From a virus, in the IMG/VR virus record IMGVR_UViG_3300028423_001161, positions 1 through 64,000 of that record: a DNA stretch of 64,000 bases. One strand, written 5' to 3'. Positions 1 through 64,000 of the stretch are shown here, in pieces (position 1 is the first letter of the stretch; each line of letters opens with the position of its first letter). The position numbers and the translations under genes are program-made. The notes below the pieces were generated by a model. That model ran no database searches. It had not been told where the DNA came from and saw only the letters and a program-made list of their open reading frames with translations.

Positions 1-134
1 TGTGTTTTGCTGTAGGTGATAGAAGTTCGGTCATATTCTTGGGGCTGTTGCACGGGCATATCACCGCAGGCTTCAGCAACATCAACTGATTCCATCAGTG
101 AAAGCATTTGCTTCATGCTATCTAAGTTATTCAT
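1..134 (-). CDS. 5' part of a hypothetical protein running off the left edge (MNNLDSMKQMLSLMESVDVAEAC...)
   Basis: ATG at 134-132 overlaps the TGA of the upstream gene (TGATG coupling); frame is open to the window edge. Confidence 0.65.
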   Translation of the reverse strand, partial: MNNLDSMKQMLSLMESVDVAEACGDMPVQQPQEYDRTSITYSKT

Positions 135-841
135 CACACTCTCCGAGCTGATTGATTGATCACATCAGCTTCTTTGTTTTCAGTGCCTTTGCCCATGTTT
201 GTACCTGTGTTCAATGTATTCCAGGTTGAGCGCAGGTCGTCGCCCATGATTTCACCTTTGGTAGGATAGCGTCGAAAATAGTCTGCGCCTTTCTCGTCAC
301 GAATTTTTTTCAATTCGGCTAAAAACTTTTCGTTGTACTCTTCGCCAAACAGTGTGAGCTCATCCTCATCTAAACAGTCTTCTACACACTGAGTATAATG
401 TGGGTGACTTTGATCTTCTGCTTGTAACAGAGCACTGTCAGCAGTGTCAGCATAGCGACCTTCGTCATCTTCCATGCGTTGTTGAGCATGATCGGACTCT
501 CTGCGCCGCGGCTCCTTGATGCCTTGCACAAGCACACGCTCATGCGGCAAACCCATATTAACTGCCAACCATACCTCTAGGATACGCTCGTTCACTGGGT
601 AGTTGAGCGTGACATCTGTGCTACACACTTCACTGACAAAGCCAATGCCTTTGGCACGATAAAAGTCCACGGGGTTTTCTTGAATAGGCAAACGATGCCA
701 GCCCGTGGCTGATTCAAAGCCGTATTTCTGCATGAGGCTTTCTAGCATGTTCATCTGTTCTTCGCCGCAGTCGTGAGCAAACTTAACACGATAGTGATAT
801 TGTTTGCTGAAACTTTCGGAAATGTATTGTTTGAGTTCCAT
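134..841 (-). CDS. hypothetical protein, probably late-expressed/virion-associated
   Basis: ORF with AGGAG before ATG at 841 and late-promoter motif GATAAATA at 862-869. Confidence 0.7.
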   Translation of the reverse strand: MELKQYISESFSKQYHYRVKFAHDCGEEQMNMLESLMQKYGFESATGWHRLPIQENPVDFYRAKGIGFVSEVCSTDVTLNYPVNERILEVWLAVNMGLPHERVLVQGIKEPRRRESDHAQQRMEDDEGRYADTADSALLQAEDQSHPHYTQCVEDCLDEDELTLFGEEYNEKFLAELKKIRDEKGADYFRRYPTKGEIMGDDLRSTWNTLNTGTNMGKGTENKEADVINQSARRV

Positions 842-881
842 GATAATCTCCTGGTTACAACTATTTATCACAGAACAGAGA

Positions 882-1385
882 TTATTTTTCCTTGGATTCT
901 GAGATCATTTTCAGCAACTCATTGCGGTCCATGGTGGTTGCTTGTACTTCTTGAGCAGAATCTGGGTTATTTTTCTCTGCTTGTTGGTCTAAGCGTGCCT
1001 TTTTCATCATTAGATCAATTTGCTTGAGCTTGCGAGTAACTTTGCTGTCTTTGGCTTCGAGTGCTATTTTGAGCATGTTTGCAGCATTATTAAACACCTG
1101 TCCTGCAGCCATATCAGTCATGTTCATGCCCAGGCTCATCAACTGCTCATAGCTGTCTACTGCCTGTGATGCAATTTCATCCATTTCTGAATCATGTGAC
1201 TCCATGCCACGCACTTCTGCCAGTGCACCATTGATCTTTTCACTGATTGTGAGTGCTTCTTCAATGGTGGTGAGATCGCTGTTGTCTTCGCTGAGATTTT
1301 CGTCAAAGTCTGCAGGCGACTCTGAATGCTCAGGGACATCATCCATTGGCGGCAGGTTAAATTCTTCTTCTAGTTTCTTGGTCAT
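882..1385 (-). CDS. helical/coiled-coil protein, possibly terminase small subunit-like
   Basis: 167 aa with an acidic N-terminus and helical core, ending in MDRNELLKMI (loosely reminiscent of small-terminase C-termini); function is only an inference. Confidence 0.4.
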   Translation of the reverse strand: MTKKLEEEFNLPPMDDVPEHSESPADFDENLSEDNSDLTTIEEALTISEKINGALAEVRGMESHDSEMDEIASQAVDSYEQLMSLGMNMTDMAAGQVFNNAANMLKIALEAKDSKVTRKLKQIDLMMKKARLDQQAEKNNPDSAQEVQATTMDRNELLKMISESKEK

Positions 1386-1413
1386 ATGTATCTCATTATG
1401 TATGTGTGCTTAT

Positions 1414-2136
1414 TTACCTGTATGTTTGCTCTACAAAAGGAACCACATGGTTCAATGCAAAGTCTCTAGATTGTTGAGCATTTGGGTGGTCCATAACACC
1501 ATAGATAGAACCATCGGCACTGGGATTGAAGGTTTCGTGCAAACTGCGCACAGGCAAAAATCTGTCATAGTTTATGCTATCACGAATCCATTTCACATAT
1601 TCATTGTCATCGAAGCCGTGTTCCAGTACATAGTTTGTGTATGTGCTCATAAAATAATCTATGTTGTGCTTTTCCAAAAAACACTGCACCCAATGCATTT
1701 TCTCATAGGTGCGTATTACACTGCCAACGTCATTGTGAAATTTTCTATACCAGAGATTTGATCTAGAAGTACCAAACACTGCGTTTGCAAGTTCCCACCT
1801 GCCATGATCACTGTCTTGCAAAAAATCAATGCCCTCATGTAAAGATTCACTGATATACTGGTATTCTGTGCTGGGATCATGAAAAAACTCCATGCGATCA
1901 ACTCCGCTCCAAACTACACCAACCAGCATGGATTCTGATGAAACTCCCTGTGACAAAAGATCCTGTATGCCGTGTATGAGTCTTTTTGCAATTAAACCGT
2001 TGCCTTGGCTTGAAGAAGCAGTGTTGTAGAGTTCACAGTCCAGGTGTTCTGCGGCATACAGTGGCCAATTTTTAGTGCCATGATCTGTGGTTGTAAACGA
2101 ACAGCCGCCTGCAATCAAATGTGTGTGTTTGCTCAT
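1414..2136 (-). CDS. SGNH/GDSL-like hydrolase or acyltransferase family protein
   Basis: N-terminal GGCSFT, central GN, WSGxDR and C-terminal DHPN motifs match SGNH-type blocks. Confidence 0.6.
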   Translation of the reverse strand: MSKHTHLIAGGCSFTTTDHGTKNWPLYAAEHLDCELYNTASSSQGNGLIAKRLIHGIQDLLSQGVSSESMLVGVVWSGVDRMEFFHDPSTEYQYISESLHEGIDFLQDSDHGRWELANAVFGTSRSNLWYRKFHNDVGSVIRTYEKMHWVQCFLEKHNIDYFMSTYTNYVLEHGFDDNEYVKWIRDSINYDRFLPVRSLHETFNPSADGSIYGVMDHPNAQQSRDFALNHVVPFVEQTYR

Positions 2137-2145
2137 AGTAGATAT

Positions 2146-2601
2146 TTATTTTCTGCGTTTTTTAGGATTGCGTTTTTTGTTTGTGTGAAAAATGTGTTCT
2201 TCATTGACCACTTTGAAACGAATGCCTTTGCGTTTGCACCACTCTTGAGCAGCTTCCCATTTGGCTGCATTTACTACAACTGCCGCTTTGTTTGCAGTGC
2301 CTTTGGCATTTTCCATGGTGGTTTGACTGCTGGGCTTGATTTCAATGAGTTCTACGTGCTCGTTGCCATCTTTGTCCACATACTGTATGAGAAAATCAGG
2401 CACATAGTTGGAGTATTTGCCAGTGACAGGATTTCTATAGGGTATTTTGATGTATTCGCTGGCCCATCTCACAATGTTTGGATGATGATCACACATGCGA
2501 CAAAATGCTGACTCCCAGCTGCTGCGAAAATAGGGTGGCTTGTCGCCCACATATTTTTCAGGGTTCTGAACTTCATAGACCCCTTGATGAAACTTGCTCA
2601 T
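2146..2601 (-). CDS. gp4: head completion protein / TnsA-like endonuclease (T4 gp4-like)
   Basis: NPEKYVG, RSSWE, WASE, YVPDF, IEIKP and KWEAA motifs. Confidence 0.9.
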   Translation of the reverse strand: MSKFHQGVYEVQNPEKYVGDKPPYFRSSWESAFCRMCDHHPNIVRWASEYIKIPYRNPVTGKYSNYVPDFLIQYVDKDGNEHVELIEIKPSSQTTMENAKGTANKAAVVVNAAKWEAAQEWCKRKGIRFKVVNEEHIFHTNKKRNPKKRRK

Positions 2602-3032
2602 GGTTTTATCAGAGCTGCGTATCTGCTTTTGCTGTTGTCAATGGGTCGGGTCAGACCTATTCTGTTTCCCGGTGGCCTCAGCATATTGATGGTATCATAG
2701 GTATCAACTGCAAGTTTGAGGCTGGCTTGGTTTACACTGAAGTATTCAAGTGGGCTCACACCTTGGCTTTTGGCTACTTGTATAAGCACAGCGGCCATGG
2801 CACGAGCATTGGCTGTGCCAAAACCAATGCTTTCCAGTTTGGTTTTCACTGCATCAAGCTCTTGAGCATTCACACTGTCCGGTGGTGCCAGATCGCTTAA
2901 TAGTGTGCTGCTGGCTTCAGGCAGTGGAAATTTTATTGTGGCATTTTCAAGGTATGCTTCAAGTGTGTCTTGCGTGATGCGATACTTGAGCTCATTGCCA
3001 AACGTGTTGTACAGAGATACAGAGTCGGCCAT
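2598..3032 (-). CDS. hypothetical protein in tail operon
   Basis: ORF with GGAGG RBS, coupled to both neighbours. Confidence 0.65.
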   Translation of the reverse strand: MADSVSLYNTFGNELKYRITQDTLEAYLENATIKFPLPEASSTLLSDLAPPDSVNAQELDAVKTKLESIGFGTANARAMAAVLIQVAKSQGVSPLEYFSVNQASLKLAVDTYDTINMLRPPGNRIGLTRPIDNSKSRYAALIKP

Positions 3033-3034
3033 TG

Positions 3035-4324
3035 TCAACCTCCTCCGGGAGGTGGCGGTAAGTCTTCAGGCGGCTGGTTAGGGCTGTTTCCTGTGATGAG
3101 GTTACGTGCGGCCTGTCCAACCAGTGACGTAGCACCACCAATTGCTGTGCCGAGTGCAGCATCTCTGACATCCCCGCCTGCAATAGCAGTAGCAACTGCA
3201 CTTGCACCTGTGTCTAAGAGCACATCCACAAAAGGATTTGTATCTTCGTTGCCTGTCTGGGTGCTTATAGATGCAGATTGGCCATATGTGGCAGGCACTG
3301 ACTGTGTTTGAGGATCTTGTGGTGTGCCCGGTCCTGTGGCTACAATTTCGCCTGCTTGATTGATTTCAGTGTCCACTACATTTACTGTGCCTGCACCTTG
3401 ACCTTCAGGAGAGAAACTGTTGGGCTGTCCTGTGCGGCCGCGCTCTGCAGGGCTGTTTGTGGTGACACCTAACACCGGCAACTCTCTGGTTGCTAGGCTT
3501 ATGTCTGATATGTTGGTATCTGCTTGGAAAGCTGGCCCTTCGAGGTCGCCCACATTTTCAAATCGATCTAGGTCTTCGTTGCTGAGACCAAAGTTCACTG
3601 CATTGTGCACAGTAAACTTCTCATATTCAAAACTCATCTGAAAATCTCTGAAGTCACTGGCAGTGTAGTCTAGCTCGGCACTCTTGAAACTGGTCAACAC
3701 AGGATTGATGATGCTGTACTGCACACCTTTGTTACCGTGATATAACACATAGTCAATGCGCTCGAAAAAGTGTGCATTGGCATTTGGATTATAGCCTGCC
3801 CGGTTGCTGTTGAAACTGCTTTCGCCTGCTTTGCCAAATGCAGAATTCACAAAATCTGTGCCGCCAGCACTGCTATACCAGCCTGCAATGTCTCGATCAT
3901 TGGGAGACTGTTGCTCGTTGCGAGGATCCATATAGTGATAAGCAAAGTACTTCATTAGCACTGCTAGCCACTCGTTGCCTACAGTATCATACACAGTCAT
4001 ACTCACTGGCTGATATTCAACACCAGTGTTTACAATGCGTTTGCGGTTGTATGAGTTATAGGTTTCTGTTTGAAACTCAACGCCAGGGAGCTCGGCTGTT
4101 CTCACAAGGCTGCTGATTGTGGTGCGAAACTCTGTTTGACCTGCATCACCGTCTGCGAATAGGCCAGGCAACAGTTCACGGTTGAATATGAAGTTCACAT
4201 AACCCTGAAACTTCTGTCTGACAGGGTTGACATGAGGCCGGAACTTATATGCGTTTCTAAAATCACGCATATAAAATTTCCGACCACTGCCAATACCTAA
4301 TGCATCAAATATCCTGTCAGGCAT
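3035..4324 (-). CDS. tail tube-like protein (baseplate-tube junction, gp54/gp48-like)
   Basis: Tube-fold motifs AELPGVEF, YNRKR, YQPVSMTVYD, LDY and FEYE; directly downstream of the tube gene; low-complexity C-terminus. Confidence 0.65.
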   Translation of the reverse strand: MPDRIFDALGIGSGRKFYMRDFRNAYKFRPHVNPVRQKFQGYVNFIFNRELLPGLFADGDAGQTEFRTTISSLVRTAELPGVEFQTETYNSYNRKRIVNTGVEYQPVSMTVYDTVGNEWLAVLMKYFAYHYMDPRNEQQSPNDRDIAGWYSSAGGTDFVNSAFGKAGESSFNSNRAGYNPNANAHFFERIDYVLYHGNKGVQYSIINPVLTSFKSAELDYTASDFRDFQMSFEYEKFTVHNAVNFGLSNEDLDRFENVGDLEGPAFQADTNISDISLATRELPVLGVTTNSPAERGRTGQPNSFSPEGQGAGTVNVVDTEINQAGEIVATGPGTPQDPQTQSVPATYGQSASISTQTGNEDTNPFVDVLLDTGASAVATAIAGGDVRDAALGTAIGGATSLVGQAARNLITGNSPNQPPEDLPPPPGGG

Positions 4325-4353
4325 AAAATCATCCTACCGAGGTAGTGTTAATT

Positions 4354-5001
4354 TTACGCTCCGTCACTGCCAGACGGTACATCTTCATTGGGGAATAGCG
4401 TACCTGTGGTAACGCCCGGAACATCACCGGTGTAGTCTTCGCTGCCTGCGTAGTGCGTGGCATTGTCGAAGCGTACTTGCATGGCAATTGTCACAGGATC
4501 GTTTGCACTGTAATCACTGTCGCTGTAGTCAACGTTTGTAAACCAGCAACCTTCCAAGAACCAAACTTCTGTGGCGCCTGCGGCATTACCATCAAGAATT
4601 TCCACTTGCATGTCAAATTTGTAGTCGTTGCCTGCAGCAGGAGTAGTTTGCTGGAAATGGTTGAGCTGACGTTGAACCTGTGCACCAACAAGGTTTGATG
4701 TTCTGTTTGAGATGTCATCACGCACAGTAACAGTGACCTGTTCCCAACTGTGCTTGCCTTGAATGTAACTACGGCTGTTGTAGCTGTCCAAGATTACTTC
4801 TTCATATGTGATCTTGGGACGTGTAACACTCATTACATTTTGTGTGAGCACACGTGCTTCAGGTTCGCCAGCAAAGCCACCCAACATGCTTACACGGAAG
4901 CGATACTTGAGTTTGGGCATCAGAATGCCTGAGCCGGTTGCTCCGGTTACTGGTACACCAAACTTGCTTCTGGTTTCTGTTGAATTGATTTGTGCTGCCA
5001 T
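4354..5001 (-). CDS. gp19: tail tube protein
   Basis: PKLKYRFRV, GKHSWEQVTVTVRDD and LEGCW motifs; follows the sheath gene. Confidence 0.85.
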   Translation of the reverse strand: MAAQINSTETRSKFGVPVTGATGSGILMPKLKYRFRVSMLGGFAGEPEARVLTQNVMSVTRPKITYEEVILDSYNSRSYIQGKHSWEQVTVTVRDDISNRTSNLVGAQVQRQLNHFQQTTPAAGNDYKFDMQVEILDGNAAGATEVWFLEGCWFTNVDYSDSDYSANDPVTIAMQVRFDNATHYAGSEDYTGDVPGVTTGTLFPNEDVPSGSDGA

Positions 5002-5087
5002 TGTTGTTCTCCTACGAACTGGTTGTTATGCAAATATTTATCACTTTTTGCGCAAAAATGTTATCTACCCATATAACTTACTCAAAC

Positions 5088-5113
5088 AAAAAGAGGGCCG
5101 AAGCCCTCTTTTT
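5088..5113 (-). terminator. intrinsic terminator after the sheath gene
   Basis: AAGAGGGC-TTCG-GCCCTCTT followed by a T-run on the minus strand (cUUCGg loop). Confidence 0.9.
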
Positions 5114-5133
5114 GCAACAACATATCGATGATG

Positions 5134-7920
5134 TTAGTTGGTTTGACCCAGTGTATTTTGCACACGAATTGGAATATAGATGAATTCCACTGCTTTGACT
5201 GGCTGGATAGCAATGTCAATGTGCAGTTCGTTGCGATCAATACGCTCTGGTGTGTTGTTGCTGCTGTCACACACAACCACAAAGTCAAACAGACCACGCT
5301 GTGAAACTAGGTTGCCTAGGAAGCGATCAACCAACACCTTGGCGTTTTGACGTGTAACTTCGTCGTTGGGCTCAAACAAGAATGGTCTAACCAAATCGTC
5401 TAAACGTTCTCGAATAAACACCACAAGACGTGCCACATTCACACGATCCAATGCACTAGCAGATGCGTTCAGTGTCTTTTGACCAAACACTGCTAGTCCT
5501 CGGCCCGGGAACTGACCAATTGGGTTAATCTTGTTGATATACAAGCTGTCACGCTGTCCTTCACTGAGTGCAACTGATTGGAACTCTCCGCTCTGTGCAT
5601 CGATGTAGCCCACACTTGAAGCATTTGTTACCACACCGCGCTGGAAGCCAGCAGGAGCAAACCATGGGAATGCCACCTGGTCATTGAACGCCAGTGTGCG
5701 CAGTGCAATGTGCGAAGCTGGAACAACCACGTTGTTGCCGTCTAAGTTGCTGGCCAACCCATGAGGATAGTAGACTGCAGCATATGGTGAACTGCTTACT
5801 AGTCCGTCCTCACCGTTTTCAATGGCATTGCTGCCGTTGATTGCCCAGTTCTGCAAACTGCTGGCATCAGAGCTCAAACGCAACGGCGCATCAGCAACAA
5901 TAAACGCAGTTTCCTTGCGATCAGTGTTGAGTTCAATCATTTCGTCGAGCAGTTCTGGATAACCAGGCACTGAGATTAGGTTGAAACGATTTGCTTCGTT
6001 GCGTATTTCGCTGTTGCTGCTGATAGCTGATTGCAGTTCTCTTACAACTGCGCGTCGCTGTGCTTTGCGCAACATATAAGGCGAACCATCGGGCTTGTTG
6101 CCGCTGTAGTCTTCCCAGTAGTCTTCCCAGGCATTCCATTTTTTCACATTACCACCAGACGCCTGTTTGTTCCATGCAAGAATGTTATATGGATACAGTG
6201 CAGGATTGGGAGCATCATCTGAATTCAAGCCAGCAGTGGTGCTAACACGGAAATCACCAAACACCATGCCGTCACTGCTTTCTTGGTCAGTGATATCAAC
6301 CAATGCCCAAGCAGTGCCGCTCCATTTGTAAACCTGAGGATAGTTTTCTAGGTCGCTGCTGTCGATCCACAAGTCACCTGCAACCAGTGCATTGCCTTCA
6401 GAGTTCAGTGAAGGTGTGCTTGCTGCAATGTTGACATCTCCGGTATAGGTTACCCAACCGTTCTGTGGATTATTTTCTAGGATGTCAATGCGATCATTGC
6501 TGACTAGACTGTCATACCACAGTGTGCCATCAGCCAATGCGCCCGTGGGCTCACCTGTTGACTTGTATGTTTCTGTGACCGGCCAGTTGCTGTAATCAAC
6601 ATTGTCTAGGAATCCAATGCTAGCAGGAGTGAAACCTGCAACATTGCCTGCTTCTAGTCTGATATTTCGACCGCGATTTTCTCGAATACGCAACCGCCCA
6701 TCTTCCAGTTCAAAAGCAGTGACGTTGTCGGCTTCGGTTAGCTCTACGTTGGCAGCCGAAAGGCTGTCGTTGATTGCAGTGAGTACTTCGTCTGAATCCA
6801 AGAAGCCATCTCCGTTTTCGTCGTAGCCTGCAAATGTAACATCAATGACACCCGAGTTGCCGTTGACTACATCTCTGTCGTTGACAATAATACTGAATGC
6901 AACAGTACCGTTGCTGTGTCCTGACGCACTAACATTTGCAGGAGAATCTGACACAGCACTAACTGTGTTAAATCCAGCATACTTGCGAATTCTCAGTTCT
7001 GCAACTTCGTCATCAAAATCTTTCCAGATATCGGAGGTTGTAGCACCGCCCAGTGCATCAAAGTAATCATTCACTTGATATGAATATTCGTAGCCCACAC
7101 TTGGAGCCGAAATCCACTGACCAGATTGATAAACCTTTAAGCCGAGGTTATTGCCGTTGTTGGCTTCGTTCATCTGCCAAACATAATCACCCACAGTGAG
7201 TGCACCGCCTGTGCTGTTGAGCAACGGCAACTGTGTGCTGCGAGCAACCTGAAAATCGCCACGGAAACCGTTGGCATTGTCGCCTAGCTTGTACCACTCG
7301 CCGCTCTGTTTTTCCCAGATCACAATATTATCTGTGTTCTCTTCAACACCGTTAGGAAACACAACAGCAACTCGTCCGTCTTTGCCATAGGCGTTTTTGG
7401 GTGCCGAATCGACTAATACGTTTGATGGTCCCAGACCAACAATATCTGTGACCTGTGCCCATTTTGAGCCGTCCCAGCGTTTCAGTCCAGTGATAAATTC
7501 AGACACATCAACCCAATATGAGCCGTCGTCCACTGATGCGGTGGGCTGTGAAGCTCTAGCTTCCAGTTGATCAAGGTCAACATCTGCGCGCAACACATAT
7601 GCCCGGTTTGCAATACCCAAAAAACTATAGGCTGCAAACAGGCCGTACTCATTGAGCTCGTGTCCTGGAAGCGGTGTGCCGCCTGAGGTTTTGAATATGG
7701 GGTTGCCAAAGTTTGTCAGTAAGTCTCTCTGACTGGTGACCAGCTTTACGTTGCCAGCTTCGGATGCTGTGGTACTGGCTGCAATGCCTGTTCCGTCGGG
7801 GCTGGCTTTGTCTTGTGCGGTTGCAATAACAACCAAAGGCACGGTGCCAGCACCAGCAGCAGTGCTGAAGCTCTCATCAGTTACAGTGATACTTACACCT
7901 GGTGATACTAATTCTGCCAT
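5134..7920 (-). CDS. gp18: contractile tail sheath protein (928 aa, with insertions)
   Basis: LVSPGVSI N-terminus; PWFAPAGFQRG, FGQKT, LDRVNVARL, FLFEPND and PVKAVEFIYIP motifs. Confidence 0.95.
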   Translation of the reverse strand: MAELVSPGVSITVTDESFSTAAGAGTVPLVVIATAQDKASPDGTGIAASTTASEAGNVKLVTSQRDLLTNFGNPIFKTSGGTPLPGHELNEYGLFAAYSFLGIANRAYVLRADVDLDQLEARASQPTASVDDGSYWVDVSEFITGLKRWDGSKWAQVTDIVGLGPSNVLVDSAPKNAYGKDGRVAVVFPNGVEENTDNIVIWEKQSGEWYKLGDNANGFRGDFQVARSTQLPLLNSTGGALTVGDYVWQMNEANNGNNLGLKVYQSGQWISAPSVGYEYSYQVNDYFDALGGATTSDIWKDFDDEVAELRIRKYAGFNTVSAVSDSPANVSASGHSNGTVAFSIIVNDRDVVNGNSGVIDVTFAGYDENGDGFLDSDEVLTAINDSLSAANVELTEADNVTAFELEDGRLRIRENRGRNIRLEAGNVAGFTPASIGFLDNVDYSNWPVTETYKSTGEPTGALADGTLWYDSLVSNDRIDILENNPQNGWVTYTGDVNIAASTPSLNSEGNALVAGDLWIDSSDLENYPQVYKWSGTAWALVDITDQESSDGMVFGDFRVSTTAGLNSDDAPNPALYPYNILAWNKQASGGNVKKWNAWEDYWEDYSGNKPDGSPYMLRKAQRRAVVRELQSAISSNSEIRNEANRFNLISVPGYPELLDEMIELNTDRKETAFIVADAPLRLSSDASSLQNWAINGSNAIENGEDGLVSSSPYAAVYYPHGLASNLDGNNVVVPASHIALRTLAFNDQVAFPWFAPAGFQRGVVTNASSVGYIDAQSGEFQSVALSEGQRDSLYINKINPIGQFPGRGLAVFGQKTLNASASALDRVNVARLVVFIRERLDDLVRPFLFEPNDEVTRQNAKVLVDRFLGNLVSQRGLFDFVVVCDSSNNTPERIDRNELHIDIAIQPVKAVEFIYIPIRVQNTLGQTN

Positions 7921-8024
7921 TTTTGTTCTCCCATGTAATGGTGTTTGTATTACATGTATTTATGAAAATTGGCAGTTTTTTAGGTATTACGACAGTTTAG
8001 GTGTAGTCAAGATCACAAAATATG

Positions 8025-8684
8025 CTAAATAGCCTTCATCTGTGATTTAGGCAATATGCTTTCACAGATTCGATCCACTTGCTCATAGAGGTTTTCCAGA
8101 GAGGAATTGTTTTGTATGATATAATCTACATCGTATCCTGCCCAGTTCCACTCACTGACATGTACGTCACAGTACTTGGTGTTCATGATTTTTTCACTGA
8201 TCACATTGCCTGCATTGGCACTTGCTGCAACATCATACCATTCAGGAAGCTCACCGCGTTGCACCCAGATTACACTTCCTCCCAGTTTGTGTATCAACTC
8301 CAGTTCGTTGCGAAAACGTGCATCACTGACCACAGTGAAATACACAGACTCTCTCTGAGAGCGTATGCGATACTCTAGGCTGTGCAACCAAATATCCTGG
8401 TGAAAGTGGTTACGCATCACATCTGTGCCCAACAACTGTAATGCTAGGCGTGGCGTGAAGTTGGGGATGCCTGTTTTACGGCTCCAGAACATATCAGGTG
8501 TTTCTCTGTATTCACGGCTCTCCACTGTGTCGCCTTTTAGCAACTCACGATTCCAGCCAAAAACAGCCGAAGCAAGATCTTTGAGTGGTGCTGCAAAACT
8601 GTCTTTGACACCGCCATGTTGTGCTATGCGTTCTGCTACTGTGTCTTTGCCTGAACCCATGTATCCCACAATGCCAATGATCAT
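8025..8684 (-). CDS. gp1: deoxynucleoside monophosphate kinase
   Basis: IIGIVGYMGSGKDT P-loop, SFAAPLK, TPRxxLQxxGTD, SDARFxNE and HxSE; GAGGA RBS favours a start at 8684. Confidence 0.92.
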   Translation of the reverse strand: MIIGIVGYMGSGKDTVAERIAQHGGVKDSFAAPLKDLASAVFGWNRELLKGDTVESREYRETPDMFWSRKTGIPNFTPRLALQLLGTDVMRNHFHQDIWLHSLEYRIRSQRESVYFTVVSDARFRNELELIHKLGGSVIWVQRGELPEWYDVAASANAGNVISEKIMNTKYCDVHVSEWNWAGYDVDYIIQNNSSLENLYEQVDRICESILPKSQMKAI

Positions 8685-8694
8685 CGGTGTGTCC

Positions 8695-9252
8695 TCATTG
8701 AGTGTTTTTTTCATAGCGTACACCCACAATGTGATAGCGGTCTTCAAGACCATAGTTCACTGCTGTGTGTAAGCCTGTGGTGTTTGTGATATAGCTGTTG
8801 CCTAGGGCCAAGTGCTCAAATCTCACTGGTTGTGTGACACCTGATTGAATAGCATCTTCAAAGAAACACATATAGCACTGTGGATTGGTAACCACTGGTA
8901 TGTGCAACCTCATGTTCACAGTGTTAGGAGTGAGATTATCAGTGTGCACGCTGTAGGTGCGTCTAGGCTGTAAACGCAACAACCTCCACCTGTAAAATTT
9001 CTTGTGTCTTTTTATATACTCTTCGACTAGAGTACCTTCCAACGCTCTGTTCACAGTGCTGTAAAAGCGTTCAGGGTTTGGTAAGTCTGACAGCCTGCCT
9101 GTGCTGCAATCCCAGTCGTTGTTGCCGCCTACGCTGGTCAAAGAAATTTGATTTTGATCGTGCAGGGGAAATCTGTCAATGAGATCAGCGATTTCCTGCC
9201 AAAGCTGGTCTGTGTCTATGTCTGTGTCGAGTATTTGTACAAGATCTTCCAC
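8695..9252 (-). CDS. 2OG-Fe(II) oxygenase, aspartyl/asparaginyl beta-hydroxylase-like
   Basis: HxD (HTD), RLHIP, distal HTAVN and RYHIV motifs. Confidence 0.8.
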   Translation of the reverse strand: MEDLVQILDTDIDTDQLWQEIADLIDRFPLHDQNQISLTSVGGNNDWDCSTGRLSDLPNPERFYSTVNRALEGTLVEEYIKRHKKFYRWRLLRLQPRRTYSVHTDNLTPNTVNMRLHIPVVTNPQCYMCFFEDAIQSGVTQPVRFEHLALGNSYITNTTGLHTAVNYGLEDRYHIVGVRYEKNTQ

Positions 9253-9264
9253 GATGTCTCTGTG

Positions 9265-10026
9265 TTATCCGATAATAAAGCCCAAGGGCGAATTGCCTTC
9301 TTCCATATTGTGCAACGACATCTTGAGAGTTTCAAGCTCAGCTTGCGCTTCAGACTTCAACTGCTCGCCGTTGAGCGTTACTGTGCCTCCTGCACCAGGC
9401 AAGCCACTGTAGAACTTGCTGCGTGCTTCTCCTAACATCAGCTTGCTCTGAGCAAGAGCATATGCACTGAGCCACTGACTGGAATACACATCCTTGAGCA
9501 GAGTCATCTCAGGCACATAGTTGTATACTCCTACAGCAACTTCTTCATCAATCATCACATTGCGCAGTATTTTAAGCACCTTGGTGTTGGGGTTCCAGAA
9601 AAAGTCATACTCTGAACCAAATATGCGTCCTGCAACTTCTTTGTATTGACTGAATGCATCAAAGGTGGCTAGTCCGCCTATCTGTCCTGCATTAAGCAGA
9701 TACATGTTGTTGAATGCAACATCAAACGGATCAAAGTTACTGCCTGTGCCAGATGTGGTGCCCACCCCTCGTCTGTACATGCGCTGTACTTCAATAACTT
9801 CATCGGGCAAAGTATACTCTTGCACATTGGGCTGTGTGCGAATAAACATGATGCTTTCTTCCACACTGCCTGAGCTGAGCTGTCGATACTTGCCCAGTGC
9901 TAGATCAATGGCAGTATCATAGTGTTCTCTGTCAAGCTCAACGTCAACTATGCCGTCGGCAAGACGCAGTTGCAGTTGTCTGATCAGCTGTTCTCGGTTG
10001 TTGTATCCAGTTTGATCCTGAGGCAT
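9265..10026 (-). CDS. gp13: neck protein
   Basis: IVDVEL, AL..Y, W...YALA..K..LGEARSKF and LPG.GG.VTLNG motifs. Confidence 0.85.
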   Translation of the reverse strand: MPQDQTGYNNREQLIRQLQLRLADGIVDVELDREHYDTAIDLALGKYRQLSSGSVEESIMFIRTQPNVQEYTLPDEVIEVQRMYRRGVGTTSGTGSNFDPFDVAFNNMYLLNAGQIGGLATFDAFSQYKEVAGRIFGSEYDFFWNPNTKVLKILRNVMIDEEVAVGVYNYVPEMTLLKDVYSSQWLSAYALAQSKLMLGEARSKFYSGLPGAGGTVTLNGEQLKSEAQAELETLKMSLHNMEEGNSPLGFIIG

Positions 10027-10041
10027 ACAACTATTTATCTT

Positions 10042-11181
10042 TTAGAATACTTTGATCAGTATGGTGTGCTCGTTGATTCTGCCGGTTAATGCAGTTTCAG
10101 TGGTGGTGAGCTCTTTGAAGAATTTATCAAACTTGGTGCGACTTAGCTTGTCGCAGCCCTTGAGCTCGTTGGGCTTTCTTACTGTTTTCTGCACGCTCTT
10201 TGCTGGATCAAATCCTTGTATTGTGGTTCCTTTGACAGTGAGCGGTCCTTCCATTTCGTCTGCTATGTATATACCCAGCTTGCGGTTTTTGGTATTGTAG
10301 ATCCATAGCTTGTTGGCTTCTAGCACGCTCACAGGATTGATACTGGCCAAACCTAAGTCGGGCTCTGACTCTTTGAACTTGAGTTTGGCTATTAGTTTTT
10401 GCTTGTTGGGCGACTTGCGTTTGCGAGGCTTGCGTGATGTTTTGGCTGTGTTTATTACTGTGTCGCAAGCAGTGATGATTTTCTCAACTGCGCTGAGATA
10501 ATTTTTGCGATCGCTGGCTTTGGTATGACCGTATGCTTCTCGTATGTCGTCATCTTTCCACTCTACCACCATCTTCGCTTCTGCATGCTCATTTTCAAAG
10601 AACCCGCGCATGAGCTTTGCATGTGCTGGCTTTATAAATGTGTTCTTCTGCAGATCAGCATAGGGGTCGAAATCTTTGACTTTGAGATCACCACGCATGA
10701 TTTGATCGATACAGTAGTTCCACTCGCCGCATACGGGCTCGACCTGTTCCTGCATGCGTTCTTGAATACTGATCACATTGGTCTTTGCTGTGTCTTCTTG
10801 TTTTTTCTCTTCTTGAATTGCTGTGGCTTTTTCAACAAATTCATAAAACTTGTTTTCAATCATCTCATGAATGCTTCCATCCAGCGTAGCACCCCGTGAG
10901 ATCAAATAGGTGTATTTTCCTACCACTGCAAATTCTCTGTCTGGCAGTTTTTTCAAGGTCTTTGTTTGTTTTTTATCAAAGTGTTTGTTGCAGTATTTTA
11001 CAAACTCTGCAGACAGCTTCTTGTCTGCAATCTCATAGTGCACGTAGCTGAGTGCTTCCCATACTAGACGCTCATAGCTTCTAGAAATGCCGTCTCTGGA
11101 TACAGGCTTCATGTCTGGCTTGATCACAGTCCAATCCGGAATACTTTGTCCTGATTCAGTGACTTTCTTTTGCTTGGCCAT
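10042..11181 (-). CDS. hypothetical protein (basic C-terminal domain), expressed from a sigma70-type promoter
   Basis: 379-aa ORF with AAGGAG RBS and TTGACA-N17-TACAAT upstream. Confidence 0.75.
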   Translation of the reverse strand: MAKQKKVTESGQSIPDWTVIKPDMKPVSRDGISRSYERLVWEALSYVHYEIADKKLSAEFVKYCNKHFDKKQTKTLKKLPDREFAVVGKYTYLISRGATLDGSIHEMIENKFYEFVEKATAIQEEKKQEDTAKTNVISIQERMQEQVEPVCGEWNYCIDQIMRGDLKVKDFDPYADLQKNTFIKPAHAKLMRGFFENEHAEAKMVVEWKDDDIREAYGHTKASDRKNYLSAVEKIITACDTVINTAKTSRKPRKRKSPNKQKLIAKLKFKESEPDLGLASINPVSVLEANKLWIYNTKNRKLGIYIADEMEGPLTVKGTTIQGFDPAKSVQKTVRKPNELKGCDKLSRTKFDKFFKELTTTETALTGRINEHTILIKVF

Positions 11182-11217
11182 GTTTACTACTCCTTGATAT
11201 CTATCAAATGCAACACA

Positions 11218-11246
11218 ATTGTACTAGATTCGGCATCTACTGTCAA
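11218..11246 (-). promoter_or_regulatory. sigma70-type promoter TTGACA-N17-TACAAT
   Basis: Near-consensus -35/-10 with 17-nt spacer, 37 nt upstream of ATG 11181. Confidence 0.8.
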
Positions 11247-12194
11247 CTACTTGTGGTTTTCCACAATTTCTTTCCAGATTTCAATGGTTTTGTCTATGCC
11301 TGTGCTGAGATCAGTCTGAGGTTGCCAGCCTGTGTGTTGAGTAATTTTGCTGTGTGTGCTGTTGAGCAGATAGATTTCTCCTGGACGTTCGGGCTTGGTA
11401 TCCCAGTGTACTTCTCCTTGCCATCCCAGCTTGTCTGCAATCATCTGCACATAGTCTGAGATGCGTATAGCATTGTTGGGCCCTAGGCAATAGATTTCGC
11501 CTGTGCACTGATCAGGATTTTCAATCACTGTGCACCAGGCTTCTAGTAGGTCTTCGATGTAGATAAAATTGCGATAGGGTTCACCGTGACCCAAGTAAAT
11601 GTGGTTAGGGTCAGTGAGCATTTGATGAATGATCTGTTCAGTGACAAAAAAGTCATTGTCTTTTCTGCCGTATGCATTGGTTTGCCGTATCGCTGTAAAA
11701 GGCAACCCATAGCTGCGATGTGCATACTCCAGATACTTCTCACAGCCATATTTGGCAACAGCATAAGGAGCGTTGGGGTTGGGCACGGTGGTTTCATCAA
11801 ATGCTATTTGGCCATTCTGTATTGCAGCTCTAACTGACTGTGTGTCCTCGCCGTCGCGGAGTTGATCACTCACTGGTTGCCAGCCGTAGACTTCCATGGT
11901 ACTAGCAAACACAAAGTTCTGCAAGTTGGGTACTCCGCGAGCCGATTCTATGAGATTCACTGTGCCTGTGTAGTTGATATCACTGAAGGTAATCTGCTCA
12001 TAGAAACTGTCCTGTACTTCTGTGCGTGCAGCCAAATGCACAATGATATCTGGCGAGAAGTTTACTAGCTCTTGCTGTATTGCTTGATGTTCTCTGAGAT
12101 CAGTGCTAGAACAAAACAGCTGATGTGCATCTTGTAGTTTTTCAACGAGATGCGAGCCAATAAAGCCCGACGATCCTGTGATGTAGATTTTCAT
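11247..12194 (-). CDS. NAD-dependent NDP-sugar epimerase/dehydratase (extended SDR)
   Basis: ITGSSGFIG, HLAA, STxEVYG, YxxxK (YAVAK) and RPGE; exact TATAAATA at 12227-12234. Confidence 0.92.
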   Translation of the reverse strand: MKIYITGSSGFIGSHLVEKLQDAHQLFCSSTDLREHQAIQQELVNFSPDIIVHLAARTEVQDSFYEQITFSDINYTGTVNLIESARGVPNLQNFVFASTMEVYGWQPVSDQLRDGEDTQSVRAAIQNGQIAFDETTVPNPNAPYAVAKYGCEKYLEYAHRSYGLPFTAIRQTNAYGRKDNDFFVTEQIIHQMLTDPNHIYLGHGEPYRNFIYIEDLLEAWCTVIENPDQCTGEIYCLGPNNAIRISDYVQMIADKLGWQGEVHWDTKPERPGEIYLLNSTHSKITQHTGWQPQTDLSTGIDKTIEIWKEIVENHK

Positions 12195-12319
12195 TGTATC
12201 TAATTTCTCAGTGATAGTGTTGCTTGTATTTATAGGCCACAAAATTAGCAAGAACACAAACATGGTATTTGATTGTTGATAAATACTGTTATGATAGCAA
12301 TAGCAGAGAATACAGCATA

Positions 12320-13390
12320 ATGAGCCGTCTTTCTTTATGGAAACCAGTAAAGACCAGCGACTTTGCGTTTATTGATCGTATTGTAGGCGAACATCTCTAT
12401 GCAGGTGGCACTGGCGTTCATGTACACAAATATCTGGGTATAAACGATGTTCCAGAAACCGGCGATGCCACGCGACCCGGTAGTGCCGGCAACCAGGCAG
12501 GCGAAGTGTTTATACAAGATCTGTTGTTCTTGGAGAACAGAGATCGCAAATATGACAATACCATCTACGAACTCAGAGGTCAGTACAACATACAAGACAA
12601 TGATCAGTATGATCTCACGCAGTTTGGTTTGTTCTTGGCCAACGACACATTGATGATGAACTTTCACATTGAGAGTATGGTAGAACAGCTGGGCCGTAAG
12701 CTGATGCCAGGTGACGTGTTAGAGTTGCCTCATCTAAGAGACGATTTGCTGTTGGGTGCTGATGACGCCATTAACAGATTCTATGTGGTACAAGAAGGTG
12801 CACGTCCGTCAGAAGGCTATGATCCTAGATGGTGGCCTCACCTGTGGCGTGTGAAGCTGGGCCCTATCACAGACTCTCAGGAATACAGAGACATACTTGG
12901 CTCTGGCGAGGAAGAGGAAGACTTGCGCAATCTGGTCAGCAAATACCAAACTGAGATCAACATCAACGATGCCCTCTTAGAACAAGCAGAGAATGATGTC
13001 AAATATGATCCACAGTGGCGCGATACAGCACACTTGTATGTAGATCCTGATGCACCAGACAAACCTGCTGTGGGTTTTGACTTTGCAGCAGACGGAGGCC
13101 AGGCGCCCAACGGAGCACAGATTGTGGGCAGCGGCGAAAGTTTTCCCACTGACAACATTTCTGAGGGGGACTACTTCCTGCGCACAGACTTTTCTCCTCA
13201 CAGGCTGTTTCGGAAATCTGGCACACGCTGGCTCAAAGTCAACGATGACAACAAACAACTGTGGGCAGCCGCAAACCGCGTGCTAACAACATTTATCAAC
13301 AACGACAATGAATCAACTCTTACAGACGGTGAGATTGTGCCTGAGAAGACTAATCTCAGCCAAGCAGTCAAACCAAAAACAGACGACTAG
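12320..13390 (+). CDS. gp14: neck/head-completion protein
   Basis: IQDLLFLENRDRKYD, LTQFGLFL, GRKLMPGDVLELPH and HLWRVK; GATAAATA at 12278-12285. Confidence 0.75.
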   Translation: MSRLSLWKPVKTSDFAFIDRIVGEHLYAGGTGVHVHKYLGINDVPETGDATRPGSAGNQAGEVFIQDLLFLENRDRKYDNTIYELRGQYNIQDNDQYDLTQFGLFLANDTLMMNFHIESMVEQLGRKLMPGDVLELPHLRDDLLLGADDAINRFYVVQEGARPSEGYDPRWWPHLWRVKLGPITDSQEYRDILGSGEEEEDLRNLVSKYQTEININDALLEQAENDVKYDPQWRDTAHLYVDPDAPDKPAVGFDFAADGGQAPNGAQIVGSGESFPTDNISEGDYFLRTDFSPHRLFRKSGTRWLKVNDDNKQLWAAANRVLTTFINNDNESTLTDGEIVPEKTNLSQAVKPKTDD

Positions 13391-13397
13391 GAATATC

Positions 13398-14018
13398 ATG
13401 GGCAATCAGCCGTTGAAGCTACTACAAGAAAAGGCCGGCACAACACCTGACGGTGTTTTTGGTCCTAACACCCTGCGAGCCGCTGTGGACTATTATCAGC
13501 TCACTCCGGAACAGGGTGCTCACTTCTTTGGTCAAACTTCACATGAGTCTGCTCAGTTTACTGTGTTTTCAGAGAATCTCAACTACAGTGCAGATGCATT
13601 ACTGCGGGTGTTTGGCAAGTATTTCCACAATCTCATGGAAGCAGAAGAATATGCGCGCCAACCTGAGAAAATTGCTAACCGTGTGTATGCCAATCGCATG
13701 GGCAACGACAACGAAGCAAGCAGAGACGGCTGGAGATACAGAGGGCGCGGTGCTATACAACTCACCGGCAAATGGAACTATCGACAGTTTGCCAGCGATC
13801 TAAAAGATCAAGATATCTTGTTAAATCCGGATTTAGTCGAAGAACAATATGCCTTTGACTGTGCTCGTTGGTACTTTGATCAACGTGATATCTGGAACTA
13901 CTGTGATCAGGTATCAGATGAACGCATTGGCGTTATTACACGCATGATCAACGGTGGTACAAACGGCCTTGAGGATCGCAGAGCAGAAACATATCTCTAT
14001 TACGAATGGTTGAGCTAG
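13398..14018 (+). CDS. GH19 endolysin with short N-terminal peptidoglycan-binding motif
   Basis: DGVFGPNT motif; HESAQF, ENLNYS, YRGRGAIQLTG and INGGTNGLEDR. Confidence 0.9.
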   Translation: MGNQPLKLLQEKAGTTPDGVFGPNTLRAAVDYYQLTPEQGAHFFGQTSHESAQFTVFSENLNYSADALLRVFGKYFHNLMEAEEYARQPEKIANRVYANRMGNDNEASRDGWRYRGRGAIQLTGKWNYRQFASDLKDQDILLNPDLVEEQYAFDCARWYFDQRDIWNYCDQVSDERIGVITRMINGGTNGLEDRRAETYLYYEWLS

Positions 14019-14026
14019 GAGCAAAC

Positions 14027-15367
14027 ATGGCAGGCAAAAACATGGATTACTGGTACGACGAGCAGATAAAAAGATATCTGCTACAACTGATTCGTATCTT
14101 TTCGCACTTTCAGGTCAAAGAGTACACTTCGGAAGGCGTGAATTACAATAGAGTGCCATGCCGCTATGCTGATGCTAGTCGCATGGTCAGTCACATACTG
14201 CGCAACAACTCAGAAAACATTGTGAACAATGCTCCGCAGATTTCTGTGGGCATACAGAGTTTGCAACTGGCCAGAGAGCGAGCACAAGACCCTTTCATGG
14301 TGGACACACAGCAGGTTGCAGAAAGAGAGTGGAACAAAGAGGCGGGATCGTATACCAGCGAGCAGGGCAACCTGTACACAGTGCAACGCTATATGCCTGT
14401 GCCTTACAACATGACCATACAGGTGGATATCTTTACCACCAACACTGACACCAAGCTGCAGATCCTAGAGCAAATTTTTGTGCTGTTTAATCCCAGTATA
14501 CAGTTGCAGAGCAATGATAATCCTTTGGATTGGAGCAACGTGTTTGAAGTTGAGCTCACTGACATATCCTGGAGTAATCGCAGCATACCTGCAGGTGTCG
14601 ATGAGAGCCTAGATATTTCCACACTGACATTTCAGGTGCCCATATGGATCTCACCGCCTGCCAAAGTGCAACGACAAAAAATCATACAAAAAATTATTGC
14701 AGACATTCACAGCAACAACAACCTCATGAGCTTAGGATTCAACTCAGATTTTCATGACTTCTTTGCCAGTGTGCCAGAAGACGCCCGTGTGGTAACTGCG
14801 CCCGATCTCAGAGTGCATATTGAAAATGCAACTGCATCTCTGGTAAATCTCTCAGGACAGCCTGTGAACTGGAGCGAAATCATTGAGATGAACGGTGAGC
14901 TCACATCAGTGAGCCGACTGGAGTTCAACATCACTGATGACATCAAGGATTACAGTCAAATGGTGATAGGCACTATTGTGGGAAATCCACTTGATTCTAC
15001 CAGTTTGATTTTTAATCTAGATTCCGAGACTTTGCCTGCAGACACATTGACACCGCTGAATAGGATTGTTGATCCGCGTTCGAGCAGACCAGGCGATACT
15101 TTGCCGTCGGCACAACTGGCACAGAGATATTTGATCACTGAAAATATCACCGAAGACTATGCCGAATGGGGCATAGATGCAGAAGCCAACGACATCGTGG
15201 AATACGACGGAAACAAATGGGTAGTGGTGTTTGACAGTGACCAAGTCAGTCAGCAGGCATGGATCACCAACGACTTCACTGGTCAGCAGTTTCGCTGGAC
15301 CGGCACAGAATGGATCAGCAGCTGGCAAGGCACATATAATCCTGGATACTGGAAATTGATACTATGA
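14027..15367 (+). CDS. gp15: tail sheath stabilizer / tail terminator
   Basis: YWYDEQIKRY, VPCRYAD, MPVPYN and KLQILEQI...FNP motifs. Confidence 0.8.
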   Translation: MAGKNMDYWYDEQIKRYLLQLIRIFSHFQVKEYTSEGVNYNRVPCRYADASRMVSHILRNNSENIVNNAPQISVGIQSLQLARERAQDPFMVDTQQVAEREWNKEAGSYTSEQGNLYTVQRYMPVPYNMTIQVDIFTTNTDTKLQILEQIFVLFNPSIQLQSNDNPLDWSNVFEVELTDISWSNRSIPAGVDESLDISTLTFQVPIWISPPAKVQRQKIIQKIIADIHSNNNLMSLGFNSDFHDFFASVPEDARVVTAPDLRVHIENATASLVNLSGQPVNWSEIIEMNGELTSVSRLEFNITDDIKDYSQMVIGTIVGNPLDSTSLIFNLDSETLPADTLTPLNRIVDPRSSRPGDTLPSAQLAQRYLITENITEDYAEWGIDAEANDIVEYDGNKWVVVFDSDQVSQQAWITNDFTGQQFRWTGTEWISSWQGTYNPGYWKLIL

Positions 15368-15789
15368 TTGAAGCAGTGGGCGTTATATTCCTTGCCAAAG
15401 ACACAGGCAGATGTTTAATGCAGTTGCGCAACGGAGACAAGAGACACAAATATACCTGGGGGTTCTTTGGAGGCACCATAGAGAAAGGCGAAACACCATT
15501 TGAGGCTTTGCAAAGAGAACTTGATGAAGAAATAGGCTTTGTGCCTGAGTTGGCCAAGCTGAATCCCATTGATGTTTATCAGAGCAACGACAAACATTTC
15601 TACTACTACAGTTTTGCAGCTGTGGTAGATCATGAATTTTTGCCCAGTCTCAACAGAGAAAGCGTGGGATATGCTTGGGTCAACATAGGAAGATGGCCTC
15701 AGCCATTGCATCAAGGTGCGCGTATAACACTAAATAAAAACAAAGGGACACATAAACTGCACACAATTCTAGACATACACACTGAATAA
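15364..15789 (+). CDS. Nudix hydrolase
   Basis: Nudix box GGTIEKGETPFEALQRELDEEIG. Confidence 0.92.
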   Translation: MIEAVGVIFLAKDTGRCLMQLRNGDKRHKYTWGFFGGTIEKGETPFEALQRELDEEIGFVPELAKLNPIDVYQSNDKHFYYYSFAAVVDHEFLPSLNRESVGYAWVNIGRWPQPLHQGARITLNKNKGTHKLHTILDIHTE

Positions 15790-15803
15790 TATCGGAGAGT
15801 GAC

Positions 15804-16433
15804 ATGTCAGAAATAGTAGATTTTACCTGTGTGCAGATACAGTCTGGCTTAGACGACTATGATCGCACAGGCATTATACCAGAAGATCTAATGGAAGGCG
15901 TATACACTGCTGACGACATACTCAGCTGTTTACGCCAGCTTCCCCAGGATTATTCCAGTACAGGCAACGCCCTGATACGAGCCTACACCAGAAAGCAACA
16001 AAAGAATCTCAAAAAAATAAAGCAGGATCTCAAAGATGAATATCATCATCTGCTGGGTAACCTGTCAACCACGCACTACGGCTTGGTGTTTCCGTCTGTG
16101 ATTAATCGCTATCGCATTGACATAAATCCAGTTGCTGCTCTCTACTATGATTGCAGAGAACTGACTCGACATTTCAACCCAGAGGACGACAGACACATTT
16201 GGTTACACAGTGTGGTCACAGACAAGAAATTAAACAACACCATACTGGATGCTCTCAGCAGAGACATCAAACACATAGAAAAGTTTGTTAAAAAATATCA
16301 CTGGTCTTTGACAAACCTCAGCGACAGTATTCCGTTGGAACTGTTTCATGCTAGACAGATAATCAAGGACTTCAGTCAGTTCTATGTGTTCTTTGCTGGC
16401 ATTGTTGATTTTGAGCCCGAGGACCACTACTAG
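15804..16433 (+). CDS. hypothetical protein
   Basis: 209-aa ORF with GGAG RBS. Confidence 0.7.
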   Translation: MSEIVDFTCVQIQSGLDDYDRTGIIPEDLMEGVYTADDILSCLRQLPQDYSSTGNALIRAYTRKQQKNLKKIKQDLKDEYHHLLGNLSTTHYGLVFPSVINRYRIDINPVAALYYDCRELTRHFNPEDDRHIWLHSVVTDKKLNNTILDALSRDIKHIEKFVKKYHWSLTNLSDSIPLELFHARQIIKDFSQFYVFFAGIVDFEPEDHY

Positions 16434-16436
16434 GCC

Positions 16437-16465
16437 AAAAAAATGCCCGGCATATGCCGGGCATT
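16437..16465 (-). terminator. intrinsic terminator at a convergent gene junction
   Basis: Perfect 24-bp palindrome AATGCCCGGCATATGCCGGGCATT with a T-run on the minus strand. Confidence 0.85.
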
Positions 16466-16499
16466 GAGGTATATTACAATTGTTATAGTTGTAATTCTA

Positions 16500-18440
16500 T
16501 TACATCAGTGTAACAAGTACTTCGATTACTGCTTCTCCGCCTTCGCTAGAGTCAATTGCTTTGCCAAGAATTCTACCTGGTGCAGCATCGTTGTCTGCTT
16601 GTGCATGGCCAGCTACACTTGAAGTAACCATCAAGTCACCTTTGGCAACTGGGCCTGTGACTTTGCAAGGCACACGACCTGTGAGTGCCACAGGAGGATG
16701 CGTATCATCGTTGCCTGCTGACTGGTTCATCAAGTATGCAGGATCTGTGGAGATAACACCTGCCACTGCATGATGTGCACTGTGTGCACACACTGTGATT
16801 TCTTTGTCACCGCCAAAGCACACCACTGTGCCTGGTTCAATCACAGTGTCTGCTTCATAGCGTTCCGCAACGTCAGCATACTGTGCTTGTGTTGCTGTAG
16901 CAGTGATAGTGCCTGCGCTGAAGTTGCCGCTGCCGTCACGTTCAACAATGGTGTTGCCTGTGTTAGCACTGGTAGCAGTGGTGCGGTCATTGCTGAGAGT
17001 ACCTGTGGTAATCACACTAGCATCAAACTCATCAGTGAGGTCTTCGATGCGATCGTTAACTGCAGCCGCAGTCATCAACACTGTGTCCGAATCTGCAAAT
17101 GTTTCTGCACCTGTTTGAATAGCTGCATCAGCAAAGTCACCAACCACCAGTTCTGGTAAGCGTGCACTTGCCAGTGTGCCTGTGCTGATGTTGCCAGCAT
17201 CAAGACTACTCAGTGCGCTACCGTTGCCTGCAAACACACCATCTGCAGTGATGTTGTTGAATGTGACATTGTCTCCTGTGCTAACTGCTTGACCAATAGC
17301 AACTTCGCCGTCGGTGATGGTTACGCCTAGACCGCCGCTGAAATGTGCACGTGCCTCTGCTGCACTTGGGCCAGTGTAGGTGAATACACCAGAGCCGCTG
17401 TTGTAGCTGAGCGAACCGTCGCCACCAGCATCGTTGACACTTACCAAACCACGCACTTCGCTGTCTGTGCGTTCTGTGAAGCTGAATACACCGGTGCTGT
17501 TGTTGTAGCTTAAGTCTCCGCTGGCACTGACAGCGTCTCTTGCACGGCTATCGGTGTAGTAGAGGTTTGTGCCTTCGGCAAGGTCTGTGGTGCTGGTAGC
17601 CAAATCAAAGTTTGTGCTACCATCGTTGGTGAATCGCCATTTGTCCTGACTTTCGTCCCAGAACACGCTCACATTGTCGAGATCGCCGCGCTCAACTTCC
17701 ATGCCTGCATCAGCAGAAGGAGCCCCGCCTGTGTAATCACTGTTGAGTGTGATGATGTTGTCTGCTACTTTGAGCTCTTCGGTGTTCACTGTGGTGGTTG
17801 TACCACTAACTGTCAAGTTACCGCTTACTGTAACATCATTAAACGAAACATCGTCGTCTGTGGCTACACCTTGTCCAATTGAGATTGTTCCGCTGGCGTA
17901 TGTAACACCTGTGCCACCTGATAGATGTGCATCAACACGACCATCTGTGTAGTACAAGTTGATGTTGCCTTCTGTGATACCGTCTGTGGTAACACTTGGA
18001 TCGTCTGCAACTGCTACTGCGTTGCCGCCAAACTGCAAACCACCGCCAACCACGCTAAGTGACACGCCATCAATGAAGATGGTTTCGGCGCCCACATAGA
18101 GATCTTTCCACACATTGGTGGGCGAACCTAGGCTGAAGGTGTTGTTGGCACTGGGTACCAGGTTGCCTGTCAAACTCTCATAGTTGATGCTGAGGTTTGC
18201 TGAGCCCTCTGTTACACCGCCCAATAGGCCCGAATTGCTGTCTGTGGTAATTGATGTAACGGCGTTGCCGCTGAACTCTGTGAGTTCTGAAAATCTTGCA
18301 AGGCGTTCACCGCCTGCTGTGCTACCATCGTGTACAATGATGGTATTGAGATCTGTATCGACGGTAATTTCGCCCGACAAGCCTGTGAAATTGGCATGTT
18401 GTGCGGTACTACCTCGTCTTCGTTGAATTGCTGTTGCCAT
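16500..18440 (-). CDS. tail/whisker fibre protein with Mtd-like N-terminal domain and probable C-terminal autocleaving chaperone
   Basis: IQRRRGSTAQH..FTG..GEITVDTD N-terminus; T/G/S/D-rich repeats; YADVAERY...PPVALTGRVPCKV C-terminus. Confidence 0.75.
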   Translation of the reverse strand: MATAIQRRRGSTAQHANFTGLSGEITVDTDLNTIIVHDGSTAGGERLARFSELTEFSGNAVTSITTDSNSGLLGGVTEGSANLSINYESLTGNLVPSANNTFSLGSPTNVWKDLYVGAETIFIDGVSLSVVGGGLQFGGNAVAVADDPSVTTDGITEGNINLYYTDGRVDAHLSGGTGVTYASGTISIGQGVATDDDVSFNDVTVSGNLTVSGTTTTVNTEELKVADNIITLNSDYTGGAPSADAGMEVERGDLDNVSVFWDESQDKWRFTNDGSTNFDLATSTTDLAEGTNLYYTDSRARDAVSASGDLSYNNSTGVFSFTERTDSEVRGLVSVNDAGGDGSLSYNSGSGVFTYTGPSAAEARAHFSGGLGVTITDGEVAIGQAVSTGDNVTFNNITADGVFAGNGSALSSLDAGNISTGTLASARLPELVVGDFADAAIQTGAETFADSDTVLMTAAAVNDRIEDLTDEFDASVITTGTLSNDRTTATSANTGNTIVERDGSGNFSAGTITATATQAQYADVAERYEADTVIEPGTVVCFGGDKEITVCAHSAHHAVAGVISTDPAYLMNQSAGNDDTHPPVALTGRVPCKVTGPVAKGDLMVTSSVAGHAQADNDAAPGRILGKAIDSSEGGEAVIEVLVTLM

Positions 18441-18489
18441 TGTGTTATACCCCGAGTATAAAGTGCGTATTTGCAAGTATTTATCAAAA

Positions 18490-19803
18490 CTATCTAATAA
18501 GCATGAGATCTAGCTCGTCACTGATAGATTTTATTTTGATCCATGATTTTCCCACAGTTTGTCCTTTGTACACAGGTACTGTGCCCAACAAACATACTGC
18601 AGCCCAAGAACTTCTCTGGTGTCTACCTTGATATTCCTGTTGTGTTTGGTGTGCGCTGTTGATCATTGATGTAGATAAGTCGTTGCCGTCGGCATCTGTT
18701 TCTGTGATCACGGCATTTTCAGGCAATGCAAATGTGCTGGGTAGACTGTGTGCAAAATGGCTTTTTAGCTGAGTTGTTTCTGTTTCCAGCCATTCTACAA
18801 CATGATATTTGCCTTGTGTTTTTCTGCCAAACTGATCCTGAAAATATTTGTTTTTCCAATGATTCCATTGACTGTTTGCTACTAGTGCTGCATGTGGCAC
18901 TACAACGCCAACCACAGCATCTCCTTCGTTTGCTACAACCAACTCTCCTTCAGCGTTGATTGCAACTGTGAATCCTGTTCTATCTTCTCCGCGATGATTT
19001 CCATCGGCCCACTCAAACATTTCTGCATAGCCTGTGGGGTTTGAATAGTACGTGCCGTTTGCAAACACATCGCCTTGACCACTCACACGATGTGTCACTG
19101 TGCTAGCATCATTGCTTTCTGACACAACTTCCATTGCATTCCAGTGACCGGACTGAGGCGAAATAGATGTGAGCTGTAAAAGTGTGCTGTCAAAGTTTCT
19201 GCTGGGGCTGTGAATCATGCCGCCGACATTTTCAGGATCACGATGATACACGCTGAAACTGGCATTGTTGATTTTTTGCATGGAGCCTATGCTGACTGCA
19301 CCGTCACTGAACACATTGAAGCCTTGCCGATTCATACGACTCACTGCTCTCAGAGAGAAACTGAGATCATCGTCTCCGTCGCCCTCCACAATGAGACCTC
19401 GTGTGCTGAAATCTCCACTGGTTGGCAAGGTGGCTTCGCTGGCTCCGCCGGCACGAATATGTGTGCTGCCCTTGCCATGACTGCGAGGGGCACGAGTGCC
19501 TACACCCAGTTGTCCGTTTTTGCCAATCAACAACACAGTGTTGTCACCTCGACAAAATTGTAGGCCGTCTTCGTCGGCTGTCACTGAATATTTGTGTTCG
19601 CCTTTGCTCATGGCAATGCGGTTCTGCTGTGCTTCGCTGGTCTGTCTTAGCGTGCTCACAGCACTATTGAGCTTTTGCTCAAACTGCTCTGTGAGTTCTT
19701 CTAACACAGTATTTTTGATCTCTGCAGTGAGCTTGGTTAAATCTACAGTTGACTGTGTGGATTTTTTCTTGGAAGCAGTTTTCTTTTTCTTTGATGTGCT
19801 CAT
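18490..19803 (-). CDS. fibre/spike-associated protein with Peptidase_G2-like intramolecular chaperone domain
   Basis: YAEMFEWADGN, VVGVV, W..KY..D.FGR and W..V.LLG.VPV motifs. Confidence 0.7.
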   Translation of the reverse strand: MSTSKKKKTASKKKSTQSTVDLTKLTAEIKNTVLEELTEQFEQKLNSAVSTLRQTSEAQQNRIAMSKGEHKYSVTADEDGLQFCRGDNTVLLIGKNGQLGVGTRAPRSHGKGSTHIRAGGASEATLPTSGDFSTRGLIVEGDGDDDLSFSLRAVSRMNRQGFNVFSDGAVSIGSMQKINNASFSVYHRDPENVGGMIHSPSRNFDSTLLQLTSISPQSGHWNAMEVVSESNDASTVTHRVSGQGDVFANGTYYSNPTGYAEMFEWADGNHRGEDRTGFTVAINAEGELVVANEGDAVVGVVVPHAALVANSQWNHWKNKYFQDQFGRKTQGKYHVVEWLETETTQLKSHFAHSLPSTFALPENAVITETDADGNDLSTSMINSAHQTQQEYQGRHQRSSWAAVCLLGTVPVYKGQTVGKSWIKIKSISDELDLMLIR

Positions 19804-19820
19804 GTGTGCCTTTTGTTGTG

Positions 19821-20651
19821 TTATGTTACGCTAATGGTGTTTCGATCTTGCACTCGCCGCCAATTGGTTCCATCGTAAAATGCCATGGTAGATCCCCCAA
19901 CATCGTTGCTCACAAATGCCATGTCACCTGCCGTTGCAGTTGTAAGAGACTCTAGTTCAGCTACAGTATAACTATCGTGCGCAACAAGTTTACGAGCGTC
20001 TTCTTGAATGCCACCGTAATCCAATACTGTGGTTGACTCTTCTGTGATAACACCGTAGTCTTCAACTGGATCGCTGAGATCAGCAAAACTGATGTTACCT
20101 GCACCATCGGTTTGAAGTACTTGGTTAGCTATGCCATCTAAAGTAGGTAGGGTATAACTATTGTTGATAGTAACGTTGGCACCGTCTACACGAAATACTT
20201 CGCTGACATTGTTGGCATTGTATATCTTGAACACAGGATCTGTGCCTGTGTTGTTGTCTCTGACACGCACCACTGTGCCTGTGCCGTTGCTGTGCTTGAC
20301 GTCCAAAAATGCGCCGGAGTAGTTGATGGCTGGATTGGTTCCCAATCTCAAGCTACCGTTCACAAACAGTTTTTCGTTGCTGCTGGTAGATCCGATACTG
20401 ACTGTATCGTTGCTGCTGTCCACATACAGCGTGCCGTTGTCCACATTGAGATCCGTGAACTGTTCGCTAATGTTTAGCCAGGAGTTGCCTTCATATTGGA
20501 GAATGCCTACATTTGCTGAATCAATGTATAGGTCCCCCGCTGTTGCACCTTCTGTGGAGGGCGCAGACCCTGTGATTATGCGGTTACCACTGTTTTTACC
20601 AATCTTAAATTCAGATTGAGTGGTACCTTTGAAATTACCAAAAATAGCCAT
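19821..20651 (-). CDS. probable virion structural/fibre-associated protein
   Basis: Beta-rich fibre-like segments (GDLYID, YTLPT.DG..NQVL.TDG.G, AFYDGTNWRR); upstream late promoter. Confidence 0.6.
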   Translation of the reverse strand: MAIFGNFKGTTQSEFKIGKNSGNRIITGSAPSTEGATAGDLYIDSANVGILQYEGNSWLNISEQFTDLNVDNGTLYVDSSNDTVSIGSTSSNEKLFVNGSLRLGTNPAINYSGAFLDVKHSNGTGTVVRVRDNNTGTDPVFKIYNANNVSEVFRVDGANVTINNSYTLPTLDGIANQVLQTDGAGNISFADLSDPVEDYGVITEESTTVLDYGGIQEDARKLVAHDSYTVAELESLTTATAGDMAFVSNDVGGSTMAFYDGTNWRRVQDRNTISVT

Positions 20652-20747
20652 GTTGTCTCCGGTCAGTTCAGTGTGCGTTTTTGCACACTGTCTAGGAAAT
20701 GCTTCCTAGTCGTGTTCCGTCTAAACTATTTATCTATAACTGGTATT

Positions 20748-21257
20748 TTATGCTGGTGTTGGCTCTAGATGATGTATTTCATCCATAATATCCAGTATGG
20801 CCTGAAAACATCTAGTAGCACCGGGTAGTAGCTCTTTGCGATGTCTGTACTGTTCTAACACCATTAGACAATCTTTGCGATTCTCCCATTCTAGATGTGC
20901 TGTAGGATAATCTGAAAGCCTGCGTTTGAGTATTTCTCCGCCCATGAGATGCGCACCCAACAACACATAGGTGGCACCGTCGATGTCTTCGGGTGTTTTT
21001 AGGCTGCTGGCAAACTGCTTGGCTGCGTTCACAGATTCCGCATGCTTGTAAGAGGATAGGTCTTGCAGTAGAGCATGTACTCGAACAGCGCATTCTGGCA
21101 CATGTGCATCAATCACACAGTGTATGGTGTACAGTGCGCTAAGCCACTTGCTATAGACTTCGGGACTGGGATTTCCTGCTGCCATCAGTTGACCCACAGG
21201 GTGATCTTCACAGGCTTGGTGTAATTCTCTGGTGTTTTGCCACAGATATCCTGGCAT
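20748..21257 (-). CDS. heme oxygenase-like protein
   Basis: Proximal-His motif TRELHQACE and distal-helix YVLLGAHLMGGEIL; C-terminal A..CF; AGGAG RBS. Confidence 0.75.
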   Translation of the reverse strand: MPGYLWQNTRELHQACEDHPVGQLMAAGNPSPEVYSKWLSALYTIHCVIDAHVPECAVRVHALLQDLSSYKHAESVNAAKQFASSLKTPEDIDGATYVLLGAHLMGGEILKRRLSDYPTAHLEWENRKDCLMVLEQYRHRKELLPGATRCFQAILDIMDEIHHLEPTPA

Positions 21258-21322
21258 TGTGATTCTCCTGGATTATATGGAAATAGTTATACTTTGGTAC
21301 TATTTCAACTAAGAGATATTGG

Positions 21323-24300
21323 CTACACCATCACTTCAACAACGCCGCTTCCTGATGAAGCATGTGAAGTCAGTGCTTTGCCAATGATAGCACATGCAGG
21401 TACACTTGTTGGGTCTTGTGCAACACATGCATAGCCCGAGCGTTCGCAGGTTACTAGCACTTCGCCTTTGTGCACAGGACCTTGTACTTTCACTGGCACA
21501 CGACCTCTGAGTGCAAGTGCAACAACCTTTTTGCCTTTGAGCTTGCTGTTCATCAAGTGTGCTGGGTCTGTGCTCACTACACCTGCAACACGTGTGTCGC
21601 AGTGAACGTCTGTGGTGGTGACTTCTGCATCGCCACCGATGATCAGCACAGTGCCTGGTTCATACTCACGATCTGCCAGATAGTTCTCAGCCAAGTCAGC
21701 ATACTGTGCTTGTGTGGCAGTAGCTGTGACCACGTTGGCTGCAAAACTGCCGTTGACATCTCTGACAACCACTTTGTTTGCCTCAGAACTACTGGTTGCG
21801 TCAACTGCCCAGGTTGTGGCTGTGTCACCGTTGAAGTCTGAACCTGTGAGGTATGTGCCGCGTGTAAGAGTTTCTGTGGTGTTAGCAGTGATAGTATTTG
21901 TATCACCTAGGTCAAACTCAACGCCGTTCACAGTGATGCTGCTGTTGCTAATGCTGTCATTGGGCACACTGCTCAGGAAGAACTGACCGGTGCTCACATT
22001 GTAATCAACGCCGGTGCTGGTGTCTGCACTCACAGCATTTCTAGTGCGTGTATCTGTATGGTAGAGGTTAGCACCTTCTGGCAGATCATCGGTGCTGAAC
22101 GCGCTCATGTCCACACTGATGTTATCAGCATCTGATATGACGCCTGTGCCTGCTCCAATGTCCAAGGTAACTGCACCCGATGTGCCGCCGCCTACCAGAC
22201 CGTTGCCTGCAGTTACACTGCTGATGTCACCGATTTCTGTAACAGAAAACTCACCGGTGTTGGCATCGTAGCTCAGTGGACTGGTAGCACTGAACAGATC
22301 TCTGACATCTGATTCACTGATAGTAGTTGTATCAAATACACCTGTACTATTGCTGTATGAGATGTTGGCCACTGCAAACACATTGCCATTGGCAGGCGGT
22401 GTCTGTGTTAGACTTACACTATCACGTGCACGGCTATCTGTGTAATACTGATTTGTGCCTTCAGTTAAGTCAGTGGTAGTTTTGCCAGAGAAGTCTGTGT
22501 CGAAATCTGTGCTCTTGTAGGTGGTTACTGAGAATACACCTGTGGCATTGCTATATAACAAATCGCCTGAAGCACTCACGCTATCGCGTACACGATCATC
22601 TGTGTAGTAGAGATTGGTGTTGCCTTCAGAGAGGTCGTCTGTGTCAAATGCTGTCATGTCCACATTGAGTGTGACATTTCCTGCAACACCACCGCCTGTG
22701 AGACCTGTGCCTGCTATCACTGCAGTGATGTCTGCATCATTGTCATTGGCAATAGTAACCACATTGCCTACATTGGTTACAGTGATATTAGTACCACCCT
22801 GTATGGTCAATGTCTCACCACTGGTAACACTGTGATCTACATTTGATTCTGTGGCAATGTTCCAGCTACTGTAATTGTCAGCTGTGGTTGATATTTCACC
22901 AGTGGTACTGTTGTAGTTTATTAATCCTGCGCCGCTCAACAATCCACGTATAGTGCTTTGGCTAGGGCCAGCATAGGTAAACACACCAGTACTATTGTTG
23001 TAACTGAGACTGCCGAGGCCGCTTGTAGCAGAATCAAACTGCTCACGGATACTGCTGATGTTAGCATCCACAGTGATCACATTGCTGGCTTCACTGATAT
23101 CTAAATAGCTACCAGCGGCAATACTCTTGATGCCGTGAATTTTACTTGCTTCAACTGATGGGGTTGACAATAATGCTTGGTAAGATAGATAAGTGTAAGT
23201 TGTTTGTATACCTTTGCCGCCAGCTTGATCTTGGGTATCTAAACCAGAAACTGCAAAATTAAAAATATCACCAGGAGTAGTCTGAATAGGACCGGTAGTA
23301 AAATATGTATCGCCATAAGGGATGCCGGGCTCATCACGATCGTCAACTTGTTGATATAATAAAGATCCATTTTTGTAAACTTGTAGTGTGATTCTTTGGC
23401 CATTCGAGTCGCCTTGCTGCTCCAACATTACAGATAGTTCAGCATATGAAACATTTGCAGGAGTAACAAAGCTATTTCCTACTACAATGTTGCTAGTATC
23501 AAAAATACTACTAAATCCAGTAATATTACCATCTACAACAATGTTAGCTGATATTCCTACCTTAGCTGCTATAAGACTTTGTGTAACTGACGCACTTGAA
23601 CCAGGTACTTCTCTAGACCCAGCATACAAGTTAATACCTGCGGCGCCTACATCTTCTACATCACCAACTAACGAAGCAGGTGTAATTTCTAAATTTGTAT
23701 CATTGATTCTAATAAAGGCTTGACTGTTAGCAGAGTCGTAGAATATAGCACCATTAGATGTTGCACCAGTGTTTGGTATAACTAGTTCGCCAGTAAATGT
23801 CTTAGTGTTTGCTAAACTTTGATCGCCTGTGGTCCTAACTACAGTGTTGTCTACACTGATCACGCCATTGGCAAAGTCTACACCGTCGCCACCTGAGATA
23901 TAGTTTTCCACTCTCTGATCGGTATAATAGAGATTGCTGACGCCTTCTAAGATGTTATCAGTGTCTAATGTGACCACACCTGTTTCACCGTTCACACTGT
24001 CCACGTTGGCAGTGATGCTGGTCAAGTATGCGTCCATTGCAGCATTGGCTCTGGCATCTGTGTAGTAGAGATTGGCATTGCCTTCTGCTAGATCATCTGT
24101 GCTTGTAGGCATCAAGAAATAGTTGACACCGTCGTTGCTGAACTCCCAGGTTTGTCCAGTGGCATCCCATCTGATGTTAGGTTTGTTAGCGTAGTTGCCG
24201 TCAACAAAAATCTGTGCATCCACACCTCCTACTAGATGACTGTCTATGCGACTTGTGGTAAAGTATAGGTTGGCATTGCCTTCTGATAAATCATCGGTGG

Positions 24301-25180
24301 TTTTATCTGCAAAGTCTGTGTCAAAGTCACTGCTTTTATAAGTGGTCACTGAGAACACACCGTTGGCACTGTCATAGCTGATATCGCCTGAAGCACTGAC
24401 GTTGCTGCGCACACGTTCAGTGGTGTAGTAGAGGTTTGCACCTTCAGACAAATCAGTGGTGCTGTGATTTGAAATATCTGTGACTTGGCCAGTTACTGTG
24501 CCGGTTACATTGCCAGTGACATCACCCGTGACTGCACCAATCACATTGCCCGTGAACTCTGCATCTGTGCCGTCTGTGCCATTGCTGAGTATCACAGTGC
24601 CATTGTCAGCTTTTACATGACCAATGACATTTGCTTCAATGTCACTTGCGCTGGCTGTGCCAATGCTGATGCTGTTTGCTACAATAGTATCAAACTGCAC
24701 ATTGGCATCAGTGCCTACATTTTGACCTATGGAAATTTCTCCTGTGCTTGAATTGTAAACTACACCTGTGCCTCCACTGATGTTTGAACGCACTCTCTGT
24801 GCAGTGAAGTATAAATTTGTGCCTTCTAATAAATCAGTTGTGGTGTGGTTGGAAATATCTGTGACCTGGCCAGTTACCGTGCCTGTGACATCACCAACAA
24901 TATTTGCTTCGATGTCTCCTGATACTGCAATAGCTTCACTGAAATCTATGCTGCCGCCATCAGTGTAAGAAATAATTGCATTTGAATTTGCACCTTGTAG
25001 AACCAACTTTGCTGTGTTGCTATCAGCATCGCTGTTGATTGTGAGGCTGTCGCCTTCCAATAGCGTTTGTGATTCTACAATGGTGATATCACGCTGAACA
25101 AATTCCCCTTCGACAGTGAGTTTGCCCTGTACTACTAGTTCTTCGTCAGAGTTGATATATGTGCGTTTTTTTATAGACAT
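21323..25180 (-). CDS. long repetitive tail fibre with probable C-terminal autocleaving chaperone
   Basis: Eight TxDLxEG-x(1-2)-NLY(Y/F)T-type repeats; YADLAENY...VALALRGRVPVKV C-terminus. Confidence 0.8.
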   Translation of the reverse strand: MSIKKRTYINSDEELVVQGKLTVEGEFVQRDITIVESQTLLEGDSLTINSDADSNTAKLVLQGANSNAIISYTDGGSIDFSEAIAVSGDIEANIVGDVTGTVTGQVTDISNHTTTDLLEGTNLYFTAQRVRSNISGGTGVVYNSSTGEISIGQNVGTDANVQFDTIVANSISIGTASASDIEANVIGHVKADNGTVILSNGTDGTDAEFTGNVIGAVTGDVTGNVTGTVTGQVTDISNHSTTDLSEGANLYYTTERVRSNVSASGDISYDSANGVFSVTTYKSSDFDTDFADKTTDDLSEGNANLYFTTSRIDSHLVGGVDAQIFVDGNYANKPNIRWDATGQTWEFSNDGVNYFLMPTSTDDLAEGNANLYYTDARANAAMDAYLTSITANVDSVNGETGVVTLDTDNILEGVSNLYYTDQRVENYISGGDGVDFANGVISVDNTVVRTTGDQSLANTKTFTGELVIPNTGATSNGAIFYDSANSQAFIRINDTNLEITPASLVGDVEDVGAAGINLYAGSREVPGSSASVTQSLIAAKVGISANIVVDGNITGFSSIFDTSNIVVGNSFVTPANVSYAELSVMLEQQGDSNGQRITLQVYKNGSLLYQQVDDRDEPGIPYGDTYFTTGPIQTTPGDIFNFAVSGLDTQDQAGGKGIQTTYTYLSYQALLSTPSVEASKIHGIKSIAAGSYLDISEASNVITVDANISSIREQFDSATSGLGSLSYNNSTGVFTYAGPSQSTIRGLLSGAGLINYNSTTGEISTTADNYSSWNIATESNVDHSVTSGETLTIQGGTNITVTNVGNVVTIANDNDADITAVIAGTGLTGGGVAGNVTLNVDMTAFDTDDLSEGNTNLYYTDDRVRDSVSASGDLLYSNATGVFSVTTYKSTDFDTDFSGKTTTDLTEGTNQYYTDSRARDSVSLTQTPPANGNVFAVANISYSNSTGVFDTTTISESDVRDLFSATSPLSYDANTGEFSVTEIGDISSVTAGNGLVGGGTSGAVTLDIGAGTGVISDADNISVDMSAFSTDDLPEGANLYHTDTRTRNAVSADTSTGVDYNVSTGQFFLSSVPNDSISNSSITVNGVEFDLGDTNTITANTTETLTRGTYLTGSDFNGDTATTWAVDATSSSEANKVVVRDVNGSFAANVVTATATQAQYADLAENYLADREYEPGTVLIIGGDAEVTTTDVHCDTRVAGVVSTDPAHLMNSKLKGKKVVALALRGRVPVKVQGPVHKGEVLVTCERSGYACVAQDPTSVPACAIIGKALTSHASSGSGVVEVMV

Positions 25181-25248
25181 TGATATTCTCGCTGTGCGCT
25201 TTTGCTATGCAACTATTTATCAGTTTTGCTGTTTGAATTTTCGGTCAT

Positions 25249-25276
25249 AAAAAAGCCCCTGCGAACAGGGGCTTTT
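25249..25276 (-). terminator. intrinsic terminator after the major capsid gene
   Basis: GCCCCTG-TTCG-CAGGGGC followed by T6 on the minus strand. Confidence 0.9.
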
Positions 25277-25299
25277 GTTTCCAACAAAGAAACTAGTTC

Positions 25300-26439
25300 T
25301 TACTGGAAGCTCACGTTTGACAATGAGATTGCATCAACGTAGTCTGCTGCGTTACCCAGCGAGCTAGCTGTGTTGGTCAATTCTTTAAAACCATAACGTG
25401 TCATAAAGCTGACCACTGGCTCGAATGTAGCAGGATCCATCACAGGACCTGTGCTCATCAGTGGGATATATGGGCAGTAGAACGCAGGAGCATCTGTCTC
25501 AGATGAACCTTTGTAGCCGACCAATACTTTGGTACCGTCTGCTGCATAGTTGTCAACAAACACACGGATGGTGCCGTTCAATGTACCTGCAAACTTGGTG
25601 TTTGTGGGTGCTTCGAACGAACCTTCTGTGGTGCGAGCAAAAGTTGAAGTGCTTGCGCTCTGCAGGATTGTCAGTGCTTCTGGTGAAACCACAACGTAGT
25701 TACCAGCGCCACGACGTGTGCGAGCTGCAATGCGGTTAGCGGCACGGTTGATCTCAATAGCGAGAGCTGCGTGACGGTCACCAACAAATACACTCTGTCC
25801 TGACAGATTGTCAAAGTCCAGGCTTGTGCCTGCACCGGCCAAGTTACGCAGTGAGCCAATGATTTCTTGGTCAATTTCCACAACGATTTCTTGTGCTAGT
25901 GCTTGCATGATTTCTGCTTCAACGTCTAGGCCGTGCATTGCTTCTGCATCTTGTGCAGCTTCAAATGTCCAGCGTGCGCTCAAGCGTCTGGTTTTTGCTT
26001 CAACTGTTTCCTTCAAGATTTGAATGCTCATTTTGTTACCTGGCTGACCTTCAGCTGATGCTGTAGCATCTGGTGAACCTGCATAACTCTGAGCCAACTT
26101 GAATGGGCTTAGTGCTTCTTCGCCTGCCACTGCGCCGTCAGCTGTATCAGCATAACGCACACGCAATGTGTGGATTTGACCAACAGGACCAGTCATTGGC
26201 TGTACGCCGACCAGTTCGTTAGCAATCACCGACGGTAGTACACGTCGGATCAGGGGAAGCATTACTTTGTTTAATGTTGCGACTGAACCTGCACCAGTTG
26301 CACCTGTGCTTGCGGCCTCTGACAAATGACGCTTTGCGTTCTCGAGGACCACACCCATGGTTTCTTTGCGCTGACCGCTTAAACCTTCTGTCAGTGCTTC
26401 TTTGGTTGCGGACCAGTTGCTTTCAAATAGATTTGCCAT
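25300..26439 (-). CDS. gp23: major capsid protein
   Basis: LIRRVLP, GVQPMTGPVGQI, AKTRRLSARWTFEAAQD, GYKG, FYCPYIPL and FMTRYG. Confidence 0.97.
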   Translation of the reverse strand: MANLFESNWSATKEALTEGLSGQRKETMGVVLENAKRHLSEAASTGATGAGSVATLNKVMLPLIRRVLPSVIANELVGVQPMTGPVGQIHTLRVRYADTADGAVAGEEALSPFKLAQSYAGSPDATASAEGQPGNKMSIQILKETVEAKTRRLSARWTFEAAQDAEAMHGLDVEAEIMQALAQEIVVEIDQEIIGSLRNLAGAGTSLDFDNLSGQSVFVGDRHAALAIEINRAANRIAARTRRGAGNYVVVSPEALTILQSASTSTFARTTEGSFEAPTNTKFAGTLNGTIRVFVDNYAADGTKVLVGYKGSSETDAPAFYCPYIPLMSTGPVMDPATFEPVVSFMTRYGFKELTNTASSLGNAADYVDAISLSNVSFQ

Positions 26440-26452
26440 TTCTTAACTCCTA

Positions 26453-27568
26453 TTATTTTGAAAGTCCGGCTAATTTACGGATTGTGTCGATTTCAACAAC
26501 ACTTTCCGTGTTGTCATTGGCTTCTGCTTTCACAGATGCCTTCTTATTACCAGTGTGTTCTTTTGTCACTGATTCCTTGATTACATGCTTCTTTGGTCTG
26601 GGTGCTTCTTCATTCAAAACTGAGGGAAGATACTTGTTGAATGCTTCTTCCAGTTTTTCAGTTTTCACACTTTCCAACAAATCGCACATAACTTCTTTTT
26701 TGTCTTTGCCCAGTGGTTGCATCAAAGTGTCGAGCTTCTCTTTGCGAGAATAACGATCCTCTGCTACACTTGCCTTGCTTTCTGCCAGTTGGATTGCTTC
26801 ATCACGTTGTGCAATCTGTTCTTGTGCTTCTGCAAGACGTTTCTCCATTGAGGCCAGTGTCTTTTGTACTTTGCGAATTTCTTTGGCTTCGTTGAGATAA
26901 CTGCTGTTATACTCAGCTGCAAAAGCCTCAAAAAGACGTCTACCAAAGTCATTTTCTCGTGCTGCTGTGATGTCTTGTCTAAATGAGCTGACTTCTTCAC
27001 TGATAATACCGTTGACAACTTTTTCAACTCGTTTGGCGGCATTTTTCACGAAGTCCTTTTTCGTTTCAGCTAGCTGACGCTTGCCTTCGCGAACCATTTT
27101 GACTTTCTGCTCTACCAGTGCTTGCTTGTCCTCATGGAACTCTTTGAGCTCTTCTGCCAGCTGAGTTGCAACAAAATCATCCAATTTTGCTACATGCTCG
27201 TTGACACGAGAACGATCGGCACGCAGTTCTTGAATCTCTTTGGCCACTGATTCTGTGACAAAGCGATCCAGGACTTGGGCATGTTTTTTCATAGCGGTAC
27301 GATACTTAACTGCCTGTTCTGCGAGTGACTTCTTGTCTTCAGCTAGTTCTGCCATCTCAGCTGACAAACGCTCTGAAATGAAACTGTCCACTGCTTCTGC
27401 AATGAGACCTTTGTCATGTTCATAGCGTTGTGCAAACTCCTCACGAAGTTCTGCTGTGATTTCTTCACGTGCTTCTGACAACTGTGACTCCCAGGCTTCT
27501 TGAAGGCTTGTGCGAGCCTCTTGTGAAAGACCTGCACCTTCAAGTAGTTCGTTAAATGTAACTGCCAT
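26453..27568 (-). CDS. gp22: prohead core scaffolding protein
   Basis: Long coiled-coil E/K-rich protein between protease and MCP. Confidence 0.85.
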   Translation of the reverse strand: MAVTFNELLEGAGLSQEARTSLQEAWESQLSEAREEITAELREEFAQRYEHDKGLIAEAVDSFISERLSAEMAELAEDKKSLAEQAVKYRTAMKKHAQVLDRFVTESVAKEIQELRADRSRVNEHVAKLDDFVATQLAEELKEFHEDKQALVEQKVKMVREGKRQLAETKKDFVKNAAKRVEKVVNGIISEEVSSFRQDITAARENDFGRRLFEAFAAEYNSSYLNEAKEIRKVQKTLASMEKRLAEAQEQIAQRDEAIQLAESKASVAEDRYSRKEKLDTLMQPLGKDKKEVMCDLLESVKTEKLEEAFNKYLPSVLNEEAPRPKKHVIKESVTKEHTGNKKASVKAEANDNTESVVEIDTIRKLAGLSK

Positions 27569-27581
27569 AGTAGTCTCCTAC

Positions 27582-28208
27582 TTACCTTTTGTTAAGTTCG
27601 TTGATAAACTCAGCAATAGAGCTTACCAAATGCTTTTCTGCATTTCTGTCGTGTGTTACGTCAGCGGCTAACCTGTGAATGGCTTCGCCGCCACGCATGT
27701 TAAACAAACTCTCATAGATGGTCTTAGGATAAGCATCTGGAGCACTGGGCTGGGCCACAATGTCCACAGTTACAATATCAAATTCCGATACACGACCAGA
27801 ATCATCAACATTGCCACTGCCACGACTACTTACACCCAGTTTTGCTCCGGCTTTTAGCAAGCTACGAGCAATGTTACCCATGGGAGTATCTATGATTTTG
27901 AGTTTTCCTACTCCGTCTGTGCCATTGCACTGCATGTCAGTGATGATATGGCTCACACGGTCAAGGTTGATCTGAAGCTCTTCTGGATGGTCTAGTTCGC
28001 CCAAAACAGTTTCGCCTTTGGTCAACCGTGATGTTACGCTTTCAACAGCACGCTTGATCTCTGTGGTGGGGTATACCCGACCATTTTGATTCTTTACATC
28101 ACCTTGGATAAAAAGCCCTGCCATAAACAGGTCTTTGCCATCCTCGCTTTCCATGAGCTTGAGACCTGCATGGTCTGGGCTCATATATTCGTAAAGTTTA
28201 CGTGCCAT
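27582..28208 (-). CDS. gp21: prohead maturation protease
   Basis: N.NGRVYP, LGELDHP, VSH, GVSSRG.G and D.V..PSAPDA. Confidence 0.95.
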   Translation of the reverse strand: MARKLYEYMSPDHAGLKLMESEDGKDLFMAGLFIQGDVKNQNGRVYPTTEIKRAVESVTSRLTKGETVLGELDHPEELQINLDRVSHIITDMQCNGTDGVGKLKIIDTPMGNIARSLLKAGAKLGVSSRGSGNVDDSGRVSEFDIVTVDIVAQPSAPDAYPKTIYESLFNMRGGEAIHRLAADVTHDRNAEKHLVSSIAEFINELNKR

Positions 28209-28234
28209 TTTATTTTACCTCACTTACTTACAAG

Positions 28235-29101
28235 TCACTTAGGACGCTTGCTCAACGGGCTCTTGCTGTTGCTGCCATCGGCATTTGATTTGCCGTCTTT
28301 GGCAGCAGGAGCTTTCTTGTGATCAACGTCAATGTTGTTGTCTGTGGGGTCCTGTTCTTTGGCTTCGGCGCCGTGGTTTTTCTTGCCTTCTGAGCCATCC
28401 TTGGCTTTCACAGGCGAACCTTGGCTGCTAACACTGCTGTGCTTGGGTGCTTTGGTGAAAGGTGATTCACCTTCTGCATCGCCTGCACCGCCCTTGGGCT
28501 CAGGCACTTTGTCTTGCAGAGCAGTTGCTTCTTCGAGATCTTCCATTTCGTCGAGATCGTATTCAACTGAATCCATCATCTCGTCTTCCATGTCGTCATC
28601 TGCATCCATGTCCATGTCCATGTCCATGCTGTCTGCGTCAACATCCATGTCCATGTCGTCCATGTCACCGTCTTGCGCTGAAATTAGTGATTCCAGTTCA
28701 CGGCGCAGATCTTCTAAATCAGCTTCCATGTCCTCGACTTTGTCTTCGATGTCTTCATCAGCATCAGCGTCGGCATCAGCATCGGCATCCATGTCCATGT
28801 CCATGCTATCTGCATCTGCGTCAGCATCCATGTCCATGTCGTCCAGGTCTACTGACTCTTCGTCATCTTCCTCAGCTTCAACTGTGTCTTGGTGAATTTC
28901 TTCTTCGTCATCTGTGATTTCTTTTTCGAAATCCTTGGACTTGCTGTCTCGATGGATATCTTCTTCTACTTCGTCTGACTCGTCAAGCACGCGCTCGTAT
29001 TCAGCACGAGCTTTAGCTACTACATATTCATGTAGGAGCTCTTCGGCTTTTTCCGTGTCTTCTGCAAGAAGGAGTTCGAGAATCTGTTCTAGATTTGACA
29101 T
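28235..29101 (-). CDS. highly acidic prohead core/internal protein (gp67/68-like position)
   Basis: D/E-rich with DM/DA dipeptide runs; lies between portal and protease; AGGAG RBS. Confidence 0.65.
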   Translation of the reverse strand: MSNLEQILELLLAEDTEKAEELLHEYVVAKARAEYERVLDESDEVEEDIHRDSKSKDFEKEITDDEEEIHQDTVEAEEDDEESVDLDDMDMDADADADSMDMDMDADADADADADEDIEDKVEDMEADLEDLRRELESLISAQDGDMDDMDMDVDADSMDMDMDMDADDDMEDEMMDSVEYDLDEMEDLEEATALQDKVPEPKGGAGDAEGESPFTKAPKHSSVSSQGSPVKAKDGSEGKKNHGAEAKEQDPTDNNIDVDHKKAPAAKDGKSNADGSNSKSPLSKRPK

Positions 29102-29286
29102 TGTGGCTCTCCTAAACTCTTGAGTATTTTTTTAAGGCGCTATTGCCTTATACACTTTTTACTTATAGGAGATAGCTGAAATCACCGCGAAAACGGCGAT
29201 TTTTTGGTCAAAAATTGCTTAGTTCTATTTAGTTTGGGTCAAACACTGCAAAAAACAGTGTTTTAATATAATTTTTCTGTAACAAT

Positions 29287-29475
29287 CTACTCAGCGGGCA
29301 TACCGTACATGCTGCTCACAAACTCGTCATGTTCGAGCTCTTCTGCACGCTTGATGTCACGGTATTTTCTCAGTTTGTTGAGCTGTTGCAGTGTGAGCAC
29401 TGGTTTGCGTGTGTCTGATTCACTGCGTTGTGTGTATTGATCATGTTCTGGATCATAGAATTCTCTGAGTCTCAT
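29287..29475 (-). CDS. small hypothetical protein coupled to the portal gene
   Basis: TGATG overlap with the portal stop; 62 aa. Confidence 0.7.
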   Translation of the reverse strand: MRLREFYDPEHDQYTQRSESDTRKPVLTLQQLNKLRKYRDIKRAEELEHDEFVSSMYGMPAE

Positions 29476-31178
29476 CAAAGTTCTCCTGGTTCTTCGCCGC
29501 CTGGACTTTCAGCATCTCCTAGGTCGTCTGCTCCACCTAGGTCTTCTATGCCGCCAAGATCAGCTTCGCCGCTGATGTCGCCTTCCGGAGAAGGACGAAT
29601 GCCCATGCTGCCTAGACCCGGCATGTCACTGTCGGGCATGGTGCTGGGTTTTTGCTGTTTGTTTTCTTTGCGCCACAGTTCTTCGTTTCTGCGAATCTCG
29701 TCCTCTGTGAGGCCTAGATACTTTTCTAGTTTGAACTGGTTGCTCATGAACGGAATTCCTTGCACTTGCCCAAACAGTTGTGCACGTTCTGTTTCCAGTT
29801 GTAGTTCACGATAACTGCTGAAGTTCATAGGCTTGTTGAATTCTATGTAGAAATTACCGCTGTCCACTTCGATGCCTCGGTTTTTCAAAAACATCTTGAA
29901 CTCATGATCCAGTTCTTCTTGCACTTGCCTCTGGAGGCGCTCAATGTATTTGGCAAAACGAAACTCTTGGATATAGGCAACTCCCACTTTGCCGTCATTG
30001 TACACAGCTGAGCCGTCCTCGGGTCCCGTGGGCAAGTAACTGCTGGGCACACGCAGACCGCGCATCAGGCGGTTGTTGAAGTATCTGAGATCATCAATTT
30101 GACCTAGGTTTTCACCGCCGGGCAGTGTGTCCACTTTGCTGCCGCGTCCGTCTGCTGTTTGTGCAAAGAAGTAATCTTCCAACATGCTCATGGGGTTATA
30201 GGCACTGTCAGCAATGGCATTGCCGTCTTTGTTTTTGTTGGGAATACGCTTTTGTTGTACTTCGTATTTGACCTGCTCCAGATACTGACGTGCCTTGTGT
30301 GGGGGCATGTTGCCCACATCAATGAAAAACACACGGCGTTCCGGTGCGCGGTGCACACGATAGATGATAATTGAATCTTCTAGTAGCTCTTTCTGCTTGA
30401 ATAGTTTGAACACTGGTTCTAGGATGCTCACGCCAAATGGCCACACATTGTCCATGCCTTCTGTGAGGCTGATATGCACTATGTGTTCTGCAGGCACAGG
30501 AATACCCTGTTCAACACCGTCATCACCGCCAGTGATCCAGGTGCTGCCTTGTTTGGTGTTCACAGGACTCATGATGCCTGTGATGCCTTGTCCTGCGCCA
30601 AAAGGTCTGCCGTGGATGTGAGACACCTCTGAAGCGACCTGCTCCTGCAGATTCAGTGAGAGCTCTTTGACGAAATAGGCTTCAATTTTTTTGCCTTCGC
30701 TTTCATTGACAATGACTTTTTCCACATTGGCAGGATCTACCCAGTACAGCTCGTAGGTTTCAGGATCTCTGATAAAAATCTGATCACCGTACTTGCAGGT
30801 GTTGCGAAAAATGCGAAATGCACGTTTGTGCAGCTTGTTGAGCTTGCACCACTGATACAGTGAACGCGAGAGAATTTTGCTTTCTGTGTCGGAAGGGTCT
30901 TCGGCATACTCTAGGTGAAAAGGCAAGCCTGTGCCTTCATCTTCCTGGGTGCCGAACTCAGCAATGGTATCAAGTGCAGCATTGATCTCTGAGTCACCGT
31001 CCATGTTGTCATACTGCTGATAGCGTATGAGTCTGTTGGGCGAACCTGCATATACCTCAGGCAACCAGCTGGCATAGCGGCTGCTGGATGCTCCTGCACC
31101 GTCCACAGATGATGTTCCTTGGAGATTCAGTGGCAAACCACTGTTGTCTACTGGTGAAAAATGCTTGCGCCAGCTCAT
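29475..31178 (-). CDS. gp20: portal protein
   Basis: LLEDSIIIYRVHRAPERRVFFIDVGNMP, MLEDYFF, TLPGGENLGQIDD and LRVPSS. Confidence 0.97.
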   Translation of the reverse strand: MSWRKHFSPVDNSGLPLNLQGTSSVDGAGASSSRYASWLPEVYAGSPNRLIRYQQYDNMDGDSEINAALDTIAEFGTQEDEGTGLPFHLEYAEDPSDTESKILSRSLYQWCKLNKLHKRAFRIFRNTCKYGDQIFIRDPETYELYWVDPANVEKVIVNESEGKKIEAYFVKELSLNLQEQVASEVSHIHGRPFGAGQGITGIMSPVNTKQGSTWITGGDDGVEQGIPVPAEHIVHISLTEGMDNVWPFGVSILEPVFKLFKQKELLEDSIIIYRVHRAPERRVFFIDVGNMPPHKARQYLEQVKYEVQQKRIPNKNKDGNAIADSAYNPMSMLEDYFFAQTADGRGSKVDTLPGGENLGQIDDLRYFNNRLMRGLRVPSSYLPTGPEDGSAVYNDGKVGVAYIQEFRFAKYIERLQRQVQEELDHEFKMFLKNRGIEVDSGNFYIEFNKPMNFSSYRELQLETERAQLFGQVQGIPFMSNQFKLEKYLGLTEDEIRRNEELWRKENKQQKPSTMPDSDMPGLGSMGIRPSPEGDISGEADLGGIEDLGGADDLGDAESPGGEEPGEL

Positions 31179-31232
31179 AGTATTCCTATATAGTGAAACT
31201 TGCTATTATTTATCCAATCCCACCAACAGCAA

Positions 31233-34193
31233 CTAACTATCTCGAACAGTGTCTGTGAGTTCTCGAATCAATCTATTGGTTTTGTCTGAGCTCATGGCAA
31301 TGCTGGCAAGTATTTCCTGCTGTGTTTTGTCTGTGCCACCTGCAGTTTGATTGGCAGTTTGTGCGGTAGTTTCTGTGGCCTGTGCGTTTTCCAGCTGTGG
31401 TGCAGGTGCATTTGCTCCGCCGCCTACAAGGTTCACACCGTATTCCACGATGCTTTGACCAGCACGCACTAGACCTTGGCCAATGCGCTCTGCTATGCCT
31501 TCTTCGTCGGGTTCAACACTGCGATTGACTGCTTCGATGGCTCTGGCACTGGCAAACATTGCATCACTGTCAAGGTCAGCAAATTTCTGGTAGACTTCTG
31601 CTATTTTATCCATGCTGAGTGCTGTTGCAGTGATGCCTTCAGCATTCATTGAGCCTATTCTCTCAAACAGATTCAACTGTTGGCTCTGTTTGTCTAGGTC
31701 TGCACCGCTGTCACCAAATAGACCATCTCTGCCCACTGTGCCACTGAACTCAGATAGGCTGTTTGTGATCTCTCCTATGGCCTGAGAGATGCTGACTATG
31801 TTTTCAGTGGGTATTGCACTGAGTCTTTCCACAACATCTGCTTGAGCTTCCAGCTTGATGGCTTCTGACTCTGCGCCTGCTGTTTTGATCTTGCTTACTG
31901 CTTCTGCTATTCCCTCTGCCACTGAAGCAATGCTAGTGCCGATGCTTTCCACATAAGAGCCCACACCTTCAAACACAGTCTTGATTGCATTGCCAACATT
32001 GCTGATCACAGTGCCAATGCCTTCCAGTGTGCTCTTGAACGCTTCTCCGAATGCTTCGATGCCAGGTGCAGCCACTCTCACTGCTAGTGCTATGCCATTG
32101 ATGGCCACTGTGACAGCAGCAAGTCCTGCCAGAGCTGCAGGATTAGCAAATGCTCTTAGGCCTACTGCTAGGCGTTTGAGACCAGCACCTATTCCGCGTA
32201 TCATGCCTCCGCCAGCTCTGCTTCCTGCTGTGGCCACTGTGCTTGCAGTGCTTGACGCAGCGTTGGCGCCTGCACCTGCGGCCACTTTAGCAAGCACTAT
32301 TGGTGCTGCCGCTGCCATCAGTGCTTTAACACCCACTACGCTTAGAACTCCTAGTGCAATAGCACTCCAGTTGAGGCCATCTATCTGTGTTCTAGTCTCA
32401 CCTGTTTCAGAATCCTTTACCTGTTTGGTGTCTACAAACATGCCAAACACTTTCATCAGTCCGCTGCCAATAGCAGACAGTATTTGGAATGCACTTTTCA
32501 AACCGTCAATGAAGCTTTTCACGCTTTCCTTGAACTGGTCAACATCAAAATCTTCAATGAACTGAACTACTCTATCAGTGAGTGTGCTGAGTTGTTCATC
32601 GGCAAAAACTCTTATTTTGTCTGCCAAGCTGGCAGTGGCATCGCCTGTGTCAAACAGTCTGGTGAACAAGCCCTGTGGACCTGTGAGTGCTGTGCCCACT
32701 GCAGACACACTGTTCATCAAGGACTGTAACACACTGTTTACACCTTCGCTGTCTTCTGTGAAAGCTTCAGCAAAGGCTTCCATAGGCCCGCTGAATGTGC
32801 CTGCTAGTCCTGTGAACAGTGATCCTAAACTGCCCTGCACCTGATTAAGTGCTTGATCAAAAGCCGCTGCGCCTTTGGCAAGACCTTCGACGTCAAAATC
32901 TTGACCGAGATTTTCTTCCAGATTGCGTGCGGCTGTTCTCAGTTGTGCCAGGCTCAAGGCCAGTGCTTCGCCTTGTGCACCCTGCATGGCCAATGTGGCC
33001 TGGAGTTCTTGAAAATCTGCACCGCTGAGACTGCTGGCTGCTTCCATGAACTCTTCATCGAGATTGTTGAGCATTCTCTGTGCGGCCTGAGGATCAGTTT
33101 TGCTGAGCTCGTTGGCAGCACGCACAGTTTCATTGATAGCTGTGCCTGCTTTGCTGTCCAGCACTGCCACAGCACTGAACAACTCTGCAGTGGCATCTGA
33201 TCCAAATGCCACCACTTCGGTGGCAGCGGCGCCAATGGTGTTGATGAGAGTTTGGTCAAGACCTGCAGCAGATAGATCACCAAGTGCTCTCTCTATGCCT
33301 CGTGTGAAATCTCTGGCTGCTTCAGGATCCAGTTGAGCTGCAATGCTCTGTATTCTCAGTGCGGCTTGCGCATTGCTGGTGAGTGTTTCTTCGCTGGCTC
33401 CTCTGATGTCGTCAATGCTTTTGCCTAAAAGAGTTGTGGCTTCAAGCTGTTGATCAAAGAGGTCAGCACTGCGCTTGGCGGCACGGTTTGCATCCAATTC
33501 GTTGAGTATGCCCAATCTCTGTCTGCGATCAAGATCTTCGGCCAGTATATCGCTGGCTTCCGACATGGTCATACCAAATTCTGAACCAAAGTTGCTGGCT
33601 GTGGCAAATGCACTCTGCAGTTCTCCAAAGCTCTGCTTGCCCACTGTCTGCACCACATTGCTGTAGCCTGCCAATAGGTTTGCTGCTTGCTTGGCATTGA
33701 GTCCTAGTTGACGCACATTGGAGAGTGCATCAATGGCTGAACCGCCTGCATCTGTGAAGCCAACACCAACCTGCGTGAGTTCGCCTAGTGTGCTACCCAC
33801 ATTGAGCACAGAACTCTTGAGAATGCCAAATGCAGTGATCACCCCAGGCACTGCTTTCTTGCCTAGACTCATTAGACCTTGAGACGCTATCACCGTGGTT
33901 TCGCCTAGGTCTCTGGCAAAGCGGCCTCCGGCTGTGTCTTTCTCCACAGTGTCAATGAGTTCTTTGAAGTTTTCTGCTTGTTTTTTGCGAAACTCTTGTG
34001 TTTGTGCTTGCTCGTCTTTGTCTTGTTTGGTTTGTTCTTTGGCGTCATCAAGTTGTTTTTCATAGATGGCCATGGCTTCTTTGTTGCTGCCCAGCTGAGC
34101 CTCCATGATTTTTAGCATTTCCTGGCTGGTGCTCTCCAATGCAAAATTGGGCACATCAACAAAGTTGCCGTCAGGTAGTTGTATTTCAGCCAT
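31233..34193 (-). CDS. probable tape measure protein
   Basis: 986-aa Ala/Gly-rich helical protein with two hydrophobic segments and periodic aromatic/Ile repeats; divergent from gp26. Confidence 0.7.
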   Translation of the reverse strand: MAEIQLPDGNFVDVPNFALESTSQEMLKIMEAQLGSNKEAMAIYEKQLDDAKEQTKQDKDEQAQTQEFRKKQAENFKELIDTVEKDTAGGRFARDLGETTVIASQGLMSLGKKAVPGVITAFGILKSSVLNVGSTLGELTQVGVGFTDAGGSAIDALSNVRQLGLNAKQAANLLAGYSNVVQTVGKQSFGELQSAFATASNFGSEFGMTMSEASDILAEDLDRRQRLGILNELDANRAAKRSADLFDQQLEATTLLGKSIDDIRGASEETLTSNAQAALRIQSIAAQLDPEAARDFTRGIERALGDLSAAGLDQTLINTIGAAATEVVAFGSDATAELFSAVAVLDSKAGTAINETVRAANELSKTDPQAAQRMLNNLDEEFMEAASSLSGADFQELQATLAMQGAQGEALALSLAQLRTAARNLEENLGQDFDVEGLAKGAAAFDQALNQVQGSLGSLFTGLAGTFSGPMEAFAEAFTEDSEGVNSVLQSLMNSVSAVGTALTGPQGLFTRLFDTGDATASLADKIRVFADEQLSTLTDRVVQFIEDFDVDQFKESVKSFIDGLKSAFQILSAIGSGLMKVFGMFVDTKQVKDSETGETRTQIDGLNWSAIALGVLSVVGVKALMAAAAPIVLAKVAAGAGANAASSTASTVATAGSRAGGGMIRGIGAGLKRLAVGLRAFANPAALAGLAAVTVAINGIALAVRVAAPGIEAFGEAFKSTLEGIGTVISNVGNAIKTVFEGVGSYVESIGTSIASVAEGIAEAVSKIKTAGAESEAIKLEAQADVVERLSAIPTENIVSISQAIGEITNSLSEFSGTVGRDGLFGDSGADLDKQSQQLNLFERIGSMNAEGITATALSMDKIAEVYQKFADLDSDAMFASARAIEAVNRSVEPDEEGIAERIGQGLVRAGQSIVEYGVNLVGGGANAPAPQLENAQATETTAQTANQTAGGTDKTQQEILASIAMSSDKTNRLIRELTDTVRDS

Positions 34194-34223
34194 CTGTGAT
34201 CTCTAAAAACGGTGTTTTATGGT

Positions 34224-34261
34224 GATAAATATTGTTCACACATACACAAACAATATTTATC
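34224..34261. promoter_or_regulatory. pair of face-to-face late promoters forming a perfect 13-bp inverted repeat
   Basis: GATAAATATTGTT (34224-34236) and AACAATATTTATC (34249-34261). Confidence 0.7.
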
Positions 34262-34287
34262 TGTGCAATTAACAGGAGTTTTTACAG

Positions 34288-35139
34288 ATGACAAACACAC
34301 ACAATCCACTCAGTGGATACTTTCGTTCTCCCAAGCTGTACACTCGTATTCCCACCATGGGTAGATTCTATGACCCAGACACACTGGAAATGCCAGAAAC
34401 CGGCGAGTTGCCAGTGTTTGCCATGACAGCCAAGGACGAGATGATCATGAAGAACCCAGATGCACTGCTCAACGGCGAAGCTGTGGCACAGGTTATCCAG
34501 AGCTGTGTGCCAGCAGTGAAAAAGCCCAGGTCACTGATCAGCAACGATGTGGACACACTGTTGATTGCAATACAGGGTGCTACACAAGGCGACGACATTG
34601 AAGTTTCTGGCAAGTGCCCAACATGTGGCGCTGAAGATCGTGGCACAGTGAGTGCAGAAGGTATCCTAGAAACCATGACCACGCTAGAAGACTCATATAC
34701 CTTTGACTTGCCCAATGGGTTGACCATTGAAATTCGTCCGTTCACCTATGAAAGCACAGTGAAAGCAGGTGTAGCCAATTTCAAAACCACACGCAGTCTG
34801 CAAAGTCTCACCAACATAGAAGATGAAATGGAACAGATGCGTGCATTCAATGAAAACTTTCAGCAGATTGCAGCCTTGAATTTTGATCTTGTGGTAGACA
34901 GTGTGGGCAGTATTTCAGGCACAGACAGTGAAGGCGAAAGATTCATTGTCACAGATCGCAACAGCATCCGCGAGTTCATGGAGAACACTGAGAGCTCTGT
35001 GGGCAAGCAGGTAGAAGAACGCATCAAAGAAGTCAATGCTGTGGGTGTGAACAAAACTGTGCAGTTGAACTGCGAAGAGCATGGTGAGTTTGAGCATGAG
35101 GTAGCGTTTGATCCTGTAAATTTTTCCACAGCTTCCTAG
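34288..35139 (+). CDS. gp26: baseplate hub assembly protein / tail chaperone
   Basis: NPL..YFR.PK, MTAKDE, LLNGEA, D.D.LLIAI, CPTC and terminal FDPVNF. Confidence 0.8.
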   Translation: MTNTHNPLSGYFRSPKLYTRIPTMGRFYDPDTLEMPETGELPVFAMTAKDEMIMKNPDALLNGEAVAQVIQSCVPAVKKPRSLISNDVDTLLIAIQGATQGDDIEVSGKCPTCGAEDRGTVSAEGILETMTTLEDSYTFDLPNGLTIEIRPFTYESTVKAGVANFKTTRSLQSLTNIEDEMEQMRAFNENFQQIAALNFDLVVDSVGSISGTDSEGERFIVTDRNSIREFMENTESSVGKQVEERIKEVNAVGVNKTVQLNCEEHGEFEHEVAFDPVNFSTAS

Positions 35140-35360
35140 CTCACGCAGACACAGAAGATATCATAAACCTCCTAAATCGCCTGAGAAAGGAAGCAAGCAA
35201 CCTAGAAAAAAGTCTTGTGGAAATTGCTGTTTACAGCAATGGCAGTATCTCATGGCAAGATGCCTATATGATGAGCACACAAGAACGAGAACTTGCAGTC
35301 AAGGCCATCAACAACTATCTCAAAATCAAAGCAGGCAAACCTGTCACTGAAGAGCTATAG
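35124..35360 (+). CDS. gp51-like baseplate hub chaperone ORF, probably reached by -1 frameshift from gp26
   Basis: 78-codon -1 frame (FHSFLAHAD...ISWQDAYMMSTQERELAVKAIN...) with no ATG/GTG/TTG in its first 31 codons; opens just before the A AAT TTT heptamer. Confidence 0.65.
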   Translation, partial: FHSFLAHADTEDIINLLNRLRKEASNLEKSLVEIAVYSNGSISWQDAYMMSTQERELAVKAINNYLKIKAGKPVTEEL

Positions 35361-35519
35361 TCATAGATAACACGCACAGCTCTCATTTGTACACAACATC
35401 AACACAAACTACACAGGCCTAACGGCCTTTTCAAACTGCGTTCATTCATTTCGCTTTCGCTTCATTCACTCACTGGTTTGAAAGAGTCTTCCTACTCAAC
35501 AGAGTTAATCATACAATAT

Positions 35520-35885
35520 AAGAGTATTCATGTAGATAGTGAGGTCATACGAAGCCTGTTCCTGGCAACGTATGACTCCGAAACTTCATGTGAGTAGCTT
35601 CGGCCACAACGGAAGGCAGGTGTTTTCAGCACACTCCTCTGGGCTCTGACCTTACCCAACCTGCGTCGATTTTTAATGACACCTCGCTTCAGTGTGCCAA
35701 TGGGAGTTTTGTGCATGAGATTTCAACTGTTAAGACTGTGCAAACGTTTCTATCAGTGGACAGACGTTTTAGCATCCTCTCGGGTAGTGCACAGAATCAG
35801 CTCATAGCAGAAGCCTTGGCCTACCACCTCATTTCAGAGTGGATTCAGCAACGGTATTAGATCCGGCCCGTCAACCTTGTGTGCT
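35520..35885 (-). ncRNA. candidate large structured non-coding RNA (family not identified)
   Basis: Non-coding gap with many nested stems (GTCATACG/CGTATGAC, GCAGGT/ACCTGC, CTGTGCA/TGCACAG, AAACGT/ACGTTT) and GAGA/GAAA-containing loops on the minus strand. Confidence 0.5.
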
Positions 35886-35989
35886 ATGTGTGTGTTGCCT
35901 ATGAAAAATGTCAGTTGTTGTTTAAGTGCCTAGAACTAAGCCATGTGAGATAGTATGATGTGCCCTGTGATATGCCATGCGTGTGATAG

Positions 35990-36415
35990 TTATTTGCCTT
36001 TTAAGCCTTCTCTGAGTATTTTTGAACCACCAACACGTACATTGATGATTCCATTGTAGTAATCGTCCCGGAGCAGTACCTCTCTGTCAAACTGCTCTTT
36101 GGCTTCTAGATAGCTGGCAATGCCTCTGCTAGCGCAAAAATGCAGTATCTCTCTGGTGAACTGTTCTTGGCCCAGCTCTGCAACATCCTCATTGAGCTGA
36201 TCCGAACTGCCCCAGTACTCTCGCCAGTCGCTCTCTTTGGTGCCACGTCTCTTGCGTTTTTTGCCTTTGAGCGGCGGTTTAGTGGTTTTAAACTGTGCCA
36301 GCTTTTTGCCCACATACTTCTTGCCGTTGACCTTGTTTGTGATCAAGTACACAAATGCTTCACAGCCTTCAGGAAGTTCATCTATGGGTTTCCCCTTGTA
36401 TAGCCACTGACTCAT
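35990..36415 (-). CDS. minimal GIY-YIG (SegE-like) nuclease-domain protein
   Basis: FVYLITN...KKYVGKK, YWGSS, FTREIL, YLEAKEQ and YYN; no C-terminal DNA-binding extension. Confidence 0.8.
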   Translation of the reverse strand: MSQWLYKGKPIDELPEGCEAFVYLITNKVNGKKYVGKKLAQFKTTKPPLKGKKRKRRGTKESDWREYWGSSDQLNEDVAELGQEQFTREILHFCASRGIASYLEAKEQFDREVLLRDDYYNGIINVRVGGSKILREGLKGK

Positions 36416-36466
36416 CAAGGCTATTTACGAGATTCACTGATATATCCGGATGTTTCACGAAAGCCA

Positions 36467-38233
36467 TCAGTCTATGTACTCTGTGTCTGTGTTGTATTCT
36501 GTGAAGCCGCCTGTTTTGACCACAGTGAGCACGTTGTTTACTCTGCCCACCAGCTCATCTTTGTGGCTAATCAGCATGATGTTTTTGCCCTGGTCTCTGT
36601 GCATTTTTTTCAACACACTCAACGAATTTTCCACACCCACACTGTCCATGCCTGAGTCAATGAGTTCATCCACACACATTAGGTTCATGGGTCGGTTCAA
36701 GCTCTCATAGATGTCACGAAATGCCCAGCTTATGCTGAGGATCAAACGGTTGCGTTCACCTCTGCTGAGGTTGTCAAAGTCTAGGTCTCTGCCAAATTCT
36801 GTGATTTCCACGCCCAAATCACTGCCAAATTCCACTTCGTGCGGCAAGCCAATGCGCTCTAGATAGTATGCTAGACGCTGGTTGAGATAGGCAATGTTCT
36901 GATCAATGATTTTTCTCCGAATAAACGAATCTTTGCTGGTCAACAGTTTGTACAAAAACTCTTGGTGTTCTCTGAGCTCAGTGAGCTCGTTGATTTTGTC
37001 AAAGCTCACTTCTTGCAGTGCAGTTTCTCTGAGACTGTCAATTTGTTCTGTGTATGGATTTTTTTCGTGTTGTTTCTGTGCGTACTGTTCTGCCAATGTT
37101 TCTAGATTGTGTTTGTGTTCATATGCAGATTCCACACTGTCATAGAATGTGTCTTTGGCATCGGGTACCTCACCCAGTTGTTCCAGTGCTTGATGTATCT
37201 CTGTGTGGCGAGTTTGCAGTTCTTTGTTGTATTTGGTTTCTTCAGATAGTTTGTCCTGCACACTTTTGATATATTGTTCGTGTGTGTGCAAGTGGGCTGT
37301 GCCTTGACCGCAGGCCGGACATACACCTTCGTTGGCCTGTTGCACATTGTGCTCACACTCTTCTAGAGTTTTGTTGCTGCGTTCAATGGTGGTGTTCAAT
37401 TGCTTGAGCTCAGACTCCAGTGTGGATTGTGCATCTTTGAGCTCAGCAGCCTCTTGATTGTGTTTGTGTGCTGAAATCTCAGCATCCACATCCAGTTGAT
37501 CCAGTGTTTTCAGTGTGTTTGCCAGCTCTGCTAGCTTTTCATCGTGCGACCTCTGCCATGCTCGACTGCGACTCTCAATTTCAGTGATGTTCTCTTCGAT
37601 TCTCTTGTTGCTGGCCTCAATGGCATTGATTTCAATTTCTTCTTGCTTGATAAAATCTTTGGTGTTCTTGAGCTGTTCTTTGAGCACTTCTGCTTTGGCA
37701 CTGAGATCAGTGATGCCCAGCAGCTGTTCAATCATGTCACGCTGATCAGCAGCTTTCATGCTCAGGAAAGGCTCGGTGTAGGTGTTCAATGCAATGATGT
37801 GCTTGAACATGTTGTGGGGAAAACCCACAATCTTTTCGATGTGTTTCTGTGTTTCTCTGCTATCGCCTTGGCTTTCGTTGTCGTCTTTTTCAACACCGTT
37901 CACATAGAGTTTGAGCACATTGGGCTTTCTGCCTCGCTCAATGCGATAGTCCACATCGTCAATTTCAAAGTCAACACTCACCATCATGCCCTTGCCGTTG
38001 GTCTTGTTGATGAGATTATCTCGGCGAATATTGGTGAGTGCTTCTCCATAGAGACCATAGCTGAGTGCATTGATAATGGTGGTTTTGCCTGTGCCGTTTC
38101 TGCTGCCTTCGCCGCCCAAGTCAAGATTGTGCCCCAGCACCAATGTGAGCTGACTGTTTTCAAAGTTTACTGCTTGAGTTTGTGCGCCAATGCTCATGAA
38201 GTTGCGTGCACTGACATTCTTGATTTTCAGCAC
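36467..38233 (-). CDS. gp46: recombination endonuclease ATPase subunit (Rad50/SbcC-like)
   Basis: Walker A NGTGKT, CPAC zinc hook, LSRGE signature, VDE Walker B and ISH; GTG start. Confidence 0.95.
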   Translation of the reverse strand: MLKIKNVSARNFMSIGAQTQAVNFENSQLTLVLGHNLDLGGEGSRNGTGKTTIINALSYGLYGEALTNIRRDNLINKTNGKGMMVSVDFEIDDVDYRIERGRKPNVLKLYVNGVEKDDNESQGDSRETQKHIEKIVGFPHNMFKHIIALNTYTEPFLSMKAADQRDMIEQLLGITDLSAKAEVLKEQLKNTKDFIKQEEIEINAIEASNKRIEENITEIESRSRAWQRSHDEKLAELANTLKTLDQLDVDAEISAHKHNQEAAELKDAQSTLESELKQLNTTIERSNKTLEECEHNVQQANEGVCPACGQGTAHLHTHEQYIKSVQDKLSEETKYNKELQTRHTEIHQALEQLGEVPDAKDTFYDSVESAYEHKHNLETLAEQYAQKQHEKNPYTEQIDSLRETALQEVSFDKINELTELREHQEFLYKLLTSKDSFIRRKIIDQNIAYLNQRLAYYLERIGLPHEVEFGSDLGVEITEFGRDLDFDNLSRGERNRLILSISWAFRDIYESLNRPMNLMCVDELIDSGMDSVGVENSLSVLKKMHRDQGKNIMLISHKDELVGRVNNVLTVVKTGGFTEYNTDTEYID

Positions 38234-38234
38234 T

Positions 38235-39251
38235 CTAGGTCTCCAGTTTTTGGTAGATCTCAATCAGCCTGTGTGGTTGCACTGTGTTGCTTTCCACAGT
38301 CTCCAGCTGACTGATCACGATGTGATCCACACTCTCAAAATTGATTTCAGCACCAGATTGATCCTGCTCTTGTTCTTTCACAGGTATCAGCTGAAGCTCT
38401 CTGACTCCGTATTGTTCAGAAAACTTTTCTCTGATAAAGTTGGCTTCTTCATAGGAAATGCCAATGTTTAGTTTAACACGTGCATAGGTATACCGGTCAA
38501 GAAGATTTTGATGATTGTCAATGAGATCACTGAGGTCAAACACCCGATACTTGGGACATTCTGGCCAGTTCACATACTGAGGTTCGCCGTCCCAGTCTAA
38601 GAACATTGCACCTCTGTGGTCATCGTCTACATCAGCATAGTTGTGCGGAAAAGCATTGCCCATGTAGTGAATGTTGTTTTTGTATTGACGTTTGTGAAAA
38701 TGTCCCGAGAACACATACTCTGGTCCATTGAGGTGATCTGCATTGATGCCTCCGTGATCAGGCATTTCTACCAGTGCGTTCATCTTGAAGTGTGGCAACT
38801 CAAAGTGTCCAAACACATATCTTGACTTGGTCTTGACCACCTTGCGCCACTCGTCGCCCACAAGCCACGGCACCAGTGCTACACCGTCCTGTTCGATCAC
38901 TTCGTCCACAAACACAAAGTTTTCCAGGTCTCTGGCAAACTCCACGCTGTTGAGATCTCGCTTGTCTTTGTAGTAGAGATCATGGTTGCCCACAATGAAG
39001 TACACAGTTTCAAATGCTTCATTGAGCTTTTTGAGATTGCGTATGCCTGTGTTCATGGTTGCCACATTTACACTGGCTCTGTGATGATTCCAGTCTCCCA
39101 AGAATATGCAGGTTTCACAGCCACGTGCCTTGCTCTCAGCAATGAACCAGTCCATGAAACGATCGCAATCATCTAGATGCACTTTGCTGTTTTGCTTGAG
39201 ACCCAGATGAATGTCAGTGAAACAGGCAGCTTTTTTGAAAAGTTGACTCAT
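38235..39251 (-). CDS. gp47: recombination endonuclease nuclease subunit (Mre11/SbcD-like)
   Basis: DIH, LGD, GNHD, GHFE and SGHFH metallophosphoesterase motifs. Confidence 0.95.
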   Translation of the reverse strand: MSQLFKKAACFTDIHLGLKQNSKVHLDDCDRFMDWFIAESKARGCETCIFLGDWNHHRASVNVATMNTGIRNLKKLNEAFETVYFIVGNHDLYYKDKRDLNSVEFARDLENFVFVDEVIEQDGVALVPWLVGDEWRKVVKTKSRYVFGHFELPHFKMNALVEMPDHGGINADHLNGPEYVFSGHFHKRQYKNNIHYMGNAFPHNYADVDDDHRGAMFLDWDGEPQYVNWPECPKYRVFDLSDLIDNHQNLLDRYTYARVKLNIGISYEEANFIREKFSEQYGVRELQLIPVKEQEQDQSGAEINFESVDHIVISQLETVESNTVQPHRLIEIYQKLET

Positions 39252-40129
39252 AGGTCGTCGTAGGCTTCTGTGTTGTCAGTGACATCAGATTCCACACTTT
39301 CGCGAACTTTTCTCATTTCGTCTTCGTGCTTGACCTGACGACCCCAGCTGGGCAAATGTCCGCTGTCAATGAGAATATCGTCTCGAATGGTCTGGTTGCG
39401 TTTTTCCAAATTAAGCACCCGAGTAAAACTGTTGTTCACTGCCGCAGTGTAGTAGGCAAACGGATTATCAGACTTGTCCTCGTTGAACTGCAAGCCTACC
39501 TGGCTAAGCTGAACCAATGCAGCACCTCGCATTTCATCCACGTAGGTGTATCCACGCCAGTTTGCTCTGTGGCTGTAGCGCTCTACCAGCTTGAGATACA
39601 TGCTGCCCAGCTTGTTGGTGATTTTGCCGTGGTCAGTGCAGAATTCCCCAGATTCGAGATCGCCCTTCCAGTGACTGCGAGCCACTTCAACCAGTTCATC
39701 ATTGATAAAGGCATACTGCTTGAATGGAGGAAAGTTCACCTTGGCCTTGGTGTCTGCTTCTGTTTTTGGATTCTTCTTGCGTCCAGGCTCTTCAGGTATG
39801 TGTTCATAGGTCATCACACGAAACACCACTTCGTCGTTGCCGATGCTCTTCTGATCTATGGCAAAGTCTTTCTGCTTGGGTTTGTTGCGATAATCCTTTT
39901 TTTCGTGTTTGAGCATGGCCTCTGCATAGGCCTCTGACTGCATTCTGCTGGCGCGACTCTCACGTGCCTGCTTGATGGTGTTGCGATTGATGCGTTTGAC
40001 ATCATGCAAGATAATGTCAAACATGCTGTATCGTGGATCCATGAGCCAACAGAACGTCATCTTGCTTTTGTGAATCTCTTTGAGAATGTCTTTGTTGTTG
40101 AGATAGTTGGTCTTCTTTGGCGCTGTCAT
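39248..40129 (-). CDS. gp55: late-transcription sigma factor
   Basis: YLNNK, NWRGYTY.DEM and F...KS.NPFAYYT....NSF.R....EK; same 55-47-46 order as T4. Confidence 0.85.
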   Translation of the reverse strand: MTAPKKTNYLNNKDILKEIHKSKMTFCWLMDPRYSMFDIILHDVKRINRNTIKQARESRASRMQSEAYAEAMLKHEKKDYRNKPKQKDFAIDQKSIGNDEVVFRVMTYEHIPEEPGRKKNPKTEADTKAKVNFPPFKQYAFINDELVEVARSHWKGDLESGEFCTDHGKITNKLGSMYLKLVERYSHRANWRGYTYVDEMRGAALVQLSQVGLQFNEDKSDNPFAYYTAAVNNSFTRVLNLEKRNQTIRDDILIDSGHLPSWGRQVKHEDEMRKVRESVESDVTDNTEAYDDL

Positions 40130-40176
40130 TGTTGCTCCGTGTGTCAGATGCGGAAATAGTTATAGGATACTTGTAT

Positions 40177-40204
40177 ATACTACAGTAATTTATGAGCATG
40201 TCAA
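40177..40204 (-). promoter_or_regulatory. possible sigma70-type promoter for gp55-47-46
   Basis: TTGACA-N16-TAGTAT upstream of gp55. Confidence 0.55.
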
Positions 40205-40292
40205 CTAGATTGTTGAAAATATTGAAGATTCTGGCCACCATTATATAAGCCGTTATTGTCTGAGATAAATACCTGTAACAACAGGAGAAATC

Positions 40293-41213
40293 ATGCCTAG
40301 ACGAATAATCAATGCAGCTTTGGGTGCAGGTGTAAACAGAATCAATCAGGAAATTGCTGATCGTGTCAGCGGTGTAGACAACCCATTGGTTCGCGGAGGC
40401 ATTCAGAATCTCTTGGACACTGCACTGCCTGGTCTTGGCGGAGGCACACCTGATCTACGTGACAATGCTTTTGATGCACTTATTCAACAGCGAGTTGCAC
40501 AAACCGCAGCAGAGTTCAGCACACAGGTTGCTTCTCCCACGCAAAACACAGCCAGCTCAGAAGAGCTTGCACAGAGCTACGACTGGCGTGCAAGGCTACG
40601 GCCCAAAAAAGGCGGTGAGGACAAGTTTTACTCTAGAGTAGGGGTGAGTGAAGAAATGGGTGGTCAAGCACTGATGGATCCTATCAAGCAGTCGGGCGGT
40701 CTTGTGTGGCAGAACACACCTAACATATTTGTCAGCGGCACTGCAGACTATGACAGTGCTCTCATGCAGGGCATGAACTATCCTATACGAACATTTGTGA
40801 ACAGCACGCCTCCTGACCTACCAGTGCAGGCAGAATTCACTGCCAACGACACCTATGAAGCCAGATACATGTTGGCTGTGTTTGCATTTCTTCGGGGAGC
40901 AACCAAAGCCTACTTTGGAGATGCAGCAGTAGCATCCGGAGACTTTGGCACACCCCCACCGGTGTTGTTGTTTGAGTACATGGGCGATCATGGTTTCAAC
41001 AAAGTGCCCGTGGTGATCTCAAACTACACCATACAGTACCCAGACAATGTGCACTATGTGCCCGTGACAGTGGGTGATACAGTGACCTATGTGCCCACAG
41101 TAAGCCAGATCACAATTGCACTGTTGCCCACGTACACTCCGCACAAACTGCGCAGACGCTTTGACTTGGATGCTGTGCGCAGTGGTGCTGCCTATCGAGA
41201 CGGATTTGTTTGA
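40293..41213 (+). CDS. baseplate/tail-tube-associated protein
   Basis: FLR..TK.YFG, G.PPPVL and FN.VPVVI..Y....PD.V.Y; GATAAATA at 40264-40271; first gene of baseplate operon. Confidence 0.65.
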   Translation: MPRRIINAALGAGVNRINQEIADRVSGVDNPLVRGGIQNLLDTALPGLGGGTPDLRDNAFDALIQQRVAQTAAEFSTQVASPTQNTASSEELAQSYDWRARLRPKKGGEDKFYSRVGVSEEMGGQALMDPIKQSGGLVWQNTPNIFVSGTADYDSALMQGMNYPIRTFVNSTPPDLPVQAEFTANDTYEARYMLAVFAFLRGATKAYFGDAAVASGDFGTPPPVLLFEYMGDHGFNKVPVVISNYTIQYPDNVHYVPVTVGDTVTYVPTVSQITIALLPTYTPHKLRRRFDLDAVRSGAAYRDGFV

Positions 41214-41518
41214 TGTCAAACAGCAACTATAGAAAAGACAGTTTTCTTCGCGGAGCATCAGTGATAGACAATCGTTTCCTGGGCGTTAACAATCTGCCAC
41301 GCATACTGCGCACAGCCGAAGATGAGATCTATGAGATTGACCACAGCTATGATCAAAGGCCGGATCTACTGGCACACAAACTCTATGGCAATAGCCGCCT
41401 TTGGTGGGTGTTTTCTCAGAGAAATCCAGATGTGCTACGAGACCCAATCAGGGATTTTTCAGCAGGCACTCGCATTGTGGTTCCACCACGCAGTGCAGTT
41501 GAAAATGCACTGAAATAA
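41213..41518 (+). CDS. gp53: baseplate wedge LysM-like subunit
   Basis: RPDLLAHKLYGNSRLWWVF..RN motif. Confidence 0.85.
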   Translation: MSNSNYRKDSFLRGASVIDNRFLGVNNLPRILRTAEDEIYEIDHSYDQRPDLLAHKLYGNSRLWWVFSQRNPDVLRDPIRDFSAGTRIVVPPRSAVENALK

Positions 41519-41539
41519 CACAGGTAACACAGACACACT

Positions 41540-44026
41540 ATGATTATAAAGCCCGAAGAGCTACAAGATGATTTTGTCGGCAGAGTATATGGCAACATAC
41601 TAGATCAGTTTGTGAATCCCACTTACAATCTCAAGCTCTACATGCTGAAAGACCCTAATCGTCCAGCGGAAAGTGTGCAAGGCAATACCTCAGATGAACT
41701 GACCAGAGACCCCAGTGACACTGTGGTGTTGGCTCAAACAGGTGTCACAGGCACACAGATAGACAATCTCATCATGAGGCACAAGATCAGTGCTTCGTCG
41801 GGCATCGTGACCACTGAGGTTGACTTTGCTATAACTCAGCCAGGTGCCGCAGATTTCCTTGATCAAATACAGCTGGCTCGAGCATATCTGGGTATACCGC
41901 TCACAACCACTGTGCCGCTGTTTTTGGAAATTGTGTTCAAGGGTTATACAGCAGATACCATTGATGATGAGAGCTCAGATCGCTTCGATGAAGATGCCGG
42001 CGGTGAACCAGTGACCATTGCAGGTCCGTTTCGCTACAAGCTCACACTGAGAAACATCTCAATGAGCATTGACAACACCGGCAGTTTCTATGAACTCAGC
42101 ACCATGATTGAGAACAATCTTGCATTCACAGACAGCAAGTTTAGACTGCCTCAGGACATTACTACCACAGGAAGCACTATTTCTGAGCACGTGGAAAGTC
42201 TCAAAGAAGCACTCAACAAATATCACAGCGAAACAGCCACCAGTGAGATACCAGACGAGTTTGATTTTGATCTCAGCTATTTGGTTTCCGGAGAGACGCC
42301 CAGCGGGGCAGGCACTGCCGAAGACCCCAGACAAAGCAGTCAAAACATCATTGATGATGAGAGCTTGATCACCAGCACAGATTTTGATGCAGACGACATA
42401 AACCGTGTGCTCAATGAAACATTTGAAATTGGCAGTGCTGTTGACAAACGCACAGAGCTACAGCAAAACCCCACAGACGACACAGGCACTGTTACAGAGC
42501 AGGTGTTTGATGTTGACAGACTAGGTCTCACAGAGAAAACCAGCATCTATGATTTCTTCACTGTGTTGCTGAGCATGTGTCCAGAATACTACAGCAAAGT
42601 AACACGCAAAGCAGATATCACAGATCCAGATTCTGAGATCAGCAAAGATCAAGGCACAGTAACTTGGTTCCGCATCAACACTCGTGTAGAAACCATTGGC
42701 TATGACAAGACTCGCAAGGACTTTGCAAGGAGATACATCTATGTGCCCACGCTGTACAAAACAGCTCGCACAGATGTTGCCGTGGATGAAGACGAGCAGG
42801 ATGTCAATGTTGAGGCTACGCGACGGAGACTCAGAGAAGTCATTGACAATGGAATGCTGTGGAAATCCTACAAGTACTTGTTCACTGGCGAAAACGATCA
42901 AATTCTCAACCTAGACATCAGATATGACAATGGCATTGCACTGTTGGCCGCACCCAAAGGCGGTACCACAGGCGACATCAACATCACCAACAGTGCAGTC
43001 ACAGCGCCCACTGTTGACGAGAGTCAGGATGTTACACCACAAGGACAAGAGAGAGATCTCTTTGATCGCGCACTGGATTCCATCAAAAAAGATCTATTTG
43101 CCAGCTTTATTGGCAGCAGTGGCCTGCTGAGACCTGATCTCTTGGACTCCTTGATTGGCAATCTCTCAGACTCCCTGGGACGCAGTGCCGACGAGATCAG
43201 CAATATCTTTGCAGACACCACAGGACAGTTGGCACAACAGTTTGCCAATGAGCTGGACAGTCAAACACTCAATGAGATCACTGCAAACATCAACATCAAC
43301 CCGACTCCTGCTCCGCCCAGTGAACCCACAGAAACAACCAACAACACAGACGGTGAAATCTACACGCCAGAGCTCAGTGGTTTTGCTTACAGTGCTGACA
43401 TCATTGATCCTGCACAATACACTGTGGATTCTGAAACACTGTTGCAGAGAGGCTACATCACCTTTGATGATTTTCAAGAAGCAGTGGAAGTCACACAGGC
43501 CACAAACAAAAGCGAAGACATACCCAATCCCACTGCGGGCGCTACCACTCGATCTTTGGATCCCAGCAACAGACTGTTTGGTTATTTGGTCAGCCAACAT
43601 GCTGCTGATCAATTCCTGGTGTTGCTGAACATGAAGTTGCGTGGCGATCCTTGGTATCTAGGCGGCGACGGCATTGACAGAAGCAACACAGAGAGAATCA
43701 ATTTCAATGCAGATGAGAACACATTTTTTCTCACTGTGAAAGCCCCCATCAAATATGATCCTGATTGGACCGATGAAGACAGTGAGCTCAACAGTGGATT
43801 TTGGAAATATGATGGCATCAGTCGCACCTTCAGCGGATTATACACCATTGTTGGCTACACCACAGAGTTCTCGGGAGGACAATTCAGCATTGATGTAGAA
43901 GCAAGAAGAGAGCGTCTCAAGGTGGTCACAGCACAGGAACCCACTGAACAAGAATCCGATGAACCTTTGGTCACAGAAACCGGTCAGATAATTGGCGATG
44001 ATGGTTTTGTTGCAGGCAGCATATAG
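41540..44026 (+). CDS. probable baseplate hub protein (gp27-like position)
   Basis: Between gp53 and gp5; YLFTGEN.QI, LRGDPWYLG and SGLY.I......FSGGQF. Confidence 0.55.
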   Translation: MIIKPEELQDDFVGRVYGNILDQFVNPTYNLKLYMLKDPNRPAESVQGNTSDELTRDPSDTVVLAQTGVTGTQIDNLIMRHKISASSGIVTTEVDFAITQPGAADFLDQIQLARAYLGIPLTTTVPLFLEIVFKGYTADTIDDESSDRFDEDAGGEPVTIAGPFRYKLTLRNISMSIDNTGSFYELSTMIENNLAFTDSKFRLPQDITTTGSTISEHVESLKEALNKYHSETATSEIPDEFDFDLSYLVSGETPSGAGTAEDPRQSSQNIIDDESLITSTDFDADDINRVLNETFEIGSAVDKRTELQQNPTDDTGTVTEQVFDVDRLGLTEKTSIYDFFTVLLSMCPEYYSKVTRKADITDPDSEISKDQGTVTWFRINTRVETIGYDKTRKDFARRYIYVPTLYKTARTDVAVDEDEQDVNVEATRRRLREVIDNGMLWKSYKYLFTGENDQILNLDIRYDNGIALLAAPKGGTTGDINITNSAVTAPTVDESQDVTPQGQERDLFDRALDSIKKDLFASFIGSSGLLRPDLLDSLIGNLSDSLGRSADEISNIFADTTGQLAQQFANELDSQTLNEITANININPTPAPPSEPTETTNNTDGEIYTPELSGFAYSADIIDPAQYTVDSETLLQRGYITFDDFQEAVEVTQATNKSEDIPNPTAGATTRSLDPSNRLFGYLVSQHAADQFLVLLNMKLRGDPWYLGGDGIDRSNTERINFNADENTFFLTVKAPIKYDPDWTDEDSELNSGFWKYDGISRTFSGLYTIVGYTTEFSGGQFSIDVEARRERLKVVTAQEPTEQESDEPLVTETGQIIGDDGFVAGSI

Positions 44027-44075
44027 ATAGTCTTTTAATATGACAAACACAGGAACTTTCTAATAAGTACACACA

Positions 44076-46718
44076 ATGTCAACATATAACAACAATCGCA
44101 GAAGCAGATCCAACCCGGCACAGAAGCGCCGCATGGAAAACGCACCAAAATTGGGCATCTATGTGGGCAAAGTCACAAGCACCAAAGACCTCAGTCGCAC
44201 AGGACGCATGCAGGTTTTTATTGCAAGTCTAGCCAAAGACCCCACAGGCACAGAAGGTTACTATGATTGTGTGTGGACATCTCCGTTTGCTGGATCTACA
44301 TCACCGTTGGCCATCGGCAATGACGTGGAAAACTTTGAACAGACCATCAAGAGCTATGGCATGTGGATGGTGCCGCCTGACATTGATAATTTGGTGCTTG
44401 TGGCCTTTGGAGACGGACAAGGCAAATATCCTTTTGTGATCAGCTGTTTGTATCCTGATCGCCTCACGCACATGGTGCCTGGCATGCCCTCAGGCAAAAG
44501 CTACAGTGACCCTGACATGCTGATGCCTGTGGCAGAAAAGAACAAACGCGACGAAAAAGCCACACACAATGACGCTACTCGTCCCATACATGCCAACATA
44601 GCAGAGAACATAATTGCACAAGGCTTGATCAATGATCCACTGAGAGGTGCTGGCACCAGCGGTAGTAGAAGAGAGAGCCCCAGCGAAGTGTTTGGTGTGC
44701 TCACTCCTGGTCCCAGAGACCCAGACAACGTGGATCACAGATTGGGCGGGCACCAGTTTGTGATGGATGACAATCTAAGCAGTCGACTTGTGCGCCTGAG
44801 AACAGCAGGCGGCAATCAGCTGTTAATGGATGACACCACTGGTGTGATCTACATGATCAACAAGAAAGGCACAGCATGGTTTGAAATGGGCACCAATGGT
44901 GACATACATGTGTACAGCGAAGGCAGCATAAACATGCGCTCCAAAGGCAACTTCAACCTGCGTGCTGACAAGAATGTGAACATTGAGGCAGGACAGGATC
45001 TACACCTCAAAGCTGTGGGCGACAACATTGGCGATCAGTATTTGGGCATCCCAGCACTGGGCGCACTGGGCATCCCTCCGCTGGGCAACGGTGGCAATCT
45101 CAGACTGGAAGCAGGTGCAGACCTCACACAGTATGCAGGGCTCAACGCGCAGCTCACTGCTTCGGGCGGTGATGTAGATATCAGCGCAGGTAGCAGATTT
45201 GCAGCCACTGCGTCAGGCCCACTGGGCGTAGATCTGTTGGCTGCCACAGGCCCAGTGAAGATGCAAAGCACACTGCCCACAAGTATATTGAGTGGCGCAG
45301 GAGTCAACATAACATCTGCAGCACCCACCAGCGTAACAGCACCATTGGTGTTGCTTAACAGTGGCGGTCCACAAGCATTGCCTGCTGTGCCTGCTGTGCC
45401 TGCGCCACAGATTGGCACACAAAGAAAGAAAGATGCACCCAAAACGCCTCCTGTGTTTGATCGTGAAGCAGCAATCAAAGGTGAGGCCAGTGCACTCACA
45501 GCTGGTGAACGCACAGGTCAGCAGGACAACATAAAAACCATTGTGACCACCATGCCCACTGCTGAGCCCTATGCAGGGCATGCACAATTTGATCCCGTGG
45601 CAGCTACCGAAGGTGAACCTGCTCTCAGCGAACAGAATGTAAACAATTTGCCCGCCAGTGCCACAGATCTGTCAGGCAAGCCAGTGGATGTAAACACGCC
45701 TGAGGGTTTTCAAGCAGGCAAAAATTTTGTAGACGATCTCGGCAACAATGTGCCAGGCTTGAATGACATCGGTGGTGCGGCTGGCGCAGTGGGTGACATT
45801 GCAGGCAATGCTTCAGCACAAGCACAGAATCTACTCAATGCCATACCACAGTTTGATTCCTTGAGCAACATTGCCAACAACTTCAAGAGCGCCGCACAGC
45901 AAAAGCTCTTGGAGATCACAGGACTCAACAATCTTGTTGCTGGCATCAAGGCTGCAATACCTCCTATACGCTTTCCAACCAGCAATGCACTAGCACAAAA
46001 AGTCATTGGCATTGGCAAACAGCTGGGCGAGCTGGAAGCACAACTCAAGCAATTTGCCATAGATGCTGCAGGCTTGCCCATGGATTTACTAGACGATGCC
46101 ATAGGAGGCATGCGCGACAAAATAGGCAGTGTGATTGATCAAGCAAGCAGTTTTGAGGATCTGCAGAACAAACTAGGCGACCTAGGCATCGAAGCTATTC
46201 AAGATGGTGCCAGCACCATATTTCAAGATGAGTTTGGCAACAAACTGGTAGATGTCAGCAACGGCATTGGTCCCATAGGCGAGACACTGGGAGTTGCTTC
46301 AGACTTCAATCAAACCTATGAGAATGTCAAAGGTTCAATCAATGTGCCACTCAGTGAAAACCAGACTCAAGCCATTGCCAGTTTTGCCAATGACATCGGT
46401 GAAGAAAACTTCCAGAACAGCGGTGTGCTACAAGCACTCAACGAAGGCGCATATTCTGAAATACCCAGGCTGATGCAGGGCTGGAGTCTGAGATCTCCTA
46501 GACCAGGAGAAAAGGCAGTATTCAGCGACGACATGAAATCCAGACGCGAATGGGAAGCAGAACTGTTTCAGGTGCCCGACGAGATGAAGGTTGATTACAT
46601 TCAAACTGATATTTCGGGTGGCAGTTTGAGCTTTCGAGAGCAAGCACAGCAGCTATCAGCAGAACGAGAAGAGTTTATTGCTGGCAAACAGGGCAACACT
46701 GCCGGCACACAGGGCTAG
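44076..46718 (+). CDS. gp5: baseplate central spike with OB-fold, beta-helix and degenerate lysozyme-like domain
   Basis: D..RTGR.QV, SYGMW.VPPD, GHQFVMDD and RLRTAGG; C-terminal VPLSENQ..A..SF...IG...RREWEAELF. Confidence 0.85.
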   Translation: MSTYNNNRRSRSNPAQKRRMENAPKLGIYVGKVTSTKDLSRTGRMQVFIASLAKDPTGTEGYYDCVWTSPFAGSTSPLAIGNDVENFEQTIKSYGMWMVPPDIDNLVLVAFGDGQGKYPFVISCLYPDRLTHMVPGMPSGKSYSDPDMLMPVAEKNKRDEKATHNDATRPIHANIAENIIAQGLINDPLRGAGTSGSRRESPSEVFGVLTPGPRDPDNVDHRLGGHQFVMDDNLSSRLVRLRTAGGNQLLMDDTTGVIYMINKKGTAWFEMGTNGDIHVYSEGSINMRSKGNFNLRADKNVNIEAGQDLHLKAVGDNIGDQYLGIPALGALGIPPLGNGGNLRLEAGADLTQYAGLNAQLTASGGDVDISAGSRFAATASGPLGVDLLAATGPVKMQSTLPTSILSGAGVNITSAAPTSVTAPLVLLNSGGPQALPAVPAVPAPQIGTQRKKDAPKTPPVFDREAAIKGEASALTAGERTGQQDNIKTIVTTMPTAEPYAGHAQFDPVAATEGEPALSEQNVNNLPASATDLSGKPVDVNTPEGFQAGKNFVDDLGNNVPGLNDIGGAAGAVGDIAGNASAQAQNLLNAIPQFDSLSNIANNFKSAAQQKLLEITGLNNLVAGIKAAIPPIRFPTSNALAQKVIGIGKQLGELEAQLKQFAIDAAGLPMDLLDDAIGGMRDKIGSVIDQASSFEDLQNKLGDLGIEAIQDGASTIFQDEFGNKLVDVSNGIGPIGETLGVASDFNQTYENVKGSINVPLSENQTQAIASFANDIGEENFQNSGVLQALNEGAYSEIPRLMQGWSLRSPRPGEKAVFSDDMKSRREWEAELFQVPDEMKVDYIQTDISGGSLSFREQAQQLSAEREEFIAGKQGNTAGTQG

Positions 46719-46879
46719 ACAGTGTGTTTGTGCTCTAGTTGTTCCTTGAGTTCTACAATTCTCTGATAGGCTGCATACTTTTCACTGACTTCCTCAGCAA
46801 TCTGTTTTTTCAACAGCTCAACTGTGTGTTCCAGTTGTTTGATGCGAGCTTGATGGTCTGTGTCAGTGAAATAGTGCAT
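46715..46879 (-). CDS. small coiled-coil hypothetical protein (54 aa)
   Basis: MHYFTDTDHQARIKQLEHTVELLKKQIAEEVSEKYAAYQRIVELKEQLEHKHTV; fills the gap after the 83-aa ORF. Confidence 0.55.
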   Translation of the reverse strand: MHYFTDTDHQARIKQLEHTVELLKKQIAEEVSEKYAAYQRIVELKEQLEHKHTV

Positions 46880-46881
46880 GG

Positions 46882-47133
46882 TTATTGTGCGCTGACGATG
46901 TCTTCCATGTCATTGAACTCCTGTGGCGGCTCAGACTTGATGTTGTAGCGAAAGTTGCCACTGAGATTGATAGTGTCAAAGGTGGAGTATCGTTTGGTTT
47001 TGCTGTCATACACACCCATGGTGATGTAGCGATTGCTGGTTTCAAAAATTTTAAAAAAGCGATGGCCTTCGTCTTTGTTGCGACGATCGGCTTTGCCCCA
47101 GATTTCATCAAAACGTCTGATTAAGTTGCGCAT
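46882..47133 (-). CDS. small hypothetical protein (83 aa)
   Basis: ORF with AAGG upstream, antisense to the baseplate operon in an otherwise empty gap. Confidence 0.6.
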   Translation of the reverse strand: MRNLIRRFDEIWGKADRRNKDEGHRFFKIFETSNRYITMGVYDSKTKRYSTFDTINLSGNFRYNIKSEPPQEFNDMEDIVSAQ

Positions 47134-47265
47134 TTGTTATTTTGCCTTATGTGTATAAAAAACTATGACAGAAAATATTTACTAAGTGCGTGATCAAACA
47201 GAGATTTTTTTGGGCAAGTTGCTCACTATTATCTACGCAGTTATCTGCTTAGATAAATAACAATT

Positions 47266-47640
47266 ATGGCATCATTCAAAGGATTTAGCACAGTCGATCA
47301 GGTACGAGCACCTTACACTCTCACTGATGCTGAGCTGGTGAAACGCGACCTGCTCAACGAATTGTACACTCGCAAAGGCGAGCGTGTGATGAGACCCAAC
47401 TTTGGCAGCATTGTGTGGGATCTGCTCATGGATCCTAGCACTGCTCAACTCGACGAAGCAATCAAAGACGACATCAACACCATAGTCAAACGCGATCCCA
47501 GGATCACACTGCTTGACACACGGATTTTGGTGTTGGACCATGCAATCAGAGCAGAAATAGATCTGAGATTTGTGCCCACAGATACCGTAGACACGCTGTA
47601 TCTGGAATACCAACGAGATATCACAGAAGGTACTGACTGA
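47266..47640 (+). CDS. gp25: baseplate wedge subunit
   Basis: FKGFST, TRKGER.M.P.FGS and DPR motifs. Confidence 0.9.
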   Translation: MASFKGFSTVDQVRAPYTLTDAELVKRDLLNELYTRKGERVMRPNFGSIVWDLLMDPSTAQLDEAIKDDINTIVKRDPRITLLDTRILVLDHAIRAEIDLRFVPTDTVDTLYLEYQRDITEGTD

Positions 47641-50600
47641 TGACAGTGAGAAGACAACAGGCCCTGTTTGCGGCAGAAGACTGGAAGATTGCCTATAAGG
47701 CATATAGTCAAATTGATTTTCAAGCCTATGACTTTGACAGCATACGCAGTGCGATGGTTGAATACATTCGCACCAATTTTCCAGAAAACTTCAACGATTA
47801 TGTGGAAAGTTCAGAATTTATTGCCATCATTGAAATGCTGGCTTATCTATCACAGAGCTTGGCATTTAGAATGGATGTCAACACACGCGAAAACTTTCTA
47901 GAAACTGCAGAAAGTCGCGAGAGTGTGTTCAACCTAGCACGCATGCTGGGCTACAACGCCAAGAGAAATATTCCTGCAAGCGGTTTGATGAAGATAGTCA
48001 GTGTGAAGACCACAGAGCCTATTCAAGACAGCTTGGGCAACGATCTCAACAACCGCACAGTGTTCTGGAACGATGCCAACAACTCTCAGAGCTATGAACA
48101 ATTTTTGCTGATCATGAATGCCGCAATGAGCAAGACAAACCGATTTACTTCGCCAATCAAACAGGGCACAGTGGGCGGCGTGCGCACAGAACTCTATCAG
48201 TTCAACACACCTGCTAACTCGCCTATTACTTTCAACTTTGATCTCAGAATCAACGGTGTTAACAGAAACTTCAATGTGGTCAATCCAGACTTTGAAGACA
48301 ACAGCAACTTTTTAGAGAGACATCCAGATCCCACAAACCTCTTCAACATGATCTATCGCAATGATGGCAAGGGTGTTGACAGCATTGACACAGGCTTCTT
48401 TGTGTTTGTGAGGCAGGGCACACTGAACTTTGTGGATTTCAACTATACTACGCCGCTGGAAAATCGTCTCGAAGATATTGCTGTGCAAAACATCAATGAA
48501 AACGATGTGTATCTACAGGAAATCACTGGCAGTGGATTGGTGTTGAACAAGTGGGAAAAAATATCAAATATCGTGGGCCAGACACTGAACTACAACAGCA
48601 AAGAACTAGACAACAGAAATCTCTATGCCATTGAAAATAGAGGCACAGACGGTATTCGACTGAGATTTGCAGATGGCAACTTTGGCAATGTGCCCACTGG
48701 CATCTATCGTTTTTGGCATCGCATCAGTGATCCTAGCCGCTATGTGGTACAGCCCGAAAATGCACGCAACATCTCAGTGAGCATACCCTATGAAGACCTA
48801 GAGGGCAGACCACAGAGTCTCACAGTGACATTCTCGTTGCAGAGGGCCATCGGCAACAGTTTGCCAGCAGAGAGCATCAATGCAATCAAACAGCGTGCCC
48901 CACAGGTCTACTACACACAAAACCGCATGGTGAATGCACAGGACTACAATGTCTTTCCAGAGTCACAGAGTGACAACATCACCAAAATACGTGCTATCAA
49001 TCGAACACATGCTGGCCACAGTCGTTACATTGAAAGCAATGATCCCACCGGCACTTTCTACAATGTGGATACGTTTGCAGACGACGCTTATCTGTATCTC
49101 GAAGATTCCAAAATCACACAGTCAGTGATTATTGACAACACCACTACACCCACAGAAGTGGTCACTGGTGTCTTGCCAAACCTGCTCAAAGAACTGTCTG
49201 TGAACAACTTTGTATATCAGAGCATGAGAGATGCATGGACCAACATCGATCCTGACATTTTCCGCTTTCGCATTGAGGACAATGTGGTGTGGAATCCCCA
49301 GCCGGCTGCCAGTTCCGGCAAAACAGGATTTCTCACAGAAACATTCTCAGGAGCCGGAGAGATCAATGTGCTCACCAATCAAAGCACTCTCAGCAATGGT
49401 CAGCGTTTCATGGAAACACGTTTTCTCAAAGACAATGCGTTTTTGAAATTCGTTGACCCAGACAACCCCACAGACTACAAGTGGAGCCGTATCACTGAAG
49501 TTCTCAACAATGGACGACTCAGTGCTGGCCTAGTCACCAGCAGAGGACCCTGGACGCTCAGTGAAGAAGTTCCTGCCAGCTGGCAACTGATAGACACCAT
49601 TGTGACTCTGAGAAAATTGTTCACCAATGCTGAAGCACAGGCCATTGAAGATGCTATTCGCGAAAGAAGAACCTTTGGCATAGGCTATGATCTCAGCTCA
49701 GATACCTGGTATGTGATACCAGGCACAGATATCAACACTGCAGACCGCACAGGAAATTTTGCCATCACAGATGTAAATGTGCGCACAGGCAGCAGCTGGC
49801 TGTTGTTGATGGAGTATGTGGAACAGTCAATGGCTGACAGTGCCAATTACATGTACAACCTCACAATGAGAGGTGAAAATTATGTGGTGCAGAGCAGAGA
49901 CGATCTCAAATTCTACAATGTCAAGGATATCAAGGTGCTGGATCGCACAGGCCAGAGCAGCCAAGACACCATCACATTCACCACAGTAAACACCCGCCCT
50001 GGAGATGCCGAAACCTTTGAATGGATCGGCAGTGCCTGGCGCAACCAAGAGTTGCTCACTGAACATCCCACCAGAGGACTGCGTGTAGACCTACCACTGA
50101 AAACCCGCGATACCAGCTGGCAGGACATTGAAACCAAGTGGCAGAGCAATTTCGGCATTATCAAGAACAAAGGCACATTGGAAACCACTCTCACTGATCC
50201 TATTCAGCTGGTCAATGAATCCACTGTGCCTCTGAACACCTATCATCCTGTGGGTGCATTCAGCTCAGACAGCAACGTGGTTGTGGCCAACAATGTGGGC
50301 CGCATACAAACATTGCCCAGTGCGATCAATGTTACATTTACTGCTAACACTTTTGGTGATACCAGTGTCATAGGCACCTACAACGGTCAACGCGGTATAC
50401 TCTATAAGCAAAACAGCTTGAATTCCAACAGCGAAGAAATATTCTTTGCACCTGCAGACGGTGGTCCAGCAATTTCTCTGGGCAGTGAACCGGATCCGGG
50501 CACAGTGAATCTGGGTACATCGCCTGACGCCAACAATGTTGGGCAGATCACAGTGGTCACAGACAACGAAGACGGCACTGGCGTGTTCACCTATGGCAGA

Positions 50601-51827
50601 ATTCAAGACCAGAATCTCTTGAATCTAGACAGCGGCAGCAGAGACAAGTTGGTTGTGGAGTATGTAACCAATCGCCAACAGCTGGAAGACCCAATCAAGT
50701 GGGAGATCTCAGATGTATATCGTGAGCCAGACGGATACACTGACCCCAGAAAGGTCCGTGTGTCTCCCTTGGACAGCGACGGTGACTTGGTGCCTGATAG
50801 ACCTAGACAGTTCACAGAGTTTGTGGACAGTACCAATTTGGTGTTGTTTGAAACGTTTCAAGACATTGACGGTTTCGCCAGCGATCGTCCTGTTAGCGGC
50901 GTAATAGTTGATTGGCGCAACGAAGATGAGATCTCAGTGACTTCTGAGACAATCACCGCAGGCGCAACCAGCATCACACGCTCACTGTCTGGCATCGACT
51001 GGCTGTTGTTGAAAAACCGCCAACTGGCATCTCAGCTAGAAGATCGTGTGCGTGCTCGTGGCATGGTAATTTATGCTGAGGAAGAAGACACAGTGTATGA
51101 ACTAACACCAAGCAGCACACAGCCCAACACAGATATCAAACTGGTTGAAACCGATGAGTACTATGTGCGTCCGGGTCGGGGCGCCACGCAAAACACAGAG
51201 AATTTAGATCCACAGCCTGGTGTGATACGCTGGGAGCATGTGGCACCCAATGATGTGAGAATCGATCCCAGCATCTCTAATATTGTAGAGATGATTGTGC
51301 TCACCACCAGCTACTATGATCGGGTGAGACGCTGGCAGGCCAGACCTGTTGATGAGTTTCCTTTGGAACCCACCAGCGATCAACTCAGCGTGGAGTTTGA
51401 GAACCTCAACGAGTTCAAGAGCGCCAGTGATGTGCTGGCATTTCGCAGTGCACAATATCGTCTGCTGTTTGGGCCGCAGGCTGATCCAGAGTATCAGGCC
51501 AGATTCCGAGTGGTCAAACTCAGTGACCAGTTCAGCGACAATGAACTAAAAACCAGAATTATCTCTACCATAAATGAATACTTTGATGTGGACAACTGGG
51601 ATTTTGGCGAAACATTCTATTTCACAGAACTCAGCACCTATATTCATCAGAGATTGGGCAGTGCTATTGGCAGCATTGTGATACTGCCCAAGCGAACCAC
51701 AGGCAGATTGGGTGAACTGTTTCAGGTACAGAGTGATCCCAATGAGCTGTTTATCAGCACAGCCACAGTAAATGACATTGAGATTGTAAGCAGACTAGAC
51801 AATCAAACACTCAGAGTTGATAGGTAA
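47640..51827 (+). CDS. gp6: large baseplate wedge subunit (gp6-like, expanded)
   Basis: DFDSIR, FNDY.ESSE, ENFLETA.SRESV..LA..LGY, FADG.FG.VP and QNRMV...DY. Confidence 0.85.
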   Translation: MTVRRQQALFAAEDWKIAYKAYSQIDFQAYDFDSIRSAMVEYIRTNFPENFNDYVESSEFIAIIEMLAYLSQSLAFRMDVNTRENFLETAESRESVFNLARMLGYNAKRNIPASGLMKIVSVKTTEPIQDSLGNDLNNRTVFWNDANNSQSYEQFLLIMNAAMSKTNRFTSPIKQGTVGGVRTELYQFNTPANSPITFNFDLRINGVNRNFNVVNPDFEDNSNFLERHPDPTNLFNMIYRNDGKGVDSIDTGFFVFVRQGTLNFVDFNYTTPLENRLEDIAVQNINENDVYLQEITGSGLVLNKWEKISNIVGQTLNYNSKELDNRNLYAIENRGTDGIRLRFADGNFGNVPTGIYRFWHRISDPSRYVVQPENARNISVSIPYEDLEGRPQSLTVTFSLQRAIGNSLPAESINAIKQRAPQVYYTQNRMVNAQDYNVFPESQSDNITKIRAINRTHAGHSRYIESNDPTGTFYNVDTFADDAYLYLEDSKITQSVIIDNTTTPTEVVTGVLPNLLKELSVNNFVYQSMRDAWTNIDPDIFRFRIEDNVVWNPQPAASSGKTGFLTETFSGAGEINVLTNQSTLSNGQRFMETRFLKDNAFLKFVDPDNPTDYKWSRITEVLNNGRLSAGLVTSRGPWTLSEEVPASWQLIDTIVTLRKLFTNAEAQAIEDAIRERRTFGIGYDLSSDTWYVIPGTDINTADRTGNFAITDVNVRTGSSWLLLMEYVEQSMADSANYMYNLTMRGENYVVQSRDDLKFYNVKDIKVLDRTGQSSQDTITFTTVNTRPGDAETFEWIGSAWRNQELLTEHPTRGLRVDLPLKTRDTSWQDIETKWQSNFGIIKNKGTLETTLTDPIQLVNESTVPLNTYHPVGAFSSDSNVVVANNVGRIQTLPSAINVTFTANTFGDTSVIGTYNGQRGILYKQNSLNSNSEEIFFAPADGGPAISLGSEPDPGTVNLGTSPDANNVGQITVVTDNEDGTGVFTYGRIQDQNLLNLDSGSRDKLVVEYVTNRQQLEDPIKWEISDVYREPDGYTDPRKVRVSPLDSDGDLVPDRPRQFTEFVDSTNLVLFETFQDIDGFASDRPVSGVIVDWRNEDEISVTSETITAGATSITRSLSGIDWLLLKNRQLASQLEDRVRARGMVIYAEEEDTVYELTPSSTQPNTDIKLVETDEYYVRPGRGATQNTENLDPQPGVIRWEHVAPNDVRIDPSISNIVEMIVLTTSYYDRVRRWQARPVDEFPLEPTSDQLSVEFENLNEFKSASDVLAFRSAQYRLLFGPQADPEYQARFRVVKLSDQFSDNELKTRIISTINEYFDVDNWDFGETFYFTELSTYIHQRLGSAIGSIVILPKRTTGRLGELFQVQSDPNELFISTATVNDIEIVSRLDNQTLRVDR

Positions 51828-51841
51828 AAGGCAACCAACAC

Positions 51842-54800
51842 ATGGCAGATAAAAAGATCTACAAACGCTTACCGGCAGTACTACAAACAACAGCAATCAA
51901 GAATTTCTTTGAGAGCACAGTAGAACAACTGTTTAGCAAGAGCAATGTTGACAACATTCAAGGTTTTATAGGCTCCCAGCGCAGTGAGGACGCCGGCGCA
52001 TCAGGCACATATCTACCAGAGCCCAGCATAACCAAGAGGTTCTATGGTTTGTCGCCCACTGTGAACACACTGAATCCCGACACTGGTGACAGCGAAAACT
52101 TGATTTACTATGACGAACTTGTTGATATACTCAAGACCTATGGTGTAGATGTTAGAGATCATAACAAAATTTTCTCAGAGAATTATAGCACATTCTTGCC
52201 GCCCATTGACATTGACAAGTTTGTAAACTACTCAGAATACTACTGGGCACCCAAAGGCCCCAGCACCATAGTGGTTCAAGGAACTCTAGAACATCCCGTT
52301 GATGTTGACCGTGATGTGCTAGGACAAACACAGTTCACACCACCGGGTGGCGTGCCATTTCGCAATGGCATGATTGTGGAATTCGGCGGCGATTTTGTTA
52401 TTCCCAACACACGCTTGGGTGTAGAGTACATTGTGGAAGGTGTAGGAGAAAGCATTTTCTTTGTGCCCAAGGCAGACAACTTCAGCACACGTTTCAGCAC
52501 ACCCGGCGAAGATCAGTTTGATCTTGGACTCGAAGACACAGATGACACTGTGGAAACAGTTCACAGTTCTGCAGACTACCTCAGCAATGTAGAGATACTC
52601 AGTGGCGGTGTAGGCTATGTAGAACCCAAGCTGTTTGTGTACGACAACCCTTTGGTCAGTGTCACAGACAACAGCGGAGACAATATCAGTGCGCTCACAC
52701 CATACTGGCAAGATGACCCTGCCAATGTGGATTTACGAACCACAGATCCCAGCACTGGTTTACAGAATGCTAACCTCATAAGCCTTGCGAGCATTGTTGA
52801 CTATGAGACTCAACAGGGCATTCTCACAGAGTATGACACCGTGAAAGCTCTCTATGACAACAGTGAACTACGCACAGGTTCTGTGGCAGAGTTTGATCTT
52901 GGTGTGGATTCAGATCATAGCATCACAGATGTAGATATCACCAACAACAACAGCAGTGATCCCAAGCATCTGTACAGTGGCCAAGTACGCTATGTGCTCT
53001 ATGACAAGCTAGTAGAACATCAAGCAAACCTATCACTCACTGCCGAACAAGCCACCGGCAACAGCACACCACAGGTGTTTGAGACCAGCGAGTTTGTGCT
53101 TGACAGTGTCACAGACATCAAAGTTGGACAACAGATAACAGGTTTATTCAAGGGCATTGTAAAAAACATTACTCCTGCTAGCAGAATCATAGAGCTGGAA
53201 GAACCAGTGCCTGTGACAGTTGGCATGTTTTCTCAGGATAGTACTCTGAGATTTCAGGGTCGTGGTTTTTCAGCAGACCTGAGATTTGACGATGTGCACA
53301 CTGTCACAGAAGGCTCTGTGGTTACCATACTTGAATCTCAGCGTAAACCAGGTGTGAATCCCAACAACTTCAATGACTATTATGTGATCAATGCACTGCC
53401 TGGTTTTGACCAAGACGGTGGGCCGCCGTGGAGCGGCACAGACACGCAGGAAGTGTCAGACTACCTCTTACAACAACGCGGCGCAACCAACCGCAACGTG
53501 TGGAGTCGTGTAAACTTCTGGTATCATCGTCAAAACTTCGTAGATGCAGGCGACGAGTTGCCTCCTGTGAGTCAACGAGCCAAACGTCCTATCATTGAGT
53601 TTGATAGAAACTTGGAACTCTACAATCACGGCACAAACAGTCTAGGCTTTGTGAACACAGCATCCACAGAGCTTACCTTGGATGATATCAACGGTCGTCC
53701 GTCGGGCTTTCTCATCGATGGCGTGCCCACCGAAAATGCCAGCTTTATTTTCCCAGAAGGCAAGGTTGAGGATATTAAGTATGTGTATACCACAACCACA
53801 GTGCAAGATGATGTGGAAATAACGTTCAGCGACCCAGCTAATCCAGATCCCAGCAACATTGAAATTGCTGTTGTGGGCAACGTCACGCTTGGCGGTTTTG
53901 CTGAAAACGGATATGTTGACAGCATTGAGATCATCGACCCTGGTGCCAACTATACCAGCAATGTGGAAGTGGTTATCTCTCACAGTGCAGGACGAGATGC
54001 ACAAGCAACTGCTGTGGTAGATGGCAGCGGCAGTATCACAGAAATACTGCTGTTTGACAGGACTCCTGAATCTGTGAGCTATGACGGTGAGTATGTCAAT
54101 GTGAGATTCAACGGCAGCCACGGCCTCAGCGACGGAGACACAGTAAATGTGATCGGCGCTGATCCCTCTGAGTACAACGGAACGTATCAGATCATTGTGA
54201 CATCCAGCAACGAGTTTTTGTATTTGCCCAAAATTAGGCCTAGTGCCGACACAGCAAGCACATTGCCCACTGTGAAAACAGGCGGTCGCAGCTACTATGA
54301 AACTGGCCTTGTGAGAGTTACACGTCTCCCTGATCCTAATCTAAATCCCGAAGACGCTGTTGATGGCGATGAAAATTTTGTACCCTTGGAAGCACAACCA
54401 GGAGATATTGTGCAGGTCACTGGTGGCAGTGTGGCACTTGGACGTGAGTATGTTTTTGAAAGCACCGAGTGGAGTGTGGCACAGGAAAAAGTCACTGTGA
54501 ACCAAGCGCCGCTGTTTAATCTCTATGACACCTCAGGTCGTTATCTAGGCGACAATGGTGTATATCCCAACAACAACTTTGCAGGTTCTAAGATATTTGG
54601 CTATGCAACCACAGCGCCAGACAGTGATTCTGTGCTGGGCACACAGCCAGACACAGAGCTAGGTTTTCCAGTGGTGTTCAAACAGTTCAAAGCCACCAGT
54701 GAAATTGTGTTTGAAAATTATTTGGATACCAGCAGTTACAGTTATAGGCCACTGGGAGCAGACAGTGATCTTGATGTCACTGGCTACTACTATTACAAAC

Positions 54801-57800
54801 TGTTAACCGAGCCCGTGGGTTATCACAGTGCATGGAAAGTGGTCGATGATCGCAGCACACAGAGAATCTACACTGTTTACAACATCACACAGATCGAAGT
54901 AGATCAACAGCGTGTGAATTATTTTGTAGGCTGTTTGCCTGAGCTTGATAGCTCTGCGCCCAGCGGCTATGACATACGTGTGAGAGTCAACGGAGAAATA
55001 CGCACAGACTACACCTATGGCACCACACAAAGCGGCTACATTGACTTTGAGAGCTTTGATCTGTCAGCTGGCGATCTACTGGAAATCGATGCCTATGGCG
55101 AGGAAGGCCTTTTTGACATCAACACAGCCAGCAAGTATGAATTGCCATTGGGTTGGAGTAGAAATCCCGAAAACCAAGACATATTGTATACTAGCGAACC
55201 AGAATTTCTGGAACATTTTCGCAGATATCTAAGTGATCAACCAGGCTTCCGGGGCGATGTGTTTGCCAACAACAACAGTTCTAGTATCCCGTTGAATCCG
55301 AGGCATGCTACCGAGATTGTAAACACCACACAAGACATCATGCTGGGTGCATTTCTCATTGACGATCAACCTCACAACTTGGTTGATGCACTGAGATTTA
55401 CTGCATTGGAGTACAGCAAATACAAGAACCGGGTGCAAGCAGAAATTGATCGCTACAATCAACTCAACAACATTGACAGTCTTGGTGTTGACGCAGTGCT
55501 AGAGCAGGTGCTGAGAAATGTGATCAGTTTCAAAGTGGGCAACGAAGTTTTCAATAGAACCTATGTGATGCCGTTTGGTGACAACTATGAAGAAGAAACT
55601 TTCACAGTTGCACTAAATCAAACAGACTTTGTGTTGTCTACATCACTGGACTTTAATCAACTGGAAAACACATTGTTGGTGTTTCACAATGGCAACTTGC
55701 TGAGAATTGACAACTGCTATGTGTTGTCAGATCATGCGCCTATTACTATCACAGTTCAAAATGAAGTGGGACTACAGCCCGGCGATACCATCACAGCACG
55801 TATCTACAACAGTGAGCGCGACAGTGCACAGTGCCCGCCAACGCCAAGCACCATGGGATTATTTCCACTGTACATTCCTACTATACTGGTGGATGACAGC
55901 TATCAGACTCCGGTGGAAGTGATACTGGGTCACGACGGCAGTCGCACACCAATCAAAGGTGACAGCAGAGATCACATATTACTGGAATATGAGAAACGCA
56001 TCTACAATGCTGCCAAGAAAGAATTCCGAGAAGCCAACAGTTTGCCAGAGTACAATCTAGCAAATGTGCGTGCAGGGGCATTCCGAGACACTGGATATGC
56101 ATACACAGAGTTCTATGATCTAATGCGCAACAGCTTTTCGCGTTGGACTGTGGATAACACAGTGGATGCAGTGACCAACGAATACTTTGACTTAGACAAC
56201 GAATTCACCTGGAATTATGGTACACAGGCTCTTCCAGGACACTGGCGTGGTATCTATGAATACTACTACGACACTGTGAGACCTCACACACATCCCTGGG
56301 AGATGCTGGGCTTCACAGAAGAGCCACTGTGGTGGGACACAGAGTATACCAGACAAGAAATCAATCAGCGAGATGAGGTGATTTCAATCTTGTCCTATGG
56401 CCCCGACAACACACGTCTGTGGCAGGATCTGGAACAGGGCATTATTCGGCAGGGTCCCAGAGAAAACTTCTCCGACGGTAGATATTTACTTGATAATCCA
56501 TATCGCAGGGTTGGCCTTAGTGAAATTATTCCTGTGGACAACAATGGCGAGTTGATATCTCCTTTCCGTTTGTTCAGCACAGGCACCACGCAGATATTAG
56601 AGCAGTGGCAAAATTCTGTGACTGGCAACAACGATCCTGACTATGCGTTCCGCACCAGCAGTTTTCAGCAAGTAAACAGCTTGAATGTGAGCTATGACAC
56701 ATCAGGCGGTATCAGCGGCAACGGCAATGTGTATGTGAGTACCACAGAAAACTCTGTGAGTATTCCGCGCAAAGACCTCAATGTGCTTGTTCGAGACGAA
56801 TCGCCTATGCCCGATGACAAAATTGTTGCTGTGTTGGTAAATGGTGAACCAGTGTACGGCATCAAGTCGCCAGACAGCTGGAACAACCAAGATGTGTGGC
56901 ACTACAATCTAGGCTACGATTACACCCTGCAAGACCAACTGAGGGTGATCACACCTCAGGTGTTAGGCATCAGCAACTGGGACAGTGAATCACACTCCCC
57001 CGTGGTGGGCTGGGCATCTGATGGCTTGCCTATCTACGGTCCATATGGCTATGAAGATCCCAGTGATAGCAACAGCAGCATTGTTGCTATTCGCTCGCCT
57101 TGGGTGTTACGTGAAGCCAACAACAGGCAGATCAACCCCGGCGGTGCACACACTGGTGTTTTCATTGAAGATTACAAATATGATGCCACACTAAGCGGAC
57201 AACCAGGTTATACAGGAAAACACAATCAGAGATACGGCGTAACACCTGACAGCCCCACACAGCCAATCTACTACTATGTGCTCACTGTGGATGAAAATCT
57301 AGAACCTGCATTTCCCTATCATGTGGGCGGTGGCACCACAAATGTAGACCAATGGGCAAACAACTATTTCAGCACAGCACCTCTCAGAGGACGTATCTCA
57401 GATGTGCTAGTGCAAGAGCAAGGTGCTCTCTATGATCCTGCAAACACCACTATTGCAATCACCGACAGCAATGGCAATGACACAGCAACAGCAAATGCTG
57501 TGATAGAGGATGGACACATTGTTGATGTGGTTGTCACAGATGCAGGCAGTGGTTACAGCGAAGCACAGGCCACAGTGGTTGATTCATCGGGATCGGGTGT
57601 GCGTGCCAAGCTGGATGTGGTGGTTAGCACCAGCGATAACAGCACAGGCAACAGTTTTGTAAACACAGATGCCACAGCCAGCATAGTCAGTGTGCTAGAT
57701 ACACAATTGGTCAGAGACGGCAATGAAATCAGCAACAACTGGAAGTTTGGCGATGTTGCACCTGCAGAGTATGCTTGGCGCAGCACTGAACAATATCCAT

Positions 57801-60800
57801 TTGCTGTAGCAGAAGCACTGTTGCTGGCCAAGCCGGGCAGGTTTGCTAGAATATTCAGCGAGCCCAGCAAACTGCATAGACCAGACATCGACCGACGCAT
57901 GCTGTTAAATCGAGACACCAACAAACGCTGGCAGTTCCTGGATCCTGCTCAGTTTTCTGTGCATGGCGACATTGACAACAACGGTAATTTTGTCACCAAT
58001 GTGGGCTACACACAGTTTATCAACAGTTGGCTCAAGTTCCAGGGTCTTGACACAGATGTGGATTTTGTGCCCAAACTGAGAACACTCAACATGAAACTGT
58101 CTCATCGCATGAGTGGTTACATCGACAAAGACACACTCACTGTGAGAACAGATCAGTACAGCAATGATGGTAATGCCACCAGCTTGATTGTGCCGCAGAA
58201 AAACATATCAGTGGCAGTTCACAGCTCGCCTAATAAAACGCGCAACTTCTACAGTGGTGTGCAGATAGAAAAAACTCTAGGCGGTTATCGTCTACGGGGC
58301 TATGACAGAAATCAAGGCTATTTCAGCATCTTGGAAAGCGACCAAACTGGTCCCAGGCAGAGAGTCACTGTCGGCGGTGAGCCTGCCAGCTATGTGCCAT
58401 GGGAGCCAAATCAAACCTATCGCAAAGATGCCATTGTTGAACGCCTAGGCAATTTTTATCAGGCCAAACTCACAGTGAGCTCAGGCACAGAGTTTGACAA
58501 GTCACTGTGGACACGTTTGCCTAGTCTGCCACAAATTGGTGGTGCAACCAGCACGCTCTATCAGAGAACCACAGGCCGCACACTGAGAGTAAACTACGAA
58601 ACTGAATTTGACAGCATAGATCAAGTCTATGATTTCTTGATTAGCTTGGGTAGATATCAACAGAGAAGCGGCTATGACTTTGGCGACTACGATGAAGCAA
58701 TTGCTGATGTCAGAGACTGGAGTTATGCTGCCAAGCAATTTTTGTTCTGGACCACAGGACAATGGGAAGTTGGCAACACTCTTGAACTATCTCCCTTGGC
58801 TCCGCGCGTTGCATTTTCAGTGCCCACAGGATTTATTTCCAAGATCAATAGGAGCGACAGAGAACAGTTCTCCGTTGTGAATGCTGCAGGGGCAGTGATT
58901 GATCCTCAGCAATGTGAAATTGTTCGACAAGATAATCGCATAGAGATTGCACCGCCAGCAGGTGATCAGATCTACGGTGTGCTGTTATACACCAAAGAAA
59001 TCGAACATGCAATGACCTTAGACAATCTCACTGAGTTTGCTGATGTGATCTACAATCCGGTGATCAATCAGAAACACTCGCGTCTCAAGGTCACAGGCAC
59101 CCGAACCCGTAATTGGACAGGCAAATTGCTGTCTGAGGGTTTTGTGATTGACGAAGATGAACTCAAACCCAACTTGGACAATCTTGCAGAGAGCCTTGGC
59201 AGATATCATGAGCTAGGTTTTATTCCTGTTGAAAAGCAGGTCTACGAACAGGCACGTGCACTGTTTGGCTACACAGACAGGGAGTACCTCAGAGAGCTTG
59301 ACATCATAGATGATCAGCAGTTTGACTTCTACAAAGGCATGATACAGAGCAAAGGCACCGACAGCAGTCTCACTCGCATTGGTCGCAGCAAAACTGTAGC
59401 AGAAGGCAACATCTCTGTGTACAGTGAATGGGCACTGAGGGTTGCTGATTTCGGTGATACTGAGAGCGATCAAAGCCTCGAACTTCAAGTAAACAAATCA
59501 GACATTGTGCAGAATCCACAGTTGATCACACTGGCACTGCCCGAAGACATCACCAACAGTGTAGAGCGTATAGATGTGCTAGAAGCAAAATTTGTCTACA
59601 CCAGCACACCCGAAATTGAGTTGCCGGCTCCGGCTGATCCAACTGGCACACAAGCTCTTGCCGCTGCCACACTAGACTCCACTGGCAAATTGAGTTCAAT
59701 CACTGTAACTGAAGCAGGCAGTGGTTATGGTGCTAGCATTGGTGCAGACGTGATCGCTGCCAACGTGCTGGTGGACAGTGAAAGCACACGTTTTGTGGAA
59801 GTTGCAGCTACACCGCTTGCCAACAACATCATTGACTTTGATCAACCGGAAATTGTGTTTTCTGTGACAGACAACATCAGTGGCGCAAACATTGACGCTG
59901 TAGTACCTGCCAACGGCAATGTGGTAATTGAGGATGTGCTCAGTGAAATCAACAGCAATGCACTAGTCAACAGTCATCTCACAATGCGTGCTTTTTCAAA
60001 TCTCAACAACGGCAACGTGGTATACAATGTGAGACTAAGCGGCTCAGACTTTACAGTAACAGACGGCGCTAACATAGGTGTCGCCAATGGCAGCTATCAG
60101 CCCGTGCAGAAATACGCCATAGACACCGCAACCAACAGCGAACCTGAGATTGATATCAACGATGTTACTGTGCTTGTCGACGGACAAGTGGTACCCAGTG
60201 CTCAAGGCAATGTTACAAACTGGACATTCTCGGCTTCTAACACAATCACAGTTACCAGTGATAGCGTTTATCCAGAGAATGCAAATGCCAATAGTTCGGC
60301 TTCATTTGCATTGGGAACAACTGTTACCAACATCGAAACTGACAGCAACGGCCGCTATAGGTATCTAGAACTTTACATCAACGGTGTGCGTGTTACAAAT
60401 ATTCGCAACGGATTGGGCGTAGATGCCAACACTGGCTTGCCGCTGTACAGTGGCACTGTGTATGAAATTGTGGGCGGCAACACACTGCGTTTTCCAGACA
60501 TCAATCTCATACCCAAACAAGCATTAGCAGAGCTCTATGATCCACCGTTGGAGCAGGCCATAGAATACAATGAACAGCGTGAACTCTACTATGGTTTTAA
60601 CAGCGACACAGAGTTCCGCTTGGTGGAAAAGGCCACTGTGGAGTTTGACAACAGCTATCAAGGCGACCTGCCGGGCAAGACATTGAATATCCGTGTAACC
60701 AGCAAAGACCGTATTGCTGTGCGCACACAAACAGTGAGAAGTTTCGAAATAACACCAGATGCACAAGATGATGATGTGTTGTTCATTGACATCGACAATG

Positions 60801-63800
60801 CAGACAAGTTTTTGAAACGTCCCAGCGATGTTGCAGACAAAGGCCTCTGGCCAACCATGTCGGCAGTTGATGCCAGTGGGGTCACAGATTCGCGTTATCC
60901 CACAATACGCAATTCTGGCTATGTCAATGCAAGCAATGTGAATTTTCAAGCCTATGACATAGGCAGTTTGCCTGATCTCTTCAGCGACGATGTGATTATC
61001 AAGCCTGACAGCGGAGACCTAATTCACATTGCGGTCAGCGAAAATCGAGACTGGAATGTGTATCGCATGTCACAGGTAAACACCAATGAGAGTTTCTTGT
61101 TCCGCAACGAAGACGGTGATGTTAGCCTATACACAGATGTAAGCCTGTTTAACTTCTTGGACGGTAATCAAATTGGCGAAGATAACACAGGCAGGTTCTT
61201 GGATTATGTGCTCACATTGAAAAATGCCAACATCAGTGATACTGTGGTTGTGTGGCGCAATGAGGATATTGTGCAGGCACAACAGTACGATCTCAGAGAG
61301 TTTGAGGCGCCCAGAATGGTTGAAGCACGTATCGCCAGCATTGGACCTGCAGATCTCACAGAAATCACAGATCTCCAGCCCGCAACGTCACGCACACTGC
61401 AGAATCTTACACTAACACCGTTGGACAACACCAGCAACACAGTGTTGGTAACATCACCAGACTTAGGTGATCTCAGAGAAGGCGATGCTGTGCAGTTGAT
61501 TGACAATGTGGGAATTTCCTATGTGTCAGAAGCCAAACACACAGTGGACACAGGCAACAACACAATCACAATGAGTGCACAAACTGTGGAATCTATTAGT
61601 GTTGACAGCAACGGCGACGGCTATGATTTTGTGCCCAATGTAACTGTTGACACAGGCACTGCAGAAGGCAACACACAGGCAGTTGCAGTTGTAGCAGGCT
61701 CCATCGACAGTGTTGATATCTCAGGTACCTCAGATCACAGTGAAGCTGACGCTTATCTCACGGGCCCGGGCAACAATGCCGATATTCAAGTAGACATTGT
61801 TGACGGCAGTGTCACTGCAATCAACATCATAGACCCGGGTTCAGAGTACAACACAAGTGCTCTGCCCTCTGTGTCCATTGAATCGCCTGCAAACGGTGTT
61901 ACTGCTAATGCAGAGGTTACTTCTGATGACATTGATGATACCACAGGCAGCTTGCTGAGAATCAGAGTAACAGACCCGGGTTCTGGATACACAGCAAGTC
62001 AAAGACCCAATGTAACCATCGATCCGTCGCCCACAGGCAACGACGCCACAGCATCAGCTGTGATCACAGGCAACATTGCTGTTGATGTCATAGACGGCGG
62101 CAACGGTTATGTGGTTGGAGACAGCAATATTGAAGTCGTTGGCAATGGCACTTATGCTGATGCCTCATTGAATATCACAGGAAGTGTGAATCAAGTGCTA
62201 GTGCAAAACACTGCAGTGGGTTACACCGGTGTGCCTGATGTGACCATTGAAGCACCTCTCAGTGGCAACACAGCCACAGCAACCGCAGTGATGAACACTG
62301 GCGTTGACCGTATACAAGAAGCTGCAAACATCAGCTCAGACGGCAATGTGTATGTGTCACTGACAGGCAATGTGAGTTTTGTAACAGCAGGCAACAGCAA
62401 TGCCGATCTTACGCAACGTGATCTAGACAATGTGCGTCAGGCAAGACTGATACTGGCTAACAGCTATTTGGTTGAAAACCTTGATGCCAACACGGGCACA
62501 TTTGAGCTTGCGGACACTGTGTTCTCAGATACTCAACCTTTGGGCGAGTTTGTGCTGTCTGCAAATGCCACAACCTCAGATAACAGCATTGTAATACAAG
62601 GTACTCCGGGTCTAGTTGACGGAGACGTGGTATTTTACAACAGCAACGTGCTGGGTAATATCTCCGGTGTCACAGTAACCAATACCACCACCACTATCAA
62701 CATGGACAGCAATCTCACTGCCAATGTGTCTGCTGGCGAACAAGTGTCAATTGTAGGCGACAGTGTGTGGCAAGAAGGAGTCATTGACGTCACAGGATAC
62801 ACTGTGAAGATACGCAGACAGTTCGAGCCCTTGGCCAGCAATGCTACCTATCACACAGTGAACAATCTCACATTAAACAGCTTTACCATTGAAAGTGCAA
62901 ATGTCACTGACTCAGTGAATGCAATTGGCGTGCATCTCAATCAGTCAGAAATCACAGTGAACAATCACAATCAACAGGTTGGCGATTTTGTGAGGCTGGA
63001 TACCAACACAGTGTCTGGTCGCTATCAGATTCAGCGAATTCAAGGCAACACCATGGTGATAGATGCACCGTTCCGCAGTGGTTTCACTGAAGGAAACATC
63101 ATTGGCAGAGGGGTAGAGATCAAAACCACAAACCCACACACCATTACATCTGTGTATGCTGCCAACAACAAGCGTGTGGCAGTGCACTTTGCTGAACCAT
63201 TGTATTACAACAAGGTTTATCCTATCAGTCGTGTCACACCAGACAGTTTGATTGTGGACGGGTTTTGGCCTCAAGACGACACAGAGCATGTGTTCTATGA
63301 AGAACGCTATGGCACAGTGAACAGTGCAGAACCTTTGTTTGTGCCAGGCGATGCTAACTCAGCAGTGAGTGCCAACGCACTGTCGGCCACTAATGTCATA
63401 GAACTCAGCCGCAACAGCAGACTCAATGACATGGTTGCACACTATAGCAGTAACAGTGCAGTGATCAGCAGCAAGCATGTAACTGTGTTTGATCTATTCA
63501 CGGATTCCGCAGGCACGCCACTGAGTGCAGTTCAACTAGTAGACGAACAGTCAGCAGGCAATACAGTGAACTATGTAAACACTGTGGCGGTTGTTGACCC
63601 TGAGGCACTGCCTGACAACAATGTCAGTGTAGAAGTAATGGTCACACGCCAAATACTGAGGTCAGACAATAGATATCCTGTGTTAACCACATTGGACCAC
63701 AATCGCATGTTTGTGAATGGTTCTGCTATTGAGATTGACAGCTATAATAATCCTGAAGCTCTAACTGCCAGTATCAACAGAAACATTGGGCTGAGAAGAG

Positions 63801-64000
63801 CAATGACCAAAGAACGGGCAACAGGCTTTGGCATGAACTTTTTGATGCTGAATGATCCTAACACTCCTGTGTTGGAGAACAGATCAGCATCTGAGATTGA
63901 CGGCTATGGTCCATATCTCAGAGATGAAAACCTCATTTCAAGACTCAGCGGTGGCGCTACAAACACCACCGAAGAGCTAGAACTCACGGTTCCTGGAGAA
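51842..64000 (+). CDS. giant baseplate/structural protein (>4,050 aa, incomplete; gp7-like position) containing a YHYH-like domain
   Basis: ATG at 51842 (MADKKIYKRLP...). The same frame reads as protein at spot checks (57002, 63962) and the track lists no terminated ORF in it. Motifs: DKFVNYSEYYW, HSPVVGWASDGLPIYGPYGY, repeated I...GSGY. Confidence 0.85.
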   Translation, partial: MADKKIYKRLPAVLQTTAIKNFFESTVEQLFSKSNVDNIQGFIGSQRSEDAGASGTYLPEPSITKRFYGLSPTVNTLNPDTGDSENLIYYDELVDILKTYGVDVRDHNKIFSENYSTFLPPIDIDKFVNYSEYYWAPKGPSTIVVQGTLEHPVDVDRDVLGQTQFTPPGGVPFRNGMIVEFGGDFVIPNTRLGVEYIVEGVGESIFFVPKADNFSTRFSTPGEDQFDLGLEDTDDTVETVHSSADYLSNVEILSGGVGYVEPKLFVYDNPLVSVTDNSGDNISALTPYWQDDPANVDLRTTDPSTGLQNANLISLASIVDYETQQGILTEYDTVKALYDNSELRTGSVAEFDLGVDSDHSITDVDITNNNSSDPKHLYSGQVRYVLYDKLVEHQANLSLTAEQATGNSTPQVFETSEFVLDSVTDIKVGQQITGLFKGIVKNITPASRIIELEEPVPVTVGMFSQDSTLRFQGRGFSADLRFDDVHTVTEGSVVTILESQRKPGVNPNNFNDYYVINALPGFDQDGGPPWSGTDTQEVSDYLLQQRGATNRNVWSRVNFWYHRQNFVDAGDELPPVSQRAKRPIIEFDRNLELYNHGTNSLGFVNTASTELTLDDINGRPSGFLIDGVPTENASFIFPEGKVEDIKYVYTTTTVQDDVEITFSDPANPDPSNIEIAVVGNVTLGGFAENGYVDSIEIIDPGANYTSNVEVVISHSAGRDAQATAVVDGSGSITEILLFDRTPESVSYDGEYVNVRFNGSHGLSDGDTVNVIGADPSEYNGTYQIIVTSSNEFLYLPKIRPSADTASTLPTVKTGGRSYYETGLVRVTRLPDPNLNPEDAVDGDENFVPLEAQPGDIVQVTGGSVALGREYVFESTEWSVAQEKVTVNQAPLFNLYDTSGRYLGDNGVYPNNNFAGSKIFGYATTAPDSDSVLGTQPDTELGFPVVFKQFKATSEIVFENYLDTSSYSYRPLGADSDLDVTGYYYYKLLTEPVGYHSAWKVVDDRSTQRIYTVYNITQIEVDQQRVNYFVGCLPELDSSAPSGYDIRVRVNGEIRTDYTYGTTQSGYIDFESFDLSAGDLLEIDAYGEEGLFDINTASKYELPLGWSRNPENQDILYTSEPEFLEHFRRYLSDQPGFRGDVFANNNSSSIPLNPRHATEIVNTTQDIMLGAFLIDDQPHNLVDALRFTALEYSKYKNRVQAEIDRYNQLNNIDSLGVDAVLEQVLRNVISFKVGNEVFNRTYVMPFGDNYEEETFTVALNQTDFVLSTSLDFNQLENTLLVFHNGNLLRIDNCYVLSDHAPITITVQNEVGLQPGDTITARIYNSERDSAQCPPTPSTMGLFPLYIPTILVDDSYQTPVEVILGHDGSRTPIKGDSRDHILLEYEKRIYNAAKKEFREANSLPEYNLANVRAGAFRDTGYAYTEFYDLMRNSFSRWTVDNTVDAVTNEYFDLDNEFTWNYGTQALPGHWRGIYEYYYDTVRPHTHPWEMLGFTEEPLWWDTEYTRQEINQRDEVISILSYGPDNTRLWQDLEQGIIRQGPRENFSDGRYLLDNPYRRVGLSEIIPVDNNGELISPFRLFSTGTTQILEQWQNSVTGNNDPDYAFRTSSFQQVNSLNVSYDTSGGISGNGNVYVSTTENSVSIPRKDLNVLVRDESPMPDDKIVAVLVNGEPVYGIKSPDSWNNQDVWHYNLGYDYTLQDQLRVITPQVLGISNWDSESHSPVVGWASDGLPIYGPYGYEDPSDSNSSIVAIRSPWVLREANNRQINPGGAHTGVFIEDYKYDATLSGQPGYTGKHNQRYGVTPDSPTQPIYYYVLTVDENLEPAFPYHVGGGTTNVDQWANNYFSTAPLRGRISDVLVQEQGALYDPANTTIAITDSNGNDTATANAVIEDGHIVDVVVTDAGSGYSEAQATVVDSSGSGVRAKLDVVVSTSDNSTGNSFVNTDATASIVSVLDTQLVRDGNEISNNWKFGDVAPAEYAWRSTEQYPFAVAEALLLAKPGRFARIFSEPSKLHRPDIDRRMLLNRDTNKRWQFLDPAQFSVHGDIDNNGNFVTNVGYTQFINSWLKFQGLDTDVDFVPKLRTLNMKLSHRMSGYIDKDTLTVRTDQYSNDGNATSLIVPQKNISVAVHSSPNKTRNFYSGVQIEKTLGGYRLRGYDRNQGYFSILESDQTGPRQRVTVGGEPASYVPWEPNQTYRKDAIVERLGNFYQAKLTVSSGTEFDKSLWTRLPSLPQIGGATSTLYQRTTGRTLRVNYETEFDSIDQVYDFLISLGRYQQRSGYDFGDYDEAIADVRDWSYAAKQFLFWTTGQWEVGNTLELSPLAPRVAFSVPTGFISKINRSDREQFSVVNAAGAVIDPQQCEIVRQDNRIEIAPPAGDQIYGVLLYTKEIEHAMTLDNLTEFADVIYNPVINQKHSRLKVTGTRTRNWTGKLLSEGFVIDEDELKPNLDNLAESLGRYHELGFIPVEKQVYEQARALFGYTDREYLRELDIIDDQQFDFYKGMIQSKGTDSSLTRIGRSKTVAEGNISVYSEWALRVADFGDTESDQSLELQVNKSDIVQNPQLITLALPEDITNSVERIDVLEAKFVYTSTPEIELPAPADPTGTQALAAATLDSTGKLSSITVTEAGSGYGASIGADVIAANVLVDSESTRFVEVAATPLANNIIDFDQPEIVFSVTDNISGANIDAVVPANGNVVIEDVLSEINSNALVNSHLTMRAFSNLNNGNVVYNVRLSGSDFTVTDGANIGVANGSYQPVQKYAIDTATNSEPEIDINDVTVLVDGQVVPSAQGNVTNWTFSASNTITVTSDSVYPENANANSSASFALGTTVTNIETDSNGRYRYLELYINGVRVTNIRNGLGVDANTGLPLYSGTVYEIVGGNTLRFPDINLIPKQALAELYDPPLEQAIEYNEQRELYYGFNSDTEFRLVEKATVEFDNSYQGDLPGKTLNIRVTSKDRIAVRTQTVRSFEITPDAQDDDVLFIDIDNADKFLKRPSDVADKGLWPTMSAVDASGVTDSRYPTIRNSGYVNASNVNFQAYDIGSLPDLFSDDVIIKPDSGDLIHIAVSENRDWNVYRMSQVNTNESFLFRNEDGDVSLYTDVSLFNFLDGNQIGEDNTGRFLDYVLTLKNANISDTVVVWRNEDIVQAQQYDLREFEAPRMVEARIASIGPADLTEITDLQPATSRTLQNLTLTPLDNTSNTVLVTSPDLGDLREGDAVQLIDNVGISYVSEAKHTVDTGNNTITMSAQTVESISVDSNGDGYDFVPNVTVDTGTAEGNTQAVAVVAGSIDSVDISGTSDHSEADAYLTGPGNNADIQVDIVDGSVTAINIIDPGSEYNTSALPSVSIESPANGVTANAEVTSDDIDDTTGSLLRIRVTDPGSGYTASQRPNVTIDPSPTGNDATASAVITGNIAVDVIDGGNGYVVGDSNIEVVGNGTYADASLNITGSVNQVLVQNTAVGYTGVPDVTIEAPLSGNTATATAVMNTGVDRIQEAANISSDGNVYVSLTGNVSFVTAGNSNADLTQRDLDNVRQARLILANSYLVENLDANTGTFELADTVFSDTQPLGEFVLSANATTSDNSIVIQGTPGLVDGDVVFYNSNVLGNISGVTVTNTTTTINMDSNLTANVSAGEQVSIVGDSVWQEGVIDVTGYTVKIRRQFEPLASNATYHTVNNLTLNSFTIESANVTDSVNAIGVHLNQSEITVNNHNQQVGDFVRLDTNTVSGRYQIQRIQGNTMVIDAPFRSGFTEGNIIGRGVEIKTTNPHTITSVYAANNKRVAVHFAEPLYYNKVYPISRVTPDSLIVDGFWPQDDTEHVFYEERYGTVNSAEPLFVPGDANSAVSANALSATNVIELSRNSRLNDMVAHYSSNSAVISSKHVTVFDLFTDSAGTPLSAVQLVDEQSAGNTVNYVNTVAVVDPEALPDNNVSVEVMVTRQILRSDNRYPVLTTLDHNRMFVNGSAIEIDSYNNPEALTASINRNIGLRRAMTKERATGFGMNFLMLNDPNTPVLENRSASEIDGYGPYLRDENLISRLSGGATNTTEELELTVPGE

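What the first reader, a model, noticed from the sequence alone, without database searches (positions are those of the whole stretch)
35098..35360. Candidate programmed -1 frameshift fusing gp26 to a gp51-like ORF: a lambda G/GT-style tail chaperone in a T4-like jumbo phage
Seen: gp26 ends ...FDPV-AAT-TTT-TCC-ACA-GCT-TCC-TAG, with a canonical X XXY YYZ heptamer (A AAT TTT, 35118-35124) in the correct phase. The -1 frame is closed by TGA at 35109, opens just before the heptamer and runs 78 codons to TAG 35358-35360 (FHSFLAHADTEDIINLLNRLRKE...ISWQDAYMMSTQERELAVKAINNYLK...). Its first GTG (35217) and ATG (35268) are far in and lack a good RBS. The shifted product reads ...DPVNFF, and the extension has a W...M...ER motif like T4 gp51 and the T/E' parts of tail chaperones. 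A weak AGCT/AGCT stem follows 5 nt later and GAGGT lies 15 nt upstream. Known: lambda G/GT and P2 E/E' chaperones use -1 frameshifts next to the tape measure gene, whereas T4 gp26 and gp51 are treated as separate genes. Inference: 283-aa and ~357-aa products are made, linking gp26/gp51 to the G/GT paradigm; the tape-measure gene is the divergent neighbour.
Basis: partly seen in the sequence, partly recalled or inferred. Interest (0 to 1): 0.82.

Follow-up and report, generated by a model that had tools for sequence, protein, structure and literature searches.

The report
Frameshift in phage baseplate-hub chaperone gene
The single gp26/gp51-type tail-assembly gene of this uncultured giant T4-like phage very probably makes a 283-residue and a 357-residue protein because some ribosomes slip back one base at AAATTTT, doing with one gene what phage T4 does with its two genes 26 and 51.

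Summary
The PF12322 gene (34288-35139) carries an in-phase A_AAT_TTT at 35118-35124. The -1 frame opens at 35112 and runs to 35360. It has no usable start before codon 33.

The reading as a programmed -1 frameshift is strongly supported by comparison. All 102 non-redundant relatives with the extension in the -1 frame have an in-phase X_XXY_YYZ (94 T_TTT_TTC). The conserved FF[RHQ]xxL..PEEI motif starts exactly at the slip site. The last 33 nt of the gene are almost invariant.

A diverse clade encodes core plus extension in one frame. It lacks the T run and has a second, short paralog in tandem (5 of 5 loci).

Seven complete jumbo phages have one PF12322 gene; T4 has two (gp26 short, gp51 long). 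The extension aligns collinearly with the gp51 C-terminus (P about 5e-4 to 8e-4), which is moderate evidence.

No paper reporting this was found. This scan has already noted the same frameshift in about 133 other genomes. Nothing has been tested at the bench.

The parts
34288..35139 (+). gp26/gp51-family gene, 0-frame product (short form, 283 aa)
   Evidence: ORF. PF12322 at 49.9 bits against a cut-off of 24.5. phrog_150 'baseplate hub' at 7e-17. It is the only PF12322 match in the 80.7-kb record.
35118..35124 (+). slippery heptamer A_AAT_TTT (X_XXY_YYZ) in 0-frame phase
   Evidence: The same variant occurs in 7 of 102 non-redundant relatives, and T_TTT_TTC in 94. The A of the preceding GTA codon, a four-fold degenerate site, is invariant in 28 marine-clade sequences.
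35124..35360 (+). -1 frame extension: 78 codons plus TAG, giving the 357-aa long form
   Evidence: It is a protein domain with 455 clusters at E<1e-3. Entropy by codon position in the -1 frame is 0.88/0.67/1.47. AlphaFold2 predicts four helices at pLDDT 84.
35109..35111 (+). TGA that closes the -1 frame just upstream of the slip site
   Evidence: In 83 of 102 relatives the -1 frame opens only 0-3 codons before the heptamer.
35137..35139 (+). 0-frame stop, 4 codons after the heptamer
   Evidence: Relatives have 1-6 codons between heptamer and stop.
35131..35194 (+). possible stimulatory stem-loop: GCUUCCU 35131-35137 pairs with AGGAAGC 35188-35194, 6 nt after the heptamer
   Evidence: MFE -19.3 kcal/mol, z -3.63, and 0 of 200 shuffles fold as well. 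The outer stem has at least 6 of 7 pairs in 15 of 28 marine-clade sequences, with one C-G/T-A double change, but it is lost in the more distant subclade. RNAalifold finds no consensus structure.
34274..34278 (+). Shine-Dalgarno AGGAG, 9 nt before the ATG at 34288
   Evidence: Read directly from the sequence.
31233..34193 (-). divergent neighbour, 986 aa, probable tape measure protein
   Evidence: 28 of 30 language-model neighbours are tape-measure clusters (PF10145, PF20155). There is a weak phrog_1204 'tail protein' match. Its homologues in PA5oct, CBB and GAP32 are annotated as virion structural proteins. BLASTP finds no similarity to T4 gp29.

Best explanation
Gene 34288-35139 encodes the phage's only member of the T4 gp26/gp51 family, the hub-assembly chaperones (PF12322). 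Most ribosomes terminate at TAG 35137-35139 and make a 283-aa short form. A minority slip back one base while AAU and UUU occupy the P and A sites on A_AAU_UUU (35118-35124), re-pair on AAA_UUU, and read 78 more codons. This gives a 357-aa long form with the same first 279 residues plus a four-helix C-terminal domain. The two forms correspond to T4's separately encoded gp26 (short) and gp51 (long). By analogy with lambda G/GT, both probably act with the neighbouring tape-measure-like protein during hub and tail-tube initiation, at a ratio set by slip efficiency. What the data show: the signal, its conservation, the homology of the extension, natural in-frame fusions, and the paralog counts. 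What is inferred: that slipping actually occurs and how often, the gp51 equivalence, and the chaperone role.
For: (1) The heptamer is in phase, and the -1 frame is closed 2 codons upstream and open for 78 codons after it.
(2) The same arrangement is found in Phosso, RsoM2USA, SCTP-2, Atu_ph07, PA5oct, CBB, GAP32 and XbC2, in 39 IMG/VR relatives, in a further lineage and in 68 metagenome loci. That is 102 of 102 non-redundant loci.
(3) The first ATG/GTG/TTG of the -1 frame lies more than 5 codons inside the conserved domain in 91 of 102 loci. PA5oct has no Met at all in the extension.
(4) The window's T-to-C change (TTC to TCC) alters the 0-frame residue (F to S) but is silent in the -1 frame.
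(5) The last 33 nt of the gene have mean entropy 0.18, against 1.07-1.63 in the gene body.
(6) Codon choice at the site is extreme compared with the rest of the genes. T4 gp26, which has no extension, encodes the same FF as TTC TTT.
(7) Twelve of the top 150 profile hits are 325-351-aa proteins with core and extension in one frame. They are 27-36% identical to each other and all 12 match PF12322.
(8) These in-frame loci have no T run and have a short tandem paralog in 5 of 5 cases. Among -1 loci, 67 of 68 have a single gene.
(9) PF12322 matches: T4 has 2, and 7 complete jumbo genomes have 1 each.
(10) The extension aligns collinearly with the gp51 C-terminus at P 5e-4 and 8e-4; a reversed control gives 0.053.
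(11) The model of a natural long form has pLDDT 96 and pTM 0.91. HK97 gp13, YqbN and Rbstp2171 rank 1, 2 and 6 of 48,161 chains. PMC9603447 names these three as tail assembly chaperones.
Against: There is no experimental evidence here: no junction peptide, reporter assay or ribosome profiling. No downstream structure is conserved across the family, and the upstream GAGGT is not conserved. Efficiency may therefore be low and is unknown. Phosso and Atu_ph07 have an ATG overlapping the stop (ATGA), and CBB, GAP32 and SCTP-2 have an ATG 12-14 codons in, so some lineages could also start the small ORF independently. Locus L065 has both a tandem paralog and the frameshift arrangement, so duplication and slipping are not strictly exclusive. 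The similarity to the gp51 C-terminus is only moderate (HH probability 24-32%). The chaperone fold match has middling Z (5.2-6.3) and was obtained on a 23%-identical relative, not on the window's own protein. The window's variant has only five T.
Confidence: 0.87

Rival explanations
1. The downstream ORF is a separate small gene. It would be translated by termination-reinitiation or coupling at the gp26 stop, or from a non-canonical start, and is not joined to gp26.
For: An ATGA overlap occurs in Phosso and Atu_ph07, and internal ATGs occur in CBB, GAP32 and SCTP-2. Public records annotate small ORFs there. In 5 of 102 loci a start codon lies upstream of the slip site in the open -1 frame.
Against: In 91 of 102 loci no ATG, GTG or TTG exists until more than 5 codons into the conserved domain, and in the window not until codon 33. 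The conserved motif begins exactly at the heptamer. The heptamer, its phase and its codon choice are invariant, which reinitiation does not require. Natural in-frame fusions show that the domain belongs on the core.
Confidence: 0.07
2. RNA polymerase slips on the T run and adds one U to a fraction of mRNAs. This gives the same long protein without any ribosomal frameshift.
For: An inserted U yields an identical product. RsoM2USA has a run of nine T.
Against: The run is only T6 in 94 loci and T5 in 7 of 102. The base after it is C in 101 of 102 loci although the encoded residue varies (R, H, Q). Elsewhere in these genes FF is mostly TTT TTT, so longer runs are available but are not used at the site. 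The phase of the run is invariant, which polymerase slippage does not need. Known transcriptional slippage sites use longer runs (my own knowledge).
Confidence: 0.05
3. The arrangement is an assembly or sequencing indel in a homopolymer, and the real gene is an in-frame fusion.
For: Homopolymers are prone to errors, and the window comes from a metagenome-derived viral record.
Against: The same -1 arrangement occurs in over 100 independent assemblies, including eight isolate phage genomes. True in-frame relatives have a different junction without a T run.
Confidence: 0.01

Closest known systems
Lambda gpG/gpGT, P2 gpE/gpE+E' and the conserved -1 frameshift of tail assembly chaperone genes (Xu, Hendrix and Duda 2004, Mol Cell 16:11; cited from my own knowledge, and it appears in the reference list seen)
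   Same: A -1 slip on an X_XXY_YYZ heptamer a few codons before the stop of a tail-assembly gene gives a short product and a C-terminally extended one. The slip site is conserved while the sequences diverge. The gene lies beside a tape-measure-like gene. P2 uses a similar T-rich site (my own knowledge). The N-terminal domain of this family gives its best structural matches to solved tail assembly chaperones.
   Different: The protein family is different (PF12322), and no Phage_TAC Pfam family matches even at E up to 10. The short form is about twice the size of gpG and carries zinc-ribbon-like Cys pairs. Here the gene is divergent from the tape-measure-like gene, not directly upstream on the same strand. 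Binding to the tape measure and the tube protein has not been tested.
Phage T4 gp26 (208 aa) and gp51 (249 aa), 'hub assembly chaperones' (Leiman et al. 2010, PMC3004832, Table 2; read)
   Same: Same Pfam and PHROG family. The short form ends just after an FF motif, as gp26 does (...EFFELL). The long form continues into a helical C-terminal domain, as gp51 does. The region from the FF motif through [RK]xLL and P[ED]EI to the final S..ER helix aligns collinearly with gp51.
   Different: T4 uses two divergently transcribed genes and has no slippery site (TTC TTT). The window uses one gene plus a frameshift. Similarity of the extension to the gp51 tail is only moderate, and the gp51 tail lacks about 12 residues of the long helix. 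T4 gene 26 also has an annotated internal-start product, 26', and nothing equivalent was examined here.
HK97 gp13 (2OB9), B. subtilis YqbN (3KLU) and G. stearothermophilus Rbstp2171 (3FGX), solved tail assembly chaperones (PMC9603447)
   Same: They rank 1, 2 and 6 of 48,161 PDB representatives against the long-form model. They cover model residues 1-85, 1-86 and 1-94 with 79-85 aligned residues each.
E. coli dnaX tau/gamma (my own knowledge)
   Same: A -1 frameshift close to a stop codon sets a fixed ratio of a long and a short form of one assembly protein.
   Different: In dnaX the frameshift makes the shorter product and relies on a strong upstream SD and a downstream hairpin. Here the frameshift makes the longer product, and no conserved stimulator was found.

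Membership tests
PF12322 T4_baseplate (T4 gp26/gp51 hub-assembly proteins) | Match to the family profile above the curated cut-off | tested here: met
   49.9 bits against a cut-off of 24.5, residues 46-271. phrog_150 at 7e-17. T4 gp26 and gp51 both match the same profiles.
PF12322 T4_baseplate (T4 gp26/gp51 hub-assembly proteins) | Two Cys-pair (zinc-ribbon-like) motifs and a C-terminal FF motif | tested here: met
   C110, C113 and C262 are conserved. The F279 column is nearly invariant across jumbo phages and T4 gp26. The window's second pair reads C..H, and its 0-frame FF has become FS, while the -1 product keeps FF.
Programmed -1 ribosomal frameshift (tandem slippage) | X_XXY_YYZ heptamer in the 0-frame phase | tested here: met
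   A_AAT_TTT at 35118-35124. Present in 102 of 102 non-redundant relatives.
Programmed -1 ribosomal frameshift (tandem slippage) | -1 ORF open from the site, conserved as protein from the site onward, and lacking its own start | tested here: met
Programmed -1 ribosomal frameshift (tandem slippage) | Stimulatory element (downstream structure 5-9 nt away, or upstream SD-like sequence) | tested here: inconclusive
   The window has a stem-loop 6 nt downstream with z -3.63. It is partly kept in its subclade, but no family-wide consensus exists. GAGGT is not conserved.
Programmed -1 ribosomal frameshift (tandem slippage) | Trans-frame protein detected | not testable with these tools
   This needs mass spectrometry, a reporter assay or ribosome profiling.
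Tail assembly chaperone pair of the G/GT type | Short and long products sharing the N-terminus through a -1 slip near the 3' end | tested here: met
   Predicted products of 283 and 357 aa. The arrangement is conserved.
Tail assembly chaperone pair of the G/GT type | Gene lies directly upstream of the tape measure gene on the same strand | tested here: not met
   The 986-aa tape-measure-like gene is the divergent neighbour (31233-34193, minus strand). The same layout is seen in PA5oct, CBB, GAP32, Phosso, RsoM2USA and SCTP-2.
Tail assembly chaperone pair of the G/GT type | Tail-assembly-chaperone fold | tested here: inconclusive
Tail assembly chaperone pair of the G/GT type | Binds the tape measure and the tube protein and is absent from virions | not testable with these tools
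   T4 gp51 is reported to be required for assembly but absent from the particle (PMC3004832). CBB annotates its gp26 homologue as 'structural protein'.
T4 gp51 (long paralog, PF12322 + PF28602) | C-terminal domain after the FF motif is homologous to the gp51 tail | tested here: inconclusive
   hhalign P values are 0.014-0.028 with narrow profiles, 5e-4, and 8e-4 over 71 collinear columns. The PF28602 model is not in the local Pfam copy. A BFVD search with the extension alone found nothing.

The most novel reading that the evidence does not exclude
The gp26/gp51 family is the true tail assembly chaperone of T4-like phages. It would share the chaperone fold, and descent, with lambda gpG, HK97 gp13 and P2 gpE. 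The -1 frameshift would be the ancestral way of making its two forms. T4's separate genes 26 and 51, and the tandem short/long pairs of another clade, would then be later replacements by duplication. That would remove T4-like phages as an apparent exception to the conserved tail-chaperone frameshift and assign a concrete role to gp51, long described as essential but of unknown function.
Probability: 0.5. Interest if true: 0.85.

Novelty: new variant of a known kind. Interest (0 to 1): 0.8.

Why it matters
Leiman et al. 2010 describe T4 gp51 as essential and of unknown function, and list gp26 and gp51 only as 'hub assembly chaperones'.

If one ancestral gene makes both forms by slipping, three things follow:
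- The two T4 proteins become a short/long pair like G/GT.
- Their required ratio becomes a testable quantity.
- The conserved tail-chaperone frameshift extends to the largest group of contractile-tail phages.

There is also a practical consequence for annotation. The extension is missing or truncated in every public record examined. PA5oct and RsoM2USA have no gene there. Atu_ph07, CBB, GAP32, SCTP-2, XbC2 and Phosso have short 'hypothetical' ORFs. Annotation pipelines should therefore join these two frames.

Tried and rejected
- DNA-level search of the phage collection found nothing.
- The extension alone has no significant Pfam hit. Its only PHROG hit is phrog_18291 at E 0.013, a family of unknown function that holds the small ORF of Rak2-like phages.
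- A word-based search for longer, fused forms found none. The exhaustive profile search later found 12.
- A plain HMM built from Tevenvirinae gp51 is too distant to score the jumbo proteins.
- Full-length hhalign of long forms against gp51 gave an off-register local match of the C-terminal half to the gp51 N-terminal part (P 1.5e-4). This suggests an internal repeat and confounds the global alignment, so I used only the C-terminal sub-alignments.
- Foldseek of the extension against BFVD and of the long form against the PDB gave no hit at E<=0.001.
- Sequence searches of the PDB found nothing.
- RNAalifold found no consensus structure downstream, and Rfam found nothing in 35000-36100.
- An alignment-based locus search failed for lack of conserved stretches. 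Scans with the RsoM2USA protein and with P0130 found no loci.
So the number of family genes per genome in the in-frame clade is known only within about 5 kb of flank.
- Literature searches found no report of this frameshift.
- BLASTP of the 986-aa neighbour against T4 gp29 was not significant.

Full report
THE SITE

The window holds a 283-codon ORF at 34288-35139 (+). It matches PF12322 'T4_baseplate' (49.9 bits, cut-off 24.5) and phrog_150 'baseplate hub'.

The ORF ends GAT CCT GTA AAT TTT TCC ACA GCT TCC TAG. A_AAT_TTT at 35118-35124 is therefore an X_XXY_YYZ heptamer in the correct phase.

The -1 frame has TGA at 35109-35111, then stays open to TAG 35358-35360. A -1 slip gives ...DPVNFF|HSFLAH... 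and a 357-aa protein.

The first in-frame GTG (35217) and ATG (35268) lie 33 and 50 codons after the heptamer.

RELATIVES

A tblastn search with the -1 peptide found it directly after the gp26 homologue, and in the -1 frame, in Phosso, RsoM2USA and SCTP-2.

Inspection of Atu_ph07, PA5oct, CBB, GAP32 and XbC2 showed the same layout. So did 39 IMG/VR relatives, a separate lineage L050 and 68 metagenome loci.

Among 102 non-redundant loci:
- All have an in-phase heptamer: 94 T_TTT_TTC, 7 A_AAT_TTT and 1 T_TTT_TTT.
- The heptamer lies 1-6 codons before the stop.
- In 83 loci the -1 frame opens only 0-3 codons before the heptamer.
- The first ATG/GTG/TTG lies more than 5 codons into the domain in 91 loci. 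It lies upstream of the site in only 5.

The PA5oct extension has no Met at all, and RsoM2USA and PA5oct have no annotated gene there. The conserved motif FF[RHQ]xxL(L)..PEEI begins exactly at the heptamer.

SELECTION ON THE NUCLEOTIDES

In 28 non-redundant marine-clade sequences the last 33 nt of the gene have mean entropy 0.18. The preceding 35 codons show 1.27, 1.07 and 1.63 by codon position. The four-fold degenerate A of GTA is invariant.

After the 0-frame stop, variation follows the -1 frame, with entropy 0.88, 0.67 and 1.47 by codon position.

The codon before TTT TTC always ends in T (AAT, GAT, AGT, CAT, or GTT in RsoM2USA), although these genes use the T-ending synonym only 56-71% of the time. 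The second Phe codon is TTC in 94 of the 95 non-redundant T_TTT_TTC-type loci, although TTC is 23% of Phe codons elsewhere. FF elsewhere in these genes is mostly TTT TTT.

The base after the run is C even though the -1 residue varies among R, H and Q.

T4 gp26 has no extension and is followed directly by gene 25. It encodes its terminal FF as TTC TTT.

The window's own TTC-to-TCC change alters the 0-frame residue but is silent in the -1 frame.

THE EXTENSION IS A C-TERMINAL DOMAIN OF THIS PROTEIN FAMILY

A profile of the extension, searched against 1.84 billion proteins, found 455 clusters at E<1e-3.

Most hits are small ORFs called from internal or spurious starts. Twelve of the best 150 are 325-351-aa proteins in which the domain is the C-terminus. 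These twelve are 27-36% identical to each other, and all match PF12322. They therefore form a real clade and are not assembly errors.

At the DNA level their junction reads, for example, CAA TTT CGT, with no T run.

In all five such loci a second, short paralog ending ...GSNFF.. lies immediately upstream in tandem. By contrast, 67 of 68 -1-type loci hold one family gene. The exception, L065, has both a tandem paralog and the frameshift arrangement, and may be an intermediate.

Seven complete jumbo genomes each have one PF12322 match, and T4 has two. The window's 80.7-kb record has one.

LINK TO T4 gp51

T4 gp26 (208 aa) and gp51 (249 aa) both match PF12322, over residues 1-206 and 1-201. Both also match phrog_150, where gp51 reaches profile position 280 and gp26 only 235.

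gp51 relatives carry a second domain, PF28602, which is not in the local Pfam copy.

Profile-profile comparison of the extension with the gp51 tail gave:
- P 0.014-0.028 with narrow profiles.
- P 5e-4 with natural fusions added.
- P 8e-4 over 71 collinear columns with 185 sequences. These columns run from the second Cys pair through F-[RK]xLL and P[ED]EI to the final S..ER helix. A reversed control gave 0.053.

I take this as moderate support. HH-suite's own probability is only 24-32%.

STRUCTURE AND LIKELY ROLE

The extension alone folds as four helices (pLDDT 84).

A natural long form, P0124, folds with pLDDT 96 and pTM 0.91, and shows the same four helices at residues 256-331.

BFVD returns gp26/gp51-type 'baseplate hub (assembly)' models (E down to 3e-15). 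Foldseek finds nothing in the PDB.

An exhaustive VIA-align search of 48,161 PDB representatives gave these matches, each covering the N-terminal 85-94 residues of the model:

Leiman et al. 2010 list gp26 and gp51 as 'hub assembly chaperones' and call gp51 essential, of unknown function and absent from the particle.

The divergent neighbour (986 aa) looks like a tape measure by language-model neighbours: 28 of 30 are tape-measure clusters. BLASTP shows no similarity to T4 gp29.

STIMULATORS

No structure is conserved across the family.

In the window a stem-loop starts 6 nt after the heptamer (-19.3 kcal/mol, z -3.63). Its outer stem is kept, with at least 6 of 7 pairs, in 15 of 28 marine-clade sequences. 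One C-G/T-A double change occurs, and also several C.A mismatches. This is a lead only.

RIVALS

Independent initiation is possible in a few lineages (the ATGA overlap in Phosso and Atu_ph07). It cannot explain the 91 loci without a start, nor the invariant heptamer.

Transcriptional slippage would give the same protein. However, the run is short, its phase is fixed, and longer runs are avoided.

An assembly indel is excluded by more than 100 independent assemblies.

PRIOR WORK

Seven literature searches found no report of this frameshift.

This scan's own notebook shows the same arrangement noted in about 133 other genomes, with the same reading, including one AAATTTT-type close analogue. Those are unchecked AI notes and I do not count them as independent evidence. 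One of them gave me the Leiman 2010 reference, which I read myself.

LIMITS

Nothing here shows that the slip happens or how often.

Noticed in passing
L060-L064 (for example L064:4012-4983 and 4983-5996): A diverse clade of jumbo-phage contigs, up to 360 kb, has two tandem PF12322-type genes. The first is a short form ending ..GSNFF... The second is a long form with the extension in frame and no T run at the junction.
   Followed up: yes
L065:4084-4971 and 4971-5801, then -1 ORF to 6016: One locus has both a tandem upstream paralog and the T_TTT_TTC frameshift arrangement in the downstream copy. It may be an intermediate between the single-gene and two-gene states.
   Followed up: partly
public records: L002 (RsoM2USA), L005 (PA5oct), L004 (Atu_ph07 gp687), L006/L007 (CBB gp249, GAP32_242), L003 (SCTP-2 gene 87): The extension is either unannotated or annotated as a truncated small hypothetical ORF starting at an internal ATG. 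No record joins it to the hub gene. One JGI record names a 65-aa fragment 'N-acetylglucosamine-6-phosphate deacetylase' (P0005), which is clearly wrong.
   Followed up: partly
window 34224-34231 (+) and 34254-34261 (read on the - strand): Two GATAAATA elements face each other in the 94-nt spacer between the divergent tape-measure-like gene and gp26. They resemble the T4 late promoter TATAAATA (my own knowledge), so the two late transcripts may start from crossed promoters.
   Followed up: no
window 35361-35989: A stretch of about 630 nt between the extension's stop and the next gene has no ORF over 62 aa that looks real. It has no Rfam match. A small hairpin AGGCC-TAAC-GGCCT at 35415-35428 is followed by TTTT and could be a weak terminator.
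   Followed up: partly
window 35990-36418 (-): A free-standing SegE-type GIY-YIG homing endonuclease gene (PF19835, 2.9e-35) lies between the hub-chaperone gene and the gp46/gp47-like recombination nuclease genes at 36467-38263 and 38235-39251.
   Followed up: partly
PF12322 family: hhalign aligned the C-terminal half of the long forms, including the extension, with residues 14-163 of gp51 (P 1.5e-4). This suggests an internal duplication of a module made of a strand, a zinc ribbon and a helix within the family.
   Followed up: no
L049 (T4) 3803-4090 (-): T4 gene 26 carries an annotated internal-start product, 26' (95 aa). So T4 itself makes two nested products from gene 26 by another route. 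How this relates to the short/long pair is unclear.
   Followed up: no

What the first reader, a model, noticed from the sequence alone, without database searches (positions are those of the whole stretch)
35520..36429. Minimal GIY-YIG nuclease gene followed by a ~370-nt highly structured non-coding element: possible nuclease-RNA system
Seen: in a very gene-dense genome, ~630 bp (35361-35989) has no convincing ORF. On the minus strand, directly downstream of the 141-aa GIY-YIG gene, it folds into nested helices: GTCATACG/CGTATGAC (35544-35576, extendable by CATG pairs), GCAGGT/ACCTGC enclosing TGGG/CCCA (35617-35664), CTGTGCA/TGCACAG enclosing AAACGT/ACGTTT and a CC-GAGA-GG tetraloop (35736-35794), and CCACTC-TGAAAT-GAGGTGG (~35824-35842). 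GNRA-type loops read correctly on the minus strand, the same strand as the nuclease gene, and I saw no terminator between them. Known: homing GIY-YIG enzymes such as I-TevI need C-terminal DNA-binding modules. This protein has none but carries a very basic insert (KPPLKGKKRKRRGTK) suited to nucleic-acid binding. Inference: the RNA is co-transcribed and may be a scaffold or guide for the nuclease, a standalone large phage ncRNA, or an R-loop-forming origin transcript.
Basis: partly seen in the sequence, partly recalled or inferred. Interest (0 to 1): 0.8.

Follow-up and report, generated by a model that had tools for sequence, protein, structure and literature searches.

The report
Large twin-box phage RNA beside nuclease
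The gene-free stretch behind a small DNA-cutting enzyme gene of this uncultured marine T4-like phage encodes a real, intricately folded RNA of about 460 bases that is common in related phages. Its job is unknown, and the enzyme looks like a regular but replaceable neighbour, not a proven partner.

Summary
Window 35415-35876 (minus strand) encodes a ~460-nt multi-domain structured RNA directly behind a 142-aa SegE-type GIY-YIG gene (35990-36418).

Thermodynamics alone is unremarkable (z -0.84). The support is comparative:
- Hundreds of IMG/VR contigs carry the element.
- Predicted pairs are 93-97% canonical and 33-43 show compensatory changes, above every shuffle and slide control.
- G-U cells far outnumber A-C cells, which puts the fold on the nuclease's strand.

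Linkage is tight. 176 of 177 RNAs of the window's two types have the GIY gene upstream on the same strand. All 59 gp46-clade loci carry the pair, 17 of them inverted as a block.

The guide or scaffold reading is not favoured:
- In two related contigs (L411, L412) a PD-(D/E)XK nuclease replaces the GIY gene; in L411 it sits in front of a homologous RNA.
- GIY homologues at other loci lack the RNA.
- No target was found.

The oddest feature is two 7-nt words (ACAUGAA here) that are always identical to each other, change fast between phages and have no complementary partner in cis.

The 5' domain resembles Rfam's orphan Polynucleobacter-1 motif (RF01718). Relatives match it strongly; this window does not. 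Earlier agents of this scan found the same family on other genomes.

The parts
35990..36418 (-). 142-aa stand-alone GIY-YIG nuclease gene (SegE-type catalytic domain only)
   Evidence: Pfam PF19835, E 2.9e-35, covering the whole profile. 192 unique homologues of 140-153 aa keep the GIY, YIG, Arg, Glu and Asn motifs and the basic hairpin invariant. AlphaFold2 pLDDT 89.6. The best meaningful fold match is the I-TevI catalytic domain, 1LN0/1MK0; it is weak (Foldseek E about 0.3, below the tool's cut-off; prob 0.82-0.85; TM 0.63-0.65 normalised by target length).
35877..35989 (-). Variable A/C-rich leader between the nuclease stop and the conserved RNA, with GGCA-type repeats and a loose third copy of the twin word (TCTCACATGG, 35941-35950)
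   Evidence: Poorly conserved in alignments. Absent in many type A loci, where the RNA profile match starts 4 nt after the stop codon. No convincing sigma-70 promoter in it. Extra copies of the word in the leader are no more frequent than in controls.
35415..35876 (-). Whole conserved structured RNA, about 460 nt ('twin-box' RNA, type A core with a type-B-like 3' module)
   Evidence: nhmmer matches downstream of the nuclease gene in 162 of 185 unique loci. Covariation statistics. No Rfam match.
35736..35876 (-). 5' domain: P1 (35849-35872), P2 hairpin (35824-35842) and the P3 three-part domain (35736-35794). In architecture it resembles the Polynucleobacter-1 motif.
   Evidence: Coordinates. 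Compensatory changes against L011/L013 in P2 and in both P3 stems were read by eye from the alignment. The P3 layout (outer stem, ACUA, CC-loop-GG, second hairpin) mirrors positions 80-138 of the RF01718 consensus printed.
35616..35664 (-). Conserved core: GCAGGU/ACCUGC stem enclosing a GGG/CCC hairpin with a near-invariant loop (UAAGGUCAGAG) and a second small hairpin
   Evidence: A 21-nt core pattern retrieved more than 118 IMG/VR loci. The GC-to-AU exchange in the outer stem is seen. The loop's GGUCA can pair with UGACC after the central hairpin as a candidate pseudoknot; this is inferred and has no covariation support.
35584..35595 (-). Twin box X1 (ACUC + ACAUGAA + G), shown in a hairpin loop in the window's minimum-energy fold
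   Evidence: Its variable positions have their highest mutual information with the same positions of X2.
35544..35576 (-). Central hairpin between the twin boxes (K-turn-like flanks in most type A relatives)
   Evidence: Stem pairs show 32-36 double changes across 96 sequences. Present in all RNA types.
35526..35537 (-). Twin box X2 (AUCU + ACAUGAA + U)
   Evidence: Its 7-nt word is identical to that of X1 in 95 of 96 representative loci and changes in step with it.
35429..35483 (-). 3' module: 8-bp stem UUUCAAAC/GUUUGAAA closing a G/A-rich hairpin capped by GCGAAAGC
   Evidence: The outer stem covaries strongly, read by eye from the alignment (for example UUGCAAAC/GUUGGCAA and UAUCUUGU/ACAAGAUA). 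It overlaps the separate first-reader note e1-6035272.
35416..35427 (-). Terminal hairpin GGCC-GUUA-GGCC, the 3' end of the element
   Evidence: Covaries (GACAC-GAA-GUGUC, GGUCC-GUA-GGACC, GAUAC-GAA-GUAUC). Scored as terminator-like in the window, but most relatives have no U-tract after it.
36467..38263 (-). Context: gp46 (Rad50-like recombination nuclease subunit), whose operon the nuclease-RNA pair ends
   Evidence: Pfam AAA_23/SMC_N. All 59 related gp46 loci with room downstream carry the GIY gene plus the RNA.

Best explanation
Window 35415-35876 (minus strand) is a gene for an autonomous, large, multi-domain non-coding RNA. It belongs to a widespread, essentially undescribed family of T4-like phages.

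The RNA is made as the tail of the transcript that carries the small nuclease gene, at the end of the gp47-gp46 operon. This is inferred from the shared strand, the lack of a terminator and the lack of its own promoter in most loci. One branch does have its own consensus sigma-70 promoter.

It folds into four parts: a 5' domain related in architecture to the Polynucleobacter-1 motif; a conserved core; a central hairpin flanked by two identical 7-nt words (ACAUGAA here); and a G/A-rich 3' hairpin module.

The nuclease gene upstream is a habitual but replaceable neighbour. It is either an accessory or homing-type nuclease that sits at this conserved locus, or the driver that spreads the block. 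The RNA does not depend on that particular protein.

Most likely mode of action (inferred, not shown): the RNA works in trans. It presents the two identical, fast-evolving words in unpaired contexts on either side of the central hairpin, and so engages two identical sites of a partner. That partner could be a repeated or palindromic nucleic acid, or a dimeric protein. The rest of the fold would be the scaffold.
For: Real RNA on this strand:
- Covariation above all controls, with a large G-U excess.
- Frame-breaking indels in relatives.
- No Rfam or tRNA match that would explain it otherwise.

Family size: more than 585 relatives of the nuclease gene and more than 118 core-motif loci in IMG/VR.

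Locus fixture:
- 59 of 59 gp46-clade loci carry the pair.
- A more distant gp46 clade still carries a GIY gene after gp46 in 55 of 59 loci. Most of these have a gap of about 200-650 nt before the next listed ORF of 60 aa or more.

Replaceable nuclease: L411 and L412 have a PF24608 PD-(D/E)XK gene in place of the GIY gene. In L411 it stands in front of an RNA 71.5% identical to the one behind a GIY gene in L415.

GIY genes at other loci lack the RNA.

Own promoter in one branch: TTGACA, a 16-nt spacer, then TATAAT, starting 8 nt after the nuclease stop in L059.

Twin words:
- Identical in 95 of 96 representative loci.
- Each variable position has its top mutual information with its twin, in both RNA types.
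- They differ in 10 of 29 locus pairs whose nuclease proteins are at least 93% identical.
- The same ACUC-word ... AUCU-word layout recurs with unrelated words (GGAUAAU, GAAUAAU, GGUGAAG) in distant branches.
Against: - In the window's own RNA types the RNA is almost never found without the GIY gene: 176 of 177.
- It is always downstream on the same strand, even when the block is inverted. That fits a functional pair as well as it fits descent from one insertion.
- The nuclease is under strong purifying selection and no empty sites were seen. This is unusual for a merely selfish neighbour.
- No transcript data were available, so expression and RNA ends are inferred.
- No partner of the twin words was found, so the proposed mode of action is a guess constrained only by the pattern of variation.
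Confidence: 0.5

Rival explanations
1. Nuclease-RNA ribonucleoprotein. The RNA binds the domain-minimal nuclease, perhaps through its basic beta-hairpin. It scaffolds the enzyme or directs it to nucleic acid that matches the twin words.
For: - Tight two-way linkage and co-inversion.
- The nuclease has no separate DNA-binding domain and carries a conserved basic beta-hairpin.
- The twin words are short, unpaired, lineage-specific and change faster than the protein, as guides do.
- When the GIY gene is replaced, the replacement is again a nuclease of about 141 aa.
Against: - The same RNA type follows two unrelated nuclease folds.
- GIY homologues at other loci lack the RNA.
- No match to the twin-box sequence other than the box itself, on either strand, within 64 kb of the phage, and no consistent copy within 2.5 kb in relatives.
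- Seven nucleotides is very short for a guide.
- The words are internal, not at an RNA end next to a target.
Confidence: 0.15
2. Cis-acting or antitoxin-like control element. The structured 3' region regulates the stability, translation or activity of a potentially dangerous nuclease, for example by sequestering it. This would loosely resemble type III toxin-antitoxin RNAs.
For: - Constant position in the 3' part of the nuclease transcript, with no terminator between.
- The RNA is never seen without a nuclease gene upstream, whatever its fold.
- Two identical short sites could be processing or binding sites.
Against: - About 460 nt of ornate, multi-domain structure is far more than known 3' control elements need.
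- One branch has its own strong promoter.
- An inhibitor fitted to one fold should not serve an unrelated fold.
- GIY homologues elsewhere do without it.
Confidence: 0.12
3. DNA-level element. The stretch would be a replication origin, an R-loop primer region, or a single-stranded DNA structure recognised by the nuclease, as the hairpin repeats cut by Ssn-type GIY-YIG enzymes are. The twin words would be protein-binding sites or cleavage sites.
For: - Ssn enzymes are small GIY-YIG nucleases that cut sequence-specific single-stranded DNA hairpins and do not act on RNA (PMC11893778).
- Direct repeats that co-vary resemble iterons.
- The location beside recombination genes.
Against: - More than 80 covarying pairs over several hundred nucleotides, many G-U pairs, GNRA-type loops and tandem G-A motifs are typical of RNA.
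- The block works in either orientation relative to the genome.
- Only one copy is present in the 80.7-kb contig, whereas the Ssn targets of Neisseria are repeats present in hundreds of copies (PMC11893778).
Confidence: 0.08
4. Decayed coding sequence: the remnant of a lost C-terminal DNA-binding domain of a Seg-type homing endonuclease, or small unannotated genes.
For: T4 SegE, at about 205 aa (from memory, not checked here), is longer than this 142-aa protein. A 62-aa ORF lies at 35528-35716.
Against: - The 140-153-aa length is conserved in 192 homologues.
- The gap shows indels that break any frame, and covariation in stems.
- No Pfam match for the 62-aa ORF.
Confidence: 0.02

Closest known systems
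Polynucleobacter-1 RNA motif (Rfam RF01718; Weinberg et al. 2010, PMC2864571)
   Same: In relatives of this element that lie behind a GIY-YIG gene after gp46 and carry twin words (L427, L435), the first ~140 nt match RF01718 at 115 and 91 bits against a cut-off of 37. The window's P3 domain (35736-35794) has the same layout as positions 80-138 of that model: outer stem, ACUA, CC-loop-GG hairpin, second hairpin. Function is unknown in both.
   Different: The window gives no match to RF01718 even at E 10. RF01718 models only ~141 nt and was reported from Burkholderiales and fresh water or estuary samples. The element here is ~460 nt, with a core, twin boxes and a 3' module that the model does not contain. 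It lies in marine T4-like phage contigs.
GOLLD and ROOL RNAs (large ornate RNAs often carried by phages and prophages; Rfam)
   Same: Works like them in kind: a several-hundred-nucleotide, multi-domain, probably pseudoknotted non-coding RNA of unknown function carried by phages.
   Different: No sequence or structure match to any Rfam family. It sits in T4-like lytic phages at a fixed locus behind a nuclease gene, and it has the twin-word feature.
OMEGA guide RNAs (TnpB/IscB omega-RNA, HEARO)
   Same: A structured RNA encoded next to a small nuclease gene on the same strand, with a short, variable, lineage-specific segment.
   Different: - The protein here is a bare GIY-YIG catalytic domain, not a RuvC or HNH effector with an RNA-binding scaffold.
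- The variable words are internal, duplicated and only 7 nt long.
- No target was found next to the element.
- The nuclease can be replaced by an unrelated fold without change of the RNA.
Free-standing GIY-YIG endonucleases of T4-like phages (Seg family; T4 EndoII as a domain-only example)
   Same: The protein matches the SegE-type GIY-YIG domain over its full length. Homologues occur in several genomic contexts, as mobile nuclease genes do.
   Different: It has no C-terminal DNA-binding domain. It was present in every related locus examined and intact in all 192 unique homologues aligned, instead of patchy. No homing site or empty site was found.

Membership tests
Rfam RF01718 Polynucleobacter-1 | Covariance-model score at or above the gathering cut-off (37 bits) | tested here: not met
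   No match in the window at E up to 10. Relatives L427 and L435 score 115 and 91 bits.
Rfam RF01718 Polynucleobacter-1 | Architecture of the 3' half: outer stem enclosing ACUA, a CC-loop-GG hairpin and a second hairpin | tested here: inconclusive
   The window's P3 domain (35736-35794) shows this layout when compared by eye with the consensus printed. No formal alignment score was obtained.
Twin-box phage RNA (working name; not a published family) | Two identical 7-nt words in ACUC-word and AUCU-word contexts flanking a covarying hairpin, followed by a G/A-rich 3' hairpin | tested here: met
   X1 at 35584-35595, hairpin at 35544-35576, X2 at 35526-35537, 3' module at 35429-35483. The same layout is present in 95 of 96 representative loci and in distant branches.
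SegE-type GIY-YIG nuclease domain (Pfam PF19835) | Full-length profile match with conserved GIY, YIG, Arg, Glu and Asn motifs | tested here: met
   E 2.9e-35 over profile positions 1-123 of 123. Invariant columns Y24, Y35, G37, R58, E105 and N122. Weak fold match to the I-TevI catalytic domain.
Seg/Tev-type homing endonuclease (two-domain architecture) | C-terminal DNA-binding domain joined to the catalytic domain by a linker | tested here: not met
   The protein ends 17 residues after the catalytic domain. All 192 homologues are 140-153 aa long.
Seg/Tev-type homing endonuclease (behaviour) | Patchy presence among close relatives, with recognisable empty target sites | tested here: not met
   59 of 59 related gp46 loci carry the gene and no empty site was seen. 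Homologues do occur at other loci.
RNA-guided nuclease systems (OMEGA or CRISPR type) | A variable guide segment complementary to a target, and an RNA specific to its effector protein | tested here: not met
   No complement of the twin words in cis or within 64 kb. The same RNA type follows GIY-YIG or PD-(D/E)XK genes.
GOLLD / ROOL / other catalogued large RNAs | Match to the Rfam covariance model | tested here: not met
   No match in the window or in five representative loci.
Type III toxin-antitoxin (ToxIN-like) | Tandem repeats of a complete antitoxin RNA unit upstream of an endoribonuclease toxin gene | tested here: not met
   The RNA lies downstream, only two 12-nt boxes are repeated, and the protein is a GIY-YIG DNA-nuclease fold.
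Ssn-type single-stranded-DNA nucleases and their hairpin repeats (PMC11893778) | Many genomic copies of a short hairpin repeat cut by the enzyme in single-stranded DNA | tested here: not met
   A single copy of the element in the 80.7-kb contig. Enzyme activity is not testable here.

The most novel reading that the evidence does not exclude
The two identical 7-nt words are address labels that let the RNA direct a catalytic-domain-only nuclease of either fold, encoded just upstream, to matching nucleic acid of competing phages or of the host. That would be a new kind of RNA-programmed nuclease with interchangeable cutting modules. A variant of the idea: the RNA marks the phage's own DNA as self.
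Probability: 0.1. Interest if true: 0.95.

Novelty: new variant of a known kind. Interest (0 to 1): 0.62.

Why it matters
Large, intricately folded non-coding RNAs are rare. Each one found so far (ribosomal RNAs, RNase P, group I and II introns, OLE, GOLLD, ROOL) has turned out to do something unusual.

This family is abundant in uncultured marine and freshwater T4-like phages. In every related locus sampled it keeps the same spot, beside the recombination-nuclease genes. It carries a feature I found no precedent for: two short words kept identical to each other while they change quickly between lineages.

It also shows that a 2010 orphan Rfam motif, Polynucleobacter-1, is probably only the front end of a phage RNA about three times longer.

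If the words turn out to be a recognition code, the family would give a new example of nucleic-acid-based specificity in phage biology. If not, it is still a good target for structural work.

Tried and rejected
- **Rfam.** Gathering and permissive thresholds on the window, on sub-stretches and on five relatives gave nothing, apart from a chance snoRNA hit at E 5.2.
- **tRNA/tmRNA scan.** None.
- **Folding energy against shuffles.** Not significant.
- **Coding reading.** Rejected because of indels and the lack of any Pfam match.
- **Cultured phage genomes.** Only the nuclease gene matches (Melnitz, Stenotrophomonas and cyanophages). The RNA does not, with three different queries.
- **Promoter between nuclease and RNA.** None is convincing in the window or in most loci. 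Only one branch has a consensus promoter.
- **Partner of the twin words.** Four approaches found nothing consistent: reverse complement with G-U allowed within 1.2-2.5 kb; direct and reverse copies within 2.5 kb; copies in the leader against controls; and mutual information against every alignment column in both RNA types. A 14-nt reverse complement with up to 3 mismatches found only itself in the 64-kb window.
- **Small ORFs starting at the AUG inside X1.** Rejected, because linker lengths vary out of frame between relatives (read by eye from the alignment).
- **Whole-anticodon-loop pairing and C/D-box readings of the words.** Considered by eye and dropped, because several word variants do not fit.
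- **RNAalifold on the mixed 96-sequence alignment.** It returned only 8 pairs, because the set was too heterogeneous. Type-specific alignments were used instead.
- **Sequence search of solved structures with the protein and with its profile.** Nothing relevant.
Full report
**What is there**

The window comes from an 80.7-kb IMG/VR contig of an uncultured T4-like phage; CheckV estimates it at 22% complete.

On the minus strand, gp47 (38235-39251) and gp46 (36467-38263) are followed by a 142-aa ORF (35990-36418). After that comes 629 nt without a credible ORF. The convergent genes for a 47-aa protein and a T4-type baseplate protein then arrive on the plus strand.

The 142-aa protein matches Pfam's SegE-type GIY-YIG domain over the whole profile, E 2.9e-35.

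**Checking the observation**

No terminator-like site lies between the nuclease stop and the element. The only such site, 35415-35428, is the element's own terminal hairpin.

Folding energy does not set the stretch apart from shuffled sequence: z -0.84 on the minus strand and +0.41 on the plus strand. Sequence alone would therefore not carry the claim. Related sequences do.

**Comparative evidence**

A search of IMG/VR with the nuclease protein found more than 585 relatives. The best 80 are 70-83% identical and all about 140-150 aa long.

A profile built from the gap finds a conserved element of roughly 400 nt, usually starting within about 180 nt of the stop codon (in a few loci 300-750 nt downstream) and always on the same strand. 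It is present in 162 of 185 unique loci.

Two main sequence types occur:
- Type A includes the window. Its core contains GGUUGGGWAAGGUCAGAGCC.
- Type B has a different core sequence.
- Further divergent types (C to E) also exist.

MAFFT alignments that were not fitted to any structure gave these RNAalifold consensus results:

| Alignment | Sequences | Pairs | Canonical | Pairs with compensatory change | G-U cells vs A-C cells |
|---|---|---|---|---|---|
| Type A (includes the window) | 65 | 86 | 93.3% | 43 | 617 vs 96 |
| Type B | 40 | 84 | 97.2% | 33 | 413 vs 26 |

Controls fall well below these values:
- Sliding the 3' partners by 1-3 columns in type A drops pairing to 33-41%.
- 300 within-column shuffles never reach the observed values. 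The maxima are 85.7% canonical and 32 compensatory pairs for type A, and 89.8% and 22 for type B.

The G-U excess places the fold on the nuclease-sense strand. Indels that are not multiples of three rule out a coding reading.

The helices of the window's own 5' domain are backed mostly by one closer relative, L011/L013. It shows compensatory changes in P2 and in both stems of P3; I read these by eye from the alignment.

**Anatomy in the window**

| Part | Coordinates |
|---|---|
| 5' domain | 35736-35876 |
| Conserved core | 35616-35664 |
| Twin box X1 | 35584-35595 |
| Central hairpin | 35544-35576 |
| Twin box X2 | 35526-35537 |
| 3' module (8-bp covarying stem closing a G/A-rich hairpin capped by GCGAAAGC) | 35429-35483 |
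| Terminal hairpin | 35416-35427 |

Two other first-reader notes on this window describe parts of the same RNA or its leader. One is the G/A hairpin at 35415-35486. The other is the GGCA repeats at 35882-35987.

**The twin boxes**

The strangest feature is that X1 (ACUC + ACAUGAA) and X2 (AUCU + ACAUGAA) carry the same 7-nt word.
- The word differs between loci: ACGUGAA, GCAUGAA, ACAUAAU, ACAUGAU and AGAUAAU in type A, and several others in type B.
- Both copies change together. They are identical in 95 of 96 representative loci.
- In both RNA types, each variable position of one box has its highest mutual information with the same position of the other box. No third column co-varies in a complementary way.
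- No consistent direct or reverse-complement copy lies within 2.5 kb.
- The leader holds no more copies than controls do.
- The 64-kb window holds no other near-match on either strand.
- The word changes fast. It differs in 10 of 29 locus pairs whose nuclease proteins are at least 93% identical.
- Distant branches keep the same layout with unrelated words: GGAUAAU, GAAUAAU, GGUGAAG.

In the window's minimum-energy fold, X1 sits in a hairpin loop. No explanation tested here accounts for this pattern. It suggests recognition of two identical sites of some partner.

**Relation to the nuclease**

Within types A and B the linkage is nearly absolute in the RNA-to-nuclease direction:
- 109 of 110 loci found by a core-motif scan have the GIY gene upstream on the same strand.
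- 67 of 67 type B loci found by an independent pattern do too.

All 59 loci that encode a gp46 66-72% identical to the window's, and that have room downstream, carry the pair. In 42 it directly follows gp46. In 17 the nuclease-RNA block is inverted and lies on the other side of the same convergent junction. No empty site was seen.

The protein is under strong purifying selection, including its basic beta-hairpin. That hairpin is a feature of the whole family, not an insert.

Several results speak against a specific nuclease-RNA partnership:
- GIY homologues of 72-79% identity at other loci, and the 73%-identical gene of the cultured Melnitz phages, have genes directly downstream and no RNA.
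- Earlier notes of this scan said the nuclease is a swappable neighbour, so I searched a more distant gp46 clade. In L411 and L412 a 141-aa PD-(D/E)XK nuclease (PF24608, E 3.4e-11) replaces the GIY gene.
- In L411 the gap behind that gene is 71.5% identical over 358 nt to the RNA behind a GIY gene in L415. The two gp46 genes are 74% identical.
- The RNA is thus about as conserved as the neighbouring core gene, while the nuclease between them belongs to a different fold.
- One branch (L032, L059) has a consensus sigma-70 promoter that starts 8 nt after the nuclease stop. This shows the RNA can be its own transcription unit.

**Comparison with known families**

No Rfam family matches the window or five representative relatives.

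It matches the first ~140 nt of the RNA in L427 and L435 at 115 and 91 bits, against a cut-off of 37. In both loci this stretch starts about 20 nt after the stop codon of a GIY gene that lies after gp46, separated from it by two small ORFs, and both RNAs carry twin boxes.

The window's P3 domain has the same layout as the 3' half of that model. So the window's RNA is best seen as a divergent marine relative of a family whose 5' domain was catalogued in 2010 as an orphan motif (PMC2864571). The other ~300 nt, the twin boxes and the phage context are not in the model.

I found no paper on this in three literature searches. The Ssn family of small GIY-YIG single-stranded-DNA nucleases (PMC11893778) is the nearest published case of a small GIY-YIG enzyme tied to a structured nucleic-acid element. 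It acts on multi-copy DNA hairpins, not on RNA.

**Verdict**

The 'standalone large phage ncRNA' alternative fits best; the guide or scaffold idea is possible but not favoured.

My working odds are:

| Reading | Odds |
|---|---|
| Autonomous trans-acting RNA with a habitual nuclease neighbour | about 0.5 |
| Ribonucleoprotein or guide | 0.15 |
| Control element for the nuclease | 0.12 |
| DNA-level element | 0.08 |
| Other | the remainder |

The scan has met this family before on other genomes. My linkage, covariation and twin-box results were obtained independently before I read those notes. The nuclease swap and the RF01718 link were leads from them that I checked here.

Noticed in passing
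L411:6007-6432 and L412 (IMG/VR contigs related through gp46): A 141-aa PD-(D/E)XK nuclease (PF24608) stands exactly where the GIY-YIG gene stands in sister phages, in front of the same RNA type. A nuclease of one fold has been replaced by a nuclease of another fold and similar size.
   Followed up: partly
L059:4433-4470 approx. and L032 (8 nt after the GIY stop): A consensus sigma-70 promoter (TTGACA, 16-nt spacer, TATAAT) followed by a leader of repeated ACACUUAAAC-like units. Those units are complementary to that branch's twin word (AAGUGUG). This is the only branch in which a cis complement of the word was seen.
   Followed up: partly
GenBank cyanophage and Stenotrophomonas phage records hit: Homologues of this GIY-YIG protein are widely annotated as 'NAD synthetase'. 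This looks like a propagated misannotation.
   Followed up: no
window 51842-64000 (+): An open frame of more than 4,053 codons runs off the window end. Together with the CheckV estimate of 22% completeness for 80.7 kb, this suggests a jumbo phage.
   Followed up: no
L458:5770-7269 and L470: In a few related phages a 499-aa radical SAM protein follows gp46 instead of a nuclease-RNA pair.
   Followed up: no
L119:1524-1544 (-), upstream ORFs 2163-2660 and 2629-3147: This is the single type A RNA without a GIY gene upstream. It is preceded by two ORFs (165 and 172 aa) with no Pfam match.
   Followed up: partly
window 35480-35542 (-): A weak match to a plant C/D-box snoRNA model (snoR64a, 14.9 bits, E 5.2) covers X2 and the sequence after it. 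I take it as chance, though the region does have C/D- and K-turn-like letters.
   Followed up: no
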